A DNA stretch of 64,000 nucleotides from an uncultured bacterium (GTDB lineage: Bacteria; Patescibacteriota; Minisyncoccia; Phycocordibacterales; PALSA-1337), in NCBI GenBank assembly GCA_963701025.1, contig OY969557.1, positions 442,042-506,041 of the forward strand. The letters are read 5' to 3'. Numbering within the stretch: position 1 is the stretch's first letter; the number at the start of each line of letters is the position of its first letter. The notes under the pieces are model-generated. The model was not told the origin of the DNA and searched no databases. It was given only the letters and a program-made list of their open reading frames with translations. The translations under genes and the position numbers were made by a program. Positions 1 through 64,000 of this stretch are shown piece after piece.

Positions 1-136
1 TCCGCTCCGTCGCGCTCTTGCCTATGGTCGGAGCGCCACGGGCGTCGCTTTCCCATACCGGTCGTCGCCGGGCGAGGACAGAAGTCCGTGAGGAGAAGCG
101 GAAGTCGGCCGCTTCTCGGCGGAATACCGACAGCTC

Positions 137-164
137 TTGACAAGAGTCCTTGCATACATATAAT
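137..164 (+). promoter_or_regulatory. sigma70-like promoter, TTGACA-16 nt-TATAAT
   Basis: Consensus -35 (137-142) and -10 (159-164) with a 16 nt spacer, about 70 nt upstream of a GGAGGA-ATG gene start at 234. Confidence 0.45.
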
Positions 165-233
165 AGTAATGCTTACCGAAACGGTAGGCTTCCAGAAAAA
201 ACTTCTAGGTAAACTCCATGAATTGGAGGAAAT

Positions 234-707
234 ATGTTCGCAAAAAAGAAAAGATCCTCGACAACCCTAACGGCCTCAACGGCATACGTGACTTACGCCA
301 TAAACCACATTATGGCCTTCGTCACCAACGGTCACTCGCGATGGCCTCATCAGATGGTGATCCGATTCAACGAGATCGATGACATCGATGACATTGAACA
401 GGTGGAAGGTAATGGATTCCTACACAGTGGAATTCATGTATGGGTCGATGTGGGAGATCGGATTCGCATGGAATTCTTATTGACCTCGACATTATGCGTG
501 ACACCACTGATCGTTGGATATGGGCGCCTGAATCTATTTGCATCACGACCCATAGCATGCCCAGCTTCTACATCATCTGCACCGATAATCAAGGCAATTT
601 CCGTCCGCTCAGTGGCGCAGACAAAAGGTGCTTACCTATTATCGAAAGAAGTATGCTCTCACCGAACGTACGCCGTTTGTCGTCCGCTAAACCAGCTCTT
701 TCAATGA
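234..707 (+). CDS. hypothetical protein (possibly frameshifted; alternative frame 440-742)
   Basis: ORF preceded by a strong RBS (GGAGGAaatATG). No recognisable domains and an odd composition. Lies in a lower-GC segment at the left edge of the window. Confidence 0.3.
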   Translation: MFAKKKRSSTTLTASTAYVTYAINHIMAFVTNGHSRWPHQMVIRFNEIDDIDDIEQVEGNGFLHSGIHVWVDVGDRIRMEFLLTSTLCVTPLIVGYGRLNLFASRPIACPASTSSAPIIKAISVRSVAQTKGAYLLSKEVCSHRTYAVCRPLNQLFQ

Positions 708-738
708 GCACGAATGTGCTCACAAACATAAGGAAATT

Positions 739-917
739 ATGAGTGATGATCACGAATTGGGTCACGAAGCACGGATGATTGTCTTCAACCTGAAGAAGGA
801 ACAGCTTGAAGCTGAACAACTTCGTAGGGAAAGAGATCAAGTCACGAAAGACGAACTGTGGAAGAAGAAATGGTATGTTCGTCTCACCCGATGGGCAATC
901 AGTCTGTTTCGCAGATA
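739..917 (+). CDS. small K/E-rich hypothetical protein (59 aa)
   Basis: AAGGAA RBS 5 nt upstream of the ATG. Followed by a hairpin terminator. Shorter than the ORF-track cutoff. Confidence 0.3.
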
Positions 918-966
918 GTGGTATCTCCACCAAAGAGCCAAGATAAGTGCTCATCACAAAACTTTA

Positions 967-1001
967 CCCCGCAGACTTGTTCCAGCGGGGTTTTAACTTT
1001 T
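967..1001 (+). terminator. rho-independent terminator (CCCCGC..GCGGGG hairpin plus T-run)
   Basis: Inverted repeat ccccgcagacttgttccagcgggg followed by ttttaactttt. Confidence 0.5.
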
Positions 1002-1030
1002 ATATAAAAATGATTTTGAATTTTTCCTTC

Positions 1031-1056
1031 TTGACTTCACTGAAAAATGGTAAAAT
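1031..1056 (+). promoter_or_regulatory. promoter TTGACT ... TGgTAAAAT (extended -10) driving the recombinase, near-leaderless
   Basis: -35 at 1031-1036. TGn-extended -10 at 1048-1056. The ATG at 1063 lies about 7 nt downstream of the -10. Confidence 0.5.
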
Positions 1057-1062
1057 TACCGC

Positions 1063-2677
1063 ATGACCGCAAAAAAATATTTTATCTACACCAGAAAATC
1101 TACCGACACCGAGGATCGGCAAGTCAGAAGCCTTGCCGACCAGCTCTCCGAGCTGCGCGAGCTCGCCAGAAAGGAGCAGATCGAGGTCATGGATACCTTC
1201 ATTGAGAAGCAGACTGCCAAGATTCCTGGTAGGCCAGTATTCGCGGAGATGTTAGAGCGTATAGAGGCCGGCGAGGCCTCCGGTATCCTCGCTTGGCACC
1301 CCGACAGGCTCGCTCGCAACTCGGTTGATGGAGGAAAGATCATCTACTTAGTGGATACTGGGCATGATCACAGACCTGAAGTTCCCGACATTCTGGTTTG
1401 ATTCGACACCACAGGGTAAATTCATGCTCTCGATCGCTTTTTCACAGTCGAAATATTATGTCGACAACCTATCGGAAAATGTTAAGCGCGGTTTCCGCCA
1501 GAAATTGAAGAACGGCATCTGGCCACAGAAGGCTCCGATTGGATATTTGAATGACAAAAAGACCAAGCTCATCACCATTGACCCCGATAAGGCTCCTCTG
1601 ATCAGGAAAACCTTCGAGGCCTACGCCACTGGCACATATACCCTCTCCGGATTGCGTAAGGCTATGGGCGAGCTTGGTCTCACAGGTCACGGTGGCAGAG
1701 ATCTTTCCATTTCAAACTACCAGTATCTTCTCAAAAACCATCTCTACTACGGCCTCATATATTTCCATGGAGAGTTTTGGGAGGGCAAACATGAGCCCAT
1801 CATCACAAAGAAGCTGTATGACACGGTTCAAGAGGTCATGACGCATAAAAGCAAGCCTCAACATGAGGGAGGATTGAAACCATATGTATATCGCGGACTA
1901 TTCAAGTGCGCCGAGTGCGGATGTTGCATCACCATTGAGACCAAGAAAGGTCATAACTATTTGAGATGTACAAAGCGCAAAGGACCATGTTCGCAAAAGT
2001 ATGTCCGCGAGGAGGCTATGACTGATTTGATCAAAGAGGAACTGAAGAAAGTATCTTTGTCTGATGCTGTAGCAGATTGGCTCATCGCAGAGGTTGAGAA
2101 AGACCGCGCCATAGACGACAATTCATCGAAAAACCAGATTCAGAAGGTCAGTGACGACGTTGTGGCAATCAACACTAAGCTCGACAAACTCATGACGGCG
2201 TACCTTGAAAACGCTCTCACACTAGAGGAATACCAGACTACCAAGAACAAATTAGTGACCGAAAAGCAGATTTTGAAGGATAAACTGGCATCTTTCGGGC
2301 GGGTCTCGACCAGTCGGTTCGAACCGGTCATCGATTTCCTAAACGACTGTAGACAGGCCGGTATTTTGGCGGAAAGCACGGATGCGGCGAAAATTCGCTC
2401 ATTCTTCCAAAAAGTCGGTTCGAACCCACTCGTCCGCGACCGCGCCCTCGTTTTTTCGCCTCGGGCACCCTTCGCCTTCGTCACCCAAATCCCCAAAAAC
2501 ACCAGCAAAGAAGCGGGCGGGGCGGAAGGGGGGTTTCAGGGGGGAATTCCGCCCCGCCCTCCGCACGTGCGATGCATCTCGCCTTTTTCGGGCGATTTTG
2601 AGTTTTCTGAAAAATTGCTGCGGGACTTGGACTCGAACCAAGATAACATCCTCCAGAGGGATGTGTCCTACCATTAG
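1063..2677 (+). CDS. large serine recombinase (resolvase domain + recombinase domain + zinc ribbon), frameshifted near 1380; 3' end uncertain
   Basis: N-terminus YTRKSTDTEDRQVRSLADQ ... LAWHPDRLARN is a serine recombinase catalytic domain. It continues in the +1 frame as ITDLKFPTFWFDSTPQGKFMLSIAFSQSKYY plus a CxxC..C zinc ribbon. The ORF tail overlaps the antisense tRNA-Gln and is probably spurious beyond about 2480. Confidence 0.8.
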
Positions 2678-2688
2678 ACGATCCCGCA
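2618..2688 (-). tRNA. tRNA-Gln(CUG)
   Basis: Cloverleaf with a U1:A72 pair, a G73 discriminator, a GGTTCGAGTCC T-arm and anticodon loop CUCUGGA. Confidence 0.85.
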
Positions 2689-2758
2689 AAATGGAAAAGT
2701 GCACCTTGCAGAATAACCCAAAAAGAGCTATAACACAATAAACCAACAAGGAGGACAA

Positions 2759-3370
2759 ATGATCGAAACTATTGAAACGACAGCGCTCTCGCCGGAGAGC
2801 GTCATTGAAAGATTGGCCCAGGCCAAAGTGCGCACCGATAACTGGGGCAAGCGCCCAGGAACAAAATCTCTCGAAGAATTCATCGGGTACTGTCAGACGG
2901 GCGAATACGAGCTTGATGACGACGGTGACATATTGAAAGTCCGGGTGAATGTCGCCACGGCCTTCGTGCGTTGTATCATCCTCCCCCGCCTATGGGAAAT
3001 GTACGAGGACGGGAGGTATCGGGTCGACACCCACGTGGCCAATCGGAGGAACCGGTTCGAGGGCAGCGTGGCGGCTCGCATACGAACCCTCTGGGGCGAG
3101 GACGCGGAGGGGGCCATCCGCCGCGGGATCGCCAAAGAGCTTGGCCCGATGGAACCTCGGTTCGAGGATCCGAACGAATACGAGCTCCGGTACGATCGTG
3201 AAGAATCAGTGAACGCGGTGGGCGCGGAGGGGTTTCCCGGTATTCCCGCCACGTACCTTGTCCGACGGCATGTCTGCATGGTCCCTCCCGACATGTGCCA
3301 CCGCAGGCATATTCTCGCTTGCGATGATGGAACTGCCATCGTGTTCAAATGGAACGAAATGAGGATGTGA
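2759..3370 (+). CDS. hypothetical protein
   Basis: Strong SD (AAGGAGG, 6 nt spacing). 203 aa. No recognisable motif. Confidence 0.6.
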   Translation: MIETIETTALSPESVIERLAQAKVRTDNWGKRPGTKSLEEFIGYCQTGEYELDDDGDILKVRVNVATAFVRCIILPRLWEMYEDGRYRVDTHVANRRNRFEGSVAARIRTLWGEDAEGAIRRGIAKELGPMEPRFEDPNEYELRYDREESVNAVGAEGFPGIPATYLVRRHVCMVPPDMCHRRHILACDDGTAIVFKWNEMRM

Positions 3371-3445
3371 TCGGCGGCTCGACACGGTATCCCATCGCTA
3401 TCGGAGCGGCGGGATTTTTTTATTCCCGTATGCTAGCATGGCTAT

Positions 3446-3994
3446 ATGAGATATTTCATCGGTTGCCATATCCGCGGCGAAGCCGCCGAATATTACAAAG
3501 CCACCTGCGCCGACTTGGCCGCCCGCTTCGGCGTCGAAGACGTCTCGGCCATCGTGCCGCCGCATATCACCGTCAAAACAGCCTTCGAAAGGCCGTCAGT
3601 GGAGACCGTCGACGACGTGGTTTCTCTCATCGCCTCCGCGTCTCCGGCCCATTCCATAGGGCTATCAGGGTGGAACCATTTCGGAACGCGCACCATATTC
3701 ATCGACGCTCCGGCCGCGCCGTCGGAGCTCAAGGGTCTCGTTGATGGCCTCCTCGGTAAGCTCGAGGGCGCCGGCATCGCCATCTCTCCCCAGGACCGGG
3801 CCTTCCAGGTGCGCCTGTCCGTGGCCCGCTTCCTCAAGCCGAAAGAATGCGAAGATATCTGGCGCCATCTCCAGTTATCGCCCGCGCCGAAATTCGATCT
3901 GTCGTTCGACAATCTGACCATATTCGTCAAAGAGAACCGTGACGACAAGGCCTGGAAGATATTGAAGACTTTCCCGCTCATGGGGAAGAAGTAG
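3446..3994 (+). CDS. 2H phosphoesterase superfamily (LigT-like) protein with degenerate second HxT motif
   Basis: First motif PPHITV is present. The LigT 'HITLAR' position reads RLSVAR (H->R). Size (182 aa) is typical for LigT. Confidence 0.5.
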   Translation: MRYFIGCHIRGEAAEYYKATCADLAARFGVEDVSAIVPPHITVKTAFERPSVETVDDVVSLIASASPAHSIGLSGWNHFGTRTIFIDAPAAPSELKGLVDGLLGKLEGAGIAISPQDRAFQVRLSVARFLKPKECEDIWRHLQLSPAPKFDLSFDNLTIFVKENRDDKAWKILKTFPLMGKK

Positions 3995-4072
3995 AGACCT
4001 TACGCCGAGGTGATGGCGGCCAAAGCGATAGCCGCGACGAGAGCTATTCCGATTCCGGCAGTCATGTATTCT

Positions 4073-5838
4073 TTATTCCTTTATTCTTTTATTCCTTGCG
4101 TTCATTCCCTTCGCCGCTTTGATAAATTCAGTGAACAATGGGTGCGGCATGAGGGGCCGAGCCAGGAATTCCGGATGGAACTGGGTGCCGAGAAAGAACG
4201 GGTGCGCACTGCGCGGCAATTCGGCTATTTCCATGAGAGTGCCGTCGGGAGACTTGCCCGAAAATACAAGACCGCCCTTTTCAAGCTTTTCTATGTATTT
4301 CGGATTGACCTCATAGCGGTGGCGATGGCGCTCTTTGATGGTGGTCGTCGGCTTCGACAATTTCTTGCCTTGGAAATAAGAATAGGCTTCCTGGGCTATA
4401 GTGCCCTTGCCAAGCTTAGCCGGATAGAGACCCAGTCGCATGGTGCCGCCGTAATTCCCCTCTGCTATCTTCTTTTTTTGGTCGGGCATGATGTCTATGA
4501 CCGGATGCGGTGACTTAGGGTCTATCTCCGCCGTGTGGGCGCCGTGGAGTCGCAAGACGTTCCTGGCGAATTCCACAGTCATGAGCTGCATGCCGTAGCA
4601 CAGGCCGAAATACGGTATACCCTTCTTCCGGGCGTAGTTGATGACTGCGAGCTTGCCCTCGATGCCGCTCTCGCCGAAGCCGCCGGGCACGATGATGCCG
4701 TCGAACGAAAGGAGGTTGGAGTAAGGAGAATGAGGCAAGGATGATTCGGTTTCCGAGTTTTTTCTTCTTTCTCCCTGCTTCCTGCTCCCTTCGCCTTGCC
4801 CTCAAAATCGCGGGCATTCACCGTATGGATGACCGCCTTGACCTTGTTGGCGTAAGCCGAAAATTTGATGGCTTCCAAAACCGAGATGTATGAGTCAGAC
4901 AAGATGAAATCCCCTGTATTGAAATATTTGCCCACGATGGCGATGTTGACGATGTTCTCGGAATGATCCTTGATGCCCTTTGCCATCTTTTTCCAAGCTT
5001 GGAATCTTTTATCCGTCTTCCGTGCATCCAAACCTATAGATTTCAAAAGCAACTCCGCTAAGTGGTCTTTTTCAAAATTTATCGGAACGTCATATATGCT
5101 TTCTATATCAGGCGCAGATATGACATGCTTTGGCAGAACATTGCAAGTAAAGGCGATCTTATCCTTGCGTTTCTGATCCAATGCGATCGGTCCTCTGGCT
5201 ATGATGAAATCGGCCTGCACCCCGTAGCTGTTCAACTGCTTCACGGCATTTTGGGTAGGCTTGGATTTCATCTCGCCTATCGTGCCCGGTACCGGAAGAT
5301 AAGAGACCATGATGAAGACCACTTCATGTGGATGCCTTATTTTTAGAACGCGCGCCGCCTCGATGAACATGACATTCTGGTAATCTCCTACCGTCCCTCC
5401 GATCTCGACAATCGTGACATCAGATTTATTTATCTTGGCGCTATGTTCTATCCGCCGGACAATCTCTTCACGGACATGGTCCGCATCGACGAATCGACCG
5501 CCGTATTCCAACGCTCGTTCCTTATCGATTACGCGCTTGTAGACCATGCCACTGGTGATGTAGTCGTCGGCGGTCAGGTCGCGGCCCAGGAAGCGCTCGT
5601 AATTTCCCATGTCCTGGTCCGTCTCAAGACCGGAATCGAGGACGAAGACCTCGCCGTGCTCGGTCGGATTCATGGTGCCGGCGTCCACGTTCAGGTATGG
5701 GTCCACCTTGACCAGATTGACCTTGTAGCCTTTGGCGGAAAGGAGCGTGCCGATAGAGGAAGTGGCTATGCCCTTGCCGACGCCGGACATCACGCCGCCG
5801 ATGACGAAGATGTATCTGTGGGGACTCGGCTTCTTCAT
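4073..5838 (-). CDS. pyrG: CTP synthase, interrupted by a 1-nt frameshift inside a GA-rich insertion (about 4745-4800)
   Basis: N-terminal synthase domain (GVGKGI..., DPYLNVDAG) in one frame. GATase domain (GIIVPGGFG, LCYGMQ, HPEF) in another. The shift falls in gaagaaaaaactc. Confidence 0.9.
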
Positions 5839-5877
5839 GGGGTCATTCTAGTAGAGAACCCCGCGGATTGTCTATGA

Positions 5878-6420
5878 TTGACCGATAAACACCAATGTGT
5901 TAAGGTTCGTCCGAATATGAGCACACACAAGCGAGTTGGCCTCCTCCTTTTGACCGAAAGCGAGGATGGACAAACGGCGGTCGCGCATCTTGAAAAACGA
6001 GTACCGGGATTCGGGGGAAACACCGCTCCGACGTGGCCGGGGATACACCTGGTCAGCGCGGGAGGAAAAGTCACGGATGACGAGAATGAGCTTATGGCGC
6101 TACATCGCCAGCTCAAAGATAAGTTCGGCGAGTTGCCTGGCAGGTTGCTCACCATAATCCTTCTGGAAAATGACCCGGAGAAGCAGATCCTGTTCAAAAA
6201 TGACCGGATCACTCTGTTCGGGTTGATCATGCCCAGGGAATTGTTGGAAATGACTCATTCCAAGGTCAGAAAAGACGGGTTTACCCGCGTCACCGAGGAG
6301 GATCTTTCGCGTCTCATCAAGGCGGAAAGCAGCTGGAAACACCAGCCTCACAAGAAAGACGGCATCGTCGTCTTTCCTGAAACCGAAGAGGCCCTCCGAA
6401 GAGCGTTTCGAAAGCTCTGA
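5878..6420 (+). CDS. NUDIX-like hydrolase (degenerate Nudix box)
   Basis: WPGIHLVSAGGKV followed by GKVTDDENELMALHRQLKDKFGE approximates Gx5Ex7REUxEExGU. Confidence 0.45.
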   Translation: MTDKHQCVKVRPNMSTHKRVGLLLLTESEDGQTAVAHLEKRVPGFGGNTAPTWPGIHLVSAGGKVTDDENELMALHRQLKDKFGELPGRLLTIILLENDPEKQILFKNDRITLFGLIMPRELLEMTHSKVRKDGFTRVTEEDLSRLIKAESSWKHQPHKKDGIVVFPETEEALRRAFRKL

Positions 6421-6442
6421 TAGACACAAATCTTTCCGATAC

Positions 6443-6470
6443 GTCGCCGAACCCCGTTCGGCGATTTTTT
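6443..6470. terminator. bidirectional rho-independent terminator between a NUDIX-like gene and ftsX
   Basis: gtcgccgaaccccgttcggcgat hairpin followed by TTTTTT. Confidence 0.6.
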
Positions 6471-6481
6471 ATGCCTGATTT

Positions 6482-7439
6482 TTACACCCTCAAATATCTC
6501 CTCGCCGCTATGTAGCTCGACACGCCGCCGAGGACGATGCCGGAGCCCATGATCATGACGAATATCTGCCCGAAATTCTGGACGAAATACGAGGAGAAGA
6601 CGTTGACGATGAGGGAGAAATTCGAGGCCACCTCGACGCCGGCGAGCTTGAGGATGACTGTGTCGCTCCAATAGGCGAAGACCGCCATGAGAACGAGGGT
6701 GATCACTGCCGAGACGATGCCGTACATGATGCCGGAGACCACGAACGGCCCGCGGACGTAGGTGTTGCTGGCGCCGACGAGCTTCATGACGGATATCTCG
6801 TCCCGCGCGGCGTATATGATGAGCCGGATGGTGTTGAAGACGACGATGAGGGCCACCAGCACCAGAAGAGCGGCGATGATCGAGCCCGACGTCTCGACCG
6901 TGGGTATGATGGCGCTCAAGCGGTCGATGATGAGCTTGTTCTCCTGATAATTGACGCTGTCGATGATGGGCGTGCCGGAAGCGTCCGTCGGATTCTTGCT
7001 GGTCAGAAAATCGGCGATATTGGCGTATTGGCCGGGATCCTTGGCTTTGATATTGAGCGAAGCGGGAAAAGGATTGCCGCCGACTTCCTGGAGGCCCTGC
7101 ATGATGAGGGCGTTGTTCTGCCACTTGGCCTGGAAGGAGGCCAGGGCGTCGATCGGCCGAGACATAGGTGGTCGAAGCCACTTCCGGGAGATTGTTGATC
7201 TCCTTTTGCAGAGCCAGGATGTCCGGTTCCTGGGCAGTCAGACTGAAATAGACATTGATGTCCACTTTATCCTTGACATCTGCCAAGAGCGAGCGGCCGA
7301 AAGCGCTGGCGAAGACGATGCCGCCGAAAGCCGACAACGACAGCGTGATGACGAGCACGGCCGCGAACGACAGGAAGCCATTGCGCCAGAAATTGACGAA
7401 ACCCGTCCTCGTTATCCTTTTAAAAGTGGTAAAAATCAT
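6482..7439 (-). CDS. ftsX: cell division permease FtsX, 1-nt frameshift near 7160
   Basis: The N-terminal periplasmic domain and the C-terminal 4-TM permease are in adjacent frames. Deleting one C in gatcgac restores ...YVSADDALASFQAKW. Confidence 0.8.
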
Positions 7440-7448
7440 TTTAGATAA

Positions 7449-7481
7449 TTAGGTCAATTAGAAATTAGATCAATTTACAAA
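7449..7481 (+). repeat. intergenic repeat TTAGGTCAATTAGAAATTAG(ATCAATTTACAAA), copy 1
   Basis: The same 20-33 nt motif recurs at 8191-8210 (reverse complement), 8602-8643, 25236-25250 (reverse complement, partial) and 46218-46238. Confidence 0.7.
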
Positions 7482-8155
7482 ATGTATTTCCCCGTCTTGC
7501 TGTCGTGGATGACCTTTCCCTTCTCCATGGTGATGACCCGCCCGCCGACGGCGTCGACGACGCCTTTGTTGTGGGTGGTCAGAAGGACGGTGGTGCCGAG
7601 CTCGTTCACCTTCTTCAGGATGCGGACGATCTCGAAGGTGTTCGTCGGGTCGAGATTGCCGGTCGGTTCGTCGGCGATGATGATGTCCGGCTGGGTGACG
7701 ATGGCCCGGGCGATGGCCACCCGCTGGCGCTCGCCGCCGGAGAGCTCGTGGGGAAAGTTCCAGATCTTGTTACCGATATCCACCAAGCCGAGGACGTGCG
7801 GCACGTCCGCCGCCACCTCCGCGTCGCTCCGGCCCGAAGCTTCCATGGCGAAGGCGATGTTCTCATAGACGGTCTTTCCCGGTATCAGGCGATAGTCCTG
7901 GAAGACCGTGCCGATCCTCCGGCGGAGCTTGCTCATCTGCCGCTTATTCAGGCTGTGCACGTCTGTCGATTCCAGATAGACCGTGCCCTCTGTCGGATAA
8001 TCCTCGGCGATGAGCATCTTCATCAGTGTCGTCTTGCCCGCGCCGCTGTGGCCCACGATCGTGACGAATTCCTTCGGCTCCACGCCGAAGCTGACGTTGT
8101 CGAGAGCGACGGAATTGTCGGGATAGATTTTAGAGACTTTGTCGTAGTAGATCAT
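7475..8155 (-). CDS. ftsE: cell division ABC ATPase FtsE
   Basis: Walker A GHSGAGKTT, ABC signature LSGGERQR, Walker B IIIADEPTGNLD. Confidence 0.9.
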   Translation of the reverse strand: MIYYDKVSKIYPDNSVALDNVSFGVEPKEFVTIVGHSGAGKTTLMKMLIAEDYPTEGTVYLESTDVHSLNKRQMSKLRRRIGTVFQDYRLIPGKTVYENIAFAMEASGRSDAEVAADVPHVLGLVDIGNKIWNFPHELSGGERQRVAIARAIVTQPDIIIADEPTGNLDPTNTFEIVRILKKVNELGTTVLLTTHNKGVVDAVGGRVITMEKGKVIHDSKTGKYIL

Positions 8156-8190
8156 GGGATATCAATCATTCAATAATACCATGAAGTAGA

Positions 8191-8229
8191 CTAATTTCTA
8201 ATTGACCTAATTACCTAATTGACCTAAGG
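8191..8229 (-). repeat. intergenic repeat copy 2 (reverse-complement orientation, 1.5 copies)
   Basis: ctaatttctaattgacctaa plus ttacctaattgacctaa. Forms a perfect 20 bp inverted pair with 8602-8621. Confidence 0.7.
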
Positions 8230-8290
8230 AGTGATTAATGACATTGACATGGATAATTTCAAGTGTAATATCTAATTAGGAGAACATATT

Positions 8291-8539
8291 ATGAAAAATA
8301 GAGAAAACCGCATGAAGACGGTGAAAAGACAGCAATGCGTCGTGACGAAGCGTGCCATAAGGTGCGGTCGCGACCTGTTTCGTGTCACGGTGGAATACCT
8401 TGATCAGAGAAAGGAAGTGCATGCACAGGAGTGTCTTACTGGTGACGGCACCTTACGCCCCGGCGTCAAATGCTTGTTGAGGACGATTGAGAATGTCGGC
8501 GATGAAGTTAAAGTCGTCGAAAGGCCACATTTATTTTAG
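8291..8539 (+). CDS. small hypothetical protein (82 aa) bracketed by the inverted repeat pair
   Basis: AGGAG RBS. Followed by a strong terminator. No recognisable domain. Confidence 0.4.
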   Translation: MKNRENRMKTVKRQQCVVTKRAIRCGRDLFRVTVEYLDQRKEVHAQECLTGDGTLRPGVKCLLRTIENVGDEVKVVERPHLF

Positions 8540-8557
8540 TTCTGTTCCTTGCAGTAT

Positions 8558-8585
8558 GGCGGCCTTCATTGTGCCGCCTTTTTTC
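8558..8585 (+). terminator. rho-independent terminator
   Basis: ggcggc cttcattgt gccgcc followed by TTTTTTC. Confidence 0.6.
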
Positions 8586-8601
8586 TTAGAACTTAGATCA
8601 A

Positions 8602-8643
8602 TTAGGTCAATTAGAAATTAGTTTAATTAGATCAATTTACAAA
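8602..8643 (+). repeat. intergenic repeat copy 3 (with 9 nt internal duplication)
   Basis: ttaggtcaattagaaattag tttaattag atcaatttacaaa, immediately 3' of the prfB stop. Confidence 0.7.
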
Positions 8644-9545
8644 TCTCTTTCAGCTTCTATAAACCCCTGAATGTCACCATCTAATATTTTGTCTACGGAT
8701 GATGTCTCAAAATTCGTCCTATGATCTTTTACCATCTTATACGGATGCAAAACGTATGAGCGGATCTGATTGCCCCATTCGATGGAGGTCGTCGAGGCGA
8801 GCTGCATGCCTTTTTCGCGGGCCATGCGCTCGTCTTCCATGCGCTTCCAGAGCTTGCCGCGCAGGATGTCCATGGCTTTCTCGCGGTTCTGGGCCTGCGA
8901 ACGCTCGGAGGTGACATGGATGGAAATGCCGGTCGGCTTATGAAGGAGGCGCACGGCGGTCTCGCGCTTGTTCACGTTCTGGCCGCCGGGACCTCCCGAC
9001 TTGGCGATCGAGACTTCGACGTCGGCGTCCGGAATGGCGATATCGCTCTCGGAGGTCTTCTCGAATTTCGGCAAAACCTCTACCAACGAAAAAGAGGTGT
9101 GACGCTTTTTATTGGAATCGAACGGCGATATGCGGACCAAACGGTGCACGCCAGACTCGTTCTTGAGCGTGCCGTAGGCGCCTAGGCCGCCAGCGCCGCC
9201 ACCTTTGCCGCCTATCTCGATGGTCAGATTCCTATAGCCGCCGTGGTCATTTTCATTGGAATGTATGACCTGCCAAGCCCACCCCTTGTTATCGCAATAC
9301 TTACGATACATCTTGAGAAGCATAGCCGAAAAATCCTCCGCGTCATCACCGCCGGCGCCGGAGAGGATGGAGAGTATGGCATCGCCTTTGTCATATTTCC
9401 CCACTCCTTCAAGCTCGGCTTTGAGATTGGCCAGCTCCTTGATCGTGGCCTGGGCCTTGTCCTTGTTAGACCAGAAATCCCCCGCGGCCATGGCGGCCTC
9501 GAGAGCGGTGATCTTCTCCTGAATTTTTTCTTTATCGTTTTTCAT
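8637..9545 (-). CDS. prfB: peptide chain release factor 2 (SPF motif), short N-terminus
   Basis: GGQ motif ([11 protein letters not shown]) and SPF tripeptide (RISPFDS). 303 aa. No canonical CUU-UGA +1 frameshift site upstream. Confidence 0.85.
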
Positions 9546-9565
9546 GCTTCTTGCTCCATGCTTCT

Positions 9566-9641
9566 TGGAGCCAAAGCCCGGGATCGGACCGGGGACCTTC
9601 GCTTTACGAAAGCGACGCTCTACCAACTGAGCTACTTTGGC
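9566..9641 (-). tRNA. tRNA-Thr(CGU), CCA encoded
   Basis: GCCAAAGTAGCTCAGTTGGTAGAGC...CTTTCGTAAAG (anticodon CGT)...GGTCCGATCCCGGGCTTTGGCTCCA. Confidence 0.85.
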
Positions 9642-10087
9642 ATCATTTTCATCAACATGCGCCCTTCCAAGATTCTACTACTAACAACTCTATCAACGCG
9701 ACCATACCCCTTGTTTGACCCTCCATACGTAGGGGTAAGAGAATCGCAATTTGGACACAATAACCTGAGATTATTTTCAATGTTATTACGCCAATTGCCA
9801 TCTATATGATCGGCCACAAGGGGAACTATACCAGTTTTTATGTTCATAATCGACCACCCACATAAGACACATCTATTATCAAACTTCTCACGTAAATATT
9901 TCTTAACATGTACCGAGACAGTGCCGATGCTACTTAAACCGCTGACTTCACCCGATTTCCATCTCTTAATGTATTCTCTGCGCTGGAATTCCTGTTGACA
10001 GGTATTGCTGCAGTATTTGTACGCAGCTTTAGCGGGTTCTCCGCCACAGACGAGACATTTCATTCTTATTTTCTTAGGCATTGGCAT
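9632..10087 (-). CDS. free-standing HNH endonuclease (151 aa)
   Basis: CxxC...CxxC zinc-knuckle pairs plus a [25 protein letters not shown] core. Sits between the two tRNA-Thr genes and overlaps the 5' end of tRNA-Thr(CGU) by about 10 nt. Confidence 0.75.
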
Positions 10088-10139
10088 AATGCCGAGTATA
10101 TCTAATCTATGAAACCCCGTCAAAAAATAATTTCTATTG

Positions 10140-10405
10140 TGGAGCCGTTGATCGGGATTGAACCGATGACCTCGCCATTCGTTTACACCTCTCCTTACGG
10201 GAGGACTAGACTGTATCTTTCTCCGCCTATCGTGGAGACCCTTGTCAGTCGTTCGGGCGCTATGCATAGCAAGCGCCACGGTCTTATCCATCGATAATAC
10301 GTCGGACTTTAACCGTTATTCGGGATTCACATATATGTTACCAAGTATGTGGGCAGGGTCTTACGACCTACCAATGGCGTGCTCTACCAACTGAGCTACA
10401 ACGGC
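10140..10405 (-). tRNA. tRNA-Thr(GGU) interrupted in the anticodon loop (after U36) by a 190 nt intron
   Basis: Exon 1 (10370-10405) is GCCGTTGTAGCTCAGTTGGTAGAGCACGCCATTGGT. Exon 2 (10140-10179) is AATGGCGAGGTCATCGGTTCAATCCCGATCAACGGCTCCA. Together they give a canonical 76 nt tRNA. Confidence 0.7.
10180..10369 (-). ncRNA. candidate group I intron (no ORF) in tRNA-Thr(GGU)
   Basis: The 5' exon ends in U and the insert ends in G (omega-G). There are GNRA hairpins (GGUC-GUAA-GACC; CUCC-CGUAA-GGAG). The stretch AAGAUACAGUCUAGUCC resembles the group I S element/P7 (UAGUC) with a partner GACUG. Confidence 0.5.
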
Positions 10406-10470
10406 ATGATCTGGTTTAACTACCAAAACAGCTACAACGGCATTTTACTTTAAAAATAAAAGAACTTCTG

Positions 10471-10544
10471 CGCGCCCGATGGGACTCGAACCCACGACCT
10501 CTCCCGTGACAGGGGAGCGTTCTAGCCAGCTGAACTACGGGCGC
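10471..10544 (-). tRNA. tRNA-Asp(GUC)
   Basis: GCGCCCGTAGTTCAGCTGG...CCTGTCACGG...GGTTCGAGTCC, G73 discriminator. Confidence 0.9.
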
Positions 10545-10610
10545 ATATGCGTGCGACTCCAGCGCACGGACAGCCAGTAATGTAGCAGAAACGGGACGAA
10601 AAACAAAGGG

Positions 10611-10684
10611 TGCCGAGGGTGGGACTCGAACCCACAACCTGTCGCTTATGAAACGACTGCTCCAACCGATTGAGCTACCTCGGC
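10611..10684 (-). tRNA. tRNA-Met(CAU) (elongator, or Ile2 if lysidinylated)
   Basis: GCCGAGGTAGCTCAATCGG...anticodon loop TTCATAA...GGTTCGAGTCCCACCCTCGGCA. Confidence 0.8.
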
Positions 10685-10791
10685 AACATTGGATACAATA
10701 AAGGAAAAACGGCCGATGCGCAATCATCATTTGCAATCAGCCTGACAAAGTGGCATACTAGGCCAATCGTTTCGTCGCTGTTTCGTCCCAT

Positions 10792-10863
10792 CGCGGGGTA
10801 GAGCAACGGTAGCTCGTCAGGCTCATAACCTGAAGATTGCCGGTTCGATTCCGGCCCCCGCAA
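10792..10863 (+). tRNA. initiator tRNA-fMet(CAU)
   Basis: Near-identical to E. coli tRNA-fMet (CGCGGGG...CTCATAA...CCGGCCCCCGCAA) with the C1:A72 mismatch. The anticodon stem has A:U at 29:41. Confidence 0.85.
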
Positions 10864-10879
10864 CAAGTTGTAACCACCC

Positions 10880-11539
10880 TTACTTTATATAGTAAAACTC
10901 CTCGAAGACTTTCCGGTACAGATTGACGACTCTGTTGGCTTCGTGCTGTGTCAATGGATATGCCGACCCGTCATGGGCGATGCGATTGCGGACGCCGTGC
11001 GCCTCGCCTGCCTCATCCAGAGTCTTCATGTCGCCGGGAACGACGCGCTTGAGCTTCTCGCCGATGCCTTCGCCCTGATAGCCGAGACTGGTCAGGACGT
11101 CGTCGAGCATGATATCCGCCTCGAGGATGGCCTGGCGCCAATCGTTCGGATTGGTGGAAGAGATGTGGGTCTGAACGGTCTCCCAGCGATGGGAGAGAGC
11201 GTTATTGTCCGGCGCGACCGCTTCGAAAGCCGGCTCGACTTTGACGTCGAACATCTCGGCTTCCTTCCTGCGGATATGCTTCAGCCGTTCGACGCAATAT
11301 ATGATGCCGATCAGGAAGAAGAGCGACAGAGGCAACGAGAGGCCGACGAGAAGGCCGACGAATGAGCTGAGAGCGTGGAGGGCGGAGGACTGGTCTATGT
11401 GCAGGAACGATATGAGCGGAGCGAAAGCGACCGACAGGAATTCAAGGATGCCCTGCCATAAGAATATGACGACGGCAAGGACGATGAAGAGGACGACCTC
11501 TATCTCCAGCTCTACGGTTTTTTTCTTGTCGTCATCCAT
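10880..11539 (-). CDS. membrane-anchored protein with C-terminal HEPN/DUF4145-like Rx4H motif
   Basis: Two N-terminal TM helices. C-terminal GVRNRIAHDG...LTQHEANRVVNLY. Confidence 0.4.
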   Translation of the reverse strand: MDDDKKKTVELEIEVVLFIVLAVVIFLWQGILEFLSVAFAPLISFLHIDQSSALHALSSFVGLLVGLSLPLSLFFLIGIIYCVERLKHIRRKEAEMFDVKVEPAFEAVAPDNNALSHRWETVQTHISSTNPNDWRQAILEADIMLDDVLTSLGYQGEGIGEKLKRVVPGDMKTLDEAGEAHGVRNRIAHDGSAYPLTQHEANRVVNLYRKVFEEFYYIK

Positions 11540-11543
11540 GGCA

Positions 11544-13043
11544 TTATTCTATCTCGCCGAGGAAATCTTTGCCCGCCTCGAAAAGGGTTTTCTCATCCCC
11601 GTGCCTGGCCGTCAGCTGGAGTCCCATTGGCAGAGGCGGGTTTTTTCCTTCCTGCTTCCTGCTTCCTGCTTCCTGTCCCATCGGCACTGATATCGCCGGC
11701 ATGCCAGTCAGGTTGGCGGTCACGGTGAATATGTCCTCGAGATACATGGCCATAGGATCGCTCGCTTTCTCGCCGATCTTGAAAGCCGGAGAAGGCGCCG
11801 TCGGCGTGAGGATGAGGTCGGCTCCTCCGCCAGCCGGATCGAACGCTTCTATGAAATCATCCGTGATCATCCGGCGCACTGCATTGGCCCGGTTGTAATA
11901 TGCGTCGTAATATCCGGACGAGAGGACGTAGGTTCCGAGAAGGATGCGCCTGATGACTTCCCTGCCGAAGCCCGCCCTCCGGCTCTTGAAATAATCGTCT
12001 ATGCCGTCTTTGCCGTCCACGTGCAGGCCGTATCTCATGCCGTCGTAGCGGGCCATGTTGGAGGAGACTTCGGCGAAGTTAAGGATATAGTAGACCGGCA
12101 GGGCGTATCCGTTGGCCGGCAATTCTATGTCTTTGATCTCATAGCCGAGGCTTTTGAATCTTTCTTCGGCCGCTTCAAAAGATTCTTTTACGCGTGCGTC
12201 TATGCCGCCCATAGCCAAAAAAGCTCGCGGGATCCCAATGATTGGTTTTTTTTCTCCTTTCTCCTTTCTACTTTCTACTTTCTCTTTTATAGTCGTGCCG
12301 TCGTGGGCGTCTTTGCCTCGGATAGCATTGAAAATTATCTCGGCGTCTCCCACTGTCTTGGCTATCGGACCGATCTGATCAAAAGAGGAAACCGCGGCCA
12401 TAAGCCCGTACCGGGAAACGGCTCCGTACGTCGGTTTCAATCCGACGACTCCGCAGAAGCTCGACGGCTGTCTGATAGAACCGCCCGTGTCCGATCCGAG
12501 AGCGGCCAAAGCCATGCCCGAAGCGACTGCCGCAGCCGAGCCGCCGGAAGTGCCTCCGGGCACCCGTGAAAGATCATGCGGATTCTTGGTCGGCCCGTAG
12601 GCGGAATTTTCCGTGGAGCCGCCCATGGCGAATTCGTCCATGTTGGTCCGGCCGAGGAACACCGCTCCTTCCCTGCCGAGTTTGGCGATGACGGTGGCAT
12701 TGTATGTCGCTTGGTATTTCTCCAGGATCTTGGAAGCCGAGCTCGCGATCTTGCCCTGTATCAGGATATTATCCTTGATAGCCAATGGGATGCCGCACAA
12801 TGCCGGTATCGGCTGGTTATTTTTCTTGCACTTGGCGATCATGGCGTCGGCTTTTTTCGCGGCTTCGATCGCGTCATCGAAGACTTCCAGGTAGGCGTGG
12901 ATGTCTTTATTTTTTGCGGCAATTTGGTCCAGATACGCTTGCGTCAATTCGACCGCCGTAAAGTCGTCATCGACAAGATGTTCGTGGGCTTTTTTGATGG
13001 TGAAGGTGGTGATGTCTATCTTCATGGTATTCGAAAGTGTCAA
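11544..13043 (-). CDS. gatA: Asp/Glu-tRNA amidotransferase subunit A (two in-frame GA-rich inserts)
   Basis: Amidase signature GGSSGGSAAAVA. Full-length 499 aa. Confidence 0.95.
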   Translation of the reverse strand: MTLSNTMKIDITTFTIKKAHEHLVDDDFTAVELTQAYLDQIAAKNKDIHAYLEVFDDAIEAAKKADAMIAKCKKNNQPIPALCGIPLAIKDNILIQGKIASSASKILEKYQATYNATVIAKLGREGAVFLGRTNMDEFAMGGSTENSAYGPTKNPHDLSRVPGGTSGGSAAAVASGMALAALGSDTGGSIRQPSSFCGVVGLKPTYGAVSRYGLMAAVSSFDQIGPIAKTVGDAEIIFNAIRGKDAHDGTTIKEKVESRKEKGEKKPIIGIPRAFLAMGGIDARVKESFEAAEERFKSLGYEIKDIELPANGYALPVYYILNFAEVSSNMARYDGMRYGLHVDGKDGIDDYFKSRRAGFGREVIRRILLGTYVLSSGYYDAYYNRANAVRRMITDDFIEAFDPAGGGADLILTPTAPSPAFKIGEKASDPMAMYLEDIFTVTANLTGMPAISVPMGQEAGSRKQEGKNPPLPMGLQLTARHGDEKTLFEAGKDFLGEIE

Positions 13044-13085
13044 CTTTTTTGACGGTTTTCAATAGTAGTCCTAGCAGTCCATCTC

Positions 13086-13379
13086 TCACTCTTGCGCGAT
13101 GATCTTCTTGACGGCGATAAAATCGCCCTCCCTGTCAGGCGCTTCGTCCAATAACCGCTCTCGGTCTTCAGCCGAAATCGACTCGACCTTGTCTTCACGA
13201 AAAACGTTCTTGACTGCTCCGACTCGGCCTTCGGCGTCCATTTTTACATCGGCTTTTTTGAGCTGGTCTATATAGCCTAGAATGGAGTCGAACTCCTTGA
13301 TCAGCGATATCTTGTCATCGACGGAAAGCTCGACGCGCGCCAATGTCGCCAGATTATCGAGTTCTTTCGGAGTGATCAT
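13086..13379 (-). CDS. gatC: Asp/Glu-tRNA amidotransferase subunit C
   Basis: 97 aa GatC-like, immediately upstream of gatA. Confidence 0.85.
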   Translation of the reverse strand: MITPKELDNLATLARVELSVDDKISLIKEFDSILGYIDQLKKADVKMDAEGRVGAVKNVFREDKVESISAEDRERLLDEAPDREGDFIAVKKIIAQE

Positions 13380-13410
13380 GATGCGATTTTAACACTAAAA
13401 AAGGGGTGTC

Positions 13411-15537
<2,127 letters not shown>

Positions 15538-15581
15538 CTAAGTATAGGGTATGAGGGGTGAAGTATAAAGATGTCGAGATC

Positions 15582-16121
15582 CTAGAGATAATCAAGACGG
15601 AGTGCGCGTTCCACGGTACGAGGGCTTGTGGAGTTCGGGGTATACGATCCGGCTGAACCGACGCAGAGATTGTAGCCGCGGGAGACAACGATGGCGTGCC
15701 AGCCTCCGCCTGTCTCTTGGTAGGTATCTATCTTTATCACCGCGCAACCAGTGAGCGAATTAGAATAACCCTGTGGATAAAAGCCTATGCTGAAGTTTGC
15801 TTCCGATATCGGTGCGCCGCTTGCCTGGTCGGGGAATGGCGTCGAGATGGGAGGATTGGGATTTCCATATGAGATCGACGGAATCTGGGTATTGCAATTG
15901 ATCGCGGTCGGAGCGGTAGACGAAGGGACCCCGCTTGCCGCCACGCATTCGATGCCGGAGTCAGCTGCATAAAAGGCATACATCGAATCCAATGCCGTGG
16001 ATGAGAGGATGTATTGCTTGCGCGCTATGCCCGAGATGAAAACCGCCACGCCGAGGATGAGCACGGAGACCAGTACGGCGAAGAGAAGGGTGTAACCTGA
16101 TTTTTTTCCTGGTATAGACAT
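15582..16121 (-). CDS. putative minor pilin/pseudopilin (N-terminal TM, no Glu5)
   Basis: KKSGYTLLFAVLV hydrophobic N-terminus within the pilin gene cluster. Confidence 0.45.
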   Translation of the reverse strand: MSIPGKKSGYTLLFAVLVSVLILGVAVFISGIARKQYILSSTALDSMYAFYAADSGIECVAASGVPSSTAPTAINCNTQIPSISYGNPNPPISTPFPDQASGAPISEANFSIGFYPQGYSNSLTGCAVIKIDTYQETGGGWHAIVVSRGYNLCVGSAGSYTPNSTSPRTVERALRLDYL

Positions 16122-16122
16122 G

Positions 16123-16692
16123 TTATGGAGCGACGTTAAGGAGCTCGCTCGACAAGGTCACGGCATTTTGGACCGTGCCTTCGTACCAGGACACGACGAC
16201 GGTGGCTTGACATTCGGATCCGCCGACACTGCAACTATTCGTGGTTGGAGAGGTCAGAGAGAAGCTCCGTGAGAATATCGTCTTGACCCCATTGGAGATA
16301 TGATCGTATCCGTTAGACCCGCTGTACAAGGGGCACCCTCCGTTATTGCATGAATAATCGAAGCTCGGCTGCAATGACGGCCCCGATGTATTGATGCTCA
16401 CGTCGCAGTGGGCATTAGCTGGTGAAGACACGATGCAATCTGAAAGACCCCCGGATGAACCGAGCCAGTTCGGCGTACCACCGTTATTATCTTTGAGATT
16501 CTTGATGATCTCCATCTCTTCCTGGGCCAGAAATGAAGCAGTAGACTGATCTTTGGCATAGAGAGAAGCAGTCAGGGCTTTGTTGGCTACGGCAAGCGGC
16601 CCGGAGACAGAGATCATGAGGATAGCGATGGCCACCAAGGTCTCTACCAAGGTAAATGCTCTGAAATCTTTGATGGAAAATCGTGTGTGCAT
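16123..16692 (-). CDS. prepilin-type N-terminal cleavage/methylation domain protein (minor pilin)
   Basis: RAFTLVETLVAIAIL prepilin N-terminus. Confidence 0.7.
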   Translation of the reverse strand: MHTRFSIKDFRAFTLVETLVAIAILMISVSGPLAVANKALTASLYAKDQSTASFLAQEEMEIIKNLKDNNGGTPNWLGSSGGLSDCIVSSPANAHCDVSINTSGPSLQPSFDYSCNNGGCPLYSGSNGYDHISNGVKTIFSRSFSLTSPTTNSCSVGGSECQATVVVSWYEGTVQNAVTLSSELLNVAP

Positions 16693-16696
16693 ATTA

Positions 16697-17308
16697 TTAT
16701 TGTACGCTACGCGACGATACGGCCGTCTCTATGTCGACATATGTCTTGTCTTGGGCGCGCTGTCCGGCGTAGCCGGTGAGTCGTATGAAAGCGAGCGGGT
16801 AGCTCGAGGGAACGGGATAGAACAGGCCAAGCTCGTACCCGGTAATACTCATGTCTGATGCAGATATCAAATCCGTGAGACTATAACCAGAACTATCACA
16901 CGACGTTTGTTCTGCTTTTTGAAGGTGTATGACGCCTCCGGTATCCGTAAAGAAGCCATAGGCATTGATAAGATTGTGGTCACACGAAGTATTATTAGGA
17001 TCGACGCGGGTAGAATTGAAAGCGATGAACCGGCCCTGTCCTATAGCGCAAGCAGAAGGAGTGAGACCAAGAGATCCGGGCATCTGACCGGGAATCGAAG
17101 TTGAGCACTCGATATCCGTCCCGGTTCGGATATCACGCGACATGGACTCGAGGGCGAAGTTAAGGTTCGTGACAGATGACTGGATGCTCTGGGCTTTCTT
17201 ATTGGCGTCAATGACTTTGAGGAGAGCGCCGATGGCGATGACCGCCACGACGGAAAAGATGGCGAGTGAGACGATCATTTCGACGAGAGTAAAGCCGCGA
17301 GTGTTCAT
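16697..17308 (-). CDS. type IV pilin-like protein
   Basis: MNTRGFTLVEMIVSLAIF. Confidence 0.8.
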   Translation of the reverse strand: MNTRGFTLVEMIVSLAIFSVVAVIAIGALLKVIDANKKAQSIQSSVTNLNFALESMSRDIRTGTDIECSTSIPGQMPGSLGLTPSACAIGQGRFIAFNSTRVDPNNTSCDHNLINAYGFFTDTGGVIHLQKAEQTSCDSSGYSLTDLISASDMSITGYELGLFYPVPSSYPLAFIRLTGYAGQRAQDKTYVDIETAVSSRSVQ

Positions 17309-17323
17309 TGAATGTATTATATC

Positions 17324-17950
17324 TTACTCCTGAACCGACACTTGGCCGGTATTTCTGATGATGACCTGGCGGGTACTGCCATCAGTGCCTTTGATGGTGA
17401 TCTGGGCGTAGGCATATGGACATGGAGTCCCTATGCCATTGATGCAAATGACTGCGTCCGGATTGGGGCGCTTGAAAGTTATGTCGACAACGTTCGGAGA
17501 TGCTTTGAGAGTCCCCGTATTGCAATCGGATCCATCCGAGACGCACATCGCGCTTATGATCGCCCCGCGAGTGATCGTATATGCGCTCACCAAGGAGTCT
17601 TTTCCCGCCCCGCTTTCATAAGCCCCATCGGGGCTACCGCTCCATGGCAGCGTTGCCGGTCCATAAGTATCGGCGAACAAAGTCAGTATATTTGCAGGAG
17701 CCGCGGTCGAGAAGTCGACACCGTAGGCATAATTGAAAGGCGTCGTTCCGACATTGGAGCTCTGCACGCTCAAGCCGTAGGTCTGGGCCGTGCGGATGGT
17801 GATAGCCGTATCGTAGGCCAGGTCGGTGAGGAGAACGCTCTGGTTGAACGTGCCGTATTTGGCAACGAGGAGCGAAGTCATCATGGCGAAGATGGCGACG
17901 CAGACGACCAGTTCGATGAGGGTAAAACCGCGCGTGTTCATCGCTATCAT
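17324..17950 (-). CDS. type IV pilin-like protein
   Basis: MNTRGFTLIELVVCVAIF. Confidence 0.8.
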   Translation of the reverse strand: MIAMNTRGFTLIELVVCVAIFAMMTSLLVAKYGTFNQSVLLTDLAYDTAITIRTAQTYGLSVQSSNVGTTPFNYAYGVDFSTAAPANILTLFADTYGPATLPWSGSPDGAYESGAGKDSLVSAYTITRGAIISAMCVSDGSDCNTGTLKASPNVVDITFKRPNPDAVICINGIGTPCPYAYAQITIKGTDGSTRQVIIRNTGQVSVQE

Positions 17951-17954
17951 TATA

Positions 17955-18758
17955 CTACATATATGAAAGGATAAGGTCCTTCAAGAGGTGCGTATCGATG
18001 ACCTGTATATGGAATAAGAGTACGATATAGAAACCGAGGATGAGGTACGGGCCGAACGGCACTTCCGTCTTTGGCTTGAATCTTTTATACGTCACGAGGA
18101 GCCAGACGACGGAGACGACCGCAGCTATCCAGAAGGCGAGGACGATGGCGTTCACGCCGGAACCAAGGCCGAGCATCCAGCCGAGGCCGAGAACTAGTTT
18201 GGCATCGCCGAGGCCCATCCATGTCCCCTTCGAGATAGCCCACAGAAGGGCGAACGGCAGAGCCAGGATGGGACCGGCGAGGATGGCAGAAAGACCCGGC
18301 ACATGCCACCACGATGAGCCGCCGATGAATATGCTGATAAGTGCGATGGCATCAAAAGCGTAGACGAGGACGTCGGGGATGATCTTGTGCTTGATGTCAT
18401 AGACGGAAATGACCAGGAGCAGGCAGGCGGCGATGGTCTGGATGAGGGTGACGAAAGCGGTCAAAGAGCTGAAGGGTGGAAAGGTCAAAAATATGAGAAC
18501 AAAGATCGCGCCGGCGATGAATTCGACCAGCGGATATTGCCAGGATATCTTGCTTTTGCACTTCTTGCATCCGCCTTTCTGGACAACGAAGCTGAATATG
18601 GGCACGAGCTCTTTCCAGGTCAGAGTCTTTCCGCAGGACATGCACATCGATCGCCCGTTGAGGCCGACGCCGGTGTTCCAGCGCAGGGCGACGACATTGA
18701 GGAAGCTGCCGACGATGGCGCCGAATATGAAGGAGAAGACGAGCGAGAGAGGGTCCAT
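17955..18758 (-). CDS. pilD: prepilin peptidase (A24 family) with N-terminal Zn-binding CxxC pairs
   Basis: GSFLNVV..R, CMSCGKT..CKKCKS, polytopic membrane protein with catalytic Asp regions. Confidence 0.85.
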   Translation of the reverse strand: MDPLSLVFSFIFGAIVGSFLNVVALRWNTGVGLNGRSMCMSCGKTLTWKELVPIFSFVVQKGGCKKCKSKISWQYPLVEFIAGAIFVLIFLTFPPFSSLTAFVTLIQTIAACLLLVISVYDIKHKIIPDVLVYAFDAIALISIFIGGSSWWHVPGLSAILAGPILALPFALLWAISKGTWMGLGDAKLVLGLGWMLGLGSGVNAIVLAFWIAAVVSVVWLLVTYKRFKPKTEVPFGPYLILGFYIVLLFHIQVIDTHLLKDLILSYM

Positions 18759-18771
18759 GAAGGCCGAAGTC

Positions 18772-19299
<528 letters not shown>

Positions 19300-19492
19300 G
19301 CCTGAATTATAGCAGACAGGGGCGCGCGAGCGCCATATGCTGATCTTTGCCATATTTTGCCACATTCCGAACATTTCAAGGTCAAATCTTCATCGTTTCT
19401 TGAGCGGAATTTCATCAGTTCTTTATCGTCTCTGAGACAGGAGGTAAAGGCCAAAAAGAAGTTGGCGGGGTCAGTAAAGTAAGCCTGCTCAA

Positions 19493-19545
19493 TATCCCCC
19501 ATACGCAACCCCGCCCGACCGGTCGAGGTGAGCGGGGGATATTAC
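19493..19545 (-). repeat. GC-rich hairpin repeat family (copy 1)
   Basis: CCCCACGCAAACCCGCCC..GGGCGGG-like hairpin. Minus-strand reading is hairpin + TTGCGTATGGGGG. Copies also at 19891-19926, 20417-20439 (half copy) and 20971-21006. Confidence 0.6.
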
Positions 19546-19667
19546 AAGTAAAACAATTCGTGTATAGTTTCTTAAGGAATACAGGAGGACACCGAACGGA
19601 CTATCGATATTCATCATAATGGAACCCGGAGTAGATTTCTTCCGGCGCGAAGAGCCGAAGATCTCAT

Positions 19668-19820
19668 TCAAGCTTCTTCCGTTTCTTCCTTAACATTGCG
19701 CAAAAGCCTCTCAAAGGTATTGCCCTGGGTAAAAATGTTGAATGCTTCATTGGCGGCCACGTAATAACCGACTTCGCCTTTGAAGACTAGGAAAGTGACG
19801 ATTTTATTGCTTATTTTCAT
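19668..19820 (-). CDS. HicB-like antitoxin fragment (50 aa), orphan
   Basis: MKISNKIVTFLVFKGEVGYYVAANEAFNIFTQGNTFERLLRNVKEETEEA resembles the HicB/UPF0150 N-terminal domain. No hicA partner. Confidence 0.35.
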   Translation of the reverse strand: MKISNKIVTFLVFKGEVGYYVAANEAFNIFTQGNTFERLLRNVKEETEEA

Positions 19821-19890
19821 GGCTCCAATATAGCACAGAGTCGGACTTTCGGCACGCGTTTTGCGAGTACCGATTCATATTTGGTAATGT

Positions 19891-19926
19891 CCCTACGCAA
19901 ACCCGCCCACCGGAGGGGCGGGCGGG
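19891..19926 (-). repeat. GC-rich hairpin repeat (copy 2)
   Basis: ccctacgcaaacccgcccaccggaggggcgggcggg. Confidence 0.6.
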
Positions 19927-20014
19927 AATCTTAGGCGTTTTTTTATCGAAACTTCATCGTTTCTTGAGTGCTTTTTGAGCGTTTCTTTATCTCGGCCATA
20001 TAAGATGTGGGTGT

Positions 20015-20236
20015 ATGAAGAAATTCATCAAAAGATTCTCAAAATGGATGCTGATTGCCGAACGATTAGACGACAGCGAGCATGTGCCGCCGCTTTTCAA
20101 GGAAAGCGATATTTGGTGGTGCCATTTAGGCGATAATATAGGCACTGAAATAAGCGGCAAGGGAGATATGTTCGACCGACAGTCTTCCTGGCCCAAGTTA
20201 AGTATATGGATTATAGAAGGATGGACAATCTCATGA
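20015..20236 (+). pseudogene. truncated MazF/PemK-like toxin fragment
   Basis: ESDIWWCHLGDNIGTEISGKGDMFDRQSSWP resembles the MazF N-terminus (RGDIWxVDLDPTxGSEQxGxRP). Stops after 73 aa. Confidence 0.3.
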
Positions 20237-20970
20237 CATCAATCAGTGATGCGGAAATGACGATGGTGCGTGAAAATTTCATAAGGCTTTTCTCCATAAA
20301 CATTCCTCGCCCGCCTTCCGGAGAAGAACGGGCGGACGTGGGGAATCCCCAAAACATATAGGCATTGTGATCCAAGCAATAGTTTTTTGTCAACTATCTG
20401 TCTCAAACCATTTTCTCCCCACGCAAACCCGCCCACCGGATTGGTTGCACCATCAACATGACTGTGGTATTACATGAGGCATAAAATTCCTATCGAGACT
20501 TAGCATAAACTTAAAGACGTGACATTCATTTTCGCTTCTTTATTCGACCTGATAATGTAACTTGTTGTAAAAGGGATTGCGGTAGATAATCTATTTCAAA
20601 CCGGAATTAATTAACTCATTGGATTGGATCAAAAAGGTCTAATGCTATGCCTGAAAGCAGACGTTACGTCACCGATAGTATTTATCAACACGATAGGTGT
20701 GCTTGGCATGAAAGAGACGAAAAAGGAAGTAAGGATGGTCTAAATTTATTGCTTTCTTCATGGGCAATATGAATCACCTGCTTATGTATATATGTTACCC
20801 TAGCCCTCATATATTATTACCAGACATATGTGTTTCAAATATCTTTGCTCGTTGATCTTCTCCTGTTCATTTCAATCGAGATCGTCTGCTTTGCTTGTAG
20901 CGTATAGCCAAGAGAGAGAATACAAGAAGGGAATCGCAAAAGTAGAAAAGAAACCGGTCTAAAGATATAT

Positions 20971-21006
20971 CCCCACACAAACCCGCCCACCGGAGAGGCG
21001 GGCGGG
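20971..21006 (-). repeat. GC-rich hairpin repeat (copy 4); likely terminator of pilin gene 21099-21548
   Basis: ccccacacaaacccgcccaccggagaggcgggcggg. On the minus strand this is hairpin + TTTGTGTGGGG. Confidence 0.6.
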
Positions 21007-21098
21007 TAGAGAACAAGGCTACTTGCTACTATACTAGTAAACTCCATTGTTCGCGGGACAAGTAGCACTGGCGCGAGTGAAAGTACCATTAGTTCCGG

Positions 21099-21548
21099 TC
21101 AGATAGTAGCAGTATTTCCTGTAGAGTCTACACAGTAACCACCATTATTCGGAAAAGACACTTCTATAGAATAAGCCGTGCAGAGAAGACCGCTAGCGTT
21201 ACAGCCAGAGTCATATACCTTCAAGTATCCTGATTGAGTAGTAATGTCGGTTTTTAATGTCCCGAGAGTCGGAGTAGTACCTACCCAATTACCAACACTA
21301 TAATCGTCGACTGCGGCGGCGGCGTTACCAGTTGCGTGAAGATCGGAATAACTACTCGTATAATCAGTTTCCAATTGTGTCCTAATATTCGCCGCGTCTT
21401 CCTGAATGCGAGTTGCAACACCTTTACCCCTAGCGCTATTCAAGCTCACCAACACGACGGATGACAAGATACCGATGATGGCGATGACGACGAGCAATTC
21501 AATGAGGGTGAAGCCTCGGCCACCGGCGAATTTTGTATACCTTTTCAT
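21099..21548 (-). CDS. type IV pilin (PilA paralog)
   Basis: GRGFTLIELLVVIAIIGIL. Confidence 0.85.
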   Translation of the reverse strand: MKRYTKFAGGRGFTLIELLVVIAIIGILSSVVLVSLNSARGKGVATRIQEDAANIRTQLETDYTSSYSDLHATGNAAAAVDDYSVGNWVGTTPTLGTLKTDITTQSGYLKVYDSGCNASGLLCTAYSIEVSFPNNGGYCVDSTGNTATI

Positions 21549-21658
21549 GTATTATTGATTAAAATTACTAATAACTTATTAATAAACAGACCCTTTACGG
21601 TTGTTATTATCAATTATAGCACGCGTCAAAGTCGCAAAAGCGCTCCTGTGGATAACGA

Positions 21659-22783
21659 TTAGACCAGGAAATCCTTGATGGTACTCTTGTTCACTACGCT
21701 ATACGAGGCCTTATATCTCTCTATGAACTCCCCGGGCGGCTTGGTCTTGGATTCCGACCACTTGAATTCAAAGCCGGATATGGAGCCGCCGCTTTCTTCG
21801 ACATAATCGACTTCCGCCCCGCGCCTATTGCGCCAAAAGAATTGGCCGACTCGCTTCATGCCGTATTCCAAGGCCTTTTTCCGTTCGATTATGCAGAAAT
21901 TCTCCCATAGGGCACCTATATCGTCGCGCCGGGCGAGCGGCATGAGCCTGCTGATGACGCTATTGCGGATGCCCAGATCGTAGAAATATATCTTGTTCTT
22001 CCTGCCGATCTCGTTGCGGGGATTGCGCGACAGAGGATATAGCGTGAAGATGACGAATGACTTTTCCAGAAGATCGATATATCGGGCGACGGTTTTTCTG
22101 CTCGTTTCCAATCTTACGGCAAGCTCATTCATGGATACTTCCCTGCCGACTTGCAAGGCTAGAAGCTGTAAAAGATTGGTCAATAATTTAGGCTTCTTGA
22201 TTTCTTCAAATTCGAAGATATCCTTGAAGAGATAATTGGAAGCCAGATTATTCAGGAATACGTCAGCCGAGACGAAATCATTCTTGACTACCTCAGGATA
22301 GGAGCCGTAGACCAGCAGGGAATCGAGACGCGCCGATGAAAGCCATTCGGGAGATTCTCCGCACATTTCCTCATATGAGATCGGATACAATCTGAATTCG
22401 ACGGATCGGCCCGTAAGGGGCTCGTTGAGCTTGTTCGATAGATCAAAACTGGAGGAGCCTGTGGCGACAATCTGGATATCCGGATAAGTATCGACGAGCA
22501 ACTTCAGAGCTAGACCTATATTATCCACTTTTTGGGCTTCATCGAAGACGAAAAAATTTCCGTCGCCGAGGAATGACTTGAGCTTTGCGGGATTCTGGAC
22601 TTCCAAGGCCTGGCGATTCTCGATGATCTCGCAATTGATATAGCTCTTTTCATTTCCATACTCATCGACAAGTTCTTTGACCAAGGTAGTCTTGCCGACT
22701 TGCCGCGGTCCATAAACGATGACTACTTTTCCCTTGAAAAGCCATTTCTCTATATTTGCCCTTATTTTCCTGGGTATTTGCAT
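21659..22783 (-). CDS. AAA ATPase with DUF4143 (COG1373-type)
   Basis: Walker A GPRQVGKTT and Walker B VFDEAQ. A paralog lies at 56228-57361. Confidence 0.8.
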   Translation of the reverse strand: MQIPRKIRANIEKWLFKGKVVIVYGPRQVGKTTLVKELVDEYGNEKSYINCEIIENRQALEVQNPAKLKSFLGDGNFFVFDEAQKVDNIGLALKLLVDTYPDIQIVATGSSSFDLSNKLNEPLTGRSVEFRLYPISYEEMCGESPEWLSSARLDSLLVYGSYPEVVKNDFVSADVFLNNLASNYLFKDIFEFEEIKKPKLLTNLLQLLALQVGREVSMNELAVRLETSRKTVARYIDLLEKSFVIFTLYPLSRNPRNEIGRKNKIYFYDLGIRNSVISRLMPLARRDDIGALWENFCIIERKKALEYGMKRVGQFFWRNRRGAEVDYVEESGGSISGFEFKWSESKTKPPGEFIERYKASYSVVNKSTIKDFLV

Positions 22784-22895
22784 AATATGTCATCAAAGGT
22801 ACATTATAAGTGTACTTATTGCACCTTTGGGTACATTTTACTCAAAAAAGAGACTCTGTCAAGAGGATACTAGGTAAAATTAATGTACAAAAGTG

Positions 22896-24110
22896 TTACG
22901 ACGTCGACGACGCAATGCTGTATATGGGGATAAGCACGGAAGCCAGCAATATGGCCACGCCGCCGCCCAATAGGACGATCATGGCAGGTTCGATCAAGGA
23001 AACGAGGGACTCGACGGCATTTTCCACTTCCCTGCTGTAAAAGTGCGCCACGGTCTTCAAGATGCTACCGGATTCGCCGGTCTCTTCGCCGACTTTCATC
23101 ATCTGGACCATGATGCCGGGCAACTCGCGCGGATTGTTGGACAAGGAATCGGACAAGGTCTTGCCGCCTTTCACCGCTTCGACGGCCTGGGTCAGGATGT
23201 CCTGATAGACGCGGTTGTCTATGACGTGCGAAGTGAGCTCGAGGGCCCGGACCATGGGGATGCCGGACGAGAGCATGGTGGACATGTTGTCGGACAGGCG
23301 GGACAGGTAGAGCTTTTTATACAGAGAGCTGATATAAGGGATATCGAGCTTGAAACGGTCGAAAGCGATGCGACCGGCGGGCGTGCGGATGAAACGGACG
23401 AGAAAGAAGCCGGCTACGATGAGCACGGCCAAGAGGACGAAGCCGTCGTTGACCAGAAAAGCACTGATGCCCATGATGACACGAGTGTAAGACGGGATGT
23501 CGCCGCCATTCTCTAGCAGGATAGAGCTGATGTTCGGGATGACCATGGTGAACATCAGGATCATGACCACCACGAAGGTGACGACGATGAAAGCCGGGTA
23601 TATGAGGGCGCTTTTGACCTTGGACGAGAGCTCATAGGCGCGGTCGAGGTAGTCGGCCAGGTATTGGAAAGTCTCGTCGAGCTTGCCGGATTCCTCGCCG
23701 GCCTTGACCATGGAGACGTAGAATTCGGAGAAGACCTTTGGATGTTTGGATAGGGCGGCGGATATGGAATTGCCGGCTTGGAGATCGTCGGCGATGGCCA
23801 GAAGCTTTTTGCCGAGGACGGCGTTCTCGGTCTCACTGCCGAGGAGCCGGAAGACGCGCAAGGCTGAGACTTGGGCCTCGAAGAGGGTGGAGAGCTGGCG
23901 GGACAGTATGACCACGTCCTTGGTCGATACGCGATCGAAGATGGCGATATTGCGGGACAGGATCGACGAGGAAGCATCGGCTTCCTTGATGGACGTCAAG
24001 ACCAGGCCGCGCCGTTGGAGAGACGATATGGCGACGTCGGTATTGATGGCATCGATGGAGCCGGTCTTTTTGGCGCCAGTATCGTCGACGGCTTCGTAGT
24101 TAAACAACAT
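22896..24110 (-). CDS. pilC: type IV pilus assembly platform protein PilC (GspF family)
   Basis: Two T2SF repeats; 404 aa polytopic protein. Confidence 0.85.
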   Translation of the reverse strand: MLFNYEAVDDTGAKKTGSIDAINTDVAISSLQRRGLVLTSIKEADASSSILSRNIAIFDRVSTKDVVILSRQLSTLFEAQVSALRVFRLLGSETENAVLGKKLLAIADDLQAGNSISAALSKHPKVFSEFYVSMVKAGEESGKLDETFQYLADYLDRAYELSSKVKSALIYPAFIVVTFVVVMILMFTMVIPNISSILLENGGDIPSYTRVIMGISAFLVNDGFVLLAVLIVAGFFLVRFIRTPAGRIAFDRFKLDIPYISSLYKKLYLSRLSDNMSTMLSSGIPMVRALELTSHVIDNRVYQDILTQAVEAVKGGKTLSDSLSNNPRELPGIMVQMMKVGEETGESGSILKTVAHFYSREVENAVESLVSLIEPAMIVLLGGGVAILLASVLIPIYSIASSTS

Positions 24111-24140
24111 AGGATTATTATAGCAGAGGCGATAGGTTGT

Positions 24141-25199
24141 CTATAGCATCCGTTCTAGATTCTTCGGATTGAGTGAGTTCAGATACGCACTTTCCACTGT
24201 GATCTCTCCCGCCCTGACGAGCTCGGCCAATGACCTGTTGAGGTCAACCATGCCTTCCTGGGAGCTGGTCTCGATGACGGTATTGATCTCGTGGGTGCGC
24301 TTCTCGCGGATGAGATTGGAGACGGCGCTGTTGTTGATCAGAAGCTCATAGGCTGGCACGAGGCCGCCGGATATGCGCGGGATGAGGCGCTGGGAGAATA
24401 TGCCGGTGAGGGACCCGGCGAGCTGTATCCTGATCTGGTCCTGCTGGGTGGACGGGAATGAGTCTATGATGCGGTCGATGGTCTGGGCGGCGTTGTTGGT
24501 ATGGAGGGTGGAAAAGATGAGATGACCGGTCTCGGCGGCGGTCACGGCCGTGGCGATGGTCTCGATATTGCGCATCTCGCCGACCATGCAGACGTCGATG
24601 TCCTCGCGGAACATGGCGTTCAAGGCGTTGGCGAAGTCCGGCGTGTCGATCCTGACCTCGCGCTGGTCTATGATAGACTTTCTGGACTCAAAGAGATATT
24701 CTATCGGGTCTTCGATGGTCAGGATGTGCTCGGTCCGGGTCTGGTTGATCATGTCGACCATGGTGGCGAGGGTGGTCGTCTTGCCTTGGCCGATCGGGCC
24801 CACCACCAGAAAGAATCCCTGCGGCTTGCGGGTGAAGGTCTCGAGGATAGGCGGCAAGTTGAGCTCGGCCAAGGTCCGGATGGCCTTGGGAATGAGACGC
24901 AGAGCGATGGCGAGCGAACCTTGGCGATGGTAGGCGTTGCCGCGGAAGCGGGCATTGGTCAGATTGTATGAAAAGTCGACGTCGCGGTTCTTCTCGAGGA
25001 GCTCCTTGTTGGCCGGGGAGAGGAATATCGTCAGGAACCCCTTCATGTCCGCGTCGGAGAGCACGGGCCGCTTGACCAGCGGTATCAGGTTGCCAGAAGA
25101 GCGGATGATAGGCGCGCGTCCGGCGGAGAGGTGCAGGTCGGACGCTCCTTCCTTCAGGATGAGGTCCGTCAATGCTTCGATTTCTTTTTTGTAGTCCAT
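24141..25199 (-). CDS. pilT: twitching motility ATPase PilT
   Basis: GPIGQGKTTT Walker A, DPIEY, HLIFSTLHT. Confidence 0.9.
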   Translation of the reverse strand: MDYKKEIEALTDLILKEGASDLHLSAGRAPIIRSSGNLIPLVKRPVLSDADMKGFLTIFLSPANKELLEKNRDVDFSYNLTNARFRGNAYHRQGSLAIALRLIPKAIRTLAELNLPPILETFTRKPQGFFLVVGPIGQGKTTTLATMVDMINQTRTEHILTIEDPIEYLFESRKSIIDQREVRIDTPDFANALNAMFREDIDVCMVGEMRNIETIATAVTAAETGHLIFSTLHTNNAAQTIDRIIDSFPSTQQDQIRIQLAGSLTGIFSQRLIPRISGGLVPAYELLINNSAVSNLIREKRTHEINTVIETSSQEGMVDLNRSLAELVRAGEITVESAYLNSLNPKNLERML

Positions 25200-25235
25200 G
25201 TCTTGAAAATTTCTAATTTCCGCCAGCTGGCGGAC

Positions 25236-25250
25236 TAATTGACCTAATTC
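25236..25250 (-). repeat. intergenic repeat copy 4 (partial) next to CCGCCAGCTGGCGG palindrome
   Basis: ctaattgacctaatt preceded by the 14 bp perfect palindrome at 25220-25233. Confidence 0.5.
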
Positions 25251-25251
25251 C

Positions 25252-25650
25252 CTAAGCCTTCTTCGATGCAGTTATACTCTCCACTTCCGCCAGGACCTCT
25301 GACGGTATGGTCGTGGCCTTGACGATATATCCGTCCACGTCGAGCTTATGCGAACGAGCCACGTCGTCGGACGATCCCTGATTTGTGAGCATGATGACGA
25401 TCGCGGCGGGAGCCAGCTTCTCGGCGCGGACAGTGGAAACAAACTCCAGGCCGTCTATGCCCGGCATGACGATGTCGACCAGCATGATGTCGGGAACGTA
25501 TCCGTCGCGGACGAGCTTTAGCCCCGCATCGGTGGAATCGGCGGTCTTGACATCATAGCCAGACTTGCGAAATTTTATGGCGTACATGTCTAGAAGGAAC
25601 GTGTCGTCGTCGAGAAGGAGGATCTTTTTTGGTGATGTGGGATCGGACAT
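25252..25650 (-). CDS. response regulator receiver domain protein (CheY/PilH-like)
   Basis: LLLDDD ... D(54)-like MLVDIVMPGIDG ... K. Confidence 0.85.
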   Translation of the reverse strand: MSDPTSPKKILLLDDDTFLLDMYAIKFRKSGYDVKTADSTDAGLKLVRDGYVPDIMLVDIVMPGIDGLEFVSTVRAEKLAPAAIVIMLTNQGSSDDVARSHKLDVDGYIVKATTIPSEVLAEVESITASKKA

Positions 25651-25662
25651 GGCTCAAGTATA

Positions 25663-27424
25663 CTACAATTTGTTCACTTCCTCAAAAGGAATGGTCTTCT
25701 GGAATGCTTTGATGATGGCGTCTTCCTTGAGGGTGAGCATGCCCTTGCCGCGGGCGATCTTGAGGATCTCCGATTCTACCGGATTGGTCAGGATGGCGTG
25801 CTCGATATCCTTGTCCATAGTGAACATCTCGAAGACGGCCATGCGGCCGCGGGTACCTTTGGGACAGTCCGGAGTGGGCTTCACTTTCATGACCGTGTCT
25901 GCGAACGGTATGTCCTTCTTGTATTGAGCGGGAAGGTCGGCGAAAGACCGGTCGATGAAGGCTTTCATGCTGCCGTCGACCGGCACCTGTTCGCCGCCGC
26001 CGGGGACGAGGATGCCGACCAGGCGTTGGGCTACTGCGAGGATGAGAGTCGGGGCGATGAGGTATGGGTCGACGCCCATGTCGATCAAGCGTGGGATGAC
26101 GCCTGCCGCGTCGTTGGTGTGCAGGGTGGAGAAGCACAAGGTGGCCGGTCAAGGCGGCCTGGACGGCGAGCTGGGCGGTCTCTTTATCGCGGATCTCACC
26201 CACCATGATGATATCCGGGTCCTGGCGCAAAGTCGTGCGCAAGCCGGTATCGAACGTGTAGCCGATCTCCGGTCTGACTTGGGACTGGCTGACGCCTTCT
26301 ATGGTGTATTCGACCGGATCCTCCAGCGACAGGACGTTGTAGCTCTCGCGGTCCATTTCCGAGAGCAAGGAATAGAGGGTCGTGGATTTTCCGGAGCCTG
26401 TGGGCCCCGTGATGAGGATCATGCCGTAAGGCTTGTTGATGGCCTCGCGGAGCATGGCCAGATTCTTCGGCGACATGGCCAGCTGATCCACGGTGCGGAC
26501 TCCTTTGGCCTGATCCAATATGCGCATCTCGACCTTCTCGCCGTAGTACGAGGGAAATGTAGACACGCGGAAGTCGATACGACGGCCGTCGATCCTGGCG
26601 GAGAAGCGTCCGTCTTGAGGCTTGCGCTTCTCGTCCAAGCGCATGGACGAGAGGACTTTGATGCGGGCGACTACGGCGGAATGGACTTGCGGCGGCAAGA
26701 CGAGCGACGTGTTCAGGATGCCGTCGACGCGGAAGCGGACGCGGACTTTGTCCCGCATGTGCTCGATATGAACATCGGAGGCCTCCCCCTCCACGGCATA
26801 GCGGACGATTGTGGCGACGATCTTTACCACCGGAGCGTCCTCGATGATGAGGGACTCGTCGCCGGCGGCATTGCCCGCGGCATCCGTCTTGCTTTTCACG
26901 CCCCTACCGCCTTTTGCCTGGGCCATGTCTTCCCTTTTCAAGCTGTCGGTATCGACTGAAAGCTCCGTTTCGAGCTCCGAGAGGGCCTGGGTCACTTCGC
27001 CGGTCATGCCTTTGTACATCTCTATGACCTTGTTGAAATCGTCGAGAGTGATGAGGAACATCTTGTACGGGATATTCTTCTTGGCCGCCACGAAATTGAT
27101 GGCGTCGCGCGCCTCCATGTTGTCCGGATCGACGATGCCGACTTCGAGGACTCCGTCCTTGAGGCCGACCGGCGCGAAACGGTAGTGGACGGCAGATTCT
27201 TCCGGTATATAGTCGAGGGCCTCGAAGGGTATGGGAGACTCGGCGATGGACCGTATGGGCATGTTCAAAAATTCGCCTCGGGCGGCGAGTATATCGTCCG
27301 GCTTGACGCCGCGGGCGATCAGAGCCTCGTCGAGCGAAGCGCCGGAACCGGTCTGCGCTCGGATGGCGCGGATGTCATCCTTGGCAATAAGGTTCTTCTT
27401 GAGGAGGATGTCTATGACGCTCAT
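25663..27424 (-). CDS. pilB: type IV pilus assembly ATPase PilB (GspE), 1-nt insertion frameshift near 26145
   Basis: T2SE_N domain, Walker [10 protein letters not shown], then ALTGHLVL | STLHTNDA split across frames (extra C in gtgcttCtcc). Confidence 0.85.
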
Positions 27425-27502
27425 GGTGAGGGTATATGGTTCAGGGTATAGGGTTCAGGGTATAGGGTTAGCGGTTTGCTATACCCTCCACCCTATACCC
27501 TT
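27425..27502. repeat. nested direct/inverted repeats GGGTATAGGG(TTCAG) x3 / CCCTATACCC
   Basis: ggtatatggttcagggtatagggttcagggtatagggttagcggtttgctataccctccaccctataccc. Hairpin-forming, lies between a small membrane gene and the pilB start. Confidence 0.6.
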
Positions 27503-27880
27503 TTAAGGGGATTTGAAGCCGGGCAGAGGAGCGAACGGATTTGGGCGGCCGACATTGACCGGAGGGATGGCTACCGAATAATCGCGCAGAGTCAGATAGC
27601 CTGGATCGGAGAAGATGGATGTGTCGATCTTGAGTGACTGGATCTGATTGAGTAGAGTCAGGACTTGGGCGCCGACATCGGAGCCGGAAGTATTCCCGGC
27701 GGAAGTCTGGACCAGGCCGGAAGAGGCCGGGGTCGTGCCGCCATAGAAATAGAAGTAACCGATGCCGGCCACGACTATGATGATCGTGACCCAGATCCAT
27801 GTCCTATGCGGTGTTGATTGAGTGTTCATGGTGATATCATTGGCGGAGCCAATAGGTGGAAAGCTGGACGGTGTAATCAT
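27503..27880 (-). CDS. small membrane protein (pilus-cluster associated), hypothetical
   Basis: Single TM helix (WIWVTIIIVVAGIGYFYFY). Probable start at MNTQST. Confidence 0.5.
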   Translation of the reverse strand: MITPSSFPPIGSANDITMNTQSTPHRTWIWVTIIIVVAGIGYFYFYGGTTPASSGLVQTSAGNTSGSDVGAQVLTLLNQIQSLKIDTSIFSDPGYLTLRDYSVAIPPVNVGRPNPFAPLPGFKSP

Positions 27881-28442
27881 ACGTTCCGGTATCGTTGGCG
27901 GAAAGGGTCAGATGGGTGACATCCATGATGCGCAGGCTCGCTTCCAGATCCTGGAGGAAGCTCGTGAACTGGTTGTACGGGGCGCTCGCCGAAAACGAGA
28001 CAGTGACTGTGTCCAAGGTCGGCGCGGATATCGATAGGGCCGACGAACCGACGCCCGAGAGAGCCGCTTGTGTGCTCTGCGCGGATGACGGCCCGGACGA
28101 AGGAGACGAGTTGGAGCCGGTATCGGTCGTGGCGGTGATATTCTTCAAGGAGAAGCCGTGCTGGAGAGCTACGCTGTTCAAGTCTATGATCAGGCGGATA
28201 TTGTCGACGGTATCCGGTATCATCTTGTCGATGCGATCGCGGTCGTTGGCCGATATGTTGTTGTATGACTTGAGGACTTGGTCGCGCACGGCGATGAGCT
28301 TGACGGCATTGTCGATGGCGGACGCATAGGTATCGTTCACGGCCTTGACCGAAGAGGCGTCGGCCCAGACGCCGCGGGTATACGTGGCGTATATGCCGAT
28401 AGCTAGGACGATCAGGATTGTGGCGGTGACGTTGCGGTTCAT
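27837..28442 (-). CDS. pilO: PilO-like pilus assembly protein
   Basis: N-terminal TM, coiled coil, position downstream of pilN. Confidence 0.6.
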   Translation of the reverse strand: MNRNVTATILIVLAIGIYATYTRGVWADASSVKAVNDTYASAIDNAVKLIAVRDQVLKSYNNISANDRDRIDKMIPDTVDNIRLIIDLNSVALQHGFSLKNITATTDTGSNSSPSSGPSSAQSTQAALSGVGSSALSISAPTLDTVTVSFSASAPYNQFTSFLQDLEASLRIMDVTHLTLSANDTGTYDYTVQLSTYWLRQ

Positions 28443-28451
28443 GGTGGTTGG

Positions 28452-29120
28452 TTATGGAGTACTCGTCGATCGTGGCGTGCCGGTCGCGGCGGTGGACGGG
28501 GCGACGGACTTTTCATACGAAAGGCTCGCCGGGTCTATCGTAGCGGTGAAGCCGAATGAGACGGCGCCATTCGATCCAAGAGCCGGATTGGACAGGATAG
28601 GATTCTTGACGATCGAGCGCAGACCATACTGGTCGAGCTGATTCAGGACGTCGGACTGGAAAGCCACGGCGCTGAAGCTCGTGCCGTATCCCTGCATGCC
28701 GACCGTTATTCCTCCGCCCGGAGTCTTAGGCGCGGACACGTCCATGCTCATAAAGCGGACGTCTTCGGTCGTAAGGGTTGAGATGATGGGAAATATCTGA
28801 GACAAGGCGAGGTGATTCCTGATGAGCTGTTGCGCCAAGTCTATCTTCTCGCTCTCGCCTTTGAGCTGGGCGATCAAGTCCACGTTGAACTGCTGTTCCC
28901 TGGCGGCCAGGTCTTTCTGGTATGAATCCTGGGCCGAGATCAGATACTGTTTCCATGCGTAGACAGCCCCGGCGGCGACGAGAGACAGGATGAAGATGAC
29001 CGTGCCAAGCGTCATGAATATGCTCGCGCCGTGATGATGCTTCGGCGCGGAAGACGCTCCGCCGATCGTCGAGGCGACGGGCTTCTTGGGAATGAAGGAG
29101 GTTTGGAATCTGGTTTCCAT
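28452..29120 (-). CDS. pilN: PilN-like pilus assembly protein
   Basis: Single TM with the conserved order pilM-pilN-pilO. Confidence 0.6.
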   Translation of the reverse strand: METRFQTSFIPKKPVASTIGGASSAPKHHHGASIFMTLGTVIFILSLVAAGAVYAWKQYLISAQDSYQKDLAAREQQFNVDLIAQLKGESEKIDLAQQLIRNHLALSQIFPIISTLTTEDVRFMSMDVSAPKTPGGGITVGMQGYGTSFSAVAFQSDVLNQLDQYGLRSIVKNPILSNPALGSNGAVSFGFTATIDPASLSYEKSVAPSTAATGTPRSTSTP

Positions 29121-29142
29121 GTTTCCCTGGAATTATAGTATG

Positions 29143-30252
29143 CTATTCCAATTCAGACAAGCGGCGCAAGGCGACGCCGATGGCCACGGCGAACTCCGGC
29201 CCGGCCGTGGCGAATTCGTCGGCCAGGAAGGCAGGCGTCTCCAGCTTGCCGAAGGGATCAGCGTAGACGACGTCCGTCTGGAAGCTCACCTTGGCCAAGT
29301 CGGTGAAGCCTTTGAGGAGCACTCCGCCGCCGACGAGGACGACTTTGCCGATGTTCTTCTGGTACTTCTTCTGATAATTGAGCAAGGCGGCGTTGGCCTC
29401 GTAGAATATGTAGTCCAGATTGACGGTGATGATCTCGATCGACTCTTTGTACTCCGGGCCACCTTTCAAGCCGAACGAGCGTTTCATGGTCTCGGCGTCG
29501 CCGACCGATATGCTCAAAGTCTTGGACAAAGCGAGGGTGATGTCTTGGCTGCCTTTGTTGATGGTATGAGCCGCGCGCAGTATGCCGCGCTCGATGATGT
29601 AGAGCTTGGTCGAGCGCGCGCCGAAATCGATGATCATGTTTGTGGCGAGGCCCTGGTCGATGACGGCACGGATGGCGCTGAATATCTCTATCTCGTAGAA
29701 GCTAGGGCTGAGGCCGCTCCCTGTCATGATGGCCTGGTAATTGGCTATGTATTCGTTGTGGATGGCGACGACCAGGACGTCGGAACCGGCCTTCTCCGTC
29801 TTCGAAGCGTCGTCGCTGGTGACGTAGGATTCTTCTTTGGGGATGATGGACCAGTCGAGAAGGACTTCGTTGAGCGGGACGGGAATGTATTTGCGCGCTT
29901 CGATGGCCACCACGTCGCCGATCTGCTTTTCCGGCACCGGCGGCACAGAGATGAAGGTGATGAGCGATGATGAGAGAGGCAATGCCGTTCCGCAGGCGGT
30001 GGTGGTCGTCTTCGCTTCGCGGAGGATGTCTTTGATCGCTTCGATCGTCTTGTCGGCGGACAGCGAGACGGCCCGGCCGATCTCGATACCGGCGTAAGGT
30101 CCCAAAGCCAATTCCCCGTATGTCTCGAGGACAGCCCTACCACGTTTCTTCTTGATCTGGACGACTTTGATGGCCGACGAGCCGATGTCGAGGCCCAGGA
30201 TGCTGGTCTCTTTCTTTAAAAACGAGGTGAAAAACGAGCCGATGGATGCCAT
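29143..30252 (-). CDS. pilM: type IV pilus assembly ATPase-fold protein PilM
   Basis: Actin-like fold motif ILGLDIGSSAIKVV. Start at MASIGSFF. Confidence 0.85.
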   Translation of the reverse strand: MASIGSFFTSFLKKETSILGLDIGSSAIKVVQIKKKRGRAVLETYGELALGPYAGIEIGRAVSLSADKTIEAIKDILREAKTTTTACGTALPLSSSLITFISVPPVPEKQIGDVVAIEARKYIPVPLNEVLLDWSIIPKEESYVTSDDASKTEKAGSDVLVVAIHNEYIANYQAIMTGSGLSPSFYEIEIFSAIRAVIDQGLATNMIIDFGARSTKLYIIERGILRAAHTINKGSQDITLALSKTLSISVGDAETMKRSFGLKGGPEYKESIEIITVNLDYIFYEANAALLNYQKKYQKNIGKVVLVGGGVLLKGFTDLAKVSFQTDVVYADPFGKLETPAFLADEFATAGPEFAVAIGVALRRLSELE

Positions 30253-30254
30253 GA

Positions 30255-30349
30255 TGACATTATATAGGCAAGCGAGGACGCATGCCAACTGGTTAACATA
30301 GCGTACGAGCGAAGACTATATATGAGCGGAGCGGTTATATAGTACAATT
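30255..30349 (-). promoter_or_regulatory. about 90 nt promoter module shared with ftsH: TTGGCA-18-TATAAT then N6-ATG (leaderless)
   Basis: Near-identical sequence at 44385-44469 upstream of ftsH. The -10 TATAAT lies 6-7 nt from the ATG of pilM. Confidence 0.55.
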
Positions 30350-30355
30350 GCGGGC

Positions 30356-31087
30356 ATGTCCTTGTTGAAAACAATCGCCGCAACCTTCACTGAAGCCCTT
30401 TTCCCTGTCCCGGCCGCGGAGCGGGAGGTTATGGCCCTGGGCGGTCAAACGGCGTTCACCGCCTTGCCGCGGGCCGCCCGTTCTCCGGTGCCGGAAGCCT
30501 GTTCGGTCTTCTCGTACAAGGACGAACGGGCCTGGCGCCTCATTTGGAGCGTTAAATACAAGAAGTCCGCCGAGGGGACGGCCATCGCCGGATATGCCCT
30601 CTATCAGGCGGTACGGCTTTTCTCCCGAGCGCTCGAAAATGATGACGGAGCCCTGTCGCGGATCGTCATCGTGCCAATGCCCATGACCGCCCGTCGTCGG
30701 CGCGAGCGCGGCTTCAATCAGTGCGAGCTCATGGCTGATGAGATGGAGAGGCTTGATGCGATTGGTGGACTCGATGCGCCAAAAAATGCCGGCGCGAGAT
30801 TGGTCGTGGCTCGCGATCTGTTAGTCAGAAAAGTGCATACGTCGCGGCAGACTTTGAAGGATCGGGTGGAGCGCCTGGAAAGCGCCAAGGATATCTTCGC
30901 CGTCAATGAAGAAGCGGCGCGAAGATTTATGAATGAGGATTTAGGATTTAAGAAAGAAGACAGGAAAGCGGCGATGATCATCGTCATCGATGATGTCATC
31001 ACCACCGGCGGGACCATGAGAGATGCCGTTGGCACTTTACGCAAGGCGGGATTCGAGAATGCATGGGGACTTTCGGTGGCACATTAG
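30356..31087 (+). CDS. comF: ComF family phosphoribosyltransferase (competence protein ComFC)
   Basis: ERGFNQCELMA and IVIDDVITTGGT PRTase motif. Confidence 0.8.
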   Translation: MSLLKTIAATFTEALFPVPAAEREVMALGGQTAFTALPRAARSPVPEACSVFSYKDERAWRLIWSVKYKKSAEGTAIAGYALYQAVRLFSRALENDDGALSRIVIVPMPMTARRRRERGFNQCELMADEMERLDAIGGLDAPKNAGARLVVARDLLVRKVHTSRQTLKDRVERLESAKDIFAVNEEAARRFMNEDLGFKKEDRKAAMIIVIDDVITTGGTMRDAVGTLRKAGFENAWGLSVAH

Positions 31088-31389
31088 TGAGGTTCGGTTA
31101 TGGCGATTTAATGGAGGGTGAGCGCTTCTCTTTTTCCTATCTTTTTCTAATTGGGAATTAAGGTTATTTTTTCAACAGGAATAAGCCATATTATCAAAGC
31201 TGAAGAGCCTTAATTCTCATTTAGAAAAACATACCCTTCCAAGCATCCCGCACCCCCCAGAAACGACTTAAATCTCGAAAGCGTGTCTGTTAAACAACCA
31301 CCTTCACGAACCTCCGCTTCCCTATCTTGAGCACGACCGTCTCGGATGGAATGAAATTCGGATCTGTTATTTTTTCGTCTTTCTCCGTT

Positions 31390-32491
31390 TTAACAGCACC
31401 ATCGAGCGACTAACCGCCGCCATTCTGCCTTCGACGGCACGATCTTCGCCTTGATGAGCGCGTCGGCAAGCGCTTCGCCTGAAGCCATCTTTATTTCCAT
31501 GACATCTTCGGGAATACCGCCTTTGGCGAACGTATTCTCGAACGCTTCCTCGGCGGCCGCTGCGGCTTTTTCTCCGTGGAATCTCTTGACGATGTCGGCG
31601 GCGATGACAGCTTTGGCCGCGCGCGGACCGCGAGCCATGATGCTGTCCTTCTCGGACATCGGGATCCGGGTGCAATTCAGGAACAGAGGCTCGATCATCG
31701 GGTCGGGCAAAGCCATGAGCGCGCCGAAGAGATCGTTAGCCGGCTGATCGATGAAGACGCCGGTGCCGTTGGACTTGGACATGAGCTCGACCCGTGGTCG
31801 GATTGGCGACGAGGTTGAGGGCGATGACGAACTTCTCCTTGTTCTTCAGTTGTTTTGAGCAATGTGCGTCCCGCCAAAGCGTTGAATATCTGGTCGGTGC
31901 CGCAGAGCTCGGCATCGACGTCCATGGCCACGCTGTCATAGCCCTGCATCAGAGGGTACATGAATTCATGGAGATGGATCGGCGCGCCTTCCTTGAGGCG
32001 CTTTTGGTACATGTCGCGCTCGATCATCTGTTGGACGGTGAAATTGGAAGCGATATCGAGGATGTCGGCGAATGAGAGCTTGGCGAGCCATTCGGAATTG
32101 TATTTGACCAAGGCGGGGTTCACGTTATCTTTGAAATCGACGATCGGACTTATCTGCTCGCATCCAACCGGCCATGTTCTTCTTTACTTCTTCGGCGGAA
32201 AGTTGCTTGCGCGCGGCCGTCTTGTCCGAAGGATCGCCTATCAGTGCCGTAAAATCGCCGAAAAGAATGATGATCTTCATGGCCAAGCTGACGCAACTCC
32301 TCCAGGAATATCAGATTCTTGGCATGGCCTAGATGGATGGCGGTGAATGTCGGGTCAAGGCCGTAATATATGCGCATGGGTTCGCCGGATAGAAGCTTGC
32401 TCGTAAGAGCATCCTTGGACGGAAAAGCTTCCACGACCGTGCCACGGGCGAATATTTCGTCTATCTTCTTTTGGTCGGTGACTATTTTCAT
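31390..32491 (-). CDS. tyrS: tyrosyl-tRNA synthetase, about 4 single-nt frameshifts
   Basis: HIGH motif (TAIHLGH) and KMSKS in different frames. Junctions at about 32275, 32152, 31850 and 31795. Confidence 0.8.
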
Positions 32492-32739
32492 GCTTTCTTC
32501 GGCCAGACCTTGGCCACGGCCAGAAGATATATGATCTCCAAAATACCCAGCGTATTCACGATGAGAAGGATAACGAACCACCACTTCTCGTTGCGGCGAG
32601 CCGCATGCCAGAGCGCATACCCTTTGAGGACAATAACGACTAGGAATAGCAGGCCGAAGAGTGCCCCGAATGTGCCGAAAGACATGAACGGGCTCATGCC
32701 CCAACCGCCGTATCCGCCGTAATAGAGTGAATGCATCAT
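32488..32739 (-). CDS. small membrane protein with PLDc_N-like motif
   Basis: KWWFVILLIVNTLGILEIIYLL. 4 nt overlap (ATGA) with the tyrS start. Confidence 0.5.
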   Translation of the reverse strand: MMHSLYYGGYGGWGMSPFMSFGTFGALFGLLFLVVIVLKGYALWHAARRNEKWWFVILLIVNTLGILEIIYLLAVAKVWPKKA

Positions 32740-32795
32740 GATAATGATATATGCGCGTTTATGATAATAACGCCCATTATATCATGAATGAGAGA

Positions 32796-33706
32796 CTAGA
32801 AGCCGAAGAGATGCATGAAGAACTGGCCTATGCTTCCAAAGAAACCGCGCTTCTGTCCTTTGTCCATATTGGCATTGGCTGTTCCGTTAGCGGGGCCGGA
32901 TTGATCGATGACCGTCGAGGCAGTGATGGATGTGCCATTGACCGTGCCCTGAACGAGAACCTTGTTGCCGACGACGACGCTCGAAAGAGCGATCGTATTC
33001 TGGCCTTCCAGGATCTTTGCGTTCGAGGCATCGACGGTATACGTCACACTGCTAGTCGTCGTGACGGTAAGAGTCGTGCCGTTCACTGCCGAGACCGTGC
33101 CTTCGACGATCGGTTGTCCGTTCCCGACGAAAGGCGGAGTCGAGGTGGCTCGTTTGCCATCGGTGCCCGGACCGCCCATGCGGCCCATGACGCCGTCAAA
33201 GATGGCTGTGGCTGTGACATTCGTGCCTGTGACCGTGCCTTGGACCGCGACCGTGTCGCCGATGGCGATCGACGAGACCGTGCTCGTGGCATTGCCCTTT
33301 CTCACGGTGGCATTAGTAACATCAACGGTATAGCTGACGGTAGCCGTCGTAGAGCCGAAGCCTTGGCGACCGCTCACGGTGATGATATTGCCGTTCACCG
33401 CCGTGACCGTACCGAATATGCCCGGCTTCATCATGCCAAAACCGCGGCCTCCAATACTGGGATTGCCCTGACCGTGACCTATTCCCGGACCGCCGCGGAC
33501 CATACCGGCGGGATTGACGGTGCCGGTGGCGCCCTTCATAGGACCGTTCCAAACGCCTTTGGGTTGGCCGTTATCACCTGATTGATCGTTATAGCCATTC
33601 TGTTGTTGCCAGAGCCGTTCGTCTCCGCAAAGGCCGGAATGGCCAAAGCCATGCTGGTGACGAGAGCGATGCCCGTACTGATAGAAATGATTTTTTTAGC
33701 GTTCAT
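32796..33706 (-). CDS. secreted repeat protein (two roughly 90 aa beta-rich repeats), frameshift between signal peptide and body
   Basis: Sec signal MNAKKIISISTGIALVTSMALAIPAFA|ET in one frame, then G/N/Q-rich linker and body in the -1 frame. Confidence 0.6.
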
Positions 33707-33819
33707 AACAAATATGCAAGATTAAGCGGATAAAAAGAGAAGGTTCGATAGGCCTTCGTGGGTTATGTACGACACATGTCGGTCAGGGGGTGCAGGATAT
33801 TACGAGGAGGCACAAGACA

Positions 33820-34773
33820 TTATGCAACCTGCAAGATAAATAACTCGCCGGGAAAATGCGCCGACTTTTCAACAGAACGATCCTTGCGCAAGATGACGTA
33901 TTCAAAGTCATAGGCATCGGTGAGCGCGGAAGCGGGCACGAAGAACAGGCATGTCGCAAGGCCGTCGGCGATGAGAGCTGTCGCGGATGTGACCCACACG
34001 GCGATGATATCGGACGGCGAGATGAGAGTCTTCGGATTGATAATATGGGTGAACGTCCCCCATTTCCGCCGGTTGCCGGCGGAGCCACAAATGCTTCCAC
34101 CTTCAAGGACGCACACACCGATGACTTTCTCTGCATTGTCCGGATCTTCCAGGCCGACGCGGATCGACGTCTTATTCACGTCGGCCTTTTGGTCCGTATC
34201 CGGCTTTTTATTTTTATACAGGATATCCCCTCCCGCGTTTATGCCGTAATGAAAAATACCGTTCGCTTCGAGCACGCCCCCCACGAGGTCGATGAGATAC
34301 CCTTTACCCGCGGCGCCAAAATCGAGCAATACCGGCTGTCTGACGACCATGATCGGAGGTCGAGCGGGCCCGGAATTGTGCCTGCCGGATTTGGAAGGAC
34401 GATATTCGATAGCCTCATCCCAGGCCGGCGGCGTCTTCAATTCCCCTTTTTTCCGCAACGAATATCGCGCGTCATATCCCGCATCGGAGATGAGATCGCC
34501 GATCATCGGCGTGACGAGGCCATTCGTCTTTATATAAAGGTCATGATAGAGCGAGATCATGGCATCCGCGTCGAGCGGCAATTCATACGTCCCCGCTTCT
34601 TTCGACATCTTCGTGACGAGCGAGTCGGGGCGAAAACGTGAATATGCCAGGTCGAAAGCATCGATGCGAGCCTTGATCCTGGACAAGAGCTCGGCTTCCC
34701 CGGCTACATCAAGCTCCTCGAATATATCTATCCGCCAGGTCGTGCCTATGGCTTGGAAATCGAATCTGGCCAT
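33820..34773 (-). CDS. apbE: FAD:protein FMN transferase (ApbE family)
   Basis: LDFGAAGKGYLIDL, INAGGDI, HIINPKT motifs. Confidence 0.8.
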   Translation of the reverse strand: MARFDFQAIGTTWRIDIFEELDVAGEAELLSRIKARIDAFDLAYSRFRPDSLVTKMSKEAGTYELPLDADAMISLYHDLYIKTNGLVTPMIGDLISDAGYDARYSLRKKGELKTPPAWDEAIEYRPSKSGRHNSGPARPPIMVVRQPVLLDFGAAGKGYLIDLVGGVLEANGIFHYGINAGGDILYKNKKPDTDQKADVNKTSIRVGLEDPDNAEKVIGVCVLEGGSICGSAGNRRKWGTFTHIINPKTLISPSDIIAVWVTSATALIADGLATCLFFVPASALTDAYDFEYVILRKDRSVEKSAHFPGELFILQVA

Positions 34774-34803
34774 AACAATGTTATTATCGCAGGATTTTAT
34801 TTT

Positions 34804-35412
34804 CTACGCTTTGGCCTGCGCCTCTATCTGCGAGAGAGCGTCATCGAAGCCGATGGGAGTGAGCGATGAGCCGGAGACGTAGGTCAGGTTGACGCTGGCG
34901 ATATTATAGCCGATGACGTATTGCTTGTAACCGGAAATGAAATAGTTCTGATACCTCTCTGAAGTCCTGTCGCCCGCGGCCGGAGTGACGGAGACCGAGG
35001 TGATGACGTCGTTCGTGAGAGTGAGCGTGACCATGATCTGATCTTCCCCGCCCGGGGACATGTATGAGCCGGTCGCCGAATACGTTCCGTCCTTGTAGAC
35101 GGAGGCGGTCTGTTTCGGAACCGTCGCCGGAGGAAGCGTCGAAACAGTCGGCGCAGGGGTTACCGGTGTAGGCGTGGTGGACACGGGAATATTCACACAC
35201 TTTTGATCGTCGTCATCTCCTGAACATTTGAGGACGTAAGTGGTCTTGGAAGTGACAATTGGAGAAGGCAGTAGCACCTGGGCAGTGGTAATCGGAATAA
35301 ATGCAGAAGTGTTCGACCTTTCTGACACAAAAGTAACGCCGCCGACTCCGCCGATGACGAGCAGAGCGACGATGATGCCGACGAGCCTGTGTGTTGGATT
35401 GAATGGTTCCAT
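34804..35412 (-). CDS. membrane-anchored FMN-binding domain protein (ApbE substrate)
   Basis: N-terminal TM, FMN_bind domain with flavinylation-type motif YVSGSSLT and SATGSY. Confidence 0.7.
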   Translation of the reverse strand: MEPFNPTHRLVGIIVALLVIGGVGGVTFVSERSNTSAFIPITTAQVLLPSPIVTSKTTYVLKCSGDDDDQKCVNIPVSTTPTPVTPAPTVSTLPPATVPKQTASVYKDGTYSATGSYMSPGGEDQIMVTLTLTNDVITSVSVTPAAGDRTSERYQNYFISGYKQYVIGYNIASVNLTYVSGSSLTPIGFDDALSQIEAQAKA

Positions 35413-35417
35413 AGGGT

Positions 35418-35855
35418 CTATACGAATCTTTTAGGAGGCGCCGACGGCGGTTGCGCGGATATGCGCTTTTTCTTGCGCTGGATGCAAAGCGGATCAGGGC
35501 CATTCATGAATACGACGAGCAGAGCGACGGCCAAACCGAAGTCCCTGACACCGATCTCCCCGTAACCGATGACGTACATGATGTCAAATAAGTGAAGTGC
35601 CAGGAGCAGAGCCGCGAGCCGCGTTTGCCAGCCGAAGACCAGCATGAGGCCAAAGACCAATTCGAAAATCGCATTCACGGACACCAGGACGCCGGCGCTT
35701 ATACCAGTCAAAGCGACAAGCGAAGGCGGTATGTACGCCGTCCAGAGGCTGTTGTGCAGGAATTGCTGTAGGCTGAACCAGAGGACGACGGCCGCTAGGC
35801 CATAGCGGAGCACGCTTGACGCGTATCGTTCAAGGAATAAAGTCAGTCTTTGCAT
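35418..35855 (-). CDS. DoxX family membrane protein
   Basis: 4 TM helices, DoxX-like. Confidence 0.6.
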   Translation of the reverse strand: MQRLTLFLERYASSVLRYGLAAVVLWFSLQQFLHNSLWTAYIPPSLVALTGISAGVLVSVNAIFELVFGLMLVFGWQTRLAALLLALHLFDIMYVIGYGEIGVRDFGLAVALLVVFMNGPDPLCIQRKKKRISAQPPSAPPKRFV

Positions 35856-35992
35856 ATATGAAATATCGGCCTTATGCCGTCACATATATACGAAGAAGAG
35901 GAAAAAAGGGTGCCTGAAATGAGGTGTGCGAGTCGGAGGTATAAAAAGAAGGGTGCCCGCGCAAGCGAACGCCCTTCGGTGGTTTTCTTCAT

Positions 35993-36550
35993 TTAGAGGC
36001 TTTCGATCGTCTTGCAGAGCTCTTGCCACGAACCGACCCGTTTCGCAATCGATCCTTCGTCAATATGACTGTTGTAGCCCCACGAGAATAGAAAGCGGTG
36101 CGGGACGATGCCGACGAGCGGCTCGAGCTTTTCGAGATCGTCGTCAATGTAGACATTGAGTCCGGCACATGCGCTCGCCTTGCTCACGCCGTAACCGACA
36201 CCGATGAAATCGAGAGCGAGACCCTTCTTCACGCTCCATTCTTTGGCGATCTCAAGTTCGACTTCGCCACGGGAAGTAACGATGAGAAACTTATGCCCTA
36301 AAGCAAGCAATTGAGGGACGGATTCAAGCATTCCAACGACAGGTTCCATGAGAAAGCCGACTTCCCGTGTTCCGTAGATGATCTTTTGGAGATTGCGGTA
36401 TTGTTCGGCGGTCAGGTGTCCCTCGCCGATTACGATTTCCTTCTTGAACTTCTCCGGAGGAATGTCTAGCCCATAAATTTTTTTGGCGGCATCTGATTTA
36501 AGTTTTCCACAGTCAGATATCACGCCGTCAAAATCGAGTCCGATTTTCAT
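35993..36550 (-). CDS. HAD-superfamily hydrolase (5'-nucleotidase-like)
   Basis: Motif I DFDGV at the N-terminus. Confidence 0.6.
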   Translation of the reverse strand: MKIGLDFDGVISDCGKLKSDAAKKIYGLDIPPEKFKKEIVIGEGHLTAEQYRNLQKIIYGTREVGFLMEPVVGMLESVPQLLALGHKFLIVTSRGEVELEIAKEWSVKKGLALDFIGVGYGVSKASACAGLNVYIDDDLEKLEPLVGIVPHRFLFSWGYNSHIDEGSIAKRVGSWQELCKTIESL

Positions 36551-36667
36551 TCGTTTCTTCTTTCTTTTTATGGTTCAGGTTTGTTTATGGACATTAGAGC
36601 ATATAGGCTCAATATTTGAAAGCTTAAGATGAGGTAGTAATGACACACAAATGCTTACTTGTCAATG

Positions 36668-36754
36668 CGGAGACGGTGGGATTCGAACCCACGAGGAGGT
36701 TGCCCCCCTAACACCTTAGCACGGTGCCGCTTTCGACCGCTCAGCCACGTCTCC
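36668..36754 (-). tRNA. tRNA-Ser(GCU)
   Basis: Long variable arm, anticodon loop GUGCUAA, GGTTCGAATCC T-arm. Confidence 0.85.
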
Positions 36755-36818
36755 AACGCACGAGCGCGAACCTGGCCATTCTTGCATAAAATCCGTCATT
36801 TATCAAAAAGAAAAATAA

Positions 36819-39149
36819 ATGTGCGATAATGTCGGCATGATATTGGACGCCTCGATATCCGAACAATTCCGCATCACCCCGATGCAGAAAGCGGCTCTGA
36901 AGAAGCTCGGCATGGAGACGATCCGCGATCTGCTCTATCACTTCCCCGTCCGCTACGGCGACACGGCCGAAGCAAGGAACATAGATTCGCTGGCCCAAGG
37001 CGATACGGCTGTCATATTCGGGAAAATAACTGGCCTCAAGGCGAGCAAAGGATTCAAGACAAAGATGACCATGGCCGACGGCTACGTGGAAGATGAGACT
37101 GGCCGAGTCCACTGCGTCTGGTTCAACCAGCCCTACCTGGCCAAGATGACGCCCGAAGGAGTGCTCGTGCGCATTGAGGGAAAGATATCGCAGAGGAGAA
37201 AGAAGCAGGTAGAAGGAAGTATGGAGAAAGAAGAAAGCGGTAAGGAGAAAGGGGGTGGCGAACTGTACTTCTCCAACCCAAAGCTGGAAGTGGTGAATAA
37301 AGTGCCCATAGGCGTCGGTGATTCGCTTTTCGGCGCGGAAGGCGAAGACCATGCCCTATATCCGGTGTATCCGGAGTCGCGCGGCATCACTTCGAGCTGG
37401 CTTTACCACGCCATCCAAAAGATATTCAAAAGCGGCATATTGAATGAGATGGCCGACACTTTGCCGGGACACATCCTGGTCAAGTATCACCTGCCGAGCC
37501 TGAAGACCGCTCTCGTCTGGATACACGCCCCGCACAAGCGCGAAGACGCCCTGTCGGCCCGCAAGCGTTTTTCATTCGAGGAGATATTCACCATCCAGCT
37601 AGGGAAACAACAGGCGAGGGCGGAATACGAAGCCCATCCGGCATTCGCCGTGGAGACCGACGACGCTCACGTGGATGAATTCATCCGGCGCTTCCCCTTC
37701 CAGGCGACCGACGCCCAGCGCCGGGCTATCGGCGTCATAGTAGACGACATGCGCCGCGATCACGCCATGTCGCGCCTCTTGGAAGGAGACGTTGGCTCGG
37801 GCAAAACGGCCGTAGCCGCGGCAACGGCGTACGGCATCATCACTTCGAAGCCGCCGAAAAATACCGCGAATGTATTGGCAAAAGCGGCGAGCGGATCCGG
37901 CTTCACTCTGGCCAAGTCAGCCAGCGCCGCTGGCCGCGGAAATCTCCAAGTGGCCTACATGTGCCCGACCGAGATCCTGGCCACCCAGCAATTCGAGTCG
38001 TTCATACAATACTTTTCATACATGCCCATCCAGATCGGTCTCATCACCGGCTCCGGGTGCCGCAAATTCCCCTCCAAGGTCAATCCAAAGGGCTCGACGG
38101 ATATATCGCGTGCGCAATTATTGAAATGGGTCGAGAGCGGCGACATCCACGTCCTCGTCGGCACCCACGCTCTCATCCAAAAATCCGTCAAATTCAAGAA
38201 CCTAGCTTACTCCATCATCGACGAGCAACACCGGTTCGGCACGGCTCAACGGGCGGCGCTCATCAGGAAAAATCAATCGTCCTCCGGCGCAGGCACGAGC
38301 GGCGCTCTCGCCCCGCATCTTCTTTCCATGACCGCGACTCCCATACCGCGGACGCTCGCTTTAACCTTGTATGGCGACCTCGATCTGACCCTGCTCGACG
38401 AATCGCCGGCTGGCAGGAAGCCTATCATCACTGAACTGGTCCTGCCGGACGGCCGCCAAGAGGTCTACGAGAAAGTCCGCCGCGAATTGGCCGGAGGCCG
38501 TCAGGCATACGTCATCTGCCCGCGTATCGATGAACCGGACCCGGACAAGGAGCTCGCTTTGAACGCCAAATCGGTCAAAGAAGAGGCCAAACGATTGAAA
38601 AGATCTGTCTTTCCAGAATATGAGATCGGCGTACTGCACGGCAAGATGCCGGCCGCGGACAAGGAAAGCGTCATGGCCGATTTCAAAGACGGAAAGATAC
38701 GGATCCTTTGCGCCACGTCCGTGGTCGAGGTCGGAGTGAATGTGCCGAACGCGACCGTGATATTGATCGAAGGAGCAGAACGATTTGGCTTGGCGCAATT
38801 GCATCAATTGCGAGGCAGAGTGATGAGAAGCACGCATCAGGCCTATTGCTACGCCTTCACCGAGACTGACTCGGCTAAGTCCATAGAACGGCTGAAAGCC
38901 CTGCGGAATGCCAAGAACGGCTTCGAGCTGGCCGAGCTAGACCTGGCACAGCGCGGCTCCGGCGCCCTTGCCGGCATGCGCCAATGGGGCGTCTCCGACG
39001 TCGCCATGGAAGCTTTGAAGAATTTAAAGATGGTCGAAGCCGCCCGGACAGAGGCTATACGCCTCATAGAAGAAGACCATGAATTGTCCCGCTATCCCGA
39101 CCTCAAGAAAGAAGTAGCCGCGCGAAAGAAAGATCTCCACTTCGAGTGA
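36819..39149 (+). CDS. recG: ATP-dependent DNA helicase RecG (with GA-rich in-frame insert)
   Basis: Wedge domain, DEAD-like helicase motifs (GDVGSGKT, DEQHRFG), C-terminal helicase domain. Confidence 0.9.
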   Translation: MCDNVGMILDASISEQFRITPMQKAALKKLGMETIRDLLYHFPVRYGDTAEARNIDSLAQGDTAVIFGKITGLKASKGFKTKMTMADGYVEDETGRVHCVWFNQPYLAKMTPEGVLVRIEGKISQRRKKQVEGSMEKEESGKEKGGGELYFSNPKLEVVNKVPIGVGDSLFGAEGEDHALYPVYPESRGITSSWLYHAIQKIFKSGILNEMADTLPGHILVKYHLPSLKTALVWIHAPHKREDALSARKRFSFEEIFTIQLGKQQARAEYEAHPAFAVETDDAHVDEFIRRFPFQATDAQRRAIGVIVDDMRRDHAMSRLLEGDVGSGKTAVAAATAYGIITSKPPKNTANVLAKAASGSGFTLAKSASAAGRGNLQVAYMCPTEILATQQFESFIQYFSYMPIQIGLITGSGCRKFPSKVNPKGSTDISRAQLLKWVESGDIHVLVGTHALIQKSVKFKNLAYSIIDEQHRFGTAQRAALIRKNQSSSGAGTSGALAPHLLSMTATPIPRTLALTLYGDLDLTLLDESPAGRKPIITELVLPDGRQEVYEKVRRELAGGRQAYVICPRIDEPDPDKELALNAKSVKEEAKRLKRSVFPEYEIGVLHGKMPAADKESVMADFKDGKIRILCATSVVEVGVNVPNATVILIEGAERFGLAQLHQLRGRVMRSTHQAYCYAFTETDSAKSIERLKALRNAKNGFELAELDLAQRGSGALAGMRQWGVSDVAMEALKNLKMVEAARTEAIRLIEEDHELSRYPDLKKEVAARKKDLHFE

Positions 39150-39162
39150 CCTTGACAAATCA

Positions 39163-39759
39163 ATGGAAAAGAGTATCTTTTCACCTTGGAGGTCCTGGAT
39201 CGTACATTCAGGAAAAATGTTTGAAATAAAAAACGTAGTCATATGTCGGAGGACAATCATTATGCAAAAGATACACAGGAAATTGCCGAACCCCGTCAGC
39301 ACATTGAACAAGATTAACGGGATGTTCCATCAACTGCTTTTGAGACACCAGAACCTGAAAGCATACCTGAAGAGGAATGCCGAGCCGTTTTGGGAGTTAC
39401 TGACCTCGAAGGCGGCCGCGAATCACATGCGGAGAACCGAGCTTATTTATGTGCTCGAGCGCTTTGATCTGAACGACGGCAGCAGCATCACCATTTCCAT
39501 CGTCTTTCCTCTCGCGGGCATGCCGAGCATCATTCTGACGAAATTCGAATTTGACGCGAACGTTGAAGCGATGGTCCATCACCAGATCGGCTACGAGAAG
39601 CTGCAGACCATCAGCCGTTTCATCTGGCAAAAATTGCTCTTTCTCAGCAAGGGGACGTCGGTCCTTCTCGGAAACATCGTCGCACACTTCAGCCTGCATA
39701 AAGTGTGCCCGACTCTGATGGCGTTCGTGAATCCCCTGTTAACGACCTCTGTACCTTGA
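39163..39759 (+). CDS. hypothetical protein (AT-rich island)
   Basis: ORF in a lower-GC segment; no motif recognised. Confidence 0.4.
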   Translation: MEKSIFSPWRSWIVHSGKMFEIKNVVICRRTIIMQKIHRKLPNPVSTLNKINGMFHQLLLRHQNLKAYLKRNAEPFWELLTSKAAANHMRRTELIYVLERFDLNDGSSITISIVFPLAGMPSIILTKFEFDANVEAMVHHQIGYEKLQTISRFIWQKLLFLSKGTSVLLGNIVAHFSLHKVCPTLMAFVNPLLTTSVP

Positions 39760-40020
39760 ATACTGGACGTATTTCCGGTTTCCACCAGACTGTCACTGCG
39801 CACTGCGCGGCGACGGTCTTTTTTAAATGTCCCCCAGAGCGAGCCATACCTCGAACTTGGGACAGAATTCTTACTACTTTGGCACGGTTAAATGAGCAGG
39901 GTTTGCTTCCTGATTTAAGTGCAATCGCTGGTTTACAGGGGCATGATAGCAAAGAGGAGATTTAGTTGAAGACGTGGAGGTTTGTCGGAAGGGGCAAAAG
40001 AAACACTCCTTGTCTTTAAA

Positions 40021-40674
40021 TTACTTGATAACCATGGCCGTTTTATCTCCGTGGCAGATTAAGCTTTTCATATCCCAGGCAAGATAACGCATATATGTTT
40101 GATCATCCTCAGTCGCCTCGCTGGTAATAAGTTTCTGGATGCTTTTGAGAAAATACCCCCGTGCCGATATCGTAGCCTCGCCGGCAGTATGACCCTTGGC
40201 CAAGGAGACGATGACGTGATTAGCCGGTGTCAGAAACATATCTGCAGTTTTGTCTCCGAGTGGCCGGCTCATTTTGTCCGGTGATATGAAGAATATGAAA
40301 TCCTCTTCATAGCCAATATAGGCGCTAGCACCAGCTTTGATAGCAGCCGGTCCAAGCATTTGACCCGAACTGCAGGACAAGGCGTATGTGACCATGTCCT
40401 TCAAAACACCTTCGTTCTTACCGGCCACAACGAGTATTTGATTGTTATGTCCGGTCACAACATCGGGACCACCGTGACCATTCAGGAAAATCAAGGACGG
40501 ACAATGCTTCTGGATCATACTATCTAGAACCGAGGAGATGGCTCGTTCTTTGGCAAGAACAATGAACTGAAGGTTCTTTGACTTCAATTCTTCGATAGTC
40601 TTCACAGCCCAAGCGGAAATGTATCGTGTTGTCGAGTCAGATTTAGGAGTTGTTACTAGTGCTATATTGCTCAT
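40021..40674 (-). CDS. caspase-like (peptidase C14/CHAT-fold) domain protein, putative
   Basis: LIFLNGHGG (His) and, about 44 aa later, YALSCSSG (Cys), matching the caspase His-Cys dyad spacing. Confidence 0.35.
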   Translation of the reverse strand: MSNIALVTTPKSDSTTRYISAWAVKTIEELKSKNLQFIVLAKERAISSVLDSMIQKHCPSLIFLNGHGGPDVVTGHNNQILVVAGKNEGVLKDMVTYALSCSSGQMLGPAAIKAGASAYIGYEEDFIFFISPDKMSRPLGDKTADMFLTPANHVIVSLAKGHTAGEATISARGYFLKSIQKLITSEATEDDQTYMRYLAWDMKSLICHGDKTAMVIK

Positions 40675-40885
40675 AGAATATGCCTTCTTTCATTGACCGC
40701 AGAAAATCCATCTCGATTGCAACAATCTTCTTGCCAACCTCATCGTCTTTTTTGACATGTTCAATAAGTCTGTCCTTAGTGAATTCACCGGACGAACCAA
40801 TTGACATCTCCTTGTCTGCCGGGAGTTTCTGCAGACGGGCTATTACCAAATCAATGATTTCTTTTTCTGTGTCCGTAGTATTCAT
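40643..40885 (-). CDS. small hypothetical protein (80 aa), operon partner
   Basis: Overlapping start/stop with both neighbours. Confidence 0.4.
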   Translation of the reverse strand: MNTTDTEKEIIDLVIARLQKLPADKEMSIGSSGEFTKDRLIEHVKKDDEVGKKIVAIEMDFLRSMKEGIFYEQYSTSNNS

Positions 40886-41073
40886 ATAATTTTAAGCTCT
40901 ATTAGCTTCTCGACAATGATATCGCCTAATTTGGTGTCGTTGCTCACTTCAATATACGCGACATTCCAGGTAATTGGCCCTTTATCGGGCAACACGAGAA
41001 TTACTTGGTCCCGTAGACCAATAGGCAGGTTGGCATACACACTGAAAAATTTGTCCTTGGGAAGTGTTGTCAT
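40882..41073 (-). CDS. small hypothetical protein (63 aa), first gene of 3-gene operon
   Basis: ATGA overlap with the downstream gene. Confidence 0.4.
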   Translation of the reverse strand: MTTLPKDKFFSVYANLPIGLRDQVILVLPDKGPITWNVAYIEVSNDTKLGDIIVEKLIELKII

Positions 41074-41296
41074 ATCCTTTGTTGCTCATATTATACCATG
41101 TGTAGCTATTGGTCAAAGACGGTAAATCACATATGTGCTTACAAAAAATATTAGGGGAAGGGTGCTAAGAACGACACTCTTCTACGAGTTCAATTGTTCC
41201 CTGTGATGTTCTCTTGATAACATTTTTGCGGATGAGTGCGTCCACTACTTTCATGCCAGACCAACATCTCATAGACTTTGAGATCGTGTAATCAAG

Positions 41297-41350
41297 TGTT
41301 TACCTGTTTACCTACTTTTACCTCATTTTGACCCTATGCTGTTTACCTAA
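41297..41350 (+). repeat. iteron-like GTTTACCT x4 direct repeats adjacent to tRNA-Ile
   Basis: gtttacctgtttacctacttttacctcattttgaccctatgctgtttaccta. Confidence 0.5.
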
Positions 41351-41423
41351 AACATCGAACCTGAATTTCATTCCATTGTTGAGCCACTTATGGAGTGAAT
41401 ATTTGCCGTTTCTACCAAGTTTG

Positions 41424-41497
41424 TCCGCCCTCTTGGATTCGAACCAAGGACCGCAGAGGTATAAGCTCTGTGCTCTAACCAACTGAGCTAAGGGCGG
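41424..41497 (-). tRNA. tRNA-Ile(UAU)
   Basis: Anticodon loop CUUAUAC. GGTTCGAATCC T-arm. Acceptor stem CCGCCCT/AGGGCGG. Confidence 0.75.
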
Positions 41498-41594
41498 CTA
41501 TCTATAGCGTTCGCTTATCATAAGTCAAAGACCCTTCATACACAACTGCGGAGAACAAAAAGCCGCACCATGGTGCGGCGGCGGGAAGAAACTC

Positions 41595-42368
41595 TCACGT
41601 GACACGGAGGACGATGCCGGCGTAATTGTCATCCGATTTCTCCTTGCAGAGATCACTCAAGACGACAGTGGCTTTTGCGGCACTCATGCTCAAAAGACTC
41701 AAGAACGTCATGCCCGGGGAGAGCAACGCGTCCCACAAGCCGTCGGTGCCGACGACCAGAACCTCGCCTGGTTCGATGGATTCGTCGGTGCAGATCGACG
41801 GCTCATGTATGACTCCGGCTGATCGGAAACGACCGTCGCCGATGCTCCTGGTGAGCATCAAGGCACATTCGTCGCCGAGACACAGCTTGCCGAGACAGAC
41901 TTCAGCCTCGGGTATGCGCTTGAATGACTGTTTCGCCCGTTCCCGCTCGACCTCTACGGAGAATCGGTGCAAGGTCGTGATCTTCGCTGTCCTGGAAGGA
42001 TCCTTTGAGATCCGATGAACCTCGACATCTCCGACATTCGCCGAACACATCTTATAATCCGATATACGGATGACGGTCGCGGCAACGCCTGTGCGTTCTC
42101 CGAATGATTCATCGACGGCTTTATCAAGCTCGGCGAAAGCCGGGCCTGCGACGAGACCAAAGCCTTCGGGATCGCAAGACATAAAACGGACGGCTCGGCC
42201 GGCGATGCCTTTCAAGACCAGGTCGGCTGCTTTTTTGCCATTTTCCCCGTGTCCGTCGCATAGGAGCACGCAAATGCCGTCTTTGAAGTCAATGACCTTC
42301 ATCTGATCCTCCATCGTCGGTCGCTGTCCTTGGCCGAAAAACAAACCGCGTTCGATCTTCATTGTCAT
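41595..42368 (-). CDS. PP2C-family Ser/Thr protein phosphatase
   Basis: LLCDGHG, TDGLWD, DDNYAGIVL motifs. Confidence 0.8.
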   Translation of the reverse strand: MTMKIERGLFFGQGQRPTMEDQMKVIDFKDGICVLLCDGHGENGKKAADLVLKGIAGRAVRFMSCDPEGFGLVAGPAFAELDKAVDESFGERTGVAATVIRISDYKMCSANVGDVEVHRISKDPSRTAKITTLHRFSVEVERERAKQSFKRIPEAEVCLGKLCLGDECALMLTRSIGDGRFRSAGVIHEPSICTDESIEPGEVLVVGTDGLWDALLSPGMTFLSLLSMSAAKATVVLSDLCKEKSDDNYAGIVLRVT

Positions 42369-42454
42369 GAGCTTTCCCTTTCACATTGTTAAACTTTCAC
42401 ACTATTCAAGATGTTCGAAGGAAAGCTTACTCCTCTCTCTACTCAAAATCAATA

Positions 42455-44377
<1,923 letters not shown>

Positions 44378-44384
44378 GGTGTGA

Positions 44385-44469
44385 TTATATAGGCAAGCGA
44401 GGACTAATGGCAACTAGTTGACATAGAGTCCGAGCGAAGACTATATATGAGCGAAGCGATTATACATAA
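44385..44469 (-). promoter_or_regulatory. second copy of the pilM-type promoter module, upstream of ftsH
   Basis: gtgattatataggcaagcgaggact..caact.gtt.acatag.gt.cgagcgaagactatatatgagcg.agcg.ttata. Confidence 0.55.
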
Positions 44470-44541
44470 AAACGCCGCAAAAGAAAGAAAAATACCGCGC
44501 TGCCAATCAAGGTGCGCGGCGGTGAAAAAGAACAATGACCT

Positions 44542-45006
44542 TCATCCCGGTCTCAAGACATAGGAAGACGGAAAACGAGACGCTTTGAACTCGAGAGACC
44601 ACAGGCCGATACGACCGTACACACGCCGGTATTTCTTTTCCGGATGTTTCTCGCCGCAATTCTCGCAATCGCCGTCTTCGATGACGATATACCAGATGAG
44701 AAGATCCGCTTGTCCCATAGAAGGCTTGAGAGGGTCAGGCGGACAAGGCGGTGATACGAGCCATCCGAGTCCGACGAATCGCCAGGCGGGGTGGTCCGAG
44801 CACCGCGGATTTTTGATCGGAACATTGAAGCAATCCTTTTCAGCCATGGGTCCGATGACTGTTATGCGGCGTTTTTGCTTTTTTCCGCACTTCCGACAGT
44901 ATTTTGCGCTGTCTTCCTTGGGACGCGGGGGATACGGAGCAGGCTTATAAGAAGCCCTGTAATGCCAAGCCAACGGACTTTCCGGCGGCGGGGTTAGTTT
45001 TTCCAT
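44542..45006 (-). CDS. Cys-rich hypothetical protein (zinc-ribbon-like CxxC pairs)
   Basis: CRKCGKK ... CENCGEK. Confidence 0.5.
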   Translation of the reverse strand: MEKLTPPPESPLAWHYRASYKPAPYPPRPKEDSAKYCRKCGKKQKRRITVIGPMAEKDCFNVPIKNPRCSDHPAWRFVGLGWLVSPPCPPDPLKPSMGQADLLIWYIVIEDGDCENCGEKHPEKKYRRVYGRIGLWSLEFKASRFPSSYVLRPG

Positions 45007-45064
45007 AATTCATGTCTGGTTTTTTGCTTTTTGGAAAACAACAGTGATTTCGTTGAATAGAGTA

Positions 45065-45315
45065 TCATCAATACAGAAAAAGGTCAATCAGTGATAGGCA
45101 CGGATGAACTTGCAAAGACGAAGTACACACGCTATATTGAGTCCGAATCTCGCTGTTCATTCAAGGGTAGCATAGAGGTTTTGCTCGTGGCGTGGCATTG
45201 AACAGCGACCTGTATGTTGGTCGCGCCACTTTTACTGAGCGCCTCGGTGAAGGCGTATAAAACCTCGTCACCGGCTGGAGGGGTCGAAGCAAGTGCTTCG
45301 GCCCCCCTTATTGTT
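45065..45315 (+). ncRNA. candidate small RNA ending in an intrinsic terminator
   Basis: 10 bp stem TCGCTGTTCA/TGAACAGCGA, then GGGGTCGAAGCA..TGCTTCGGCCCC hairpin + TTATTGTT. No CDS. Convergent with tmRNA. Confidence 0.3.
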
Positions 45316-45332
45316 CATAGGCTGATCAAAGA

Positions 45333-45698
45333 TGGTGGAGATGCGCGGAATTGAACCGCGGTGCAATCGAAGTTAGGTCGGCTGATTCTACGACGGTAGT
45401 ATCATTTGAAGTTTAATAGCCGTGGTGAAAAATAATACAAAATACACAGCCACGATCTCTAAGTTTCGGAGAAGAGGAGTGAGAAGCTCCCCTGCCCTAC
45501 ATCCGGGTTATTACGCCCGCTCTAGCGTATGGATCCCGCTAGAGAGACGCGCCCTTATACAAGAGCGAATGCGAAGTCCTTTGCTCCGAAATACGGAGAA
45601 ACAGAAGATTTAGCAATTAGGATTTCCGGCGGATTTACGAGTCACTGGCGCTCGCGCCGCGCGGCCGAAAACTGACGATTGTCGATGCCTGTCATCCC
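45333..45698 (-). ncRNA. ssrA: tmRNA (ssrA)
   Basis: 5' GGGGATGACAGGCATCGACA pairs with 3' ...CCGCGGTTCAATTCCGCGCATCTCCACCA (tRNA-like domain with CCA). Immediately downstream of smpB. Confidence 0.85.
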
Positions 45699-45757
45699 CA
45701 AGTATGAATTGAGAGATTGGGAATTGAATATTGATCTCCAATTTCCAATACCAATCC

Positions 45758-46198
45758 TCAATTGTCTTTCAATGTCCTCCTCATCTCGCGGTCGCTCTCG
45801 CGCTTCTTGATCGACGTCCTTTTGTCGTATTTCTTCTTGCCACGGACGAGGGCTACCTGAACTTTGATGAGATTGCGCTTAGTATATATCGAAATTGGTA
45901 CTATTGTCAAGCCTTTGCCTGCGTTGGCGAAGCCGGCGATCTCCTTCTTCGAGAGCATGAGGCGGCGCGGCCGGCGCGGATCGTAGTCCTTCGGCGTATT
46001 CTTCTCCTGATACGGCGGCACGAGCATATTCTGGACGAACGCCTCGCCGCCACGGACGATGGCGTATGAGCCTTCGAGCGAGCCGCGCTTCAATTTCAAT
46101 GATTTCACTTCGAAACCGAGCAACTCGATGCCAGCCTCGAACGATTCGAGGATCTCGTAATCGAAGCGGGCCTTGGAGTAATCGATGAGGGTGGGCAT
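45758..46198 (-). CDS. smpB: SsrA-binding protein
   Basis: 146 aa SmpB with basic C-terminal tail. Confidence 0.9.
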   Translation of the reverse strand: MPTLIDYSKARFDYEILESFEAGIELLGFEVKSLKLKRGSLEGSYAIVRGGEAFVQNMLVPPYQEKNTPKDYDPRRPRRLMLSKKEIAGFANAGKGLTIVPISIYTKRNLIKVQVALVRGKKKYDKRTSIKKRESDREMRRTLKDN

Positions 46199-46217
46199 GA
46201 AGCAAGTATAACGGATA

Positions 46218-46238
46218 TTAGGTCAATTAGAAATTAAG
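46218..46238 (+). repeat. intergenic repeat copy 5
   Basis: ttaggtcaattagaaattaag. Confidence 0.6.
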
Positions 46239-46254
46239 AATTATACTTATTCCC

Positions 46255-47340
46255 ATGTCCCCTTCCCCCGTCTCCTGGACGCTCTACGCTTCGAACGAAG
46301 AAGTCTGGGCGGCCATACTGGCCGATTGCGCCGCAGCCAAAAAGTCGATCGTCCTGGAACAATACATATTCGTCAACGATGAATTCGGCAAGAAGCTGAT
46401 AGACGTATGCGTGGAACGGGCCGGGAAGGGCGTGCGCGTGCGTTTCCTCTGGGACGCCGAGGGCAGTTTCACTCTGTGGGGTTCGAATATCGCCGACGAC
46501 TTGAAGAAGAAATGCGTGGAGCTGGTTTTCTGGAAAACCCTGGTTCCTGATTACAGCAAAGTACCGAATTGGAAGTCATGGTTCCTGCGCAATCATCGCC
46601 GCACTTTGGTCATAGATGAAAAAATCGGCTACACAGGCAGCATGTGCGTATATGAAAAAATGAAAAACTGGCGCGACACCAATGTACGTTTGGAGGGTGG
46701 GGTCGTACGCGAGATGGAGAACGCTTTCGACAGGATGTGGGCCAGAGCGACGAAGACCCATAATATCATGCCCAAGCGCCTCAAGGTCCGAGATCCGGAA
46801 TTTAGATACATCACCAATTATCCCGCTCCCGGTCGACGCCACATATACACCGAGATGATCGAAGCGATAAGGTCAGCCAGACATTATATCTATGTAACGA
46901 CTCCGTATTTCGTCCCTACGCACAGATTGATCCGGGTCTTGCGCCTGGCCGCCCGGCGAGGCGTAGAGGTTAGACTCATCATTCCGCAGATATCGAATTA
47001 TTTCGCGGTTGACCTGGGCGCGCGTTCATATTTCAATACATTGCTCGAATCCGGCGTCCGTATCTTCCTGTATTCCGGCAACATGATCCACGCAAAGACC
47101 GCGGTCATCGACGGCGACTGGGCTACCGTAGGCACCATGAATCTGGATCGTATCAGTTTGCTCTACAACTTCGAGGCCAACATAGTCAGCTCCAATACAA
47201 AGTTTGCCGAGGAATTGGCGGCGCTCTTCGTCAGGGATATGGCTGAATCAAAAGAGGTTGATACCAAAAAATGGCACAACCGTTTCTTCGTGGAAAGAAT
47301 ACCGGAAATGCTCATCAGGCTGGTCAGGAAGTTCCTGTGA
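46255..47340 (+). CDS. cls: phospholipase D family protein (cardiolipin synthase-like)
   Basis: Two HKD-type motifs: HRRTLVID (K->R) and HAKTAVID. Confidence 0.7.
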   Translation: MSPSPVSWTLYASNEEVWAAILADCAAAKKSIVLEQYIFVNDEFGKKLIDVCVERAGKGVRVRFLWDAEGSFTLWGSNIADDLKKKCVELVFWKTLVPDYSKVPNWKSWFLRNHRRTLVIDEKIGYTGSMCVYEKMKNWRDTNVRLEGGVVREMENAFDRMWARATKTHNIMPKRLKVRDPEFRYITNYPAPGRRHIYTEMIEAIRSARHYIYVTTPYFVPTHRLIRVLRLAARRGVEVRLIIPQISNYFAVDLGARSYFNTLLESGVRIFLYSGNMIHAKTAVIDGDWATVGTMNLDRISLLYNFEANIVSSNTKFAEELAALFVRDMAESKEVDTKKWHNRFFVERIPEMLIRLVRKFL

Positions 47341-47391
47341 CAAGGCCTTGCGGATAAGTCCTCGTCATGCTATAAATAACCCCTGTAATCA

Positions 47392-47898
47392 TTGATGAAA
47401 GCACGTATCAATCACCAGATAAAGGCGCCCGAATTGCGCGTCGTCACCGCGGAAGGCGAGAATCTCGGCGTCATGCCCACGGACAAGGCGCTCGCGGAAG
47501 CCAGGAACCGGGACCTCGACTTGATCGAGATATCCCCGAACGCGGCGCCTCCAGTGGCCAAGATAATGGATTACGGCAAGTATCAGTACGATGAAAAGAA
47601 GAAGTCCAAAGTAGCCAAGACCAGGACCAAGACGAGCGAGCTCAAGACTGTCCAAGTCAAGATAGGCACCGGCGAGCACGACCTTGAGCTCAAGGCCAAA
47701 CGCGTATCCGAGTGGCTCGGCGAAGGCAACCGGGTCAAGATCGACCTCTATCTGGTCGGCCGTTCCAAGTACATGGACTTCAATTTCTTGAAAGAGCGCC
47801 TGGAAAGGATATACAAGCTCATCAGCGTCGAATTCAAGGTCGCCCAGGAAGCGGTAAAAGGACCTAAGGGGTTGACGGTTTATGTGGAGAAAAAGTAA
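47392..47898 (+). CDS. infC: translation initiation factor IF-3
   Basis: Conserved IF3 N and C domains. Heads the infC-rpmI-rplT operon. Confidence 0.9.
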   Translation: MMKARINHQIKAPELRVVTAEGENLGVMPTDKALAEARNRDLDLIEISPNAAPPVAKIMDYGKYQYDEKKKSKVAKTRTKTSELKTVQVKIGTGEHDLELKAKRVSEWLGEGNRVKIDLYLVGRSKYMDFNFLKERLERIYKLISVEFKVAQEAVKGPKGLTVYVEKK

Positions 47899-47907
47899 CA
47901 AAATTTT

Positions 47908-48099
47908 ATGTCAATAAAAACCACGAAGTCATACGCCAAGCGCCTGAAGGTCACCCGCAACGGCAAGATTCTCGCGCGCAAGCCAGGCCAGAATCATTTC
48001 AACGCCAAGGAGCGTAGCCGGACGAGCTCGAATAAGCATCGCATGCAGTCTATAAAAATGGGCGCCAAAGATATGGGGCGCTTCCTACCGAATCTCTAA
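47908..48099 (+). CDS. rpmI: 50S ribosomal protein L35
   Basis: 63 aa basic protein, operon context. Confidence 0.85.
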   Translation: MSIKTTKSYAKRLKVTRNGKILARKPGQNHFNAKERSRTSSNKHRMQSIKMGAKDMGRFLPNL

Positions 48100-48117
48100 T
48101 ATATAAATTAAACTAAC

Positions 48118-48468
48118 ATGACCCGCGTAAAGAAATCCGTCAATGCCCTGAAGAACCGCCGCAATGTCCTGCGTCAAGCCAAAGGCTTCCGCTTCCGCCG
48201 CTCGAATACCGAACGCGCCGCCAATGAAGCCCTGGCTCATGCCGGAGCCTATTCGTTCGCCCACCGCCGCGACAAGAAAGGCGATTTCCGCCGTCTCTGG
48301 AACGTCAAGATAAACGCGGCCCTGCGCCCGCTCGGCTTCACTTACTCCAAGTGGATCGGCGTGGCCAAGAAGAAAGGTATCGCTCTGGACCGCAAAGCTT
48401 TGGCTCACCTAGCCGAATTCAAGCCCGAGACTTTCAAGAGGATCGCGGAGTCGGTGAAACAAGGCTAG
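48118..48468 (+). CDS. rplT: 50S ribosomal protein L20
   Basis: MTRVKKSVNALKNRR ... typical L20. Confidence 0.9.
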   Translation: MTRVKKSVNALKNRRNVLRQAKGFRFRRSNTERAANEALAHAGAYSFAHRRDKKGDFRRLWNVKINAALRPLGFTYSKWIGVAKKKGIALDRKALAHLAEFKPETFKRIAESVKQG

Positions 48469-48528
48469 GAAGATTATCAATTGGACCGATAATACATCGG
48501 TGTACCTCGTTGGTATGTCTGTTGACGT

Positions 48529-48560
48529 GCCCAAAATTTCCCCCTAGCTACAGCTAGGGC
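48529..48560 (-). terminator. hairpin CCCTAGCT..AGCTAGGG + GGAAATTTTGGG (minus strand)
   Basis: Palindrome downstream of the MBL-fold gene. Confidence 0.35.
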
Positions 48561-48767
48561 AAAAACAGATACCTTCAGACAGGCGTCTTCCCCTTTGGTA
48601 TCTTTCTACGTACCAATAGTAAGATCACAATAAACAAATTTGTTACTACCAAACAAGCCATGAATAAATATGCGGAGTTGTCTTTTTACGAAAAATGTCC
48701 CTCAGATAAGGAATGAATGATATCAATCCTGCAACAACCGCAAATATTCCAAATAACGCCTTAAAAT

Positions 48768-50129
48768 TCATAACCGATATTGCCTCAACCGCTCCGGCAC
48801 TATGGCCTTCACGCCCGCTTCGTCATTGATGCGCTGGACCAGATGCATCGAGGCGCCCGGCTCGCCCATAACGACGAAGACCCGTTTTAACCTGTCCGTA
48901 GCCGTTGAGACAAACTCAACTAGGTGATCCCCATCTTTATGCGCTGAATAACCGTATAATGTTTCGATTTTTGCCTTGACCGCGATATTCTCGCCATGGA
49001 TGCGGACCTTTTTTGCTCCGTCGGCCAATTCCCTGCCGAGCGAGCCGGCGGCCTGATAGCCGACAAGAAGTATGGTGCTTCGTGGATCGGGCAGAAAATG
49101 TTGTTCGTGGCTTATGATGCGGCCGCCGACGGACATGCCAGAACCGGCCAATATGATCTTGGCTCCTTTGAAACGGTCTATACCGCGCGATTCGCTTTGA
49201 GTTTCTACGAACGTTAGGTGCGGAAATGAGAATAGGTCGTCGCCGGAAGCGATCTCGGCCTTGGCAGTGTCATTGAAAAGGGCTTCGCTCCCCTTGTATA
49301 TGGCCGTGACTTTTTCCGCCAATGGCGAATCGAAATAGACCGGCACGGACGGTATCCTCTTGTCTTTGACCAGATTGTTGAGCTCATAGAGCAGGACCTG
49401 ACTCCTGTCAACGGAGAAAGCGGGGATGACGAGCGTGCCGCCGCGGCTTAAGGCTTCTTTGATGATCTTCTCGAACTGCGGCAATCTCGTCTCGCGCGGA
49501 TCGTGGTTGCGGTCTCCGTAGACGCTTTCCATGACCAGGTAGTCGACGTCACCGACCGGTTCGGTGTCGCGGAGCAAGGGAGCGGGCGAATTGCCGAGGT
49601 CGCCTGTGAATAAAATCTTTTCGCCACCGGTCGTTACTTCTACCATGGACGAGCCGAGGATATGCCCCGCGTCTTTCAAGAAAATAGAGACTTCTTCGCT
49701 TATCTTGAAACTCTCGTGATACGGAACGGTCTTCCATAGCGGAAATACGCGCGCGACATCGGCGGCGACATAAATCGGTTCGCGGCCGTCTTCCCGGGCT
49801 TCTCCGGCGAGGATGCCGACCGCGTCATTCAGGACCAATTCGGCCAGCGCGCGCGTCTCCGGTGTTGAATAGATCGTTCCTTTGAAGCCGTCTTTGACCA
49901 GCTTGGGGATGCGGCCGACGTGATCCAGGTGGGCATGAGTGACGATGAGCGCCGAGATCGAGCCAGTATCATAAGGAAAATCCTCACGATTGGTTTCTTC
50001 GGCCACACGCTCGCCTTGGACCATGCCACAGTCGATGAGGATCTTGGTGCCGCCGGTTTCCAGAAGAAAATTGGCGCCCGTGACGGTGCCGACGCCGGTT
50101 ATGAAGGTGAGCTTGGCCGCTTCAGACAT
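48768..50129 (-). CDS. MBL-fold beta-CASP ribonuclease (RNase J/CPSF-like)
   Basis: HAHLDHVG motif, beta-CASP and C-terminal RNA-metabolising MBL domain, 453 aa. Confidence 0.7.
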   Translation of the reverse strand: MSEAAKLTFITGVGTVTGANFLLETGGTKILIDCGMVQGERVAEETNREDFPYDTGSISALIVTHAHLDHVGRIPKLVKDGFKGTIYSTPETRALAELVLNDAVGILAGEAREDGREPIYVAADVARVFPLWKTVPYHESFKISEEVSIFLKDAGHILGSSMVEVTTGGEKILFTGDLGNSPAPLLRDTEPVGDVDYLVMESVYGDRNHDPRETRLPQFEKIIKEALSRGGTLVIPAFSVDRSQVLLYELNNLVKDKRIPSVPVYFDSPLAEKVTAIYKGSEALFNDTAKAEIASGDDLFSFPHLTFVETQSESRGIDRFKGAKIILAGSGMSVGGRIISHEQHFLPDPRSTILLVGYQAAGSLGRELADGAKKVRIHGENIAVKAKIETLYGYSAHKDGDHLVEFVSTATDRLKRVFVVMGEPGASMHLVQRINDEAGVKAIVPERLRQYRL

Positions 50130-50439
50130 ATGCGTGTTTCATTATAGGTGAGAATGGGGCAATAACCAAGAAAAATCCTGGATTGAAAAACACCTGCTCC
50201 GCCAGTCGGCGTACAGATGTCCTTCAAGGATTGCGAAAGTATATAACCTGGATATACCAGGTGGGATGCCTCACCCCGAACGCCAAGGCGCCGGAGAATG
50301 TGAACACGAGTGTTCGTCGGCTTCCCGTTTTAAATTGTTATAGGGTTTTACTTTCGCAACCTGACTTAATTGTAAACCTCTCGAAGCGCAATGCAAGGGT
50401 GCACAAGCGTTCCAACATTTTTTTGACAGACAGACAACA

Positions 50440-51048
50440 TCATTCCAGAATGCCCTTCCAATCGACGTCGTAGAGTATCTTTTCCTGAACGGTCTTGTAT
50501 TTCATCAGTTCTTCCGGCTTGAACCAGTGTTTGATCTCGTCATTCGCCTCTTTGACGGATCCGGAGGCGTGGACGACGTTGCGCATGGCTCGACCGTCAT
50601 TGTCCGACATCTGATATGAGTCAAGAACGAAATCCCCGCGGATAGTGCCGACATCCGACATGAGAGGTTCCGTGCCGCCGACGAGCTTGCGGACGATCGG
50701 CACGGCATAGGCACCCTCGAGCACGATGGCTACTATTGGACCGGCCGTCAAATATGAAACGAGGTTTTTGAGGATGCGCGCGGTGAGTTCATGAGGATCG
50801 TTCGATGGAGGCACGAGACCCTTGCTTACATAGCCTTTTATGGACTTCTCACCAGTTATGCGACGCCATTCAGGATCAAGAGTATAGTGTTTTTCTATGA
50901 GTTCCGGCGTAGCCATCATCATCTTCATGGCGACGAGCTTGAGGCCAACGCGCTCAAAGCGACCGATGACTTCGCCGATGAGACCGCGCTGTATGCCGTC
51001 AGGCTTTATGATGAGGAGTGTGCGCTCGTGCTTGGGATGGGACTTCAT
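50440..51048 (-). CDS. ndk: nucleoside diphosphate kinase (with insertions)
   Basis: LLIIKPDG, NVVHASGS active-site His. Confidence 0.7.
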   Translation of the reverse strand: MKSHPKHERTLLIIKPDGIQRGLIGEVIGRFERVGLKLVAMKMMMATPELIEKHYTLDPEWRRITGEKSIKGYVSKGLVPPSNDPHELTARILKNLVSYLTAGPIVAIVLEGAYAVPIVRKLVGGTEPLMSDVGTIRGDFVLDSYQMSDNDGRAMRNVVHASGSVKEANDEIKHWFKPEELMKYKTVQEKILYDVDWKGILE

Positions 51049-51095
51049 ATGAAGGATACATCATACAGGGAGCGGACCATTAGGACAAGATGACT

Positions 51096-52838
51096 CTAAT
51101 GAAACAGATTGTTGAACCAATCGACGATAGCATTCCAAACACTAGCAGTTGCCGCAGTTGTATGAATCATGGATGTTGTTTGAATCGAGCAGGTATGATC
51201 CGTTGTATTGAGCGCATAACCAGATGGGCATGAATACGCAGCCCTAGCCGGTGCAGTGGTCGTCGATGCTGCCGATGTCATGGAGCATGTATTATTCGAC
51301 ATCAAACCATATCCCGTCGGAGTCGGGCACGATTTGGAAGCGATGGCAGAAATCGTGCTCGTCTGACCGCCTATCACAGTTATGCAGGACTCTCCGGAGA
51401 GAGTGGCCCCGGTCGAACATGAGTATGTGACCGTGGCTGGCACAGTTATTGTCGTCGGTTGCGTCGACGATGATGCAGTCGGTTGTGTCGGTGCGGGTGC
51501 GGGTGATGCAGTTGCGGTTGTCGTCGAAGTCGCCGTGCTTGCGGGCGGAGTCGGAACTGTCGTGGTCGTCGCGACTGGAGCCGTCGGAGCCGTCAGCGCG
51601 GTGTCGAGCGTAGGAGCCTCTGGAGCCAATATCTGAACCGGCGGAGGCGACGCCGTCATAGCTCGGGGCGTCATAACACAGACAGCGGTGCTCGTCGCGG
51701 AGATGTTCAACGGATTGATCGACGCTGACGCGGCAAAGCAATAATTCGTCGAAGCGGACGGGCCGGTTGTCTGATACGACATGACGGCCGCGGTGACAAG
51801 AAGCATCCGGATCGATGGGGACGTTTGGGCCAAAGTATATCCGGATATGAGCGCGGAATCGCTGTCAGTCCACGAGATGTTGATCTGGCCGGATGAATTG
51901 ACGCTGGCCGTCAACACGGGAGCGGCCGGAGCGCCGAGAGTCAACAGATATGCGATCGGCGAATATGCCGAATATGTGCCGTCGGCGTACTGCACGCGCA
52001 CGCGATATTGATAATATATCGACGGAGCCAGACCGGTATCGGTGTATGATGCCGTATGCGCCGGCAGGCTGGCTATTTGCGATTGATAATATATCGACGG
52101 AGCCAGACCGGTATCGGTGTATGATGCCGTATGCGCCGGCAGGCTGGCTATTTGCGCTCCGTACGGCGCTCGTTCCACAAGGGCTGCACTCTCGACGGGA
52201 GAATTATCCGTCCATGTGAGAGTTCCGCCTCCTTTCACCTTCGCTACTGCCGTAAGCCCGGAAGGCGCTCCGGAAGCGGTCGTCGCGCACACCGGCGCGG
52301 TGGCCGCCGAACCGTTCACTGGATTGACGTATGACTGGACGGCGAAGCAGTACTTGGTGCCGGGCGAAAGGTTGGCGGTGTAGTACGTTCGAGCCGAGTA
52401 ATTCGCGACTGGTGATGACGGTACGGTGGCGAGAGAGGTGGAAGCGGGAGAGACTTCCGAGACCGCGTAGGAAGCGATGCCGGCGTCATAGTCGTACCAG
52501 GTGAGACCAATGGCTGACGAAGTGGTGGCGGAGGCGGAGAGAGATGGGGTGGAAGACTTGGCCGTCGTCACGGTCGTGGTAGCGGCATATGGTCCGTATC
52601 CCAATAACCCATATTGCAGGCGAACATTGTAGTAATAGGTAGTCGAGTTAGGAAGGCCTGTGTCAGTGTATGTCGTGCTCGTGGCTGTGCCAATGGAGGA
52701 ATATCCGGATGATTGAGAGGTCGAACGCTCGACATCGATACCTGTTATACCGGTCGCTCCGTTGTTGCTCCAAGTGAGCCTGACCTGGCCTTGGGTCGCA
52801 TTGGAAGATGTGAGACTGGTAGGTGTAGTGGAACTAAA
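51096..52838 (-). CDS. FN3-repeat segment of giant surface protein (continuous with 52745-54200 after a 1-nt shift)
   Basis: VRLTWSNN...YYYNVRL and YQYRVRV fibronectin-III signatures, T/S/P-rich linkers. Perfect 75 bp tandem duplication at 52006-52155. Confidence 0.6.
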   Translation of the reverse strand, partial: FSSTTPTSLTSSNATQGQVRLTWSNNGATGITGIDVERSTSQSSGYSSIGTATSTTYTDTGLPNSTTYYYNVRLQYGLLGYGPYAATTTVTTAKSSTPSLSASATTSSAIGLTWYDYDAGIASYAVSEVSPASTSLATVPSSPVANYSARTYYTANLSPGTKYCFAVQSYVNPVNGSAATAPVCATTASGAPSGLTAVAKVKGGGTLTWTDNSPVESAALVERAPYGAQIASLPAHTASYTDTGLAPSIYYQSQIASLPAHTASYTDTGLAPSIYYQYRVRVQYADGTYSAYSPIAYLLTLGAPAAPVLTASVNSSGQINISWTDSDSALISGYTLAQTSPSIRMLLVTAAVMSYQTTGPSASTNYCFAASASINPLNISATSTAVCVMTPRAMTASPPPVQILAPEAPTLDTALTAPTAPVATTTTVPTPPASTATSTTTATASPAPAPTQPTASSSTQPTTITVPATVTYSCSTGATLSGESCITVIGGQTSTISAIASKSCPTPTGYGLMSNNTCSMTSAASTTTAPARAAYSCPSGYALNTTDHTCSIQTTSMIHTTAATASVWNAIVDWFNNLFH

Positions 52839-54200
52839 TTACATGTCGTACCTGAAAGAGCATACCCTGCCGGACAAGCGTATTTCATGATCGCCAACGA
52901 TGTCGGGAGGGTACTACAGGTATTATTAGACGACAGGGCGTAGACTATGTAAGCGGTGTTGGGACATGAATAAGTAGCTGTGGCCGGTGTGGAAGTCGCC
53001 GAAGATATTCCCCCGCCAATGAGGTTGCATGTATTGCCTGATGGAGCATACCGATTATCAGGACATGTGTATCCGAGCACTGTCGCCAATGAAGTCGGGG
53101 TCGTGTTGCATGTATTCGATGATGAAAGGCTGTATATAGCGTAGCTGGTGGATGGACATTTATAGACGCTAGTGGCTGGCATGGTAATGGCAGTCGGAGC
53201 CCCTCCGTTCAAATTACATGTCGTACCGGAAAGCGTGTAGTTGCTGTCGGTGCACACGTATCCGAGTACATTGGCAAGCACAGTCCCATTAGCGCCGCCA
53301 TTGCACGTATTCGAGGATGTGAGACCATAAATGAAACCATTACCAACAGGACAGGCATATACGACAGTTGCGGGCTTACTAGTCGCCGTTGTGACTCCGC
53401 CATTGATGAGATTGCATGCCTTGCCTGACGGAGCATAGCGAGTATCAGAGCAGGTATAGCCTAATACCGACGCAAGAGTGAATTGTTGTGATGCATTTAG
53501 AGGAACGCAGACGTCTGATTGGATGATGGTCGCCGTACCGGTAGGACATGTGTACATGGTCGTGGCTGGTTCAACGATGGGTGATGGCGTTGCGTTGATA
53601 AGACATGTCGTGCCGGAAAGCGTATAGTTTGTGTCAGGACAGCTGTATCCGAACGCTACGGCTGGTATTATTGGTTTGCTGGTATCTATCTGACCAGAGC
53701 TAGTATATGGGGTGCATGTGTTTGACGACGAGCTGAATCCATAAATGAAACCATTACCAACAGGACAGGCATATACGACAGTTGCGGGCTTACTAGTCGC
53801 CGTTGTGACTCCGCCATTGATGAGATTGCATGCCTTGCCTGACGGAGCATAGCGAGTATCAGAGCAGGTATAGCCTAATACCGACGCAAGAGTGAATTGT
53901 TGTGATGCATTTAGAGGAACGCAGACGTCTGATTGGATGATGGTCGCCGTACCGGTAGGACATGTGTACATGGTCGTGGCTGGTTCAACGATGGGTGATG
54001 GCGTTGCGTTGATAAGACATGTCGTGCCGGAAAGCGTATAGTTTGTGTCAGGACAGCTGTATCCGAACGCTACGGCTGGTATTATTGGTTTGCTGGTATC
54101 TATCTGACCAGAGCTAGTATATGGGGTGCATGTGTTTGACGACGAGCTGAATCCATAAATACCGGCGGGGCATCTGTAGACGGGTGTTGCAGCTGCTGAC
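52745..54200 (-). CDS. Cys-rich repeat segment (Y.CP.GY.LSGTTC units) of giant surface protein
   Basis: Repeated CPxG...C modules. Two identical 414 bp tandem copies at 53326-53739 and 53740-54153. Confidence 0.6.
53326..54153. repeat. 2 x 414 bp perfect in-frame tandem duplication
   Basis: 'cataaatgaaaccattacca...' recurs at 53326, 53740 and 54154 (period 414 = 138 codons). Confidence 0.8.
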
Positions 54201-54672
54201 CACTAACGATCACTTGTATGTCCCCAACCTCGGTCGTCGGGTCTCCTGCCCCGTTGCCAGTTACTGTTATAGTGTACGGTGTATCAGTCCAGTCGCTATC
54301 AAATCCACTGACACTTACTTTATATGTTCCATTAGGTGTCGTCGTCGGTACGGAAAATATAAGAGATGATCCATCACTGAGGAACATCATCTATTCCATA
54401 ATATGTACCATCGCTTGTTGTCTGACCGTGTGCTTTTGGTATCAGATTATTCAAAAAATTCCATACAGCATCAAACGTTGAATGTACATTTGCTTCAAGG
54501 ACAGAAGACGGGACCAATGAGGTCGGAGAAACTGGGGTAAGCTTGATCATATTACCAGATGTATCGAATCCTGAACCGGAGACTTTGAAAGTGTTAGTCG
54601 TGGCTCCAGTTACGGGGATGACGCCGCTTACAGCAGGTGGCGCTAAAAAAGTACTGTGATGGTAGAAAAATA
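54100..54672 (-). CDS. N-terminal Ig-like/beta-rich fragments of the giant surface protein (two frames)
   Basis: TNTFKVSGSGFDTS...GTYYGIDDVPQ (54374-54672) and GTYKVSVSGFDSDWTDTPYTITVTG (54100-54390) are related beta-strand repeats in different frames. Confidence 0.4.
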
Positions 54673-54688
54673 ATTATTTATTGCACTG

Positions 54689-56119
54689 CTATCTGGAGGT
54701 GCCGCGCATGAAGCTACTGGTGGAGTCTTCGTCATGCTGTAAGTCGAATGTGCCTCCATAACTAAATGAGTTAATGGTGAAAGGTGCTTCATTCGTTACC
54801 ATTCCTTGAAACAATATATTTATTTCATTACTATTCAGACCATATTTCGTACCGATATCATTGATAGCTTCCTTGATATATTTGACGACTTTCAATCTTG
54901 ATTTAGTACTTATCTGTTTAATACTAAGCGAACTACCTACCTGTACGTCTGGACCGGGATTTAATAATAAGGCCATTCCTAACGATATACTATCAGATAG
55001 ACTCCGCCCGGGAAGAGCCAGGGCGCTTATTATTTTTTTTATAGAATCACTCGGAGTATCTAGGCCCACTAAACCAACAAGGCTTCCAACATTGATGAGG
55101 GCGCTAATATACCATGGGGTAGAGACACTCCCTATAAGCTGATTGGGTAATCTGTCATATATGGCTTTCAATTGTTGGGAAGAAGTCGTATCTGAACCAC
55201 TCGGACAACCCATGGTCACACTTGCGACATTACTATAACCAGTGAATGTGCCATCCGAAAAAGACGTTCGAACACGATATTGATAAGACGTGCCACCGAC
55301 GACGTCTAGATCATTAATAGATTGCACCAGCTTTGAAACTTTCTTGATTTCGGAAAAAGAACCGCCGGACGTAGAGCGCTCGATGCTAAAGTAATCTGCT
55401 AGACCTGATGAATTATCTTTCCATGAAAGAGTCACTTGTGTCGGCGAGGTAGCAATCGCTGTCAAGTTCGATGGAGCATTCGATGCCAGCGCGCTTGCGG
55501 GAATAATCATCGTCACGGAACCGATGGTAACACTGATACTGCCTTTGCTGGCGATATCGTTGGCTACAGTCTGGTTGTATGGGATTTTCAAAGTAAAACT
55601 GTTCAATTTTACAGGCAAGACATTGAGAACAGTTGTGGCTCCTGTAACACTTGTCGGTGTTGCCCCTGAATATATAGCAGTAAGACTTATAGAAAAATCT
55701 GTCGACGATATGGAAATATTGAGTCCGTATGGGCCGTCCGGCTGACCTGTGCCACCGCCGTTTTGTACATGGGTAGGACCATAAGAAATAGCGCCTGGAG
55801 CCAAAGAAATTTGTCCTGCAGAGGAATTTATATAGGCCTGAGTCCAATTCGTGCTTGCGGGACACCATGAAGAACCCGGCCCAACGCTTACTCCGCCAGA
55901 GAACGTGAATGTTCCATTGACAGAGTAGCATGTCGAAACATTGACGCTCATTGGCGATGTTTGAACGCAATTGCCATATTTATCATAGACTCCTTGCGCG
56001 GATGTTCCCACATAACAAGGAAAACCGAGTTGGGCATTCGCTACCCTTGTCGGTGTGAAAAATGAAACCGCAAGCATCAGAACAAAAACCATCGGCACAA
56101 CCGCCACATATTTTTTCAT
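54689..56119 (-). CDS. secreted FN3-domain surface protein
   Basis: Sec signal MKKYVAVVPMVFVLMLAVSFFTPTRVANA. Internal LSWKDNS...YQYRVRTSFSDG FN3 signature. Confidence 0.7.
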   Translation of the reverse strand: MKKYVAVVPMVFVLMLAVSFFTPTRVANAQLGFPCYVGTSAQGVYDKYGNCVQTSPMSVNVSTCYSVNGTFTFSGGVSVGPGSSWCPASTNWTQAYINSSAGQISLAPGAISYGPTHVQNGGGTGQPDGPYGLNISISSTDFSISLTAIYSGATPTSVTGATTVLNVLPVKLNSFTLKIPYNQTVANDIASKGSISVTIGSVTMIIPASALASNAPSNLTAIATSPTQVTLSWKDNSSGLADYFSIERSTSGGSFSEIKKVSKLVQSINDLDVVGGTSYQYRVRTSFSDGTFTGYSNVASVTMGCPSGSDTTSSQQLKAIYDRLPNQLIGSVSTPWYISALINVGSLVGLVGLDTPSDSIKKIISALALPGRSLSDSISLGMALLLNPGPDVQVGSSLSIKQISTKSRLKVVKYIKEAINDIGTKYGLNSNEINILFQGMVTNEAPFTINSFSYGGTFDLQHDEDSTSSFMRGTSR

Positions 56120-56162
56120 AAAAATTAATTTGTTAGTGATGATGACATACTACAACCAATTA

Positions 56163-56173
56163 CCCCCCCCCCC
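56163..56173 (-). promoter_or_regulatory. homopolymeric G11 (C11 on plus) tract in promoter of surface protein gene
   Basis: tacccccccccccgcaaatg lies 44-54 nt upstream of the ATG at 56119. On the minus strand it reads TTTGCG-G11-TAATTGGTTGTAGTATG. Confidence 0.6.
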
Positions 56174-56227
56174 GCAAATGGGCGGTTATTAACATGCCAT
56201 CTGCTACGCCGGACCTCATAGTGAATA

Positions 56228-57361
56228 CTATACACCGATAAATTCTGAATAATTATCGCGATTGATTACTTTCAATTCTTTCCCTTTTATATCATCCTCA
56301 AAAATCTCCCTCGTCGCACGGCTTATACTGCCTTTGGTGAACTTGAATTCATAGCCGTTTAACACACCGCCCTCATCTTCGAATAGATCGATCTCTTGCA
56401 TGTCATACGAGCGAAAGAAATAATACGCCGGATCAAAATTATTGGCGGAGTTTCGTTTCATCCTCTCGAGGATCATGTAATTCTCCCATAGGGATCCGAC
56501 GTCATTTCTCGTGGCGAGAGAATTGAAATTATTGATGAGGGAATTCCTAATGCCAAGATCATAGAAGAAATATTTTTTGAGCTTGGATATGGATTTCCTT
56601 TTATTGGAAGCATAAGGAGATACGGAGAATAGTATGTAAAGCTTTTCGCATATTTCGAGATATCTTTTGACTGTGTTTTTATCTATGCCGAGAGTCCCGG
56701 CCAGCTCTGAAAGCGAGACTTCATTTCCGCTTTGCAAGGCCAGTGCTTGAAGAAGCCTCCTCAAATCATCGGGGTTTCGTATGATGCCGAGAGCCAGAAT
56801 GTCTTTGAACAGATAATTCGTCGTGATGTTTTTTATAATCTCTTTTTTCGTTTCAGCGTCAGGGGCCGTGATGACTTCGGGGTAAGAGCCGTATATCAAA
56901 CGGCTTTCCAACGATTCGCGAAGTTCGATGGGGTTCTTGCCGAGAGAGAGCTCCATTTCCGCGATCGGGAACATGGTGTATGAAAAAAATCTTCCGGTCA
57001 GAGGTTCAGAGACCGACTTTGCCAGATCAAAAGAAGAAGAGCCGGTTACTATGTAATTTTTTTGCGGAAAATTATCAAAAATTATTTTGAGCGATAAGCC
57101 GATATTAGCCACTTTTTGCGCCTCATCGATCACGACAGTATCGTATTTTTTTACCAACGAGCCGAGCTTCTCGAGATTCGCCGATTCGAACAAGACGCGT
57201 GTTTCATCTAGATCGCAATTATAATAAACACTATCTTGTCCTGAAAGAAATTCTTTTACAAGAGTAGTTTTCCCAACTTGCCGTGGTCCATAGATAATAA
57301 GGATTTTTTTCTTGCCTAAATTATTCTTGATTTTCTCCTGTAAATATCTGTGTATTTTCAT
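56228..57361 (-). CDS. AAA ATPase with DUF4143 (paralog of 21659-22783)
   Basis: GPRQVGKTTL, VIDEAQ. Confidence 0.8.
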   Translation of the reverse strand: MKIHRYLQEKIKNNLGKKKILIIYGPRQVGKTTLVKEFLSGQDSVYYNCDLDETRVLFESANLEKLGSLVKKYDTVVIDEAQKVANIGLSLKIIFDNFPQKNYIVTGSSSFDLAKSVSEPLTGRFFSYTMFPIAEMELSLGKNPIELRESLESRLIYGSYPEVITAPDAETKKEIIKNITTNYLFKDILALGIIRNPDDLRRLLQALALQSGNEVSLSELAGTLGIDKNTVKRYLEICEKLYILFSVSPYASNKRKSISKLKKYFFYDLGIRNSLINNFNSLATRNDVGSLWENYMILERMKRNSANNFDPAYYFFRSYDMQEIDLFEDEGGVLNGYEFKFTKGSISRATREIFEDDIKGKELKVINRDNYSEFIGV

Positions 57362-57548
57362 ATGTTTTTGTGTTAAATCACCATTTTTATACTAATTTGG
57401 TGGTTAGATTCACTATATTATACAGAAATCGGTGAATCGGTCAAATACGGTTGCTATTTTATATAATTAACTGGGTTATTTTAACACCATATCATACACT
57501 TAACCCTGTTAAATATAGAGCCAAACTCGTGGACAGTGTATGGTAATA

Positions 57549-58316
57549 TTACGCCGTCAAAATCTCCGCATCGCTTTTGGTGATAAGCACCGTGTGCTCG
57601 AAATGAGCAGATGGTTTGCCGTCCGCGGTGCGATAGGTATAGCCATCCTTACCGAGAGTGACGTGCCGCGCGCCCTGATTGAACATGGGCTCGATGGCTA
57701 TGACCATGCCGGGCTTAAGGGCGGCGCCTTTTCCAGCATCTCCGTAGTTAGGCACATAAGGATCTTCGTGGACGTCGTAGCCGACGCCGTGGCCAGCAAG
57801 CTCCTCGACGATGCCGTACTTGCCGGCTGCGCCGACACGCTCAATGGCGGCGCTTATGTCGCCGACTTTCTTGCCGCCCTTTGCGGCTTTGATCCCAGCC
57901 GCGAGCGCTTCTCTGGTCACGCGCAAAAGTCTTTCCAGATCGGCCGATATCTTCCCCACCGGCACGGTCACCGCCGCATCGGTGATAAGCCCGCGATGGA
58001 CAAGGCCGAGGTCGAGCGTGACGATGTCCCCTTCCTTTAGGACCTTATTGCTTTCATTCGGTATACCGTGGACAACCTCGTCGTTGACGGACACGCATAG
58101 GGCCGCCGGGAATGGACGACGCGCGCCGGAAGGTTTGTAATCGAGAAATGCCGGCCTGTCCCCGTTATCGGCGATGAGCTTCCTGGCGCGGTCTTCAAGC
58201 TCCGCGGCACGGACGCCCGGCTTCACCAAAGCCGCTAATTCCCGCAGGATAGCCGCATGTCGTTTGCCACCTTCGCGCAGGATGGCGATGTCTTCCTTTG
58301 TCTTTATGGTTATCAT
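57549..58316 (-). CDS. map: type I methionine aminopeptidase
   Basis: Metal-binding D/D/H/E/E pattern (DLG, HGVG, EPM, HFEHT). Confidence 0.85.
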   Translation of the reverse strand: MITIKTKEDIAILREGGKRHAAILRELAALVKPGVRAAELEDRARKLIADNGDRPAFLDYKPSGARRPFPAALCVSVNDEVVHGIPNESNKVLKEGDIVTLDLGLVHRGLITDAAVTVPVGKISADLERLLRVTREALAAGIKAAKGGKKVGDISAAIERVGAAGKYGIVEELAGHGVGYDVHEDPYVPNYGDAGKGAALKPGMVIAIEPMFNQGARHVTLGKDGYTYRTADGKPSAHFEHTVLITKSDAEILTA

Positions 58317-58347
58317 GAAAAGCGCCGAAACGGCGCGCATGTACACA

Positions 58348-58944
58348 CTAGCTCAAACCGAGCCGCTTCACAATGTCGGCATGGATTTCTTCAATGGAGC
58401 GTTCACCGTTGATATCGACAGAAAATTGACAATCCTGGTTGTCGCGATAATATTCCACTACCGGCACAACTTCAGTCTCATACCATGAAAGACGCTCTTG
58501 TATGTCTTCTTCGCTATCATCCGCACGCTTGCGGAGCAATAATCGTTTCAACGACTCTTCCGGACCGATATCAACATGTATGACCCATGGATTGTCCAAG
58601 CCATAAAAACCGAATACGGAGTCAAGCACTCCTGCTTCATGTAAACGCCTCGGCGTACCGTCAAATATGATGTGTTGATCTCCCGTAAAATGCTCGTTGA
58701 GAATTTTAACCCATAGATATGTAGCCACAAACTCCGGTTCAAGTTCGCCGGCGTCGTATATCTTCTTGGCGATCTTCTCAGTATACGTGTCACCTTTGAT
58801 GAAGTTCCTGAATTCCTCGCCGGTCTGCACGTAGAGACTGCCGTGGGAAGGATCAACCTTCTTCAATGCATCAATCAGAAGCCCCGCCTGCGTTCCCTTG
58901 CCCGAACCGGAACGGCCAATGAAGATAAAGGGTTGAGGTTTCAT
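58348..58944 (-). CDS. adk: adenylate kinase (short, no Zn lid)
   Basis: P-loop GRSGSGKGTQ. Confidence 0.85.
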   Translation of the reverse strand: MKPQPFIFIGRSGSGKGTQAGLLIDALKKVDPSHGSLYVQTGEEFRNFIKGDTYTEKIAKKIYDAGELEPEFVATYLWVKILNEHFTGDQHIIFDGTPRRLHEAGVLDSVFGFYGLDNPWVIHVDIGPEESLKRLLLRKRADDSEEDIQERLSWYETEVVPVVEYYRDNQDCQFSVDINGERSIEEIHADIVKRLGLS

Positions 58945-59216
58945 TGCGAACTATTATACCCTATATGCGAAAGAGCCGGGGGAGAAAATCTTTGAATCAT
59001 GGGTGAAGGATCTTATTCCTTTCTAGAAAATTTTTATATACATTCAATCCAATCTATGTTTTAAAATACCTACGTTTAGAGGCATGCTTTGACAAACTAC
59101 ACAACAAAATAATGACACACCGTGTCAAGCGGAAATATGCCGATGGGACATCCCCGTCCCCTTCGGTTCTTTGCTTTAAAAGCGCCGGTTTTTCTCCCTG
59201 CTTCTTTCTTCTTATC

Positions 59217-60488
59217 CTAATACTCCCTCATCGCCACTTGCGCGTCTATCTTCTTCAAGAGGTCGAGAACGACGGAAACGACGATGAGAAGGGCCGTGCC
59301 GCCGATGGCGAGAGTGGTGCCGCCGGTGAAGGATTGCATGGCGAGCGGCAGGACGGCCACGATGCCGAGGAAGAAGGCGCCGACGAGAGTGATGCGGGTG
59401 ACGATATTGGCGAGATAGTCGCGGGTATGGTCACCGGGACGGACGCCGGGGATGAAGGCGCCTCCCTGCTGGAGATTCTGGGAGATCATGGCGGGATCAA
59501 AGGTGACCGCGGTATAGAAATAAGTGAAGGCCACGACCAGGAGGAAGTAGAAGCCGCCGTAGACCCACGGGTTGTTGAAGAAAAGGGCGAACGACGTGGC
59601 ATACGCGGCGACGGTGGCGTTCGAGGCGTGAGTCAGGAAATTAGCGATGATCTGGGGGAAGAGCAGAATGGACAGGGCGAAGATGATGGGGATGACGCCG
59701 GCCTGGTTCAGGCGCAGAGGCAGATAGGTGGAAGCGCCGCCGTAGACTTTGTTGCCGCGGACCTGTTTGGCATAGGTGACCGGCACAGAACGCTCGGCTT
59801 CGGTTACGTAGACCACGCCGGCGACCACGATGAGAGCGATGACCAGAACGGCGAGATAGACGGCGACTTGGGAAGGATCGAAGGTCGTGGTGAATTGGAT
59901 GGCGTCCTTGGGCAGGCGGGCGACGATACCGGCGAAGATGATGAGGCTGACGCCGTTGCCGATGCCAAATTCCGATATGAGCTCGCCGACCCACATGAGG
60001 AGCATGGACCCGGCGGAGACGACGATGACTGATATGGCGAGAGAGGACGTCGAAAGGTGCGGCAGGACGTTCTGATTCTCCAGAAGAAGTATGAAACCGA
60101 TCGCCTGGATCAAAGCCAAAGGAGCGGAGAGGAGGCGCGAATACTGCGAGAATTTCATGCGGCCGGCTTGGCCCTCTTCATGCATGAGGGCTTTCCACTT
60201 CGGGAACATCATAGTGAGGAGTTGGATGATGATGGACGCAGTGATGAAAGGTCCCACGCCCAGCATGACGATGGAAAGGTTGGAAAGGCCACCGCCGGAA
60301 AAGATGTTCAGGAAGCCGAAGAACTGGCTGGACGAGAGCAGTTTGGCCAGATTGGCGGCATCGACACCGGGGATCGGGATGGCCGCCAGAACGCGGAAAA
60401 CGACGAGAGCGGATACGGTGAAGCCGATCCTTTTGCGTAGGATCGGATCTTTGAAGGCCATCGTCATTTTTTGCCAGAAGTTTTGCAT
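59217..60488 (-). CDS. secY: preprotein translocase SecY
   Basis: 10-TM SecY. GA-rich polypurine tract immediately 3' of the stop. Confidence 0.9.
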   Translation of the reverse strand: MQNFWQKMTMAFKDPILRKRIGFTVSALVVFRVLAAIPIPGVDAANLAKLLSSSQFFGFLNIFSGGGLSNLSIVMLGVGPFITASIIIQLLTMMFPKWKALMHEEGQAGRMKFSQYSRLLSAPLALIQAIGFILLLENQNVLPHLSTSSLAISVIVVSAGSMLLMWVGELISEFGIGNGVSLIIFAGIVARLPKDAIQFTTTFDPSQVAVYLAVLVIALIVVAGVVYVTEAERSVPVTYAKQVRGNKVYGGASTYLPLRLNQAGVIPIIFALSILLFPQIIANFLTHASNATVAAYATSFALFFNNPWVYGGFYFLLVVAFTYFYTAVTFDPAMISQNLQQGGAFIPGVRPGDHTRDYLANIVTRITLVGAFFLGIVAVLPLAMQSFTGGTTLAIGGTALLIVVSVVLDLLKKIDAQVAMREY

Positions 60489-60517
60489 GATTTGAGGCTG
60501 ATTCCCTTAAGTATACC

Positions 60518-61075
60518 CTATTTTTTTACCGGCTTGGCTTTAACAGCCTTCTTCGCCTTGGCAGGAATGACAGCCTTCGGAGTGCCGACGATGCCGCCGG
60601 CGCCGGGATTCTTCACGATGACCTTATCGGCGAGGACGACGACTTCCCCCTTTGCCTTCTCGATCTTCTCCTTGGCCGAAACGGAGATGAAGCAGCCGGA
60701 GACTTTGAAAGCCTTGGTGATCTCGCCGTCGCCAAGGATCTTTATCGCGGGAATGCGGCCGGACTGCGTTGATACGACGCCCTTTTCGATGAGCGTCGCC
60801 GGAGTGACGGCGTCGCTGGCCTTGAAGGCGTCTTCGAGGCGGCCGACATTGACGACGGTCATGTAGTCGGAGACAGGCTTGTTCTGATTGACGCCGCGAC
60901 CGCGCAACTTGGGCAATTTCTTTATGATGTCGCGCCATTCGGGACGGCGTTTGTTGCCGGCGCGAGCTGATTGGCCTTTGCCTCCGCGTCCAGCGGTCTT
61001 GCCGCGCTTGCCGCCGCGGGCGACGATCATGCGCGCTCTGTTCGGATGAATTCTTTTGAGTTGGTGGGATTGCAT
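60518..61075 (-). CDS. rplO: 50S ribosomal protein L15
   Basis: GRGGKGQ... basic protein. Follows S5 directly (no L30). Confidence 0.85.
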   Translation of the reverse strand: MQSHQLKRIHPNRARMIVARGGKRGKTAGRGGKGQSARAGNKRRPEWRDIIKKLPKLRGRGVNQNKPVSDYMTVVNVGRLEDAFKASDAVTPATLIEKGVVSTQSGRIPAIKILGDGEITKAFKVSGCFISVSAKEKIEKAKGEVVVLADKVIVKNPGAGGIVGTPKAVIPAKAKKAVKAKPVKK

Positions 61076-61092
61076 GGTATTGGAAATGACGC

Positions 61093-61911
61093 CTAGGCCT
61101 GATCCTTGTCGGCATTCGTAGCTTCTTTGATCTCTTTCGGCTTTTTACCGCGCATGGTGGCGCGGGATATGCGGGAGAGCTTGTCGAGGGCGGCTACGGC
61201 GGCCCGGGCGATATTGATCTTATTCTTCGAACCGGACATGATCTTGGCGGCTATGTCGCGGATGCCGGCCAGCTCGATGACCACGCGGGCAGATGAGCCG
61301 GCGACTACGCCGCTACCGCGGGCCGGGAAGATCATTATGCGGGCCGAGCCGAACTTTGCCTCCGTGGCATGCGGGATGGTCATGGCGGCGGACAGAGGGA
61401 CTTTGATGAGGTGCTTCTTGGCTTCGCGGGTGGCCTTCTCTATGGCGAGCGAGGTGTCGCCGGCCTTGCCGAGACCCACGCCGACGCGGCCTTTTTTGTC
61501 TCCGGCTACCACGGCCACGCTGAAACTGTAGCGACGGCCACCGGAAGAAACACGGGTGACGCGACGGATGTCTATCATCTTGGCGTCGAACTCCGGTTTG
61601 ACGCGCTCGCCGCGATCATTACCGCGGTTTCCGGAACGGCCTCCCCTGCCTCCGCCGCGAGAGTCACGGCCGACGCCTGAACGGCCTCCCGAACGAGCTG
61701 AATCGCGCATCTTGCGGCCTGGAGTGATCCTATTCGGAGCCACGGGCGCTGCGGAAACGGCGGCATCCAGCGGAACGGCGACCGGCTCCGTCCTTTCCGA
61801 GACTGCGGCTTGCTTGGCTGCGGCGTCCAAAGCCGCCTTGCCTGCCTGTCCGGTAGGCAGGTCATTCAAAGCGATGTCATCCGTATTGGTCTGTATGTCT
61901 TGTTTTGGCAT
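61093..61911 (-). CDS. rpsE: 30S ribosomal protein S5 with about 100 aa RGG-rich N-terminal extension
   Basis: C-terminal two-thirds is canonical S5. N-terminus is low-complexity (GGRSGVGRDSRGGGRGGRSGNRGNDRGER). Confidence 0.8.
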   Translation of the reverse strand: MPKQDIQTNTDDIALNDLPTGQAGKAALDAAAKQAAVSERTEPVAVPLDAAVSAAPVAPNRITPGRKMRDSARSGGRSGVGRDSRGGGRGGRSGNRGNDRGERVKPEFDAKMIDIRRVTRVSSGGRRYSFSVAVVAGDKKGRVGVGLGKAGDTSLAIEKATREAKKHLIKVPLSAAMTIPHATEAKFGSARIMIFPARGSGVVAGSSARVVIELAGIRDIAAKIMSGSKNKINIARAAVAALDKLSRISRATMRGKKPKEIKEATNADKDQA

Positions 61912-61926
61912 GATCTTATTAATGCA

Positions 61927-62280
61927 TTAAAATTCCAATCCTCCTTCGCGGGCGCCCTCGGCCACCAGCTTGATCTTGCCGGCATAGAGATAGCCTCCGC
62001 GGTCATAGACGACTTTCTTCACTTTGGCGGCGACGGCCTTCTTGGCTAGGCCCAAGCCGACTTCCTTGGCCCGATCGGCCGGACTCTTGCCCTTGGCTTC
62101 CTTGGAAGAGAAGGCCACCAGGGTGTTGCCTTTCGTATCGTCGATGAGCTGGGCGTAGATGTAACGGTGAGATTTGAAGACGGACAGGCGAGGACGCTCT
62201 GCTGTGCCGGCGATCTTCGCGCGCACACGAGCCGCCCTACGGGCGAATCGTGCGTTCTGGGTTTTGATGATTGATTTCAT
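61927..62280 (-). CDS. rplR: 50S ribosomal protein L18
   Basis: ...[20 protein letters not shown]... Confidence 0.85.
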
Positions 62281-62318
62281 GGTATTTGTGACATTCCTTA
62301 GCAAGTATTCGTATTATA

Positions 62319-62867
62319 TTACGCCGCCTTCTTGCCTTGTTTCCTGCGGATGACCTCGTCGGAATAGCGGATACCCTTCCCCAGATACGGCTCCGGCTTC
62401 TTCATGGCACGCACGACGGCCGCGAATTGCCCGACTTTCTCGCAGTCGATGCCGGAAATGGTCACCGTATTCTTCTCGGAGGTCACTTTGAGATCGGCCG
62501 GCACGGGCACGTGGATCTGATGCGAGAAACCGACGTTCAGCACGAGATCCTTGCCTTTCACGTCGGCCTTGAAGCCGATGCCTTCCACGATGAGCTTCTT
62601 TTCGTACGGCTTCGATACGCCGGCGATCATGTTCCTGATGTGGGAAGCGTAGGTGCCGATCATGGCTTTGGCCTGGAGCGTATTCCTGGTAGTAACCAGA
62701 GCGATTTCCTTGCCCCCGGCTTCGTTTGCGGCTACAGTAACCGACACATCGTCGCGAAAATTCTTGGACAATGTTCCGAGCGGACCCTTGACCGTCATGA
62801 CGCCAGCGGCAAAAGCAGCTTCTGTCTTGGCTGGGATCAATATTGGTTTCTTGGCGATTCTGGACAT
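62319..62867 (-). CDS. rplF: 50S ribosomal protein L6
   Basis: Two L6 alpha/beta repeats, 182 aa. Confidence 0.9.
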   Translation of the reverse strand: MSRIAKKPILIPAKTEAAFAAGVMTVKGPLGTLSKNFRDDVSVTVAANEAGGKEIALVTTRNTLQAKAMIGTYASHIRNMIAGVSKPYEKKLIVEGIGFKADVKGKDLVLNVGFSHQIHVPVPADLKVTSEKNTVTISGIDCEKVGQFAAVVRAMKKPEPYLGKGIRYSDEVIRRKQGKKAA

Positions 62868-62904
62868 GGCGGTTAATTGGAGATTGAGTATTGAAAATTG
62901 GAAA

Positions 62905-63294
62905 TTACCATATCTTGAATAGAATCTCGCCGCCGAGCTTGTTCTTCTTGGCCTCCATGTCGGTCATGATGCCTTTGGAAGTGGAGAGAACTAGATTGCC
63001 GAAGCCGCTCCTGAATGAACGGATATCGCTGGCTTTCTGATATAAGCGGCGGGACGGCTTGGACAAGCGCTCTACCCCGTGGATGCGCGGCTCGCCGTCG
63101 AAGTAGACCAGGCCGAGCTCGATCTCTCGCCTGGTCTTCGACTTCTCGACTGAAGATAAATAGCCGGCCTTCTTCAGGCTGTGGGCCACGTTCTCGGCGA
63201 ACTTCGAGGCGAGGACCGCAACGGATGCTTTCTTGGCGTCGCTACCGTTCTTGATGCGGATGATGAGGTCTGATATAGGGTCGGTTACCATGAT
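62905..63294 (-). CDS. rpsH: 30S ribosomal protein S8
   Basis: MVTDPISDLIIRIKNG ... FKIW. Confidence 0.85.
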   Translation of the reverse strand: MMVTDPISDLIIRIKNGSDAKKASVAVLASKFAENVAHSLKKAGYLSSVEKSKTRREIELGLVYFDGEPRIHGVERLSKPSRRLYQKASDIRSFRSGFGNLVLSTSKGIMTDMEAKKNKLGGEILFKIW

Positions 63295-63326
63295 AGTAAT
63301 TGAAAATTGGAATTGAGAATTGGTGA

Positions 63327-63512
63327 TTACCACGAAGACTTCTTGATACCGGGAATGGCGCCTTCGTTGGCGAATTCGCGGAAACAGATGCGGCACATGT
63401 CGAAGTCGCGCATATAGCCGTGCTTCCTGCCGCAGCGGAAACAGCGCCGGACCACGCGCGACTTGAATTTCGGCTTTTTCTTGGAGCGGGCTATGACTGC
63501 TTTTGTGGCCAT
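63327..63512 (-). CDS. rpsZ: 30S ribosomal protein S14 type Z (zinc-binding)
   Basis: 61 aa, CFRCGRKHGY...CRICFRE. Confidence 0.9.
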   Translation of the reverse strand: MATKAVIARSKKKPKFKSRVVRRCFRCGRKHGYMRDFDMCRICFREFANEGAIPGIKKSSW

Positions 63513-63735
63513 GTGTATTTCCGCAAAATAAATCGGACTGGTCAGCTATTCGGCCGGTCTTTCGAGCCGGGCGCGACGTGCTTCCAATCATTTCCTCATA
63601 AAAACCTGGTTTTGAGAGGTAAGGATGATACTAGCAGATGGGTGAAAAGGAGTCAAACCAGCGGGTAAGAAAGCGTCCGGGGAATCGTCTGGATTTAATG
63701 GGAAAGCACCTATTACCAATATTAAAATAACCAAC

Positions 63736-64000
63736 ATGAAATACAATCTCATTCGTACTTCCATAGGCATAGGGTCGGCGGGTATACTCGGAGCGCTCGC
63801 GTATTGCTGCGCCGCCGCGTTCGTCCAAGCACAGGCCTTCAATCCGATCTCATCCCAGGCCGGAGCCGGTTCGACAGGCGTCGCAGTATCCGCCCTCCAG
63901 AGATTCCTGGCGAGCGACCCCGCGGTTTATCCGCAAGGGCTCGTCACCGGCTATTACGGACCGCTGACCGCCGACGCCGTGACGAACTTCCAGATCGGCT
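63736..64000 (+). CDS. secreted peptidoglycan-binding (PG_binding_1-like) domain protein, 3'-truncated by window edge
   Basis: Signal peptide MKYNLIRTSIGIGSAGILGALAYCCAAAFVQA, then LQRFLASDPAVYPQGLVTGYYGPLTADAVTNFQ. Confidence 0.5.
   Translation, partial: MKYNLIRTSIGIGSAGILGALAYCCAAAFVQAQAFNPISSQAGAGSTGVAVSALQRFLASDPAVYPQGLVTGYYGPLTADAVTNFQIG

Follow-up and report, generated by a model that had tools for sequence, protein, structure and literature searches.

Heptanucleotide arrays in variable loops of conserved enzymes in a Patescibacteria genome

GA-rich tracts and their seven-nucleotide unit

The window analysed here, a stretch of 64,000 nucleotides (64 kb) from the small genome of a Patescibacteria member, a bacterium of the candidate phyla radiation (CPR), carries six GA-rich tracts, five of them in the genes pyrG, gatA (two sites), ligA and recG and the sixth adjoining secY. 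These tracts had been reported by a sequence-only reading, and we found all six where it placed them, in the genes it had named and with 80-86% purine on the coding strand, confirming that they are real. The features concerned are listed below.

4073-5838, minus strand: pyrG, the CTP synthase gene, split into ORFs 4579-5838 and 4073-4738
4757-4799, minus strand: pyrG tract, a degenerate array of six heptamers, GGCAAGG CGAAGGG AGCAGGA AGCAGGG AGAAAGA AGAAAAA(A)C
11641-11676, minus strand: gatA site 1, perfect (CAGGAAG)x4 followed by GGAAAAAAC, encoding QEAGSRKQEGKN in a C-terminal hairpin loop
12246-12288, minus strand: gatA site 2, (AGAAAGT)2(AGAAAGG)2 AGAAAAAAAA, encoding KEKVESRKEKGEKK in an inter-domain linker
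14766-14807, minus strand: ligA tract, a perfect (GGAGAAA)x4.7 array, translated, in a loop of the adenylation domain
37190-37252, plus strand: recG tract, a decayed heptamer or 14-mer array with consensus GCAGGGAGAAAGAA, in a loop of the wedge domain
59191-59215, minus strand: GA-rich tract directly after the secY stop codon, non-coding

Five of the six tracts are tandem repeats of period 7 built from one unit family, G-N-A-G-R-R-A. The earlier description as (GAR)n triplets does not hold, since the unit is 7 nt long and an array is read in all three frames. Three arrays, called perfect, have 4-5 copies, and in each of them TRF detected one 7-nt unit running head to tail for at least three copies: gatA site 1 (11648-11675, period 7, 4.0 copies, 100% identity), gatA site 2 (12251-12288, period 7, 5.4 copies, 90%) and ligA (14769-14801, period 7, 4.7 copies, 100%). 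The arrays of pyrG and recG are degenerate. For pyrG, TRF assigned period 7 at 4771-4790, with a lag-7 match of 0.61, and a sliding-window scan also recovered the array; for recG, period 7 was assigned at 65% and period 14 at 76%, with a lag-7 match of 0.57. Self-match at a lag of 7 nt amounted to 0.57-0.70, compared with 0.36-0.46 at a lag of 3 nt. The post-secY tract, in which the exact 14-mer GAAGCAGGGAGAAA of the pyrG tract recurs, is not long enough for a period to be recognised.

When (GNAGRRA)3 was searched with at most two mismatches, matches in the 64-kb window were confined to these six loci (22 overlapping matches against 0.12 expected), so that one unit family recurs at six loci within 64 kb. 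Perfect period-7 runs of at least 2.7 copies numbered 4, against 0.01 in Markov simulations, and the same scan of the window returned zero arrays for periods 5, 6 and 8-12. Runs of purine or pyrimidine of at least 19 nt occurred 4 times against 0.19 expected, and of such runs reaching 14 nt or more within ORFs of the window, all 10 had their purines on the sense strand. These periodicity statistics exclude plain compositional bias as the source of the tracts. In the window as well as in the related loci described below, heptamer arrays were commoner than chance in a period-specific manner. Five of the six GA-family loci are translated parts of conserved coding sequence, and the family is accordingly not mostly intergenic or placed near start and stop codons.

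Two further arrays with a seven-nucleotide period were present in the window.

27425-27501, minus strand: intergenic period-7/14 array of unit CCCTATA/CCCTGAA, with an inverted copy, upstream of a type IV pilus ATPase gene
63298-63323, minus strand: degenerate CAATTYY heptamers (TRF and sequence) just upstream of the rpsH (S8) start codon

The former (TRF rows 27429-27469 and 27479-27501; Pfam T2SSE on 25682-27424) shows that the heptamer arrays of this genome are neither GA-only nor coding-only. The latter is of the unit family that relatives show in their AATTTTC arrays; in the long rpsH ORF, the Pfam S8 match starts at residue 104. A segment orthologous to the post-secY tract was found in the related loci L089 and L090 and was lacking in L091, in which secY and adk are 4 nt apart; L089, although 92% identical, does not carry GAAGCAGGGAGAAA at this spacer. 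We also considered whether the post-secY tract represents a lost C-terminal tail of SecY, and rejected this because nearly all of the 120 SecY relatives listed are 423-424 aa long.

Array-bearing loops and their flanking codons

Each coding tract corresponds to a loop that is hypervariable in related Patescibacteria, and relatives carry different heptamer arrays at the same loops. The encoded segments are rich in E, K and G, as the sequence-only reading had stated, and also in R, and they lie in variable loops. It had further proposed that the segments are lineage-specific inserts, which was borne out against solved structures at gatA site 1, ligA, pyrG and recG and failed at gatA site 2, where there is no net difference in length.

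At gatA site 1, the Aquifex GatA structure (3h0l) has a 10-residue gap, and the loop is hypervariable among 40 relatives while its trailing G-K codons are conserved. Site 2 is as long as in relatives and shorter than in Aquifex GatA, with no gap against 3h0l. Because the repeat is present there without any gain in length, simple expansion would not be the whole story at this site. In an AlphaFold model of GatA based on 40 close homologues, too poor for a confident placement of the loops (mean pLDDT 62.6), both sites were predicted as coil (242-267 and 455-473, the latter between two strands), and the hypervariability of the loops in relatives points the same way. The A-runs at both sites are Lys codons, within G-K-K-K-P and [D/E]-G-K-[K/D], which are kept in relatives without repeats. 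Judged by this codon-level comparison, the A-runs are ancestral Lys codons that flank the arrays and not tails appended to them.

In LigA, the E. coli enzyme (2owo) has 7 residues fewer at the tract, the loop is variable among 13 relatives, and in the related locus L081 this loop contains a decayed (AAGCAGG)n array. Residues 110-178 of RecG remained unaligned with T. maritima RecG (1gm5), and the length of this loop, counted on the alignment, ranged from a few residues to about 90 in 36 relatives; the leading QRRKK codons are ancestral. RecG of relatives also contains an in-frame element resembling a Rickettsia palindromic element, RDGASIAQSQQALTRVG, which is absent from the window.

The pyrG gene is interrupted in the assembly, with NCBIfam PRK05380 positions 3-336 matching the first ORF and 339-531 the second. 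Adding one A to the A-run restored a 588-aa protein that could be aligned over its full length with relatives and PDB 1vco, the latter being about 22 residues shorter at the tract loop. A frameshift in an A-run had been suggested from the sequence, and comparison with the in-frame array of L084 mapped the break to that run, an A6 at 4758-4763: the L084 pyrG (73% identical) carries an in-phase six-unit array ending in GGA AAA AAC, and the window is one base short at this point. The gene is an unbroken single ORF in L081, L084 and L086. The break most likely represents an A7 run of the last unit that is one A short through an assembly or sequencing error, which we regard as the likeliest cause because tyrS, also in the window, has single-base frame breaks at five places, near 32280, 32140, 31850, 31785 and 31410; a very recent lesion is less likely. 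Other assembly problems in the window are a split recombinase gene and two tandem duplications of 100% identity. Between the window and L084, the pyrG arrays agree in their six units and in phase, and neighbouring units are more alike within one genome than between the two, a pattern that would fit ongoing turnover by slippage.

Heptamer arrays in relatives and their orientation

Arrays of period 7 were also found in related genomes. Locus L213 has a perfect (GGAGAAA)4.3 at gatA site 1; L214 has (GATTCAG)4.6 in ligA and (AAGATTC)5.1 together with (AAAATTC)4.9 in gatA; and in L002 and L007, perfect heptamer arrays lie in the leader peptides of prepilins. Among 120 GatA homologues, we identified 7 peptides encodable by 24 nt of perfect heptamer repeat, against 0.15 expected, with 2 more in RecG homologues and 0 in SecY homologues. 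The same test gave none for periods 4 and 5 and one, in RecG, for period 8. At the nucleotide level, period-7 arrays occurred at 28 per Mb in related loci and at 5.8 per Mb in non-CPR loci, while other periods were near zero in both. The GatA contig scan yielded no genome closer than about 70% identity and was used chiefly as a non-CPR control. Near-identical contig pairs (99.6-100%) showed no indels that would indicate copy-number polymorphism, their overlaps being free of any perfect array and thus of little power. Our literature searches turned up no account of such repeats from Patescibacteria or from the candidate phyla radiation.

The statement that the tracts are always polypurine on the sense strand was correct within the window and does not extend to a rule, given that in relatives the same genes contain arrays of AATTTTC, AAGATTC and AAAATTC. 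A crude scan for (GGAGAAA)4 in other metagenomic bacteria likewise gave no global sense-strand rule (11 sense, 22 antisense and 51 unclear), and a pattern emerged only after the arrays were sorted by their position in long ORFs. Sense arrays of (GGAGAAA) with at least 4 copies, which encode GERRKEK, were found in internal loops (LeuRS, FtsA, QueA, RmlD, a 5'-nucleotidase and T9SS tails), whereas antisense arrays, which encode FLLSPFS, were found only at extreme N-termini, that is, in the first 40 codons, signal peptides or the 5' UTR (8/8 versus 2/8; Fisher p = 0.007). The position of an array thus depends on its orientation, and the encoded peptide offers the best explanation of the sense-strand bias. 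General purine loading was rejected as the cause of orientation, since the sense strands of ORFs in the window are only 50.1% purine.

Origin of the arrays and comparison with known systems

We consider it probable that the tracts are heptanucleotide microsatellites of the G-N-A-G-R-R-A family in a Paceibacteria-like lineage of Patescibacteria, made by slippage in variable loops. We infer slippage as the generating step and Gly-Lys codons as the seed. Purine-rich codon runs already present in permissive surface loops, such as Gly-Lys-Lys or Glu-Gly-Lys (GGA AAA AAR), would serve as seeds, and slipped-strand mispairing during replication would duplicate 7-nt steps beside them until three to six units had accumulated; the Lys codons of the A-runs may themselves seed the adjoining arrays. 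As 7 is not a multiple of 3, such an array would be translated in all three frames and give 7-residue peptides, for example GERRKEK or QEAGSRK, and it would survive only if its total length kept the frame and the encoded residues were tolerated. Units consisting of purines only, without T, can form no stop codons and encode only K, E, R and G, which would be the reason that purine-only arrays in conserved enzymes occur only in sense orientation and only in length-variable loops. In time, arrays would erode through point substitutions, recG and pyrG being examples, or give way to new ones.

The shared microsatellite-type expansion named in the sequence-only reading agrees with tandem repeats of which three are perfect, and its alternative, retro-insertion with an A-tail, can be set aside: the A-runs at both gatA sites are conserved in repeat-free relatives and gatA site 2 has no net insertion. 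A mobile or reverse-transcribed element with a poly-A tail is suggested by four of the six tracts, which end in A5-A8 followed by C. At neither gatA site, however, is the A-run part of an insert missing from the empty site, no target-site duplications were visible in codon-level comparisons with relatives, and the interior is a tandem 7-mer instead of unique sequence, so we give this origin almost no credence. We also find it very hard to accept that the tracts are artefacts produced by assembly or polishing, or that they are common low-complexity loops rich in K and E that arose without any repeat mechanism. The assembly does have the flaws described above in tyrS, in the recombinase gene and in the tandem duplications, but of the five coding arrays four keep the reading frame, other samples assembled independently contain comparable ones (L084, L213, L214 and L081), and compositional bias was excluded by the periodicity statistics. 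Similarly improbable is a role as a functional RNA or translation signal, in which SD-like AGGAG repeats would pause ribosomes, provide internal starts or cause frameshifting, and the pyrG break would arise at the A-run, either as a programmed -1 shift or through transcriptional slippage, with AGGGAG ahead of the run as in E. coli dnaX. Indeed, (AAAGGAG)n is strongly SD-like, AGGGAG lies 7 nt upstream of AAAAAAC in pyrG, and all tracts, including the non-coding one, lie on the transcribed strand. Against this, an SD-like core precedes only 3 of 74 ORFs (by first-start-codon calls), and SD signalling therefore seems weak in this organism; relatives have non-SD units at the same loops; and no such motif accompanies the five frame breaks of tyrS. 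For pyrG, we rejected a programmed frameshift of the dnaX type on phase and non-conservation, because the upstream frame GAA GAA AAA ACT places the A-run out of X XXY YYZ phase and L084 reads the same array through in frame.

One observation that sits poorly with local slippage is that units at different loci resemble each other within one genome: AGCAGGR and AGAAAGR in the window, AAGATTC, AAAATTC and CAGATTC in L214, and the 14-nt identity between pyrG and the post-secY spacer. Composition and a stop-free filter explain this likeness only in part, since 69% of heptamers are stop-free, and a protein-level filter cannot explain the post-secY tract, which is non-coding yet purine-rich on the transcribed strand. 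The arrays could instead be one family of pre-formed repeats spread by a sequence-specific process, for example ectopic template switching, gene conversion between tracts, or an enzyme writing heptamers beside A-rich anchors. Such spread would be akin to the genome-specific heptamer families of Xanthomonas, Nostoc and Beggiatoaceae. In its favour, units are alike across loci within a genome and different between genomes (GA units in the window and closer relatives; ATTC or ATTTTC units in L214, L002 and L007), the 14-mer is exact at two loci, although L089 lacks it, and the different gatA site 1 arrays of three genomes all abut the A-run anchor. For the TAACTGA repeats of other bacteria, too, it was stated that "no mechanism is evident" (PMC4679880). 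On the other hand, flanking signatures (target duplications, terminal inverted repeats) are absent, array edges grade into the ancestral codons QRRKK, GKKKP and EGK, the unit at a given locus differs among relatives, orthologous pyrG arrays keep the same number and phase across a long divergence, and the window contained no candidate enzyme or template. We therefore regard dispersal as unlikely. Somewhat more doubtful still is the broader proposal that this Patescibacteria clade, along with some Bacteroidota-like organisms, actively writes genome-specific 7-nt arrays beside A-rich anchors in a sequence-selective manner, essential genes included. If such writing took place, it would regularly supply new loop segments (sense) and signal-peptide cores (antisense), and the recurrence of units would reflect dispersal or a polymerase-specific 7-nt step and not independent accidents.

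In general, coding DNA is expected to be cleared of non-triplet microsatellites, since one slip is enough to destroy the gene. Perfect heptamer arrays of 4-5 copies nonetheless lie in ligA and gatA of a streamlined genome of about 0.9 Mb. Such arrays would give a concrete route by which otherwise frozen enzymes acquire short disordered loops, and possibly also a route to hydrophobic signal-peptide cores. They also make a clean case in which to study the long-standing question of why bacteria favour repeat units of seven. In practical terms, the tracts and their flanking A-runs are spots where assemblies break genes, and annotators of uncultured genomes should expect such breaks.

Among known systems, Rickettsia palindromic elements are in-frame selfish insertions in conserved proteins that are palindromic, mobile and about 100-150 bp long. 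They resemble the window in adding peptide to surface loops of enzymes, tolerated away from the active site, and differ in that the tracts here are tandem repeats of 25-60 nt without a palindrome. Phase-variable contingency loci similarly carry non-triplet SSRs in coding sequence, where a change of one unit shifts the frame, and the prepilin leader arrays of L002 and L007 occupy a typical contingency position. The arrays of the window, in contrast, are placed mid-gene in gatA, ligA, pyrG and recG, where switching off would be lethal or costly, and neither the promoter nor the 5' part of a dispensable surface gene or restriction-modification gene is involved. The STRR heptamers of heterocystous cyanobacteria belong with the genome-specific heptamer families. 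Borg repeats (PMC9879509) share with the window an A-rich coding strand, disordered K/E-rich segments and proposed A-rich seeds. Their in-ORF units, however, are always divisible by three, virtually unique to each locus and tens of nucleotides long, whereas the unit here is 7 nt, not divisible by three and common to several loci.

The remaining counterparts are other heptamers. Genome-specific families such as GGGAATC in Xanthomonas and GGGGA(T/C)T in Nostoc (PMC4692102), and TAACTGA in Beggiatoaceae, Cyanobacteria and Bacteroidetes (PMC4679880), resemble the window in having one unit family at many loci in 2-6 copies or more, with arrays strand-oriented with respect to adjacent genes. Those published families lie mainly between genes, are under-represented in coding sequence, and are either G4-forming or located beside start codons, whereas the GA loci of the window are, in five of six cases, coding and translated, with a purine-rich unit that cannot form a G-quadruplex. 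According to Mrazek et al. 2007, as summed up in PMC4679880 and PMC4692102, heptamers are the most abundant class of long SSR in most bacterial genomes, with polymerase slippage as the proposed cause, and among long SSRs with units of 5-11 nt those with triplet-multiple units are the likeliest to lie inside genes. By the same summaries, the heptamer SSRs are, as in the window, few-copy tandem units of 7 nt, with period 7 the most frequent of the non-triplet periods, and the cause proposed there, polymerase slippage with a footprint of roughly 7 nt, is the same as the one we favour. What sets the window apart from the surveyed SSRs is the position of its heptamers: they are in frame within essential housekeeping genes, and the genome, at about 0.9 Mb, is a reduced one. 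Over-representation of heptamers in bacteria is thus already known, and their in-frame presence inside essential genes is the unusual part.

Period and unit of the purine tracts

The six GA-rich tracts of the sequence-only reading, which lie in pyrG, gatA (sites 1 and 2), ligA and recG and just after the secY stop, were found at their reported coordinates, with 80-86% purine on the coding strand, and the gene identities (pyrG, which is split, gatA, ligA, recG, and secY followed by adk) were all verified. The description of the tracts as (GAR)n, with a period of three, was wrong, as Tandem Repeats Finder and lag matching gave a period of seven. Tandem Repeats Finder detected the following arrays:

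4771-4790, pyrG, unit CAGGGAG, 2.9 copies, 84% identity
11648-11675, gatA site 1, unit CAGGAAG, 4.0 copies, 100% identity
12251-12288, gatA site 2, unit GGAGAAA/GTAGAAA, 5.4 copies, 90% identity
14769-14801, ligA, unit AAAGGAG, 4.7 copies, 100% identity
37190-37252, recG, a 7-mer (8.4 copies, 65%) or the 14-mer GCAGGGAGAAAGAA (3.1 copies, 76%)

The base 7 nt downstream matched at 0.57-0.70 of positions in the five coding tracts, and that 3 nt downstream at 0.36-0.46. Within the window, four perfect runs spanning 2.7 copies or more occurred at period 7, against 0.01 in dinucleotide-preserving simulations, and none at periods 5, 6 or 8-12; a sliding-window scan for imperfect arrays returned period 7 alone, at these loci alone. 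Set in a common register, the units read AGCAGGA/AGCAGGG, AGAAAGG/AGAAAGT/AGAAAGA and a terminal AGRAAAA, and the exact 14-mer GAAGCAGGGAGAAA is common to the pyrG and post-secY tracts. When (GNAGRRA)3 was searched in the window with at most two mismatches, the matches comprised exactly the six loci (22 overlapping matches versus 0.12 expected). These matches and the period-7 statistics therefore establish that the observation is real, complete for the window and highly non-random.

The window genome is a Paceibacteria/Parcubacteria-like member of Patescibacteria; for GatA and RecG the top database matches are proteins of 100% identity on an 876-kb contig, and the named relatives are Paceibacterota or Patescibacteria MAGs. 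With ORFs called from the first start codon, very few (3 of 74) had a Shine-Dalgarno core, and in several a TATAAT-like box lay 5-12 nt upstream of the ATG (e.g. 16692, 24110, 29120, 34773, 50129, 58944), which suggests that leaderless or near-leaderless mRNAs are widespread. Other short repeats and RNA genes were also recorded; some long mechanically listed ORFs (e.g. 10416-10736) overlap the tmRNA or tRNA genes and are not genes:

7441-7475, 8198-8227 and 8586-8637, three intergenic regions, 8-9 bp tandem repeats TTAGATCAA/TTAGATAA/CTAATTGAC, possibly operator or promoter elements; ahead of other genes (45758-46198, 46255) there are related AATTGACCTAAT motifs
27425-27501, intergenic, CCCTATA/CCCTGAA heptamers opposite an inverted copy (AGGGTATAGGGT...ACCCTATACCCT), directly upstream of a type IV pilus ATPase gene
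upstream of the secY and adk starts, (A)GGGTATA-like motifs; upstream of ligA, the complement TACCCTATA
45333-45699, an ordinary tmRNA
2618-2688, 9569-9641, 10471-10863, 36668-36754 and 41424-41497, tRNA genes, seven in all

Host loops, A-runs and the pyrG frame

Alignment with orthologues showed that the tracts at gatA site 1, ligA, pyrG and recG are lineage-specific insertions, as had been proposed, whereas gatA site 2 is not. Relative to orthologues of solved structure, gatA site 1 has 10 residues more than Aquifex GatA and the ligA tract 7 more than E. coli LigA; the pyrG loop exceeds T. thermophilus CTP synthase by about 22 residues, and RecG residues 110-178 do not align with T. maritima RecG. 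Insertion at gatA site 2 was rejected because the Aquifex protein has two more residues there and the majority of relatives are exactly equal in length to the window protein. All coding tracts lie in loops that are hypervariable across the clade, both in length and in sequence (40 GatA, 13 LigA, 36 RecG and 3 PyrG relatives aligned), and both gatA sites are coil in an AlphaFold GatA model, which is poor (pLDDT 62.6).

The A-runs had been read as possible tails of a retro-insertion. At gatA site 2 the run GGA GAA AAA AAA CCA encodes a conserved G-K-K-K-P motif (GGA AAA AAG AAA CCT in the relative L001), and at site 1 GGA AAA AAC encodes a conserved [D/E]-G-K-[K/D] motif (GAT GGA AAA AAG in the relative L007); both motifs also occur in repeat-free relatives. 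The recG tract likewise starts with CAG AGG AGA AAG AAG, the conserved QRRKK. This conservation shows that the arrays adjoin ancestral purine-rich codons and that the A-runs are not tails, and Gly-Lys codon runs may have acted as seeds. Since the array edges are ancestral and no target-site duplication was seen at the tracts, retro-insertion with an A-tail was rejected.

The placement of the pyrG frame break in an A-run held. The two pyrG ORFs span CTP synthase model positions 3-336 and 339-531. In the same loop of the relative L084 (73% identity), six same-phase heptamers end in GGA GGA AAA AAC (G G K N), while the six units of the window end in GAA GAA AAA A-C, one base short; adding one A restored ...EEKNSETESS...PYSNLLSFDGIIVPGG, colinear with L084 and the relative L081. 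A slippery site was rejected, being neither conserved nor canonically phased. Elsewhere in the window, the following disrupted or duplicated features were found:

1063-1401 (+), recombinase ORF 1, Resolvase N-terminal domain
1364-2677 (+), recombinase ORF 2, Recombinase domain and zinc ribbon
31350-32500 (-), tyrS, five single-base frame changes in the same direction, none at a long homopolymer
52007-52156, 75 bp in two 100%-identical tandem copies
53325-54160, 414 bp in two 100%-identical tandem copies

The two overlapping ORFs split one large serine recombinase (1063-2677), whose 3′ end is overlapped by the tRNA gene at 2618-2688 (-). Once its frames are joined, the TyrRS protein is colinear with TyrRS of solved structure, HIGH and KMSKS motifs included; the breaks reflect either indel errors in the local assembly or decay, very recent, of an essential gene. 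The two duplications could be genuine domain duplications or artefacts of assembly; they lie within or beside large genes for fn3-containing and hypothetical proteins (51096-52604, 52745-53971, 54100-54390). The assembly clearly carries indel problems, and the pyrG break is explained most economically by an error or by a lesion of very recent origin.

Heptamer arrays across the clade

Heptamer arrays are clade-wide and not confined to GA units. Among loci of relatives, L213 (GatA P0018) carries a perfect (GGAGAAA)4.3 at gatA site 1, the place of (CAGGAAG)4 in the window; L214 has (GATTCAG)4.6 in ligA and (AAGATTC)5.1 and (AAAATTC)4.9 in gatA; L081 has a decayed (AAGCAGG)n in the ligA loop that holds (GGAGAAA)4.7 in the window; and L007 ligA contains (TTTTCAA)3, encoding FSIFNFQ. 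In the window LigA, two more loops are extended in a lineage-specific way, at about residues 110-122 and 545-565 (HhH region); since L007 and L214 have perfect heptamer arrays at the HhH site, the latter extension may be an array that has decayed completely.

Octapeptides exactly encodable by 24 nt of perfect heptamer repeat numbered 7 in 120 GatA homologues versus 0.15 expected, with 2 in RecG and 0 in SecY homologues; periods 4 and 5 gave none, and period 8 gave one, in RecG. In 426 kb of the clade there were 12 period-7 arrays (28 per Mb), two at period 8, one at period 11 and none at the rest, and period 7 was again foremost, at 5.8 per Mb, in the 1.04 Mb from unrelated bacteria. This lead matches the literature: the passages of PMC4679880 and PMC4692102 that summarise Mrazek et al. 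2007 state that in most bacterial genomes heptamers outnumber the other classes of long SSR, propose polymerase slippage with a footprint of about 7 nt as the cause, and expect units divisible by three inside genes.

Type IV prepilin-like leader peptides of two relatives, L002 (5645-5665, 6905-6936) and L007 (1354-1385, 2007-2035), also contain perfect heptamer arrays (CAATTTT, AAGATTC, AATTTTC, ATACGAA), directly ahead of the G/F cleavage motif; such a placement is classic for phase variation. In RecG of relatives (P0145, P0148, P0149, P0169, P0185, P0195, P0240), two different hypervariable loops carry an inserted in-frame element that is conserved, ...RDGASIAQSQQALTRVGE.RVP..., and two of the proteins have it at both loops. 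The window lacks this element, which is reminiscent of Rickettsia palindromic elements.

Strand orientation and origin of the arrays

Purine/pyrimidine runs of at least 14 nt in window ORFs had the purines on the sense strand in 10 of 10 cases. General purine loading was rejected as the cause, because purines make up 50% of the window ORFs taken together. When metagenomes were scanned for (GGAGAAA)4, at least 120 contigs were obtained. Among Bacteroidota-like metagenomic contigs, many of which come from two samples (Ga0209628 and Ga0209737) and so suggest that this repeat pervades one or a few genomes, sense arrays (L146, L156, L158, L172, L108, L125, L145) encode GERRKEK and are internal or C-terminal, in LeuRS (editing domain), FtsA, QueA, RmlD, a 5′-nucleotidase and two T9SS-tailed proteins, whereas antisense arrays (L165, L153, L094, L152, L162, L114, L106, L148) encode FLLSPFS and fall only within the first 40 codons of the open frame, in signal peptides or the 5′ UTR. 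From this split (8/8 versus 2/8, Fisher p = 0.007), array orientation appears to be filtered by the encoded residues. Purine-only units, having no T, produce no stop codon in any frame, and the only residues they specify are K, E, R and G; at gatA site 2, a third copy of AGAAAGT would put TAG in frame, and two are present.

We propose that the arrays would arise by slipped-strand expansion in 7-nt steps from purine-rich seeds, would then pass a filter for coding compatibility, and would later decay. This model explains the period, the loop locations and the ancestral array edges, the perfect arrays as young and the degenerate ones as old, and the concerted look of orthologous pyrG arrays (units 3-4 are AGCAGGA/AGCAGGG in the window and AGTAAGG/AGTAAGA in L084). 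The earlier interpretation is partly supported: microsatellite expansion as a shared mechanism fits the period-7 arrays in variable loops, although at gatA site 2, which shows no gain in length, simple expansion is not a full account. No copy-number polymorphism was detected between near-identical contig pairs, whose overlaps contained no perfect array.

The coding filter cannot explain the post-secY tract, the sole non-coding case. Its orthologue in the relatives L089 and L090 is likewise GA-rich and ends in GAAAAAC. The secY-adk spacer (58945-59216) is 272 nt here and about 330 nt in a 92%-identical relative, while in the 89%-identical L091 the genes are 4 nt apart, the entire spacer (about 270 nt) being missing; the extra sequence has the GA tract at its start, a hairpin and a TTGACA...TGTCAA palindrome. 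Slippage also does not fully explain why units are alike across loci of one genome, with a GA family in the window, L213, L081 and L084 and an ATTC family in L214, L002 and L007. Dispersal or template switching of arrays would give such likeness and is kept as a rival, though we consider it improbable; the TAACTGA, GGGAATC and GGGGATT families pose a similar puzzle, their spreading mechanism being left without explanation in the relevant passages of PMC4679880 and PMC4692102.

The orientation-dependent placement rule seen with (GGAGAAA)n merits genome-wide examination. The tracts, rather than being an element of a new kind, are an unusually clean case of non-triplet repeats tolerated in essential genes; they represent the heptanucleotide microsatellite phenomenon already known from bacteria, in a variant that is coding and in frame, here in an uncultured Patescibacteria genome.

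Follow-up and report, generated by a model that had tools for sequence, protein, structure and literature searches.

A repeated 20-base spacer motif as a probable inverted-repeat arm of an IVS-like insertion element widespread in Patescibacteria

The window, the whole 64-kb stretch of DNA that was analysed, contains a repeated 20-base spacer motif, TTAGGTCAATTAGAAATTAG. Three copies are exact, a fourth has one mismatch and a fifth is interrupted (Table 1), in agreement with the five-copy repeat family of the preliminary description. The four uninterrupted matches compare with 0.01 expected by chance, and four were reached in none of 100 shuffles. In the fifth copy, a 15-16 nt GC palindrome, TCCGCCAGCTGGCGGA, separates the first 13 bases from the rest. 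The palindrome interrupts the canonical 20-mer and is therefore nested within the copy; the association reported earlier stands, although it goes beyond mere adjacency.

Table 1. Arms, copies of the 20-base motif and cargo features in the window
Feature	Position	Strand	Copy of the 20-base motif	Remarks
Solo arm c1	7441..7475	+	7449-7468 (+), exact	TTAG-type words: TTAGATAA TTAGGTCAA TTAGAAA TTAGATCAA TT
Arm c2	8184..8228	-	8191-8210 (-), exact	CTAA-type words on + strand; left arm of the arm-cargo-arm unit
ORF82 promoter, sigma-70-like	8244..8271	+		TTGACA-16-TAATAT, followed by an AGGAG Shine-Dalgarno sequence
ORF82, 82-aa cargo gene	8291..8539	+		no PF05635 match
Terminator-like hairpin	8556..8584	+		GGCGGC-N9-GCCGCC then T6; read from sequence
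Arm c3	8586..8637	+	8602-8621 (+), exact	TTAG-type words; right arm; reaches the prfB stop codon (8637-8639, - strand)
Arm c5	25213..25255	-	25213-25250 (-), interrupted	spacer between a response-regulator gene and pilT; palindrome at 25219-25234
Short solo arm c4	46218..46240	+	46218-46237 (+), one mismatch	divergent smpB/PLD-like spacer

Copies had been placed at the 3' ends of ftsE, prfB and smpB and upstream of pilT. Arm c1 forms the entire spacer from the ftsE stop codon (7475-7477, - strand) to the ftsX start codon (7439), and the placements at ftsE, prfB and pilT hold. The copy near smpB lies instead on the start side of that gene, in a 56-bp spacer running from the smpB start (46198, - strand) to that of a PLD/cardiolipin-synthase-like gene (46255, + strand).

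The copies in c2 and c3 are perfect inverted repeats of 20 bp that enclose an 82-aa ORF, as described, and the repeat extends to 29 nt (93%) plus 16 nt (94%). The 410 bp given for the enclosed unit was only approximate, as 391 bp lie between the 20-mers and 431 bp are obtained when both are counted. The gene ftsE is bracketed likewise, by a 28-nt inverted repeat (7441-7468 and 8191-8218, 96%), so the bracket does not single out the ORF82 cassette. Arm c3 has one 9-nt word more than c1.

The full-sized unit (8184-8637) has the prfB stop codon on one side and the native ftsE promoter on the other. The ribosome-binding site and terminator attributed to the ORF were both found, together with a promoter. 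The hairpin was missed by the terminator scan owing to its 9-nt loop; with A6 ahead of it on the opposite strand, it could work bidirectionally. The ftsE promoter has a TG-extended TATTAT (8173-8178, - strand), and its -35-like TAGAAA is the last word of c2. When 8180-8645 was folded, the arms paired as a terminal stem of ~30 bp (dG -123.7 kcal/mol, z = -5.6). No match to ORF82 was obtained in Pfam, NCBIfam, PDB, PHROGs or PADLOC, and its AlphaFold2 model was unusable (pLDDT 41). Two homologues were found. The homologue in L129 retains the promoter and terminator, lacks the arms and differs from ORF82 at 14 synonymous and 13 non-synonymous codons. As the ORF82 module is armless in L129, arms and cargo need not have moved together.

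We compared the locus with its relatives. The prfB-ftsE spacer is a 481-bp block here and only 4-28 nt in L122, L123, L125/126, L127 and L144; window positions 8156-8636 are therefore an insertion. A presence/absence comparison of the unit had been suggested in the preliminary description, and the block proved to be missing from all five relatives. Similarly, the ftsE-ftsX spacer is a 35-nt array here, compared with 4-46 nt and no array in relatives. All three arrays of the prfB-ftsE-ftsX region were absent from the five relatives, and no TTAG arrays were found across 15-20 kb in relatives. In the close relative L144, a truncated gene for the 23S rRNA intervening-sequence protein (S23p) with TTGG/TTGT words was observed between ftsX and pyrG. 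No target-site duplications were recognisable at 8184/8637 or 7441/7475, where word-like flanks (TAAA...TAAA) preclude the calling of short duplications, and no sharp conserved ends of the element were found.

The 19-base core of the motif matched at least 120 genome stretches, mostly of Patescibacteria, with GC contents of 0.27-0.63. Among the core matches listed, 70 were labelled CPR (Microgenomates, Parcubacteria, Saccharibacteria, Doudna-, Peregrini-, Berkelbacteria and others) and 39 loci had non-CPR labels. The arms are common to many Patescibacteria genomes and near-identical letter for letter. They are built of 7- and 9-nt words in a consistent order, which from 5' to 3' is CTAA words, CCAA words, an interval, TTGG words and TTAG words. 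Word arrays numbered 279 in 877 kb, compared with 3 in locally shuffled controls. Clusters with both array types had the C-then-G order in 35 cases and the opposite order in 1-2, and among neighbouring arrays separated by no more than 60 nt the ratio was 58 C-then-G to 2 G-then-C. At spacings of 151-700 bp there were 14 C...G pairs, 13 of them with gaps of 321-480 bp, and 5 G...C pairs; beyond 700 bp there were 0 and 14, respectively. Telomere-like addition at breaks was rejected, as it predicts G-then-C order, the opposite of that observed.

Arms 320-480 bp apart usually flank a PF05635/TIGR02436 gene, which encodes the Avd-like S23p. The arm-cargo-arm layout, about 400-550 bp in length, recurred at no fewer than 13 loci besides the window, although counts from CPR loci are biased because the loci were picked by the motif seed itself; L144 and the plasmid genes considered below are independent of the seed. 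A PF05635/TIGR02436 gene was present in 11 of 13 units outside the window and was decayed in two of the 11. The first codons of S23p are CCAA words, complementary to the TTGG words 3' of the stop codon. The CPR cargo protein matches 2RLD, a pentameric four-helix-bundle structure, and the units are flanked by protein-coding genes. Copies with adjacent arms, the empty C/G composites of 80-140 bp, look like internally deleted, MITE-like elements. The units were found to contain no transposase or other mobility enzyme; S23p, the one cargo that recurs in them, is not a known transposase. A tblastn search of the 64-kb window returned no S23p-like gene. Thus, what had been described as a repeat family within 64 kb is indeed a repeat but is not local, being common to the superphylum with S23p, not ORF82, as its usual cargo.

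Previously, the copies were suggested to be a set of operators for a transcription factor, and a nucleoid protein of the source organism might be added to this reading. An oriented, repeated spacer motif with some copies upstream of the ftsE, pilT and PLD-like starts would fit such a role. However, two copies occupy gene 3' ends or an operon junction, the motif occurs beside unrelated genes throughout a superphylum, sites are missing from the orthologous promoters of relatives, and arrays occupied 24% of divergent, 22-26% of tandem and 22% of convergent spacers. As the sites are absent in relatives and occupancy is independent of gene orientation (22-26% each), the operator reading is unsupported, and we regard it as very improbable. 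Consideration of the arrays as a promoter class was also rejected, since arrays occur at convergent gene ends too and -35/-10 spacings were inconsistent by eye. An intrinsic terminator/promoter class was discarded for the absence of enrichment by spacer type.

In Neisseria, uptake sequences are frequently found as inverted pairs where genes end, and the window encodes the type IV pilus genes pilB/T/C. It could be supposed that the flanks of the units are DNA-uptake sequences or portable homology arms of naturally competent Patescibacteria, which would also suit the near-identity of arms across lineages. We rate this the least probable of the readings weighed here: the sites are sparse (5 in 64 kb), close relatives are without the motif, the arrays comprise many different words and not one motif, and the link to S23p is left unexplained.

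The arrays abut gene boundaries closely. Usually 0-13 nt separate the array end from the ATG, stop codons often fall within an array, and arrays replace the Shine-Dalgarno spacers within operons (ftsE-ftsX and rpsN-rpsH-rplF). On the sense strand of every gene, G-type words are located 5' and C-type words 3'. These observations, along with the promoter hexamer that ftsE takes from the last c2 word and the position of ORF82, which is at an array centre here yet array-free elsewhere, would be expected if arrays were punctuation kept by the host for RNA processing, stabilisation or insulation, a role also proposed for REP/BIME elements, with S23p and ORF82 landing in them as guests. We consider this unlikely, as close relatives run the same operon array-free with 4-28 nt spacers, even array-rich loci have arrays in just a quarter or so of their spacers, irrespective of whether a gene 3' or 5' end is present, and cognate arms show no co-adaptation. 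Arm complementarity was -0.240 kcal/mol/nt within the same spacer and -0.287 kcal/mol/nt between loci, the cognate arm being better in 7 of 35 comparisons, which argues against fine tuning of individual hairpins. A selected hairpin or terminator was rejected on the grounds that cognate arms were no better matched than non-cognate arms and divergent spacers were not depleted. UAGAAA could pair with the 16S tail, because the 16S 3' end of L019 is CATCTCCTTTCTAGGG; the resulting anti-Shine-Dalgarno idea was dropped, as it leaves the 3'-end arrays and the other words unexplained.

PF05635 genes on plasmids of five other phyla were flanked on both sides by inverted heptamer arrays in 14 of 14 cases. 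The best period was 7 nt in all 28 flanks, and inverted 7-mer sharing was above all 200 shuffles for 8 of the 14 genes. The arrays flanking the cyanobacterial plasmid S23p genes were GTAATTC, GTAAAAA, GTCGGAG, CCCCAAT, CACTGGT and TTTTAGA, and this flanking suggests a tie between such heptamer repeats and S23p. One Calothrix STRR unit, attributed to Mazel et al. in 1990, is said to be TTGGTCA, and TTGGTCA is also among the words of CPR arrays. Cyanobacterial STRRs and the Xanthomonas heptamers resemble the arms in being intergenic 7-nt arrays, often in inverted pairs (PMC4692102); the Xanthomonas GGGAATC heptamers are intergenic, with a 7-nt period, variable length and 70-75 inverted pairs (PMC4692102). 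CPR arrays differ in that they combine 7- and 9-nt words. No tie to S23p genes was found in the accounts consulted of the STRR and Xanthomonas repeats, and literature searches by motif and topic found neither a general link between S23p and heptamer arms nor any account of the CPR arrays.

Many bacteria have an excess of heptamer repeats, for which a slippage origin has been suggested (PMC4692102), and word copy numbers vary here as well, c3 exceeding c1 by a 9-nt word. The arrays might accordingly be local simple-sequence repeats, formed through a common mutational bias by polymerase slippage of 7-nt units in AT-rich spacers and with no mobility. This appears distinctly improbable to us. Slippage leaves unexplained the identical 19-20-mers of differing words in genomes of 27 to 63% GC, the strict C-then-G polarity, the link to one gene family and the blocks of 35-480 bp where relatives have spacers of 4-28 nt.

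The units are most similar to the S23p intervening sequences (IVSs) of 23S rRNA genes in Coxiella burnetii, Leptospira and Brucella and those with the Xanthomonas-type S23p. The 428-nt Coxiella IVS has a 28-bp stem, encodes an S23p whose start codon is preceded by tandem heptamers, and is cut out by RNase III (PMC4990558). The units described here measure 397-549 bp, and in both systems complementary termini form a stem of ~28-30 bp around a loop. The loop of CPR units contains a PF05635 gene as in the IVSs, the window unit differing in that it carries ORF82. Tandem heptamers beside the S23p start correspond to the 7/9-nt words of CPR arms, and decaying S23p ORFs and a selfish character are further shared features (PMC4990558). 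The CPR units differ in residing in protein-gene spacers, not in helix 25 or 45 of 23S rRNA, and in having arms that are word arrays common to a superphylum, with frequent empty or solo-arm derivatives. The window contains no rRNA genes. No part of the window matched an Rfam family at the gathering score, and a search of 7380-8700 at E<=1 was likewise negative.

Similarities to small mobile elements were also noted. BOX elements are modular. MITEs, the Neisseria Correia/NEMIS elements and pneumococcal BOX/RUP are, like the arm elements, small, AT-rich, non-autonomous and intergenic with inverted ends; they vary in presence among relatives, have long hairpins and can donate promoter hexamers. 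Unlike these, the arm elements had no target-site duplication, fixed termini or partner transposase that we could find, and their copies are word combinations, not point-mutated versions of one master sequence. The REP/BIME sequences of enterobacteria are intergenic, co-transcribed with neighbouring genes, alternating in orientation and capable of forming hairpins. The arm elements share the intergenic location, alternating orientation and hairpin potential. REP units are, however, individually palindromic 20-40-mers, species-specific and linked to RAYT transposases, whereas single CPR words are not palindromes and a RAYT-like gene was not observed here. PF05635 proteins are homologous to Avd of diversity-generating retroelements (CDD cd16375; PDB 4DWL vs 2GSC; PMC10053308), although no reverse transcriptase or template/variable repeat pair was present beside the units examined. 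TIGR arrays consist of regular dual-spacer units of about 36 nt beside a tas gene that encodes a Nop domain (PMC12045711); TIGR-Tas guide arrays were rejected for the present loci, which have scattered arrays of 7-9 nt words and no neighbouring tas gene. Phage carriage was likewise discarded, the single IMG/VR match being a chance match in coding sequence.

The present analysis shows the anatomy of the element, its status as an insertion and its family link. Taken together, we conclude with fair confidence that the 20-mer is part of the inverted-repeat arm of a selfish, IVS-like insertion element that is widespread in Patescibacteria. The full element, about 400-550 bp, consists from 5' to 3' of about 35 nt of CTAA-type words, ATG, the S23p (PF05635) gene to its stop codon, TTGG-type words and TTAG-type words. 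Loss of the interior would yield the empty C-arm/G-arm palindromes of 80-140 bp that resemble MITEs, and their further decay would leave solo arms, such as the copies at 7441, 25213 and 46218. In the unit at 8184-8637, the loop holds the unrelated ORF82 module, with its own promoter and terminator, in place of S23p. In read-through transcripts the arms would form a stem of ~30 bp that RNase III could cut, as it does for the S23p IVSs of 23S rRNA; such excision is known for the IVSs and is predicted for the present units from the stem and the Coxiella analogy. Cutting of this stem would let the element reside in operons at little cost, and the elements have probably spread from genome to genome. 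The miniature mobile element or cassette proposed in the preliminary description is thus broadly, though not in its details, supported by the block missing from five relatives, the recurrence of the layout and the stem; its expected target-site duplications were not seen. Several observations count against the element reading: the window unit has no S23p, the ORF82 module is armless in L129, ftsE is also bracketed, target-site duplications and sharp conserved termini are not apparent, cognate arms are no better matched than others, and no mobility enzyme was identified.

A broader and more tentative possibility is that S23p genes and inverted heptamer-word arms constitute one ancient, widespread class of selfish elements that includes STRRs, GGGAATC repeats, IVSs and CPR arrays, with the S23p oligomer recognising its own arrays as DNA or RNA. 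Within one such class, this recognition may promote spread or retention, and the near-identity of CPR arms across phyla may reflect either S23p recognition or recent horizontal spread.

For the window alone, the results mean that the 481-bp prfB-ftsE block is a lineage-specific insertion and not a regulatory region. Annotating such elements is important, since their arrays contribute stop codons, take the place of ribosome-binding spacers and provide essential genes with promoter hexamers. The locus also joins three puzzles that were previously separate: the nature and movement of 23S rRNA intervening sequences and S23p ORFs, the nature of over-represented intergenic heptamer repeats in bacteria, and why CPR assemblies break at low-complexity spacers. 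The arms around ORF82 also bracket S23p in Patescibacteria, and in five other phyla S23p lies between heptamer arrays. If this link holds, the word order would provide a simple sequence grammar for annotating arm elements, and a protein with repeat arms, inserted into operons and tolerated through RNase III, would become a testable model.

Three exact copies of the 20-mer TTAGGTCAATTAGAAATTAG occur in the window, together with one copy carrying a single mismatch and a fifth that is interrupted by a GC palindrome, where 0.01 matches were expected by chance; the repeat family of the preliminary description is thus real. The mismatched copy had been placed at the 3' end of smpB, but lies on the start side of that gene. 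The perfect inverted pair around ORF82, an 82-aa gene with its own ribosome-binding site and hairpin-T6, was confirmed in the sequence, and its arms extend to 29 nt (93%) and a further 16 nt (94%). Such bracketing is not peculiar to the ORF82 cassette, because ftsE is bracketed by an inverted repeat as well. The palindrome TCCGCCAGCTGGCGGA occurs once in the window, nested in an array of short words. A GC-rich perfect palindrome, CCTGCCTGCCGGCAGGCAGG, is also nested in word arrays after an AATT in two other genomes (L057, 6852-6871; L105, 115-134), and these small palindromes may represent a second tiny insertion element.

Positions of the features considered here, in window coordinates
Feature	Position	Strand	Remark
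20-mer, exact	7449	+
20-mer, exact	8191	-
20-mer, exact	8602	+
20-mer, one mismatch	46218	+	within divergent spacer at smpB start
20-mer, interrupted	25213-25250	-	split after base 13 by TCCGCCAGCTGGCGGA
Palindrome TCCGCCAGCTGGCGGA	25219-25234		after an AATT
Inverted repeat around ftsE	7441-7468/8191-8218		28 nt, 96%
Inserted block	8156-8636		481 bp
Inserted array	7440-7474		35 nt
ORF82	8291-8539		promoter TTGACA-16-TAATAT; ribosome-binding site AGGAG; GC hairpin then T6
ATTG/CAAT-type 7-nt word arrays	62868-62907; 63292-63326		fill rpsH-rplF and rpsN-rpsH spacers
Hairpin of similar words	45703-45751		short, G-then-C; between tmRNA gene and smpB
ftsX ORFs	6482-7165; 7153-7439		frameshift ~7152
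pyrG frameshift	~4760
pilB frameshift	~26100
tRNA-Ile, anticodon TAT	41423-41497
219-aa ORF	9632-10291	-	between tRNA-Thr and tRNA-Asp; HNH-like motif
Periodic low-complexity runs	4059-4102; 12262-12294		short; TATTCTT/TATTCCT units; TTTCTAC twice

The gene order prfB-ftsE-ftsX-pyrG is kept in five relatives, defined by FtsE identity of 89-93% or membership of the same 90% cluster; coding DNA of one, L122, is 81% identical to the window. Their prfB-ftsE spacers measure 4-28 nt and their ftsE-ftsX spacers 4-46 nt, and no TTAG arrays were found in 15-20 kb of any of them. Given these short, array-free spacers, the 481-bp block and the 35-nt array are lineage-specific insertions. The earlier proposal of a miniature mobile element held in part: the prfB-ftsE insertion is absent from relatives, but no recognisable target-site duplications were found flanking the copies. 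The competing proposal, a set of transcription factor operators, was not supported. The native ftsE promoter, TGGTATTAT, survives directly downstream of the inserted block (counterpart in the relative L127, TGGTATAAT). S23p/heptamer elements come and go in this lineage, because what the close relative L144 has is a truncated PF05635 gene accompanied by TTGG/TTGT heptamer words, located between ftsX and pyrG.

The window resembles part of a Paceibacteria (Parcubacteria) genome, with GC-rich genes, AT-rich spacers and type IV pilus genes; its best FtsE matches are named Paceibacterota, Pacebacteria or Taylorbacteria. Frameshifts break three conserved genes. There is one extra base in ftsX at 7152 relative to L122, and pyrG and pilB show the same split pattern in ORF lists; either the assembly has indel errors at these places or the genes are pseudogenes. 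The tRNA-Ile has an anticodon that is uncommon in bacteria. The 219-aa ORF had no Pfam match at E<=0.01, and in relatives the equivalent place upstream of prfB holds ORFs whose LAGLIDADG matches are faint or weak. The two low-complexity runs lie outside the TTAG/TTGG vocabulary.

No family or fold was detectable for ORF82, which has two homologues. One of these, in L129, is 83% identical and keeps the promoter, ribosome-binding site and terminator among other neighbours and without arms, which makes ORF82 a small gene module in its own right. Codon differences between the two (14 synonymous, 13 non-synonymous) suggest a real gene under moderate constraint.

A 19-base core was scanned over one genome per species, and at least 120 stretches matched. 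Among the matches listed, 70 carry names of CPR (Patescibacteria), spanning Microgenomates, Parcubacteria, Saccharibacteria, Doudnabacteria, Peregrinibacteria and Berkelbacteria, 39 are nominally non-CPR by the labels as given, and a few are plain chance matches inside coding sequence; GC of these loci ranges from 27 to 63%. Of the 120 listed, at least 90 have the core inside longer arrays of 7- and 9-nt words (TTAGAAA, TTAGGTCAA, TTAGGTTAA, TTAGATCAA, TTGGGAT, TTGGTCA and others). A simple word pattern recovered 279 arrays in 877 kb, versus 3 after local shuffling. On either strand, spacers read 5'-[CTAA words][CCAA words]-centre-[TTGG words][TTAG words]-3'. Clusters with both array types had C-type (CTAA/CCAA) before G-type (TTGG/TTAG) words in 35 cases and the reverse in 1-2 by a separate tally; for neighbouring arrays <=60 nt apart the figures were 58 versus 2. 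The outermost words reach the genes, with mostly 0-13 nt from array end to ATG, and a stop codon lies inside or beside the array in about half of adjacent opposite-strand genes.

Occupancy was alike whether the spacer was divergent (24%), tandem (22-26%) or convergent (22%), and complementarity between arms sharing a spacer was no higher than with arms of other loci. Both results speak against dedicated terminators or promoters and against hairpins tuned one by one.

Several other patterns were observed. An Uhrbacteria contig (L063, ~2730-2786) has a (CCCTAAT)n run, the complement of (ATTAGGG)n, after a word array, a perfect tandem expansion of one word. The 16S 3' terminus of an Azambacteria stretch (L019), ...GGAACATCTCCTTTCTAGGG, has CUCC rather than CCUCC in its anti-Shine-Dalgarno region, and next to it UUUCUA on the 3' side, complementary to UAGAAA, which is the commonest word core. 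In the window, the rpsN-rpsH-rplF arrays (in gene sense, e.g. CCAATTC TCAATTC CAATTTT CAATTAC) replace any Shine-Dalgarno sequence; with the tmRNA-smpB hairpin, whose words are similar, they are probably the same phenomenon in another vocabulary.

Array pairs 151-700 bp apart comprised 14 of C...G type, including the window pair (358-bp gap), and 5 of G...C type; beyond 700 bp there were 0 and 14. The gap was 321-480 bp in 13 of the 14 C...G pairs. A gene of ~120 aa fills 11 of the 13 units outside the window (two are decayed), matching PF05635 '23S rRNA-intervening sequence protein' (E = 1e-9 to 1e-14), TIGR02436 'four helix bundle protein' (2e-16) and the pentameric structure 2RLD. In gene sense, the host stop codon is followed by CTAA words over ~35 nt, then by 2-3 nt and the ATG; CCAA words encode a low-complexity N-terminus (TNxQNPK) ahead of the four-helix-bundle body, and after TAA come TTGG words, TTAG words and the host start codon. 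Given this layout, 'empty' C/G composites look like internal deletions of S23p units. Arms in other vocabularies, CCAAATT/TTGGAAT and CAAAAGT/TTTTGAG, accompany two S23p copies that are divergent, at 38-40% identity. In the window's genome ORF82 takes the place normally held by S23p; it may have been captured by the element, landed in an empty element's centre, or been flanked later by two solo arms.

[quoted passage not shown] Avd, which serves diversity-generating retroelements as an accessory protein, is homologous to PF05635 proteins (PMC10053308).

A tblastn search of plasmids with a CPR S23p protein returned 31 records, 16 from Nostoc; 14 were inspected, from Cyanobacteriota, Bacteroidota, Spirochaetota, Bacillota and Chloroflexota. 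Short-word arrays stood on both sides of the S23p gene in 14/14, the best local period was 7 nt in 28/28 flanks, and inverted 7-mer sharing exceeded all 200 shuffles in 8/14. The words are lineage-specific (GTAATTC, GTAAAAA, GTCGGAG, CCCCAAT, CACTGGT, TTTTAGA, GATGAAG, CTCTCCG): the proteins are most alike (85% and 80%) in pairs with shared words, although proteins that are 70-76% identical can also have different words. These genes interrupt operons (cas2/cas1, hsdS/hsdR, helicase/methylase, RND adaptor/permease). Defence operons recur as sites in plasmids of cyanobacteria, Bacteroidota, Bacillota and Chloroflexota (L130-L143): cas2/cas1 (twice, opposite strand), hsdS/hsdR, helicase/N6-methylase and DUF1156/HEPN. 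Heptamer repeats between genes of Xanthomonas (GGGAATC, 70-75 inverted pairs), Nostoc and Calothrix were described as unexplained (PMC4692102). A limited literature search, which is not proof of novelty, found no paper tying these to S23p genes and no description of CPR word arrays.

We consider it reasonably likely that the 20-mer copies are arms of an S23p-associated, IVS-like family of selfish elements, with one full-sized unit at prfB/ftsE bearing non-canonical cargo and the remainder solo arms. When a prfB-to-ftsE read-through transcript of the unit was folded, the two arms closed a ~30-bp stem (dG -123.7 kcal/mol, z = -5.6). Processing of such a stem by RNase III would make insertion tolerable inside operons.

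Follow-up and report, generated by a model that had tools for sequence, protein, structure and literature searches.

A 151-aa reading frame lying between two tRNA-Thr genes of the window (the whole 64,000-nucleotide stretch that was analysed) is probably a free-standing homing-type HNH cassette, which carries a conserved promoter and is lodged at the 5' edge of tRNA-Thr(CGU) (Table 1). It belongs to a family of widespread, probably mobile genes that colonise tRNA 5' flanks, both in the tRNA clusters of phages and in certain bacterial chromosomes, where the partner is almost always tRNA-Thr. Members stand immediately ahead of a tRNA gene in Patescibacteria, cyanobacteria and phages, and tRNA-Thr is nearly always the gene concerned. 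Cassettes of this kind are known from phages T5 and T4 and are apparently undescribed in Patescibacteria. The position of the HNH gene beside a group I intron, which a sequence-only reading of the same DNA had taken as a sign that the protein mobilises this ORF-less neighbour, looks coincidental.

Table 1. Features of the HNH locus and its flanking tRNA genes (positions in the window)
Feature	Position	Strand	Basis
Degenerate partial copy of the tRNA-Thr(GGU) 5' end, GCCGTTGTAGCTgttTTGGTAG, lying 14 nt upstream of the gene itself	10420..10441	minus	
tRNA-Thr(GGU) with ORF-less group I intron of 190 nt (10180-10369), inserted between nt 36 and 37	10140..10405	minus	ARAGORN intron mode
Sigma-70-like promoter TTGACG-17-TATACT, ending 7 nt before the HNH ATG	10095..10123	minus	Conserved -10 at fixed distance
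Free-standing HNH endonuclease ORF, 151 aa	9632..10087	minus	Sequence, translation, homologues, PHROG HNH 3e-19, HNH fold
N-terminal CxxC...CxxxC zinc ribbon (C11, C14, C26, C30)	9998..10057	minus	Four Cys invariant in alignment
HNH (beta-beta-alpha-metal) catalytic core: C73/C76...D93-H94...N102/N106...C111-P-N-C114-D115	9743..9871	minus	
Overlap of 10 nt between HNH ORF 3' end and tRNA-Thr(CGU) 5' end; stop TAG = tRNA nt 8-10	9632..9641	minus	
tRNA-Thr(CGU), constant downstream partner of the HNH family	9566..9641	minus	tRNA-Thr downstream in 75/80 loci

The reading frame, whose translation ends in ...MMPK*, is not a chance ORF: over 1,490 homologues match it at E ≤ 1e-3, and the 120 best of them are 62-86% identical to it and nearly all of similar length. 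A longer ORF of 219 aa starting at 10291 is spurious: it enters the tRNA and the intron, the homologues begin with MP(M/N)PKK, and a conserved -10 element precedes that ATG by 5-8 nt. In an alignment of 20 homologues the cysteine pairs C11/C14, C26/C30, C73/C76 and C111/C114 are invariant, as are D93-H94, N102, N106, N113 and D115, and the protein possesses the beta-beta-alpha-metal fold of HNH / His-Me finger nucleases, with the catalytic His in the first strand, the Asn and the metal-ligand residues all in place. Its last metal ligand is Asp instead of His, as across its clade, so that the motif reads H-N-D. The zinc ribbon returned weak treble-clef/YacG-like matches and is presumed to be a DNA-binding module. 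The identification of an HNH nuclease with zinc-binding cysteine pairs therefore stands, and the proposed profile searches gave a divided answer: the protein fell below the curated Pfam thresholds (PF01844 HNH, 12.9 bits against a cut-off of 21.4; PF13392 HNH_3, 13.8 against 24.8), whereas PHROG HNH profiles matched it at 3e-19. A sequence search of solved structures returned only ScoMcrA (E=0.76), NCBIfam gave only weak HNH-domain matches, to IscB and ZorE, an exact look-up of the protein found no record, and no further HNH copies occur within the 64-kb window. An RNA-guided IscB-like nuclease was rejected as an identity, given the length of 151 aa and a similarity confined to the HNH domain.

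The strongest regularity of the family is its position. Cellular relatives were found in at least 569 species-representative genomes, and in the 80 loci examined tRNA-Thr adjoins the HNH gene without exception (80/80). The gene lies directly upstream of the tRNA on the same strand in 75 of them, the partner being tRNA-Thr(CGU) in 67 (Patescibacteria, Chloroflexota) and tRNA-Thr(UGU) in 8 (cyanobacteria). Overlap of the ORF with the tRNA occurs in 37/80 loci, with the exact 10-nt register in 25/80. In the window the overlap, previously estimated at about 10 nt, is exactly that, and since the ORF ends 10 nt inside the tRNA its stop codon coincides with tRNA nt 8-10, an abutting or overlapping 3' end such as is found in the homing endonucleases of phage tRNA clusters. 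Viral relatives extend the rule: IMG/VR holds at least 556, of which 80 were examined, with a tRNA within 400 nt in 72/80 and tRNA-Thr in 34/80. The 10-nt register recurs among them beside Thr, Arg, Lys and Val tRNAs, and phage tRNA clusters contain relatives that are 36-57% identical. Comparison of the tRNA-Thr(CGU) sequences at HNH-plus (67) and HNH-minus (12) loci revealed no diagnostic difference and no signature of a target or of immunity. An integrase-type element targeting the tRNA was considered and rejected, as no integrase is present and the 5' end is the site of insertion instead of the 3' end.

The limits of the cassette can be drawn from the conserved sequence around it. Conservation upstream of the HNH ATG stops at about -58, where the cassette begins; its other end falls in the first nucleotides of the tRNA. 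A -10 element stands at a fixed distance from the ATG in 50 of 53 related loci (mean of 7.6 in shuffles) and a -35/-10 pair in 34 of 53 (mean of 1.3), implying that the mRNA would be leaderless and would start from the promoter 7 nt before the ATG. The -35 element is flanked by a palindrome, RACCW-N10-22-WGGTY, at 28/53 loci against 0.3 expected. The intron-containing tRNA-Thr(GGU) lies outside the cassette and is its neighbour in the Met-Met-Asp-Thr-Thr cluster of this lineage; the 52-nt distance from the HNH ATG given by the sequence-only reading is confirmed, as it follows from the gene end that ARAGORN places at 10140. Partial tRNA-Thr copies similar to the one upstream of this gene occur in the spacers of related loci, and in three of them (L002, L003, L076) such copies are fused to the HNH 3' end; we infer that they are recombination scars.

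Several observations point to a mobile gene. It is a gene of its own between two tRNA genes, outside any intron or intein, and related genomes show presence/absence polymorphism at one defined site: the same synteny without the HNH gene was found in L143 and L096 (gatA-up219-tRNAs-Thr(GGU)i-Thr(CGU)), L083 and L140, with prfB beyond tRNA-Thr(CGU) in L143. Pairwise HNH identity is uncorrelated with that of the adjacent prfB (Mantel rho=0.02, p=0.35); tRNA identity follows prfB (Mantel rho=0.13, p=0.004). In the closest relative by prfB (L064, 82%) the HNH protein is only 57% identical and its gene is positioned after the tRNA. The GC content of the gene is 41.7% vs 52.7% for the window, and across 54 loci the mean is 0.41 for HNH vs 0.50 for prfB. 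Empty sites, uncoupling from prfB and low GC are thus the genomic hallmarks of a mobile, homing-type element that the locus displays. Other data qualify the rate of movement. HNH GC tracks host GC (r=0.77), so most copies are either long-term residents or move only between similar hosts, and the closest relatives (78-82% DNA identity) all have the same arrangement, which at this level of divergence indicates vertical inheritance. Saturation rather than transfer could partly account for the flat distribution of HNH identities around 65%, and no correlation indicative of co-conversion of the flanking tRNA with the HNH gene was detected.

A homing-type cassette of this kind would operate as follows. 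The enzyme would nick or cut cassette-less alleles at or near the tRNA-Thr 5' junction, and recombinational repair from a cassette-bearing donor would copy the HNH gene in, resulting in cassette turnover and horizontal spread over long times and in vertical inheritance over short ones. With a reading frame ending in U8-A9-G10 of the tRNA, the ORF would necessarily be co-transcribed with it, and processing of the tRNA 5' end by RNase P would consequently remove the last codons and the stop codon. Full-length HNH protein might then be made only from unprocessed transcripts, a possible brake on a potentially toxic nuclease.

An explanation that deserves attention, even if we consider it unlikely, is that the element has been domesticated and the cassette is kept in Patescibacteria for a benefit to the host, which might be a promoter for the overlapped tRNA-Thr(CGU), so that deletion would silence the tRNA, or a nuclease against invading tRNA-cluster DNA such as that of phages. 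In hundreds of species the HNH ORF is uniformly intact and its sequence strongly conserved, with about 65% identity and many invariant columns, which points to strong purifying selection in the at least 569 species genomes, and no decayed remnants were seen in the empty-site spacers at either protein or DNA level, only tRNA-like fragments. This uniform intactness is unlike the decay that comes late in the life cycle of homing endonucleases and could reflect a host-beneficial role. The conserved promoter and palindrome suggest regulated expression, the GC content is partly ameliorated towards that of the host, and between the HNH ATG and the tRNA no other promoter-like site and no terminator was found on the same strand. 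In HNH-less alleles the sequence directly upstream of the tRNA is AT-rich and -10-like. Against domestication speak the patchy distribution with empty sites in the same synteny, the uncoupling of HNH identity from host divergence together with the different placement in the closest relative, the fact that the homologues are typical optional genes of phage tRNA clusters, and the lack of a neighbouring defence gene or other partner of HNH. We regard as similarly speculative, and on the whole improbable, a broader synthesis by which a single HNH family follows one rule across phyla and viruses, inserting at the exact tRNA 5' edge and borrowing U8-A9-R10 as its stop, and has become in Patescibacteria a regulated, semi-permanent partner to tRNA-Thr(CGU), equipped with a leaderless promoter and a palindromic operator, possibly hard to lose as supplier of the tRNA promoter or acting as a nuclease against phage tRNA clusters.

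The proximity of the intron calls for separate consideration. The intron belongs to a family already described (PMC13011429), and its score of 16.3 bits in the Rfam scan of the region, well under the Intron_gpI gathering score of 50, is a known blind spot for this family (PMC13011429). Its structure is supported by an alignment of 74 sequences, in which the P1 U.G pair at the splice site is present in 73 and compensatory changes occur at 42 of 64 pairs. The sequence-only reading had favoured collaborative homing, in which HNH would cut the intron-less tRNA-Thr(GGU) at or near position 36/37 while the intron protects its own allele and spreads by co-conversion. The 52-nt distance is compatible with it, a homologous intron lies near 12/80 HNH loci and in 12/21 (57%) of the HNH-linked tRNA-Thr(GGU) genes vs 3/95 complete Patescibacteria genomes (PMC13011429), a baseline that is not matched, so the intron may be enriched near HNH, and precedents exist in F-CphI with the psbA intron (PMC6083498) and mobE with I-TevIII (PMC2790892). 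We nonetheless judge this scenario very unlikely. Throughout the family the constant partner is the tRNA-Thr(CGU/UGU) that follows, including in cyanobacteria and phages devoid of this intron. Among 60 intron-bearing loci retrieved independently by the intron motif, each with at least 1 kb downstream, HNH followed in only one, and in eight tRNA-Thr(CGU) lay within 1.5 kb downstream, yet HNH was absent; two further loci contained an HNH copy truncated where the contig ends and a copy on the opposite strand, next to tRNA-Thr(UGU). Introns of the same family are present, too, in phage contigs that lack this HNH, where they lie outside tRNA genes. The survey of intron-plus and intron-minus alleles in related genomes therefore uncovered no consistent linkage, and mobilisation of the neighbouring intron by HNH finds no support in it.

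The same holds for the proposed target in the anticodon region of tRNA-Thr(GGU). At seven loci an intron-less tRNA-Thr(GGU) stands directly upstream of an intact HNH gene, and some of these are exact matches to intron-bearing alleles: over about 33 nt L029 is identical to the junction of L014/L019 after splicing, and L062 and L052 match L063 over about 29 nt around the insertion site. Exact intron-less alleles beside intact HNH genes appear hard to reconcile with cleavage of that site.

Restriction offers the weakest account. That the gene is a McrA-like (type IV) or other non-specific HNH nuclease lying between tRNA genes by chance is highly improbable, since the similarity is limited to the roughly 70-90-residue HNH core, the 151-aa window protein is without the McrA-like N-terminal domain for recognition of modified DNA, and restriction genes lack the extreme specificity for tRNA 5' flanks that the family shows across phyla and phages. 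A McrA-like affiliation had been named as an argument against homing; what stands of it, weakly, is that in structure the catalytic core comes closest to HNH domains of the McrA/Cas9/Gme type and not to I-HmuI, these zinc-containing domains forming a His-Me finger clade that includes PF01844 and also phage homing enzymes (PMC5714182).

The homing-type cassette thus remains our preferred reading, and the attractive story of intron mobilisation by HNH, being unsupported, is now corrected. Only endonucleases encoded within introns were considered in a 2026 mSystems survey of tRNA introns in Patescibacteria. The family is very large and unnamed (more than 10,000 clusters at 50% identity, E ≤ 1e-3), and its residence at tRNA 5' flanks links the T5-type endonucleases of phage tRNA clusters with chromosomal genes of Patescibacteria, cyanobacteria and Chloroflexota, explaining for annotation purposes hundreds of 'hypothetical proteins' beside tRNA-Thr. 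Should the enzymes recognise tRNA-gene sequences, they could be a source of new site-specific nucleases and could mark DNA exchange in lineages whose genomes are tiny, and the overlap of ORF and tRNA may serve as a simple and testable example of a selfish gene controlled through tRNA processing.

Among known systems, F-CphI with the psbA intron of a cyanophage and T4 mobE with the I-TevIII-defective intron likewise combine a free-standing endonuclease gene with an ORF-less or defective-ORF group I intron. In contrast to both, adjacency to an intron is not a trait of the window family (12/80 HNH loci; 1/60 intron loci), and intron-less alleles coexist directly beside its HNH genes. T4 SegB is closer in position, being encoded by a free-standing homing endonuclease gene between tRNA genes, and in the related phage T2L it cleaves preferentially within the tRNA-Asn gene (PMC2330249). 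Maturation of the downstream tRNA cuts the segB ORF off from its stop codon, and this has been proposed to limit expression (PMC2330249), the same logic as in the overlap described here. SegB differs in being a GIY-YIG enzyme of an unrelated catalytic family, with no similarity to the window protein, and in its setting of phage co-infection, where activity and homing have been demonstrated, whereas those of the window gene are predicted.

The F-Tfl HNH endonucleases of phage T5 (hegA-hegE) are likewise free-standing genes spread through a tRNA gene cluster (Akulenko et al., 2004, as cited in PMC2330249 and PMC10644984), and the account given in PMC10644984 regards them as mobile and responsible for differences among T5-like genomes. 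Like the window ORF, those of hegC and hegD run into the 5' end of the tRNA that follows, and the hegA core is 57% identical to the window protein over 40 aa (E=8e-13); hegC, hegD and hegE have no significant similarity to it, and the F-Tfl proteins are larger (171-228 aa), carry other DNA-binding modules and belong to a phage context. The nearest counterpart is gp177 of the T5-like coliphage vB_EcoS_HdH2 (NC_048748), annotated only as 'HNH endonuclease' and 36% identical to the window protein over 124 aa (E=6e-26). It is a phage gene product of 130 aa with tRNA-Thr(UGU) as partner, and its final ligand is still His, against Asp in the window protein. The two proteins share both modules, the CxxC...CxxxC zinc ribbon and the HNH domain with a CPNC(H/D)..TPT tail, an architecture repeated in relatives of gp177 from the tRNA regions of Tequintavirus and Epseptimavirus. 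The gp177 gene lies immediately 5' of tRNA-Thr(UGU), its stop codon sharing a base with tRNA nt 1, and the site it occupies in HdH2 is empty in phage T5, where 10 nt separate T5.059 from tRNA-Thr.

Relatives of the window's HNH protein are numerous, and in every cellular locus analyzed they reside beside a tRNA-Thr gene. Over 1,490 homologues came up in a word-index search; the 120 best share 62-86% identity with it, are almost all about 150 aa long and come from Parcubacteria-type metagenome genomes. With an exhaustive search, 10,496 clusters (50% identity) pass E ≤ 1e-3 and 129 pass E ≤ 1e-30, and N-terminal extensions are frequent in these clusters. From at least 569 relatives found by scanning a single genome for each species, 80 cellular loci were taken for context analysis, and tRNA-Thr adjoins the HNH gene in all 80. 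It lies immediately downstream on the same strand in 75, as tRNA-Thr(CGU) in 67 loci of Patescibacteria and Chloroflexota and as tRNA-Thr(UGU) in eight cyanobacteria (Floridaenema, Argonema, Phormidium, Oscillatoria), and immediately upstream in the remaining five. The ORF stop falls on tRNA nt 8-10, as in the window, in 25/80 loci; 12 more overlap the tRNA in another register (11 reaching further in, one by a single nt), and in the rest the stop lies 1-166 nt short of it. In L002, L003 and L076 a tRNA-5'-like remnant is fused to the ORF end and followed by a complete tRNA. A distant relative from Clostridiales UBA7001 (L080 2548-3321), 57% identical across residues 24-130, is preceded at about 145 nt by a tRNA-Thr(UGU) interrupted by an unrelated 232-nt intervening sequence, the only other case of HNH with an interrupted tRNA-Thr outside Patescibacteria among the sampled loci. 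An HNH family associated with tRNA-Thr in Patescibacteria or cyanobacteria did not turn up in full-text literature searches, and the endonucleases covered by a 2026 survey of Patescibacteria tRNA introns are the intron-encoded ones only.

The coordinates and sequence features of the sequence-only reading were all right: ORF, overlap and the 52-nt gap between the CCA end of the intron-containing tRNA-Thr(GGU) and the ORF start were re-derived. The ORF 3' end enters tRNA-Thr(CGU) by 10 nt, nt 8-10 of the tRNA serving as its stop TAG. A longer ORF of 219 aa was rejected as the gene, as the homologues start at MP(M/N)PKK and the conserved promoter stops just before that ATG.

Features of the HNH locus, in minus-strand order
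Feature	Position	Strand	Remark
tRNA-Met	10685-10608	minus	
tRNA-Asp	10544-10470	minus	
tRNA-Thr(GGU), interrupted	10405-10140	minus	190-nt intron 10369-10180, between nt 36 and 37
TTGACG-17-TATACT promoter	10123-10095	minus	ends 7 nt before ATG
151-aa HNH ORF	10087-9632	minus	
tRNA-Thr(CGU)	9641-9566	minus	
prfB		minus	next after tRNA-Thr(CGU)

The tRNA-Thr(GGU) 5' end is present a second time as a degenerate partial copy (10420-10441, minus strand), 14 nt upstream of the functional-looking gene itself. In the related loci L083, L140, L096, L143 and L105 the spacers between both tRNA-Thr genes contain incomplete pseudo-copies of tRNA-Thr(CGU) together with duplicated stretches of exon 2 and the intron 3' end; all these fragments look like recombination scars at a hotspot. 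Elsewhere in the window, tRNA-Ile with anticodon UAU, an uncommon bacterial isoacceptor, was found at 41423-41497 (minus strand); an overlapping tRNA-His with an 82-nt intron (41423-41578, ARAGORN intron mode) is probably an artefact.

The HNH assignment itself stayed below threshold with Pfam (HNH and HNH_3) and held with the PHROG HNH families, which matched strongly (phrog_1271, E=3e-19). An alignment of 20 homologues contains two invariant cysteine quartets (C11/C14/C26/C30 and C73/C76/C111/C114), an equally invariant D93-H94...N102...N106...N113...D115 series and many further invariant columns. On account of the PHROG matches and these residues, the protein is predicted to consist of an N-terminal zinc ribbon followed by an HNH core that contains zinc and falls in the PF01844-like clade. 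Patescibacteria members have Asp in place of the motif's final His, giving an invariant CPNCD (D115; 9743-9745, minus strand), whereas phage relatives keep CPNCH. Identity with a McrA-type restriction enzyme was rejected, the likeness being confined to the catalytic core, and so was an I-HmuI/HNH_3-type identity.

The cassette carries a conserved promoter. In 50 of 53 Patescibacteria loci a TAnnnT element ends 5-8 nt before the ATG (shuffles: mean 7.6, maximum 13), 34 of the 53 have the full TTK...-16-18-TAnnnT pair (shuffles: 1.3, maximum 4), and column conservation upstream of the ATG is gone beyond about -58. Since the window promoter ends so close to the ATG, we infer a leaderless HNH mRNA. 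A palindrome, RACCW-N10-22-WGGTY, surrounds the -35 element in 28/53 loci (shuffles: 0.3, maximum 3) and is absent from the window copy; carriers, at about -55 to -25, include L005, L006, L019, L042, L062 and L138 (e.g., CAACCACT...AGTGGTTG), and one might guess at an operator. The overlap makes co-transcription of ORF and tRNA unavoidable; no further promoter-like site or terminator was found between ATG and tRNA on the minus strand of the window. As they share one transcript, RNase P cutting at the tRNA 5' end would deprive the ORF of its last two codons and stop codon, as has been suggested for both the T5 enzymes and T4 segB (PMC2330249). A tmRNA, also encoded in the window, could deal with the resulting non-stop messages.

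The neighbouring intervening sequence is, by its predicted fold, a genuine group I-type intron. In an alignment of 74 sequences P1 has a U.G pair at the 5' splice site in 73; P2, P4, P5, P6, P7 (GACUG/CAGUC), P8 and P9 were assigned from helix order and a conserved J8/7-like AAGAUACAGUC, and 42/64 pairs show compensatory changes. Rfam barely detects the window copy, as already reported for tRNA-Thr(GGU) 36/37 introns (PMC13011429). Scanning metagenomes with the core motif CGAACGACTGACAAKGG yielded 80 loci, of which 60 extend 1 kb or more downstream; in about 12 of the 80, no tRNA can be recognised around it. In L029 (65-367) a tRNA-Asp(GUC) is interrupted by a group I-like intron of another kind, 227 nt long, with an HNH gene about 2.6 kb away, consistent with the tRNA-Asp introns of PMC13011429.

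The sequence-only reading had proposed that the HNH enzyme mobilises this intron (collaborative homing), a claim the loci do not support. The intron occurs within 3 kb in 12/80 HNH loci, and an HNH gene follows the intron in 1/60 intron loci (L138), while eight of the 60 have tRNA-Thr(CGU) within 1.5 kb downstream and no HNH. Intron-less tRNA-Thr(GGU) is present in nine HNH loci, in seven directly upstream of an intact HNH gene; L029 is identical to the spliced junction of L014 and L019 over about 33 nt, and L062 and L052 match L063 over about 29 nt. The intron interrupts 12/21 HNH-linked tRNA-Thr(GGU) genes in this sample, which was picked via HNH and is not neutral, so that a modest statistical enrichment is possible. 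Moreover, 26 IMG/VR contigs (L290-L315) carry full-length intron homologues outside tRNA genes (nhmmer E down to 1e-26), L313 among them, without this HNH nearby; L305 (6287-7715, = L086) has three copies packed into a stretch of about 1.4 kb that lies downstream of a scaffold-like gene, where they apparently split a structural gene. HNH-intron linkage is thus weak, and given the few loci shared from either side and the viral introns lacking HNH, the intron persists and spreads without HNH, and HNH likewise without the intron. The other part of that proposal, a homing-type free-standing HNH endonuclease with a putative cleavage activity and target, is plausible.

Several observations bear on the mobility of the cassette. 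L143 and L096 share with the window gatA, a 219-aa ORF, the tRNA cluster and the intron-bearing Thr(GGU)/Thr(CGU) pair, both lacking HNH; prfB follows tRNA-Thr(CGU) in L143, and L096 stops at the contig edge. L083 and L140 have the tRNA cluster in common with the window and no HNH. In L064 (1948-3465), the nearest relative by prfB (82%), HNH is just 57% identical and stands after, not before, tRNA-Thr(CGU), and tRNA-Thr(GGU) is intron-less; an opposite-strand ORF lies between its two tRNA-Thr genes. The tRNA-then-HNH order recurs in L033. Compared pairwise across 54 loci, HNH proteins average 65% identity (54-91%), with adjacent prfB at 44-89%, and the two are unrelated (Spearman rho 0.008, 1,431 pairs; Mantel test on 52 loci, rho 0.02, p=0.35), although saturation could partly explain the flat HNH distribution. 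In the same comparison tRNA identity is weakly correlated with that of prfB (rho=0.13, p=0.004), but not with that of HNH. HNH GC is 41.7% vs. 52.7% in the window (means over 54 loci 0.41 vs. 0.50 for prfB) and tracks host GC (r=0.77). The closest relatives (78-82% DNA identity) have 83-86% identical HNH proteins and the same order, Met-Met-Asp-Thr(GGU)i-HNH-Thr(CGU)-prfB, so that short-range inheritance is vertical. Taken together, empty sites, L064, uncoupling from prfB, composition and short-range synteny fit an element vertically inherited for a while and replaced or transferred over longer times. No decayed HNH copies were found, which counts for a cassette that benefits its host; such a role therefore remains a live rival to turnover of a mobile element.

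At least 556 relatives (36-57% identity) were found in IMG/VR. Of 80 examined, 72 have a tRNA no more than 400 nt away, as a rule as part of a phage tRNA cluster, and in 34 it is tRNA-Thr; after dereplication, half have a same-strand tRNA start -45 to +200 nt from the stop, and the 10-nt overlap recurs with Thr, Arg, Lys and Val tRNAs. Among GenBank phages the family is commonest in T5-like coliphages and Salmonella phages. Three features make the family noteworthy: its strict residence at tRNA-Thr flanks in different phyla and in phages, a stop codon taken over from the tRNA, and a conserved promoter, predicted to be leaderless, with its palindrome. The nearest named homologue is of the vB_EcoS_HdH2 gp177 type, itself uncharacterised (130 aa, 36% identity, E=6e-26), whose gene abuts tRNA-Thr(UGU); phage T5 has the same flanks, yet just 10 nt between T5.059 and tRNA-Thr, i.e., an empty site. 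T5 hegC and hegD, HNH genes of the tRNA cluster, also overlap the downstream tRNA, and over 40 aa the catalytic core of hegA shares 57% identity with the window protein. Functionally, the cassette comes closest to the free-standing endonuclease genes of phage tRNA clusters, T4 SegB (GIY-YIG) and T5 F-Tfl (HNH), the latter regarded as homing endonucleases (PMC2330249, PMC10644984).

Follow-up and report, generated by a model that had tools for sequence, protein, structure and literature searches.

Can a transfer RNA gene that is interrupted within its own anticodon loop still supply the tRNA that its codons need, and what kind of element would have to remove the interruption? This question is raised by a tRNA-Thr(GGU) gene on the minus strand of the 64-kb stretch of DNA analysed here, which we refer to as the window. 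When minus-strand positions 10405-10370 and 10179-10140 are joined, ARAGORN reports a canonical 76-nt tRNA-Thr(ggt), and its intron mode reads the genomic locus as tRNA-Thr(ggt) i(37,190), with the insert lying between nt 36 and 37. The first-pass annotation of this DNA had proposed that two exons of 36 and 40 nt rebuild tRNA-Thr(GGU) around an insert placed exactly between positions 36 and 37, and both the reconstruction and the position are borne out by these calls. It had also remarked on the U that is last in the 5' exon and the G that is last in the insert, and these splice-site ends are read directly in the sequence. No ORF belongs to the insert itself; the mechanical ORF at 9632-10291 (219 aa) represents read-through into the downstream HNH gene. 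Relative to dinucleotide shuffles, the minimum free energy fold of the insert has a z-score of -3.2. The locus is made up of the following parts.

10370-10405, minus strand: tRNA-Thr(GGU) 5' exon, tRNA nt 1-36, GCCGTTGTAGCTCAGTTGGTAGAGCACGCCATTGGT; 36 nt, with the anticodon GGU at its end (ARAGORN).
10180-10369, minus strand: intron assigned to group I, ORF-less, 190 nt; begins AGGTCGTAAG and finishes GTGTAAACG, with omega-G at 10180.
10140-10179, minus strand: tRNA-Thr(GGU) 3' exon, tRNA nt 37-76, AATGGCGAGGTCATCGGTTCAATCCCGATCAACGGCTCCA; 40 nt, with CCA encoded (ARAGORN).
9632-10087, minus strand: HNH endonuclease gene, 151 aa, between the two tRNA-Thr genes; match to phrog_1271, E = 3e-19 (PHROGs).

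The gene is easily overlooked, having been missed both by ARAGORN at its default settings and by Rfam at the gathering threshold. As had been stated earlier for the window, no second tRNA-Thr(GGU) was found within these 64 kb, where ARAGORN shows only a tRNA-Thr(CGU) at 9566-9641. To standard annotation, the genome would therefore seem to be without a tRNA reading ACC/ACU. A gene missed in this way distorts both completeness and codon-capacity estimates for Patescibacteria.

The exact position of the insert can be taken from the relatives of this organism. The neighbours of the gene in the window are of Paceibacteria type, and the closest homologues of the adjacent RF2 gene (77-87% identical) carry the names Patescibacteria group, Paceibacterota, Taylorbacteria or Minisyncoccia. 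By way of RF2 homologues that are 80-87% identical, relatives were reached in which a syntenic cluster runs Met, Met, Asp, Thr(GGU), Thr(CGU), prfB. A 191-nt homologue of the intron, 85-90% identical to that of the window, is present in loci L122-126 and L135/136, and an uninterrupted tRNA-Thr(GGU) stands at the syntenic position in L121, L130 and L132-134. The sequence of the intron-less allele agrees with the predicted ligated exons; specifically, the L121 allele is identical to the window at 37/37 positions of exon 1 and at 38/40 positions of exon 2. Since intron-plus and intron-minus alleles are found at one and the same syntenic site, the junction is fixed independently of any folding. 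Among three close copies of the intron, moreover, whole helices have been swapped in compensatory fashion (P2, P5, P6 and P8 of the model described below), and the core is identical.

Beyond these close relatives, the intron belongs to a large family. Metagenomes were scanned with a pattern composed of the R and S core elements, CGACTNACAAGG and AGATANAGTCT separated by a gap of 12-40 nt, which matched at least 120 loci. Exons of tRNA-Thr(GGU) meeting at 36/37 were definable for 114 among the matches listed, and the few remaining matches without definable exons lie near contig ends. Family introns are 169-256 nt long, members of 169-173 nt included, and the loci fall into 98 clusters at <90% identity, both among the matches listed. 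Within the same set, the independent calls of ARAGORN were Thr(ggt) 36/37 for 51 loci and “Arg(gcg) 34/35” for 34. The exon parser accepted only loci with a terminal G, with A37 and with complete pairing of the anticodon stem, so that the values of 100% obtained for these three features in the homologues are circular. The covariance model R1, built from an alignment of family members (A3, described below), scores the window intron at 176.6 bits, and a further R1 copy was not found in the 64-kb window. When genome contigs were scanned with a 5'-exon pattern, no Patescibacteria homologue was found, and the matches were dominated by Bacteroidota tRNA-Thr genes with G38; the genome-contig scan also returned IC3-like tRNA-Thr(GGU) 36/37 introns in Alphaproteobacteria (L028, L051, L068, L070, L084, L111 and L114). 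The view taken in the first-pass annotation, that tRNA-Thr is an uncommon intron host in bacteria and more so in a reduced CPR-like genome, is wrong for this phylum, as this is a recurrent and already published site in CPR/Patescibacteria that is occupied at the loci counted above and is used in Alphaproteobacteria as well.

Whether the insert has the architecture of a group I ribozyme was examined with a P1-P9 model. The model was drawn on the sequence of the window and transferred to A3, in which 43 diverse members had been aligned with MAFFT alone and with no fitting to structure. The elements of the model, in the order of the transcript, are these.

10352-10372, minus strand: P1, in which exon GGU (10372-10370) pairs with GCC, the internal guide at intron 16-18, leaving a U.G wobble where the 5' splice site lies; helix extended on the intron side, GUAA cap.
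10328-10351, minus strand: P2, a hairpin closed by a GUAA tetraloop of the GNRA type; both-side changes in 8/8 pairs, and the whole helix compensatorily replaced in L135.
10322-10324, minus strand: P3 5' strand, CCC, with its partner GGG at 10239-10241; all cells paired.
10278-10316, minus strand: P4-P5 domain, in which P4 is intron 54-59/87-92 and P5 is 63-67/80-84; J4/5 and J5/4 are A-rich.
10256-10277, minus strand: P6 hairpin; both-side changes in 4/5 pairs, the first pair being GC, AU, CG or UA.
10246-10252, minus strand: P7 5' strand, A-(C bulge)-GACUG, with its partner at 10208-10213; presumed G-binding G-C pair beside the bulge; invariant, 43/43.
10239-10241, minus strand: P3 3' strand, GGG; forms the P3/P7 pseudoknot with P7.
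10220-10238, minus strand: P8 hairpin; both-side changes in 5/5 pairs.
10208-10219, minus strand: J8/7 (AAGAUA) and P7 3' strand (CAGUCU), the “S” element; family-invariant but pattern-fixed.
10181-10206, minus strand: P9.0 (intron 164-165/188-189) around the P9 hairpin, whose loop is GUAA; directly before omega-G.

On A3, 92.4% of cells are paired under this model, and sliding the 3' partners by 1-3 columns lowers the figure to 27-43%. Both-side changes occur in 32 of the 52 model pairs across the 43 sequences, P9.0 included, and the covariation score is 0.461 compared with at most 0.106 for the slid versions; the observed values were reached by none of 500 shuffles. RNAalifold applied de novo to 98 sequences recovered the P1 extension, P2, P4, P5, P6, P7, P8, P9 and the anticodon stem. 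The exon/guide pairs of P1 (GC, GC and UG) are invariant in 43/43 members, and the pairs on the intron side covary (the first being AU, GU, UA, GC or CG). P5 covaries in 4/5 pairs, P9 in 4/4, and both pairs of P9.0 covary (AU 23, GC 17 and UA 2 for one; UA 25 and CG 16 for the other). P3 consists of 3 bp only, with one compensatory change from CG to UA (UCC/GGA, in L175), and positions 45/132 show no consistent pairing. P4 is invariant except for a change of U.G to C-G. P4 and P7 provide no covariation evidence because they are invariant, and P7 is moreover fixed by the search pattern. The arrangement A118, bulged C119 and G120:C161 is legible directly in the window sequence, and these residues would be expected to form the guanosine-binding site; at A118, where the search pattern imposed nothing, 103/103 sequences have A, most of the rest of the P7 5' strand being pattern-fixed. 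Altogether, the fold comprises P1-P2, P4-P6 and a pseudoknotted P3-P7-P8-P9 core, without P5abc or P7.1/P7.2 and with a weak P10. The folding of P1-P9 that had been suggested as a check on the early reading thus yields a core that can indeed be folded, and the GNRA-capped helices and the S/P7-like stretch AAGAUACAGUCUAG on which that reading had relied are present, the caps being GUAA.

A further regularity concerns the loop of P2. By a crude motif match, a GAAA loop in L2 is accompanied by a receptor-like P8 (CUAAG...UAUG) in 17/48 cases, compared with 4/49 for other loops (Fisher p = 0.0013), which suggests a tertiary contact between L2 and P8 of the Azoarcus type. In the window copy, L2 is closed by GUAA and P8 is plain, without the receptor-like motif seen in many of its relatives.

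The covariance search against Rfam, also suggested at the outset, proved uninformative. RF00028 aligns to the window over the full length of the model (10188-10372) with 16.3 bits, below its gathering score of 50 (E = 0.04-0.16). Its threshold was reached by 0/16 family loci and by 0/4 IC3-like alphaproteobacterial tRNA-Thr introns, and a search with a permissive E-value gave 24.4 bits for the IC3-like control L051 and 21.4 bits for the family member L188. Because the IC3-like control introns fail as well, the failure of RF00028 is not evidence against group I, and its threshold was dropped as a criterion of membership. The RF00028 seed is without any bacterial sequence (Williams, 2020). The best-matching stretch of the alignment is J8/7-P7, AAGAUACAGUCUA, whose match to AAGAUAUAGUCua in the consensus of RF00028 has a high posterior probability.

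The window intron is a member of an already published kind (Castelle et al., 2018; Williams, 2020, tFind preprint; PMC13011429). For three complete genomes of Patescibacteria, introns of tRNA-Thr(GGU) at 36/37 have been described (Nakagawa et al., 2026, mSystems, PMC13011429, Table 1), and the label “divergent group I introns” is credited there to Castelle et al. (2018). All three were missed by RF00028 and detected by the tFind gpI_bact_tRNA model, two of the three were miscalled by ARAGORN as Arg(GCG) 34/35, and in the published tree they sit close to IA introns, on a long branch and beside the Asn/Asp introns of Patescibacteria (PMC13011429). Measured against their description, the intron family studied here is alike in host tRNA, anticodon, 36/37 site, U-1 and G-omega ends, length class, Patescibacteria host, failure to reach RF00028 and miscalls as Arg(GCG) 34/35, and there is no demonstrable difference. 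The single instance in the window consequently adds little to the published surveys. The family analysis contributes more, namely a covariation-supported model of P1-P9 with P9.0, the size of the family (at least 120 loci, 169-256 nt) and intron-plus and intron-minus alleles in close relatives.

The size of the insert had been thought to make it one of the smallest group I introns. This is roughly fair beside the Azoarcus intron, which measures 205 nt. It is roughly fair also when set against the minimum intron length of 184 nt in the published survey (PMC13011429). The insert is small but not extreme, however, given relatives of 169-173 nt, and our literature search turned up nothing usable by way of a documented statement on the smallest group I intron.

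Placement within the known subgroups is less straightforward. With the IC3 introns of Azoarcus tRNA-Ile and Agrobacterium tRNA-Arg, the family shares a site that follows U36 in an NNU anticodon, a P1 in which exon and guide pair over 3 bp, a compact P1-P9 architecture lacking P5abc and a GNRA loop in L2. With the alphaproteobacterial IC3-like Thr introns it further has the internal guide GCC and the host tRNA in common, and R1 matches these at 17-26 bits (best 25.6, E = 7.5e-6), a result that also counts in favour of group I; the alignment is sensible over P1-P6 alone, with the 3' half unaligned. The J8/7-P7 segment reads AAGAUACAGUCUA in the window family versus GAAGGUGUAGAGGCCAGACGG in the IC3 type, and a 3-bp P3 and lengths of 169-256 nt in the former stand against lengths of 205-253 nt in IC3 and IC3-like introns. 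The IA-type Asn/Asp introns of Patescibacteria are alike in phylum, in their location in the anticodon loop and in being mostly ORF-less, but they are inserted at 35/36, unlike the 36/37 site in Thr. Subgroup IA is defined by the helices P7.1/P7.2 between P7 and P3'. In the window intron the spacer between P7 and P3' is ACAA alone, which leaves no room for P7.1/P7.2, a spacing that is pattern-fixed in the collected members. Architecture and R1 matches would thus point towards IC3, the published tree lies near IA, and the helices P7.1/P7.2 appear to be absent. A bolder possibility, to which we give somewhat less than even odds, is that the family forms a structurally separate and minimal class of self-splicing ribozymes of group I, assignable with clarity to neither IA nor IC3. 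Such a class would have a P3 of 3 bp and natural members down to 169 nt, below both the 205 nt of Azoarcus and the 184-nt survey minimum, and it might splice free of protein in hosts whose genomes are among the most reduced in bacteria.

What, then, is the insert? Exon and intron boundaries, the family, its covariation and the presence/absence polymorphism are demonstrated here. Because syntenic alleles with and without the intron, a large homologous family, covariation throughout P1-P9 and P9.0, and the published descriptions all speak for group I, the original proposal, a group I intron that is ORF-less and follows U36, can be upheld. On the strength of the sequence evidence, the intron is almost certainly real and functional, its residual novelty lying in the minimal nature of the subtype; very probably it is a functional group I intron of the “divergent” Patescibacteria 36/37 family, with a catalytic activity that is predicted from the fold. 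In the precursor, P1 would arise from pairing of the anticodon GGU with GCC, the internal guide at intron 16-18, and within it the wobble between U36 and G16 would mark the 5' splice site. An external guanosine bound at the G120-C161 pair of P7, beside the bulged C119, would then attack after U36. P9.0 (164-165/188-189) would subsequently bring the terminal G190 into the same site, whereupon the free 3'-OH of U36 would attack after G190, ligating the exons, restoring the loop UU-GGU-AA and releasing the intron. We also expect efficient self-splicing without protein, with somewhat less confidence than we place in the group I mechanism as such.

The alternative to this last expectation is a group I intron that is not autonomous, in which so minimal an RNA would need a host protein as chaperone or cofactor at physiological Mg2+. 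Such dependence could be read from a P3 of no more than CCC/GGG and the inconsistent pairing of 45/132, and from the small peripheral elements, the weak P10 and the plain P8 of the window copy. Against it, Azoarcus-type introns of similar size reportedly self-splice. The GNRA loops and P9.0 are conserved, and neither the intron nor its immediate surroundings contain a maturase-like gene. Splicing assays on the published Patescibacteria introns covered those of Asn and Asp at 35/36 only, and these self-splice in vitro (PMC13011429). On balance we regard an obligatory protein partner as unlikely, and autonomous splicing remains the preferred reading.

The gene next door offers a second alternative, according to which the intron and the HNH gene form one mobile unit and the nuclease cuts intron-less copies of tRNA-Thr(GGU), an arrangement known as “collaborative homing.” The HNH protein was identified by PHROGs alone, with no usable match in Pfam/NCBIfam and nothing significant in PDB, and its match is to a phage HNH family, phrog_1271. 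Its ORF starts 52 nt past the 3' exon and ends in an overlap with the 5' end of tRNA-Thr(CGU), its homologues (149-151 aa) begin outside the tRNA, at MPMPKK, and they follow intron-bearing tRNA-Thr(GGU) genes in L122-126, L178, L196 and L257. This proximity, together with the patchy distribution of the intron among close relatives, would be expected of a mobile unit. The two elements nevertheless come apart in both directions. Only about 5 of the 93 intron loci with at least 600 nt of downstream sequence have the HNH gene (among the matches listed), and L135 has the intron with the HNH gene absent. Seen from the side of the HNH gene, the intron is present in L257, the tRNA-Thr(GGU) is intron-less in L260, and L258 is without any tRNA-Thr(GGU). 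The constant neighbour is tRNA-Thr(CGU), the 5' end of which is overlapped by the HNH gene in L257, L258, L260 and the window. What the HNH gene travels with is tRNA-Thr(CGU) rather than the intron, and homing driven by it has been largely rejected; we consider it improbable.

A third possibility is that the insertion is dead, leaving a tRNA-Thr(GGU) pseudogene, with ACC/ACU read by a tRNA encoded elsewhere in the genome. The window covers 64 kb of that genome, and the score below the RF00028 threshold might also be taken in this sense. The exons, however, are intact and canonical, and the core is conserved over 98 clusters, almost all variable helices showing compensatory changes, which indicates selection on the fold. 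Furthermore, tRNAscan-SE shows only two other tRNA-Thr genes in the published genomes with a Thr intron (PMC13011429), and intron-bearing and intron-less copies of one anticodon rarely share a genome. A dead insertion is therefore very improbable in our estimation, and it is plausible that splicing of the functional group I intron would be essential for reading ACC/ACU. Finally, a protein-spliced intron of the archaeal/eukaryotic bulge-helix-bulge (BHB) type, of which anticodon-loop examples exist (short ones in the DPANN archaeal contigs L063, L097 and L103), or a group II intron, can be dismissed as next to inconceivable in view of a 36/37 site where 37/38 is canonical, the P1-P9 fold with its U.G wobble, terminal G and P9.0, and a bacterial host with Paceibacteria-type neighbours.

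With these alternatives weighed, the family analysis provides a subtype so far called “divergent,” and very common in metagenomes, with a secondary structure backed by covariation. Its very small members (169-173 nt) could serve as scaffolds for minimal group I ribozymes.

One minor observation concerns the sequence ahead of the gene, where a partial duplicate of the 5' end of the tRNA lies upstream at 10420-10441. Its interpretation as a scar of intron insertion was rejected, since the same duplicate is present upstream of the intron-less allele in L132.

The tRNA cluster that houses the split tRNA-Thr(GGU) of the window also carries an endonuclease gene of its own, flanked on one side by tRNA-Thr(GGU) and on the other by tRNA-Thr(CGU):

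9632-10087, minus strand: free-standing HNH endonuclease gene, 151 aa (PHROG HNH families, E = 3e-19)

This gene runs into the 5' end of tRNA-Thr(CGU) with its last ~10 nt. The same overlap is found in three loci reached from the HNH gene side, whether the intron is nearby or not: tRNA-Thr(GGU) is intron-bearing in L257, absent from L258 and intron-less in L260. The HNH protein belongs to a family of 1490 clusters (E <= 1e-5) whose conservation is unusually high (62-86% identity). Two close relatives hold a different kind of ORF in the syntenic cluster, placed between tRNA-Met and tRNA-Asp:

L130, 1509-2264: free-standing LAGLIDADG-like ORF (weak or faint Pfam LAGLIDADG_3 match)
L135, 1329-2006: free-standing LAGLIDADG-like ORF (weak or faint Pfam LAGLIDADG_3 match), overlapping the start of tRNA-Asp

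These ORFs and the HNH gene of the window suggest that endonuclease genes may be drawn to this tRNA cluster.

Elsewhere, among the matches listed, about ten metagenome loci (including L138, L148, L153, L186, L189, L194, L222, L238 and L253) carry an ORF of ~300 aa directly downstream of an intron-bearing tRNA-Thr(GGU). Judged by eye, this ORF looks like a tyrosine recombinase/integrase, a resemblance suggesting that the tRNA-Thr(GGU) gene is a target of integrative elements. In the window, the spacer after tRNA-Asp holds a partial copy of the tRNA itself:

10420-10441, minus strand: degenerate partial copy of tRNA-Thr(GGU), covering its first ~22 nt, GCCGTTGTAGCTGTTTTGGTAG

The partial copy, perhaps left behind when DNA recombined or integrated here, is kept in the close relatives L122 and L135 and also in L132, there upstream of an intron-less allele; among the loci compared, it is not present in L121, L130, L257 or L260.

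Within the family of the window intron, some tRNA-Thr(GGU) introns at the 36/37 site are very small. Those of L150 and L157 measure 169 nt and those of L219, L182, L188 and L196 170-173 nt; all are predicted to be complete, and as such would be smaller than the 184-nt minimum of the 2026 survey of complete genomes (PMC13011429).

Azoarcus-like (IC3-type) introns of 205-253 nt, sharing with the window intron both the tRNA-Thr(GGU) 36/37 site and the GCC internal guide, occur in alphaproteobacterial MAGs (L028, L051, L068, L070, L084, L111 and L114) of the Hyphomicrobiaceae, Acetobacteraceae, Rhodobacterales and others. In contigs L063, L097 and L103, from bins assigned to DPANN archaea (Aenigmatarchaeota, Micrarchaeota and Pacearchaeota), tRNA-Thr(GGU) genes are interrupted downstream of the anticodon by short inserts, presumably protein-spliced archaeal introns.

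Bacteria usually decode AUA with a tRNA-Ile2 bearing a modified CAU, and a UAU anticodon is uncommon in their tRNA-Ile. One such tRNA is predicted in the window:

41423-41497, minus strand: tRNA-Ile, anticodon UAU (ARAGORN call; Rfam tRNA score 69.7 bits)
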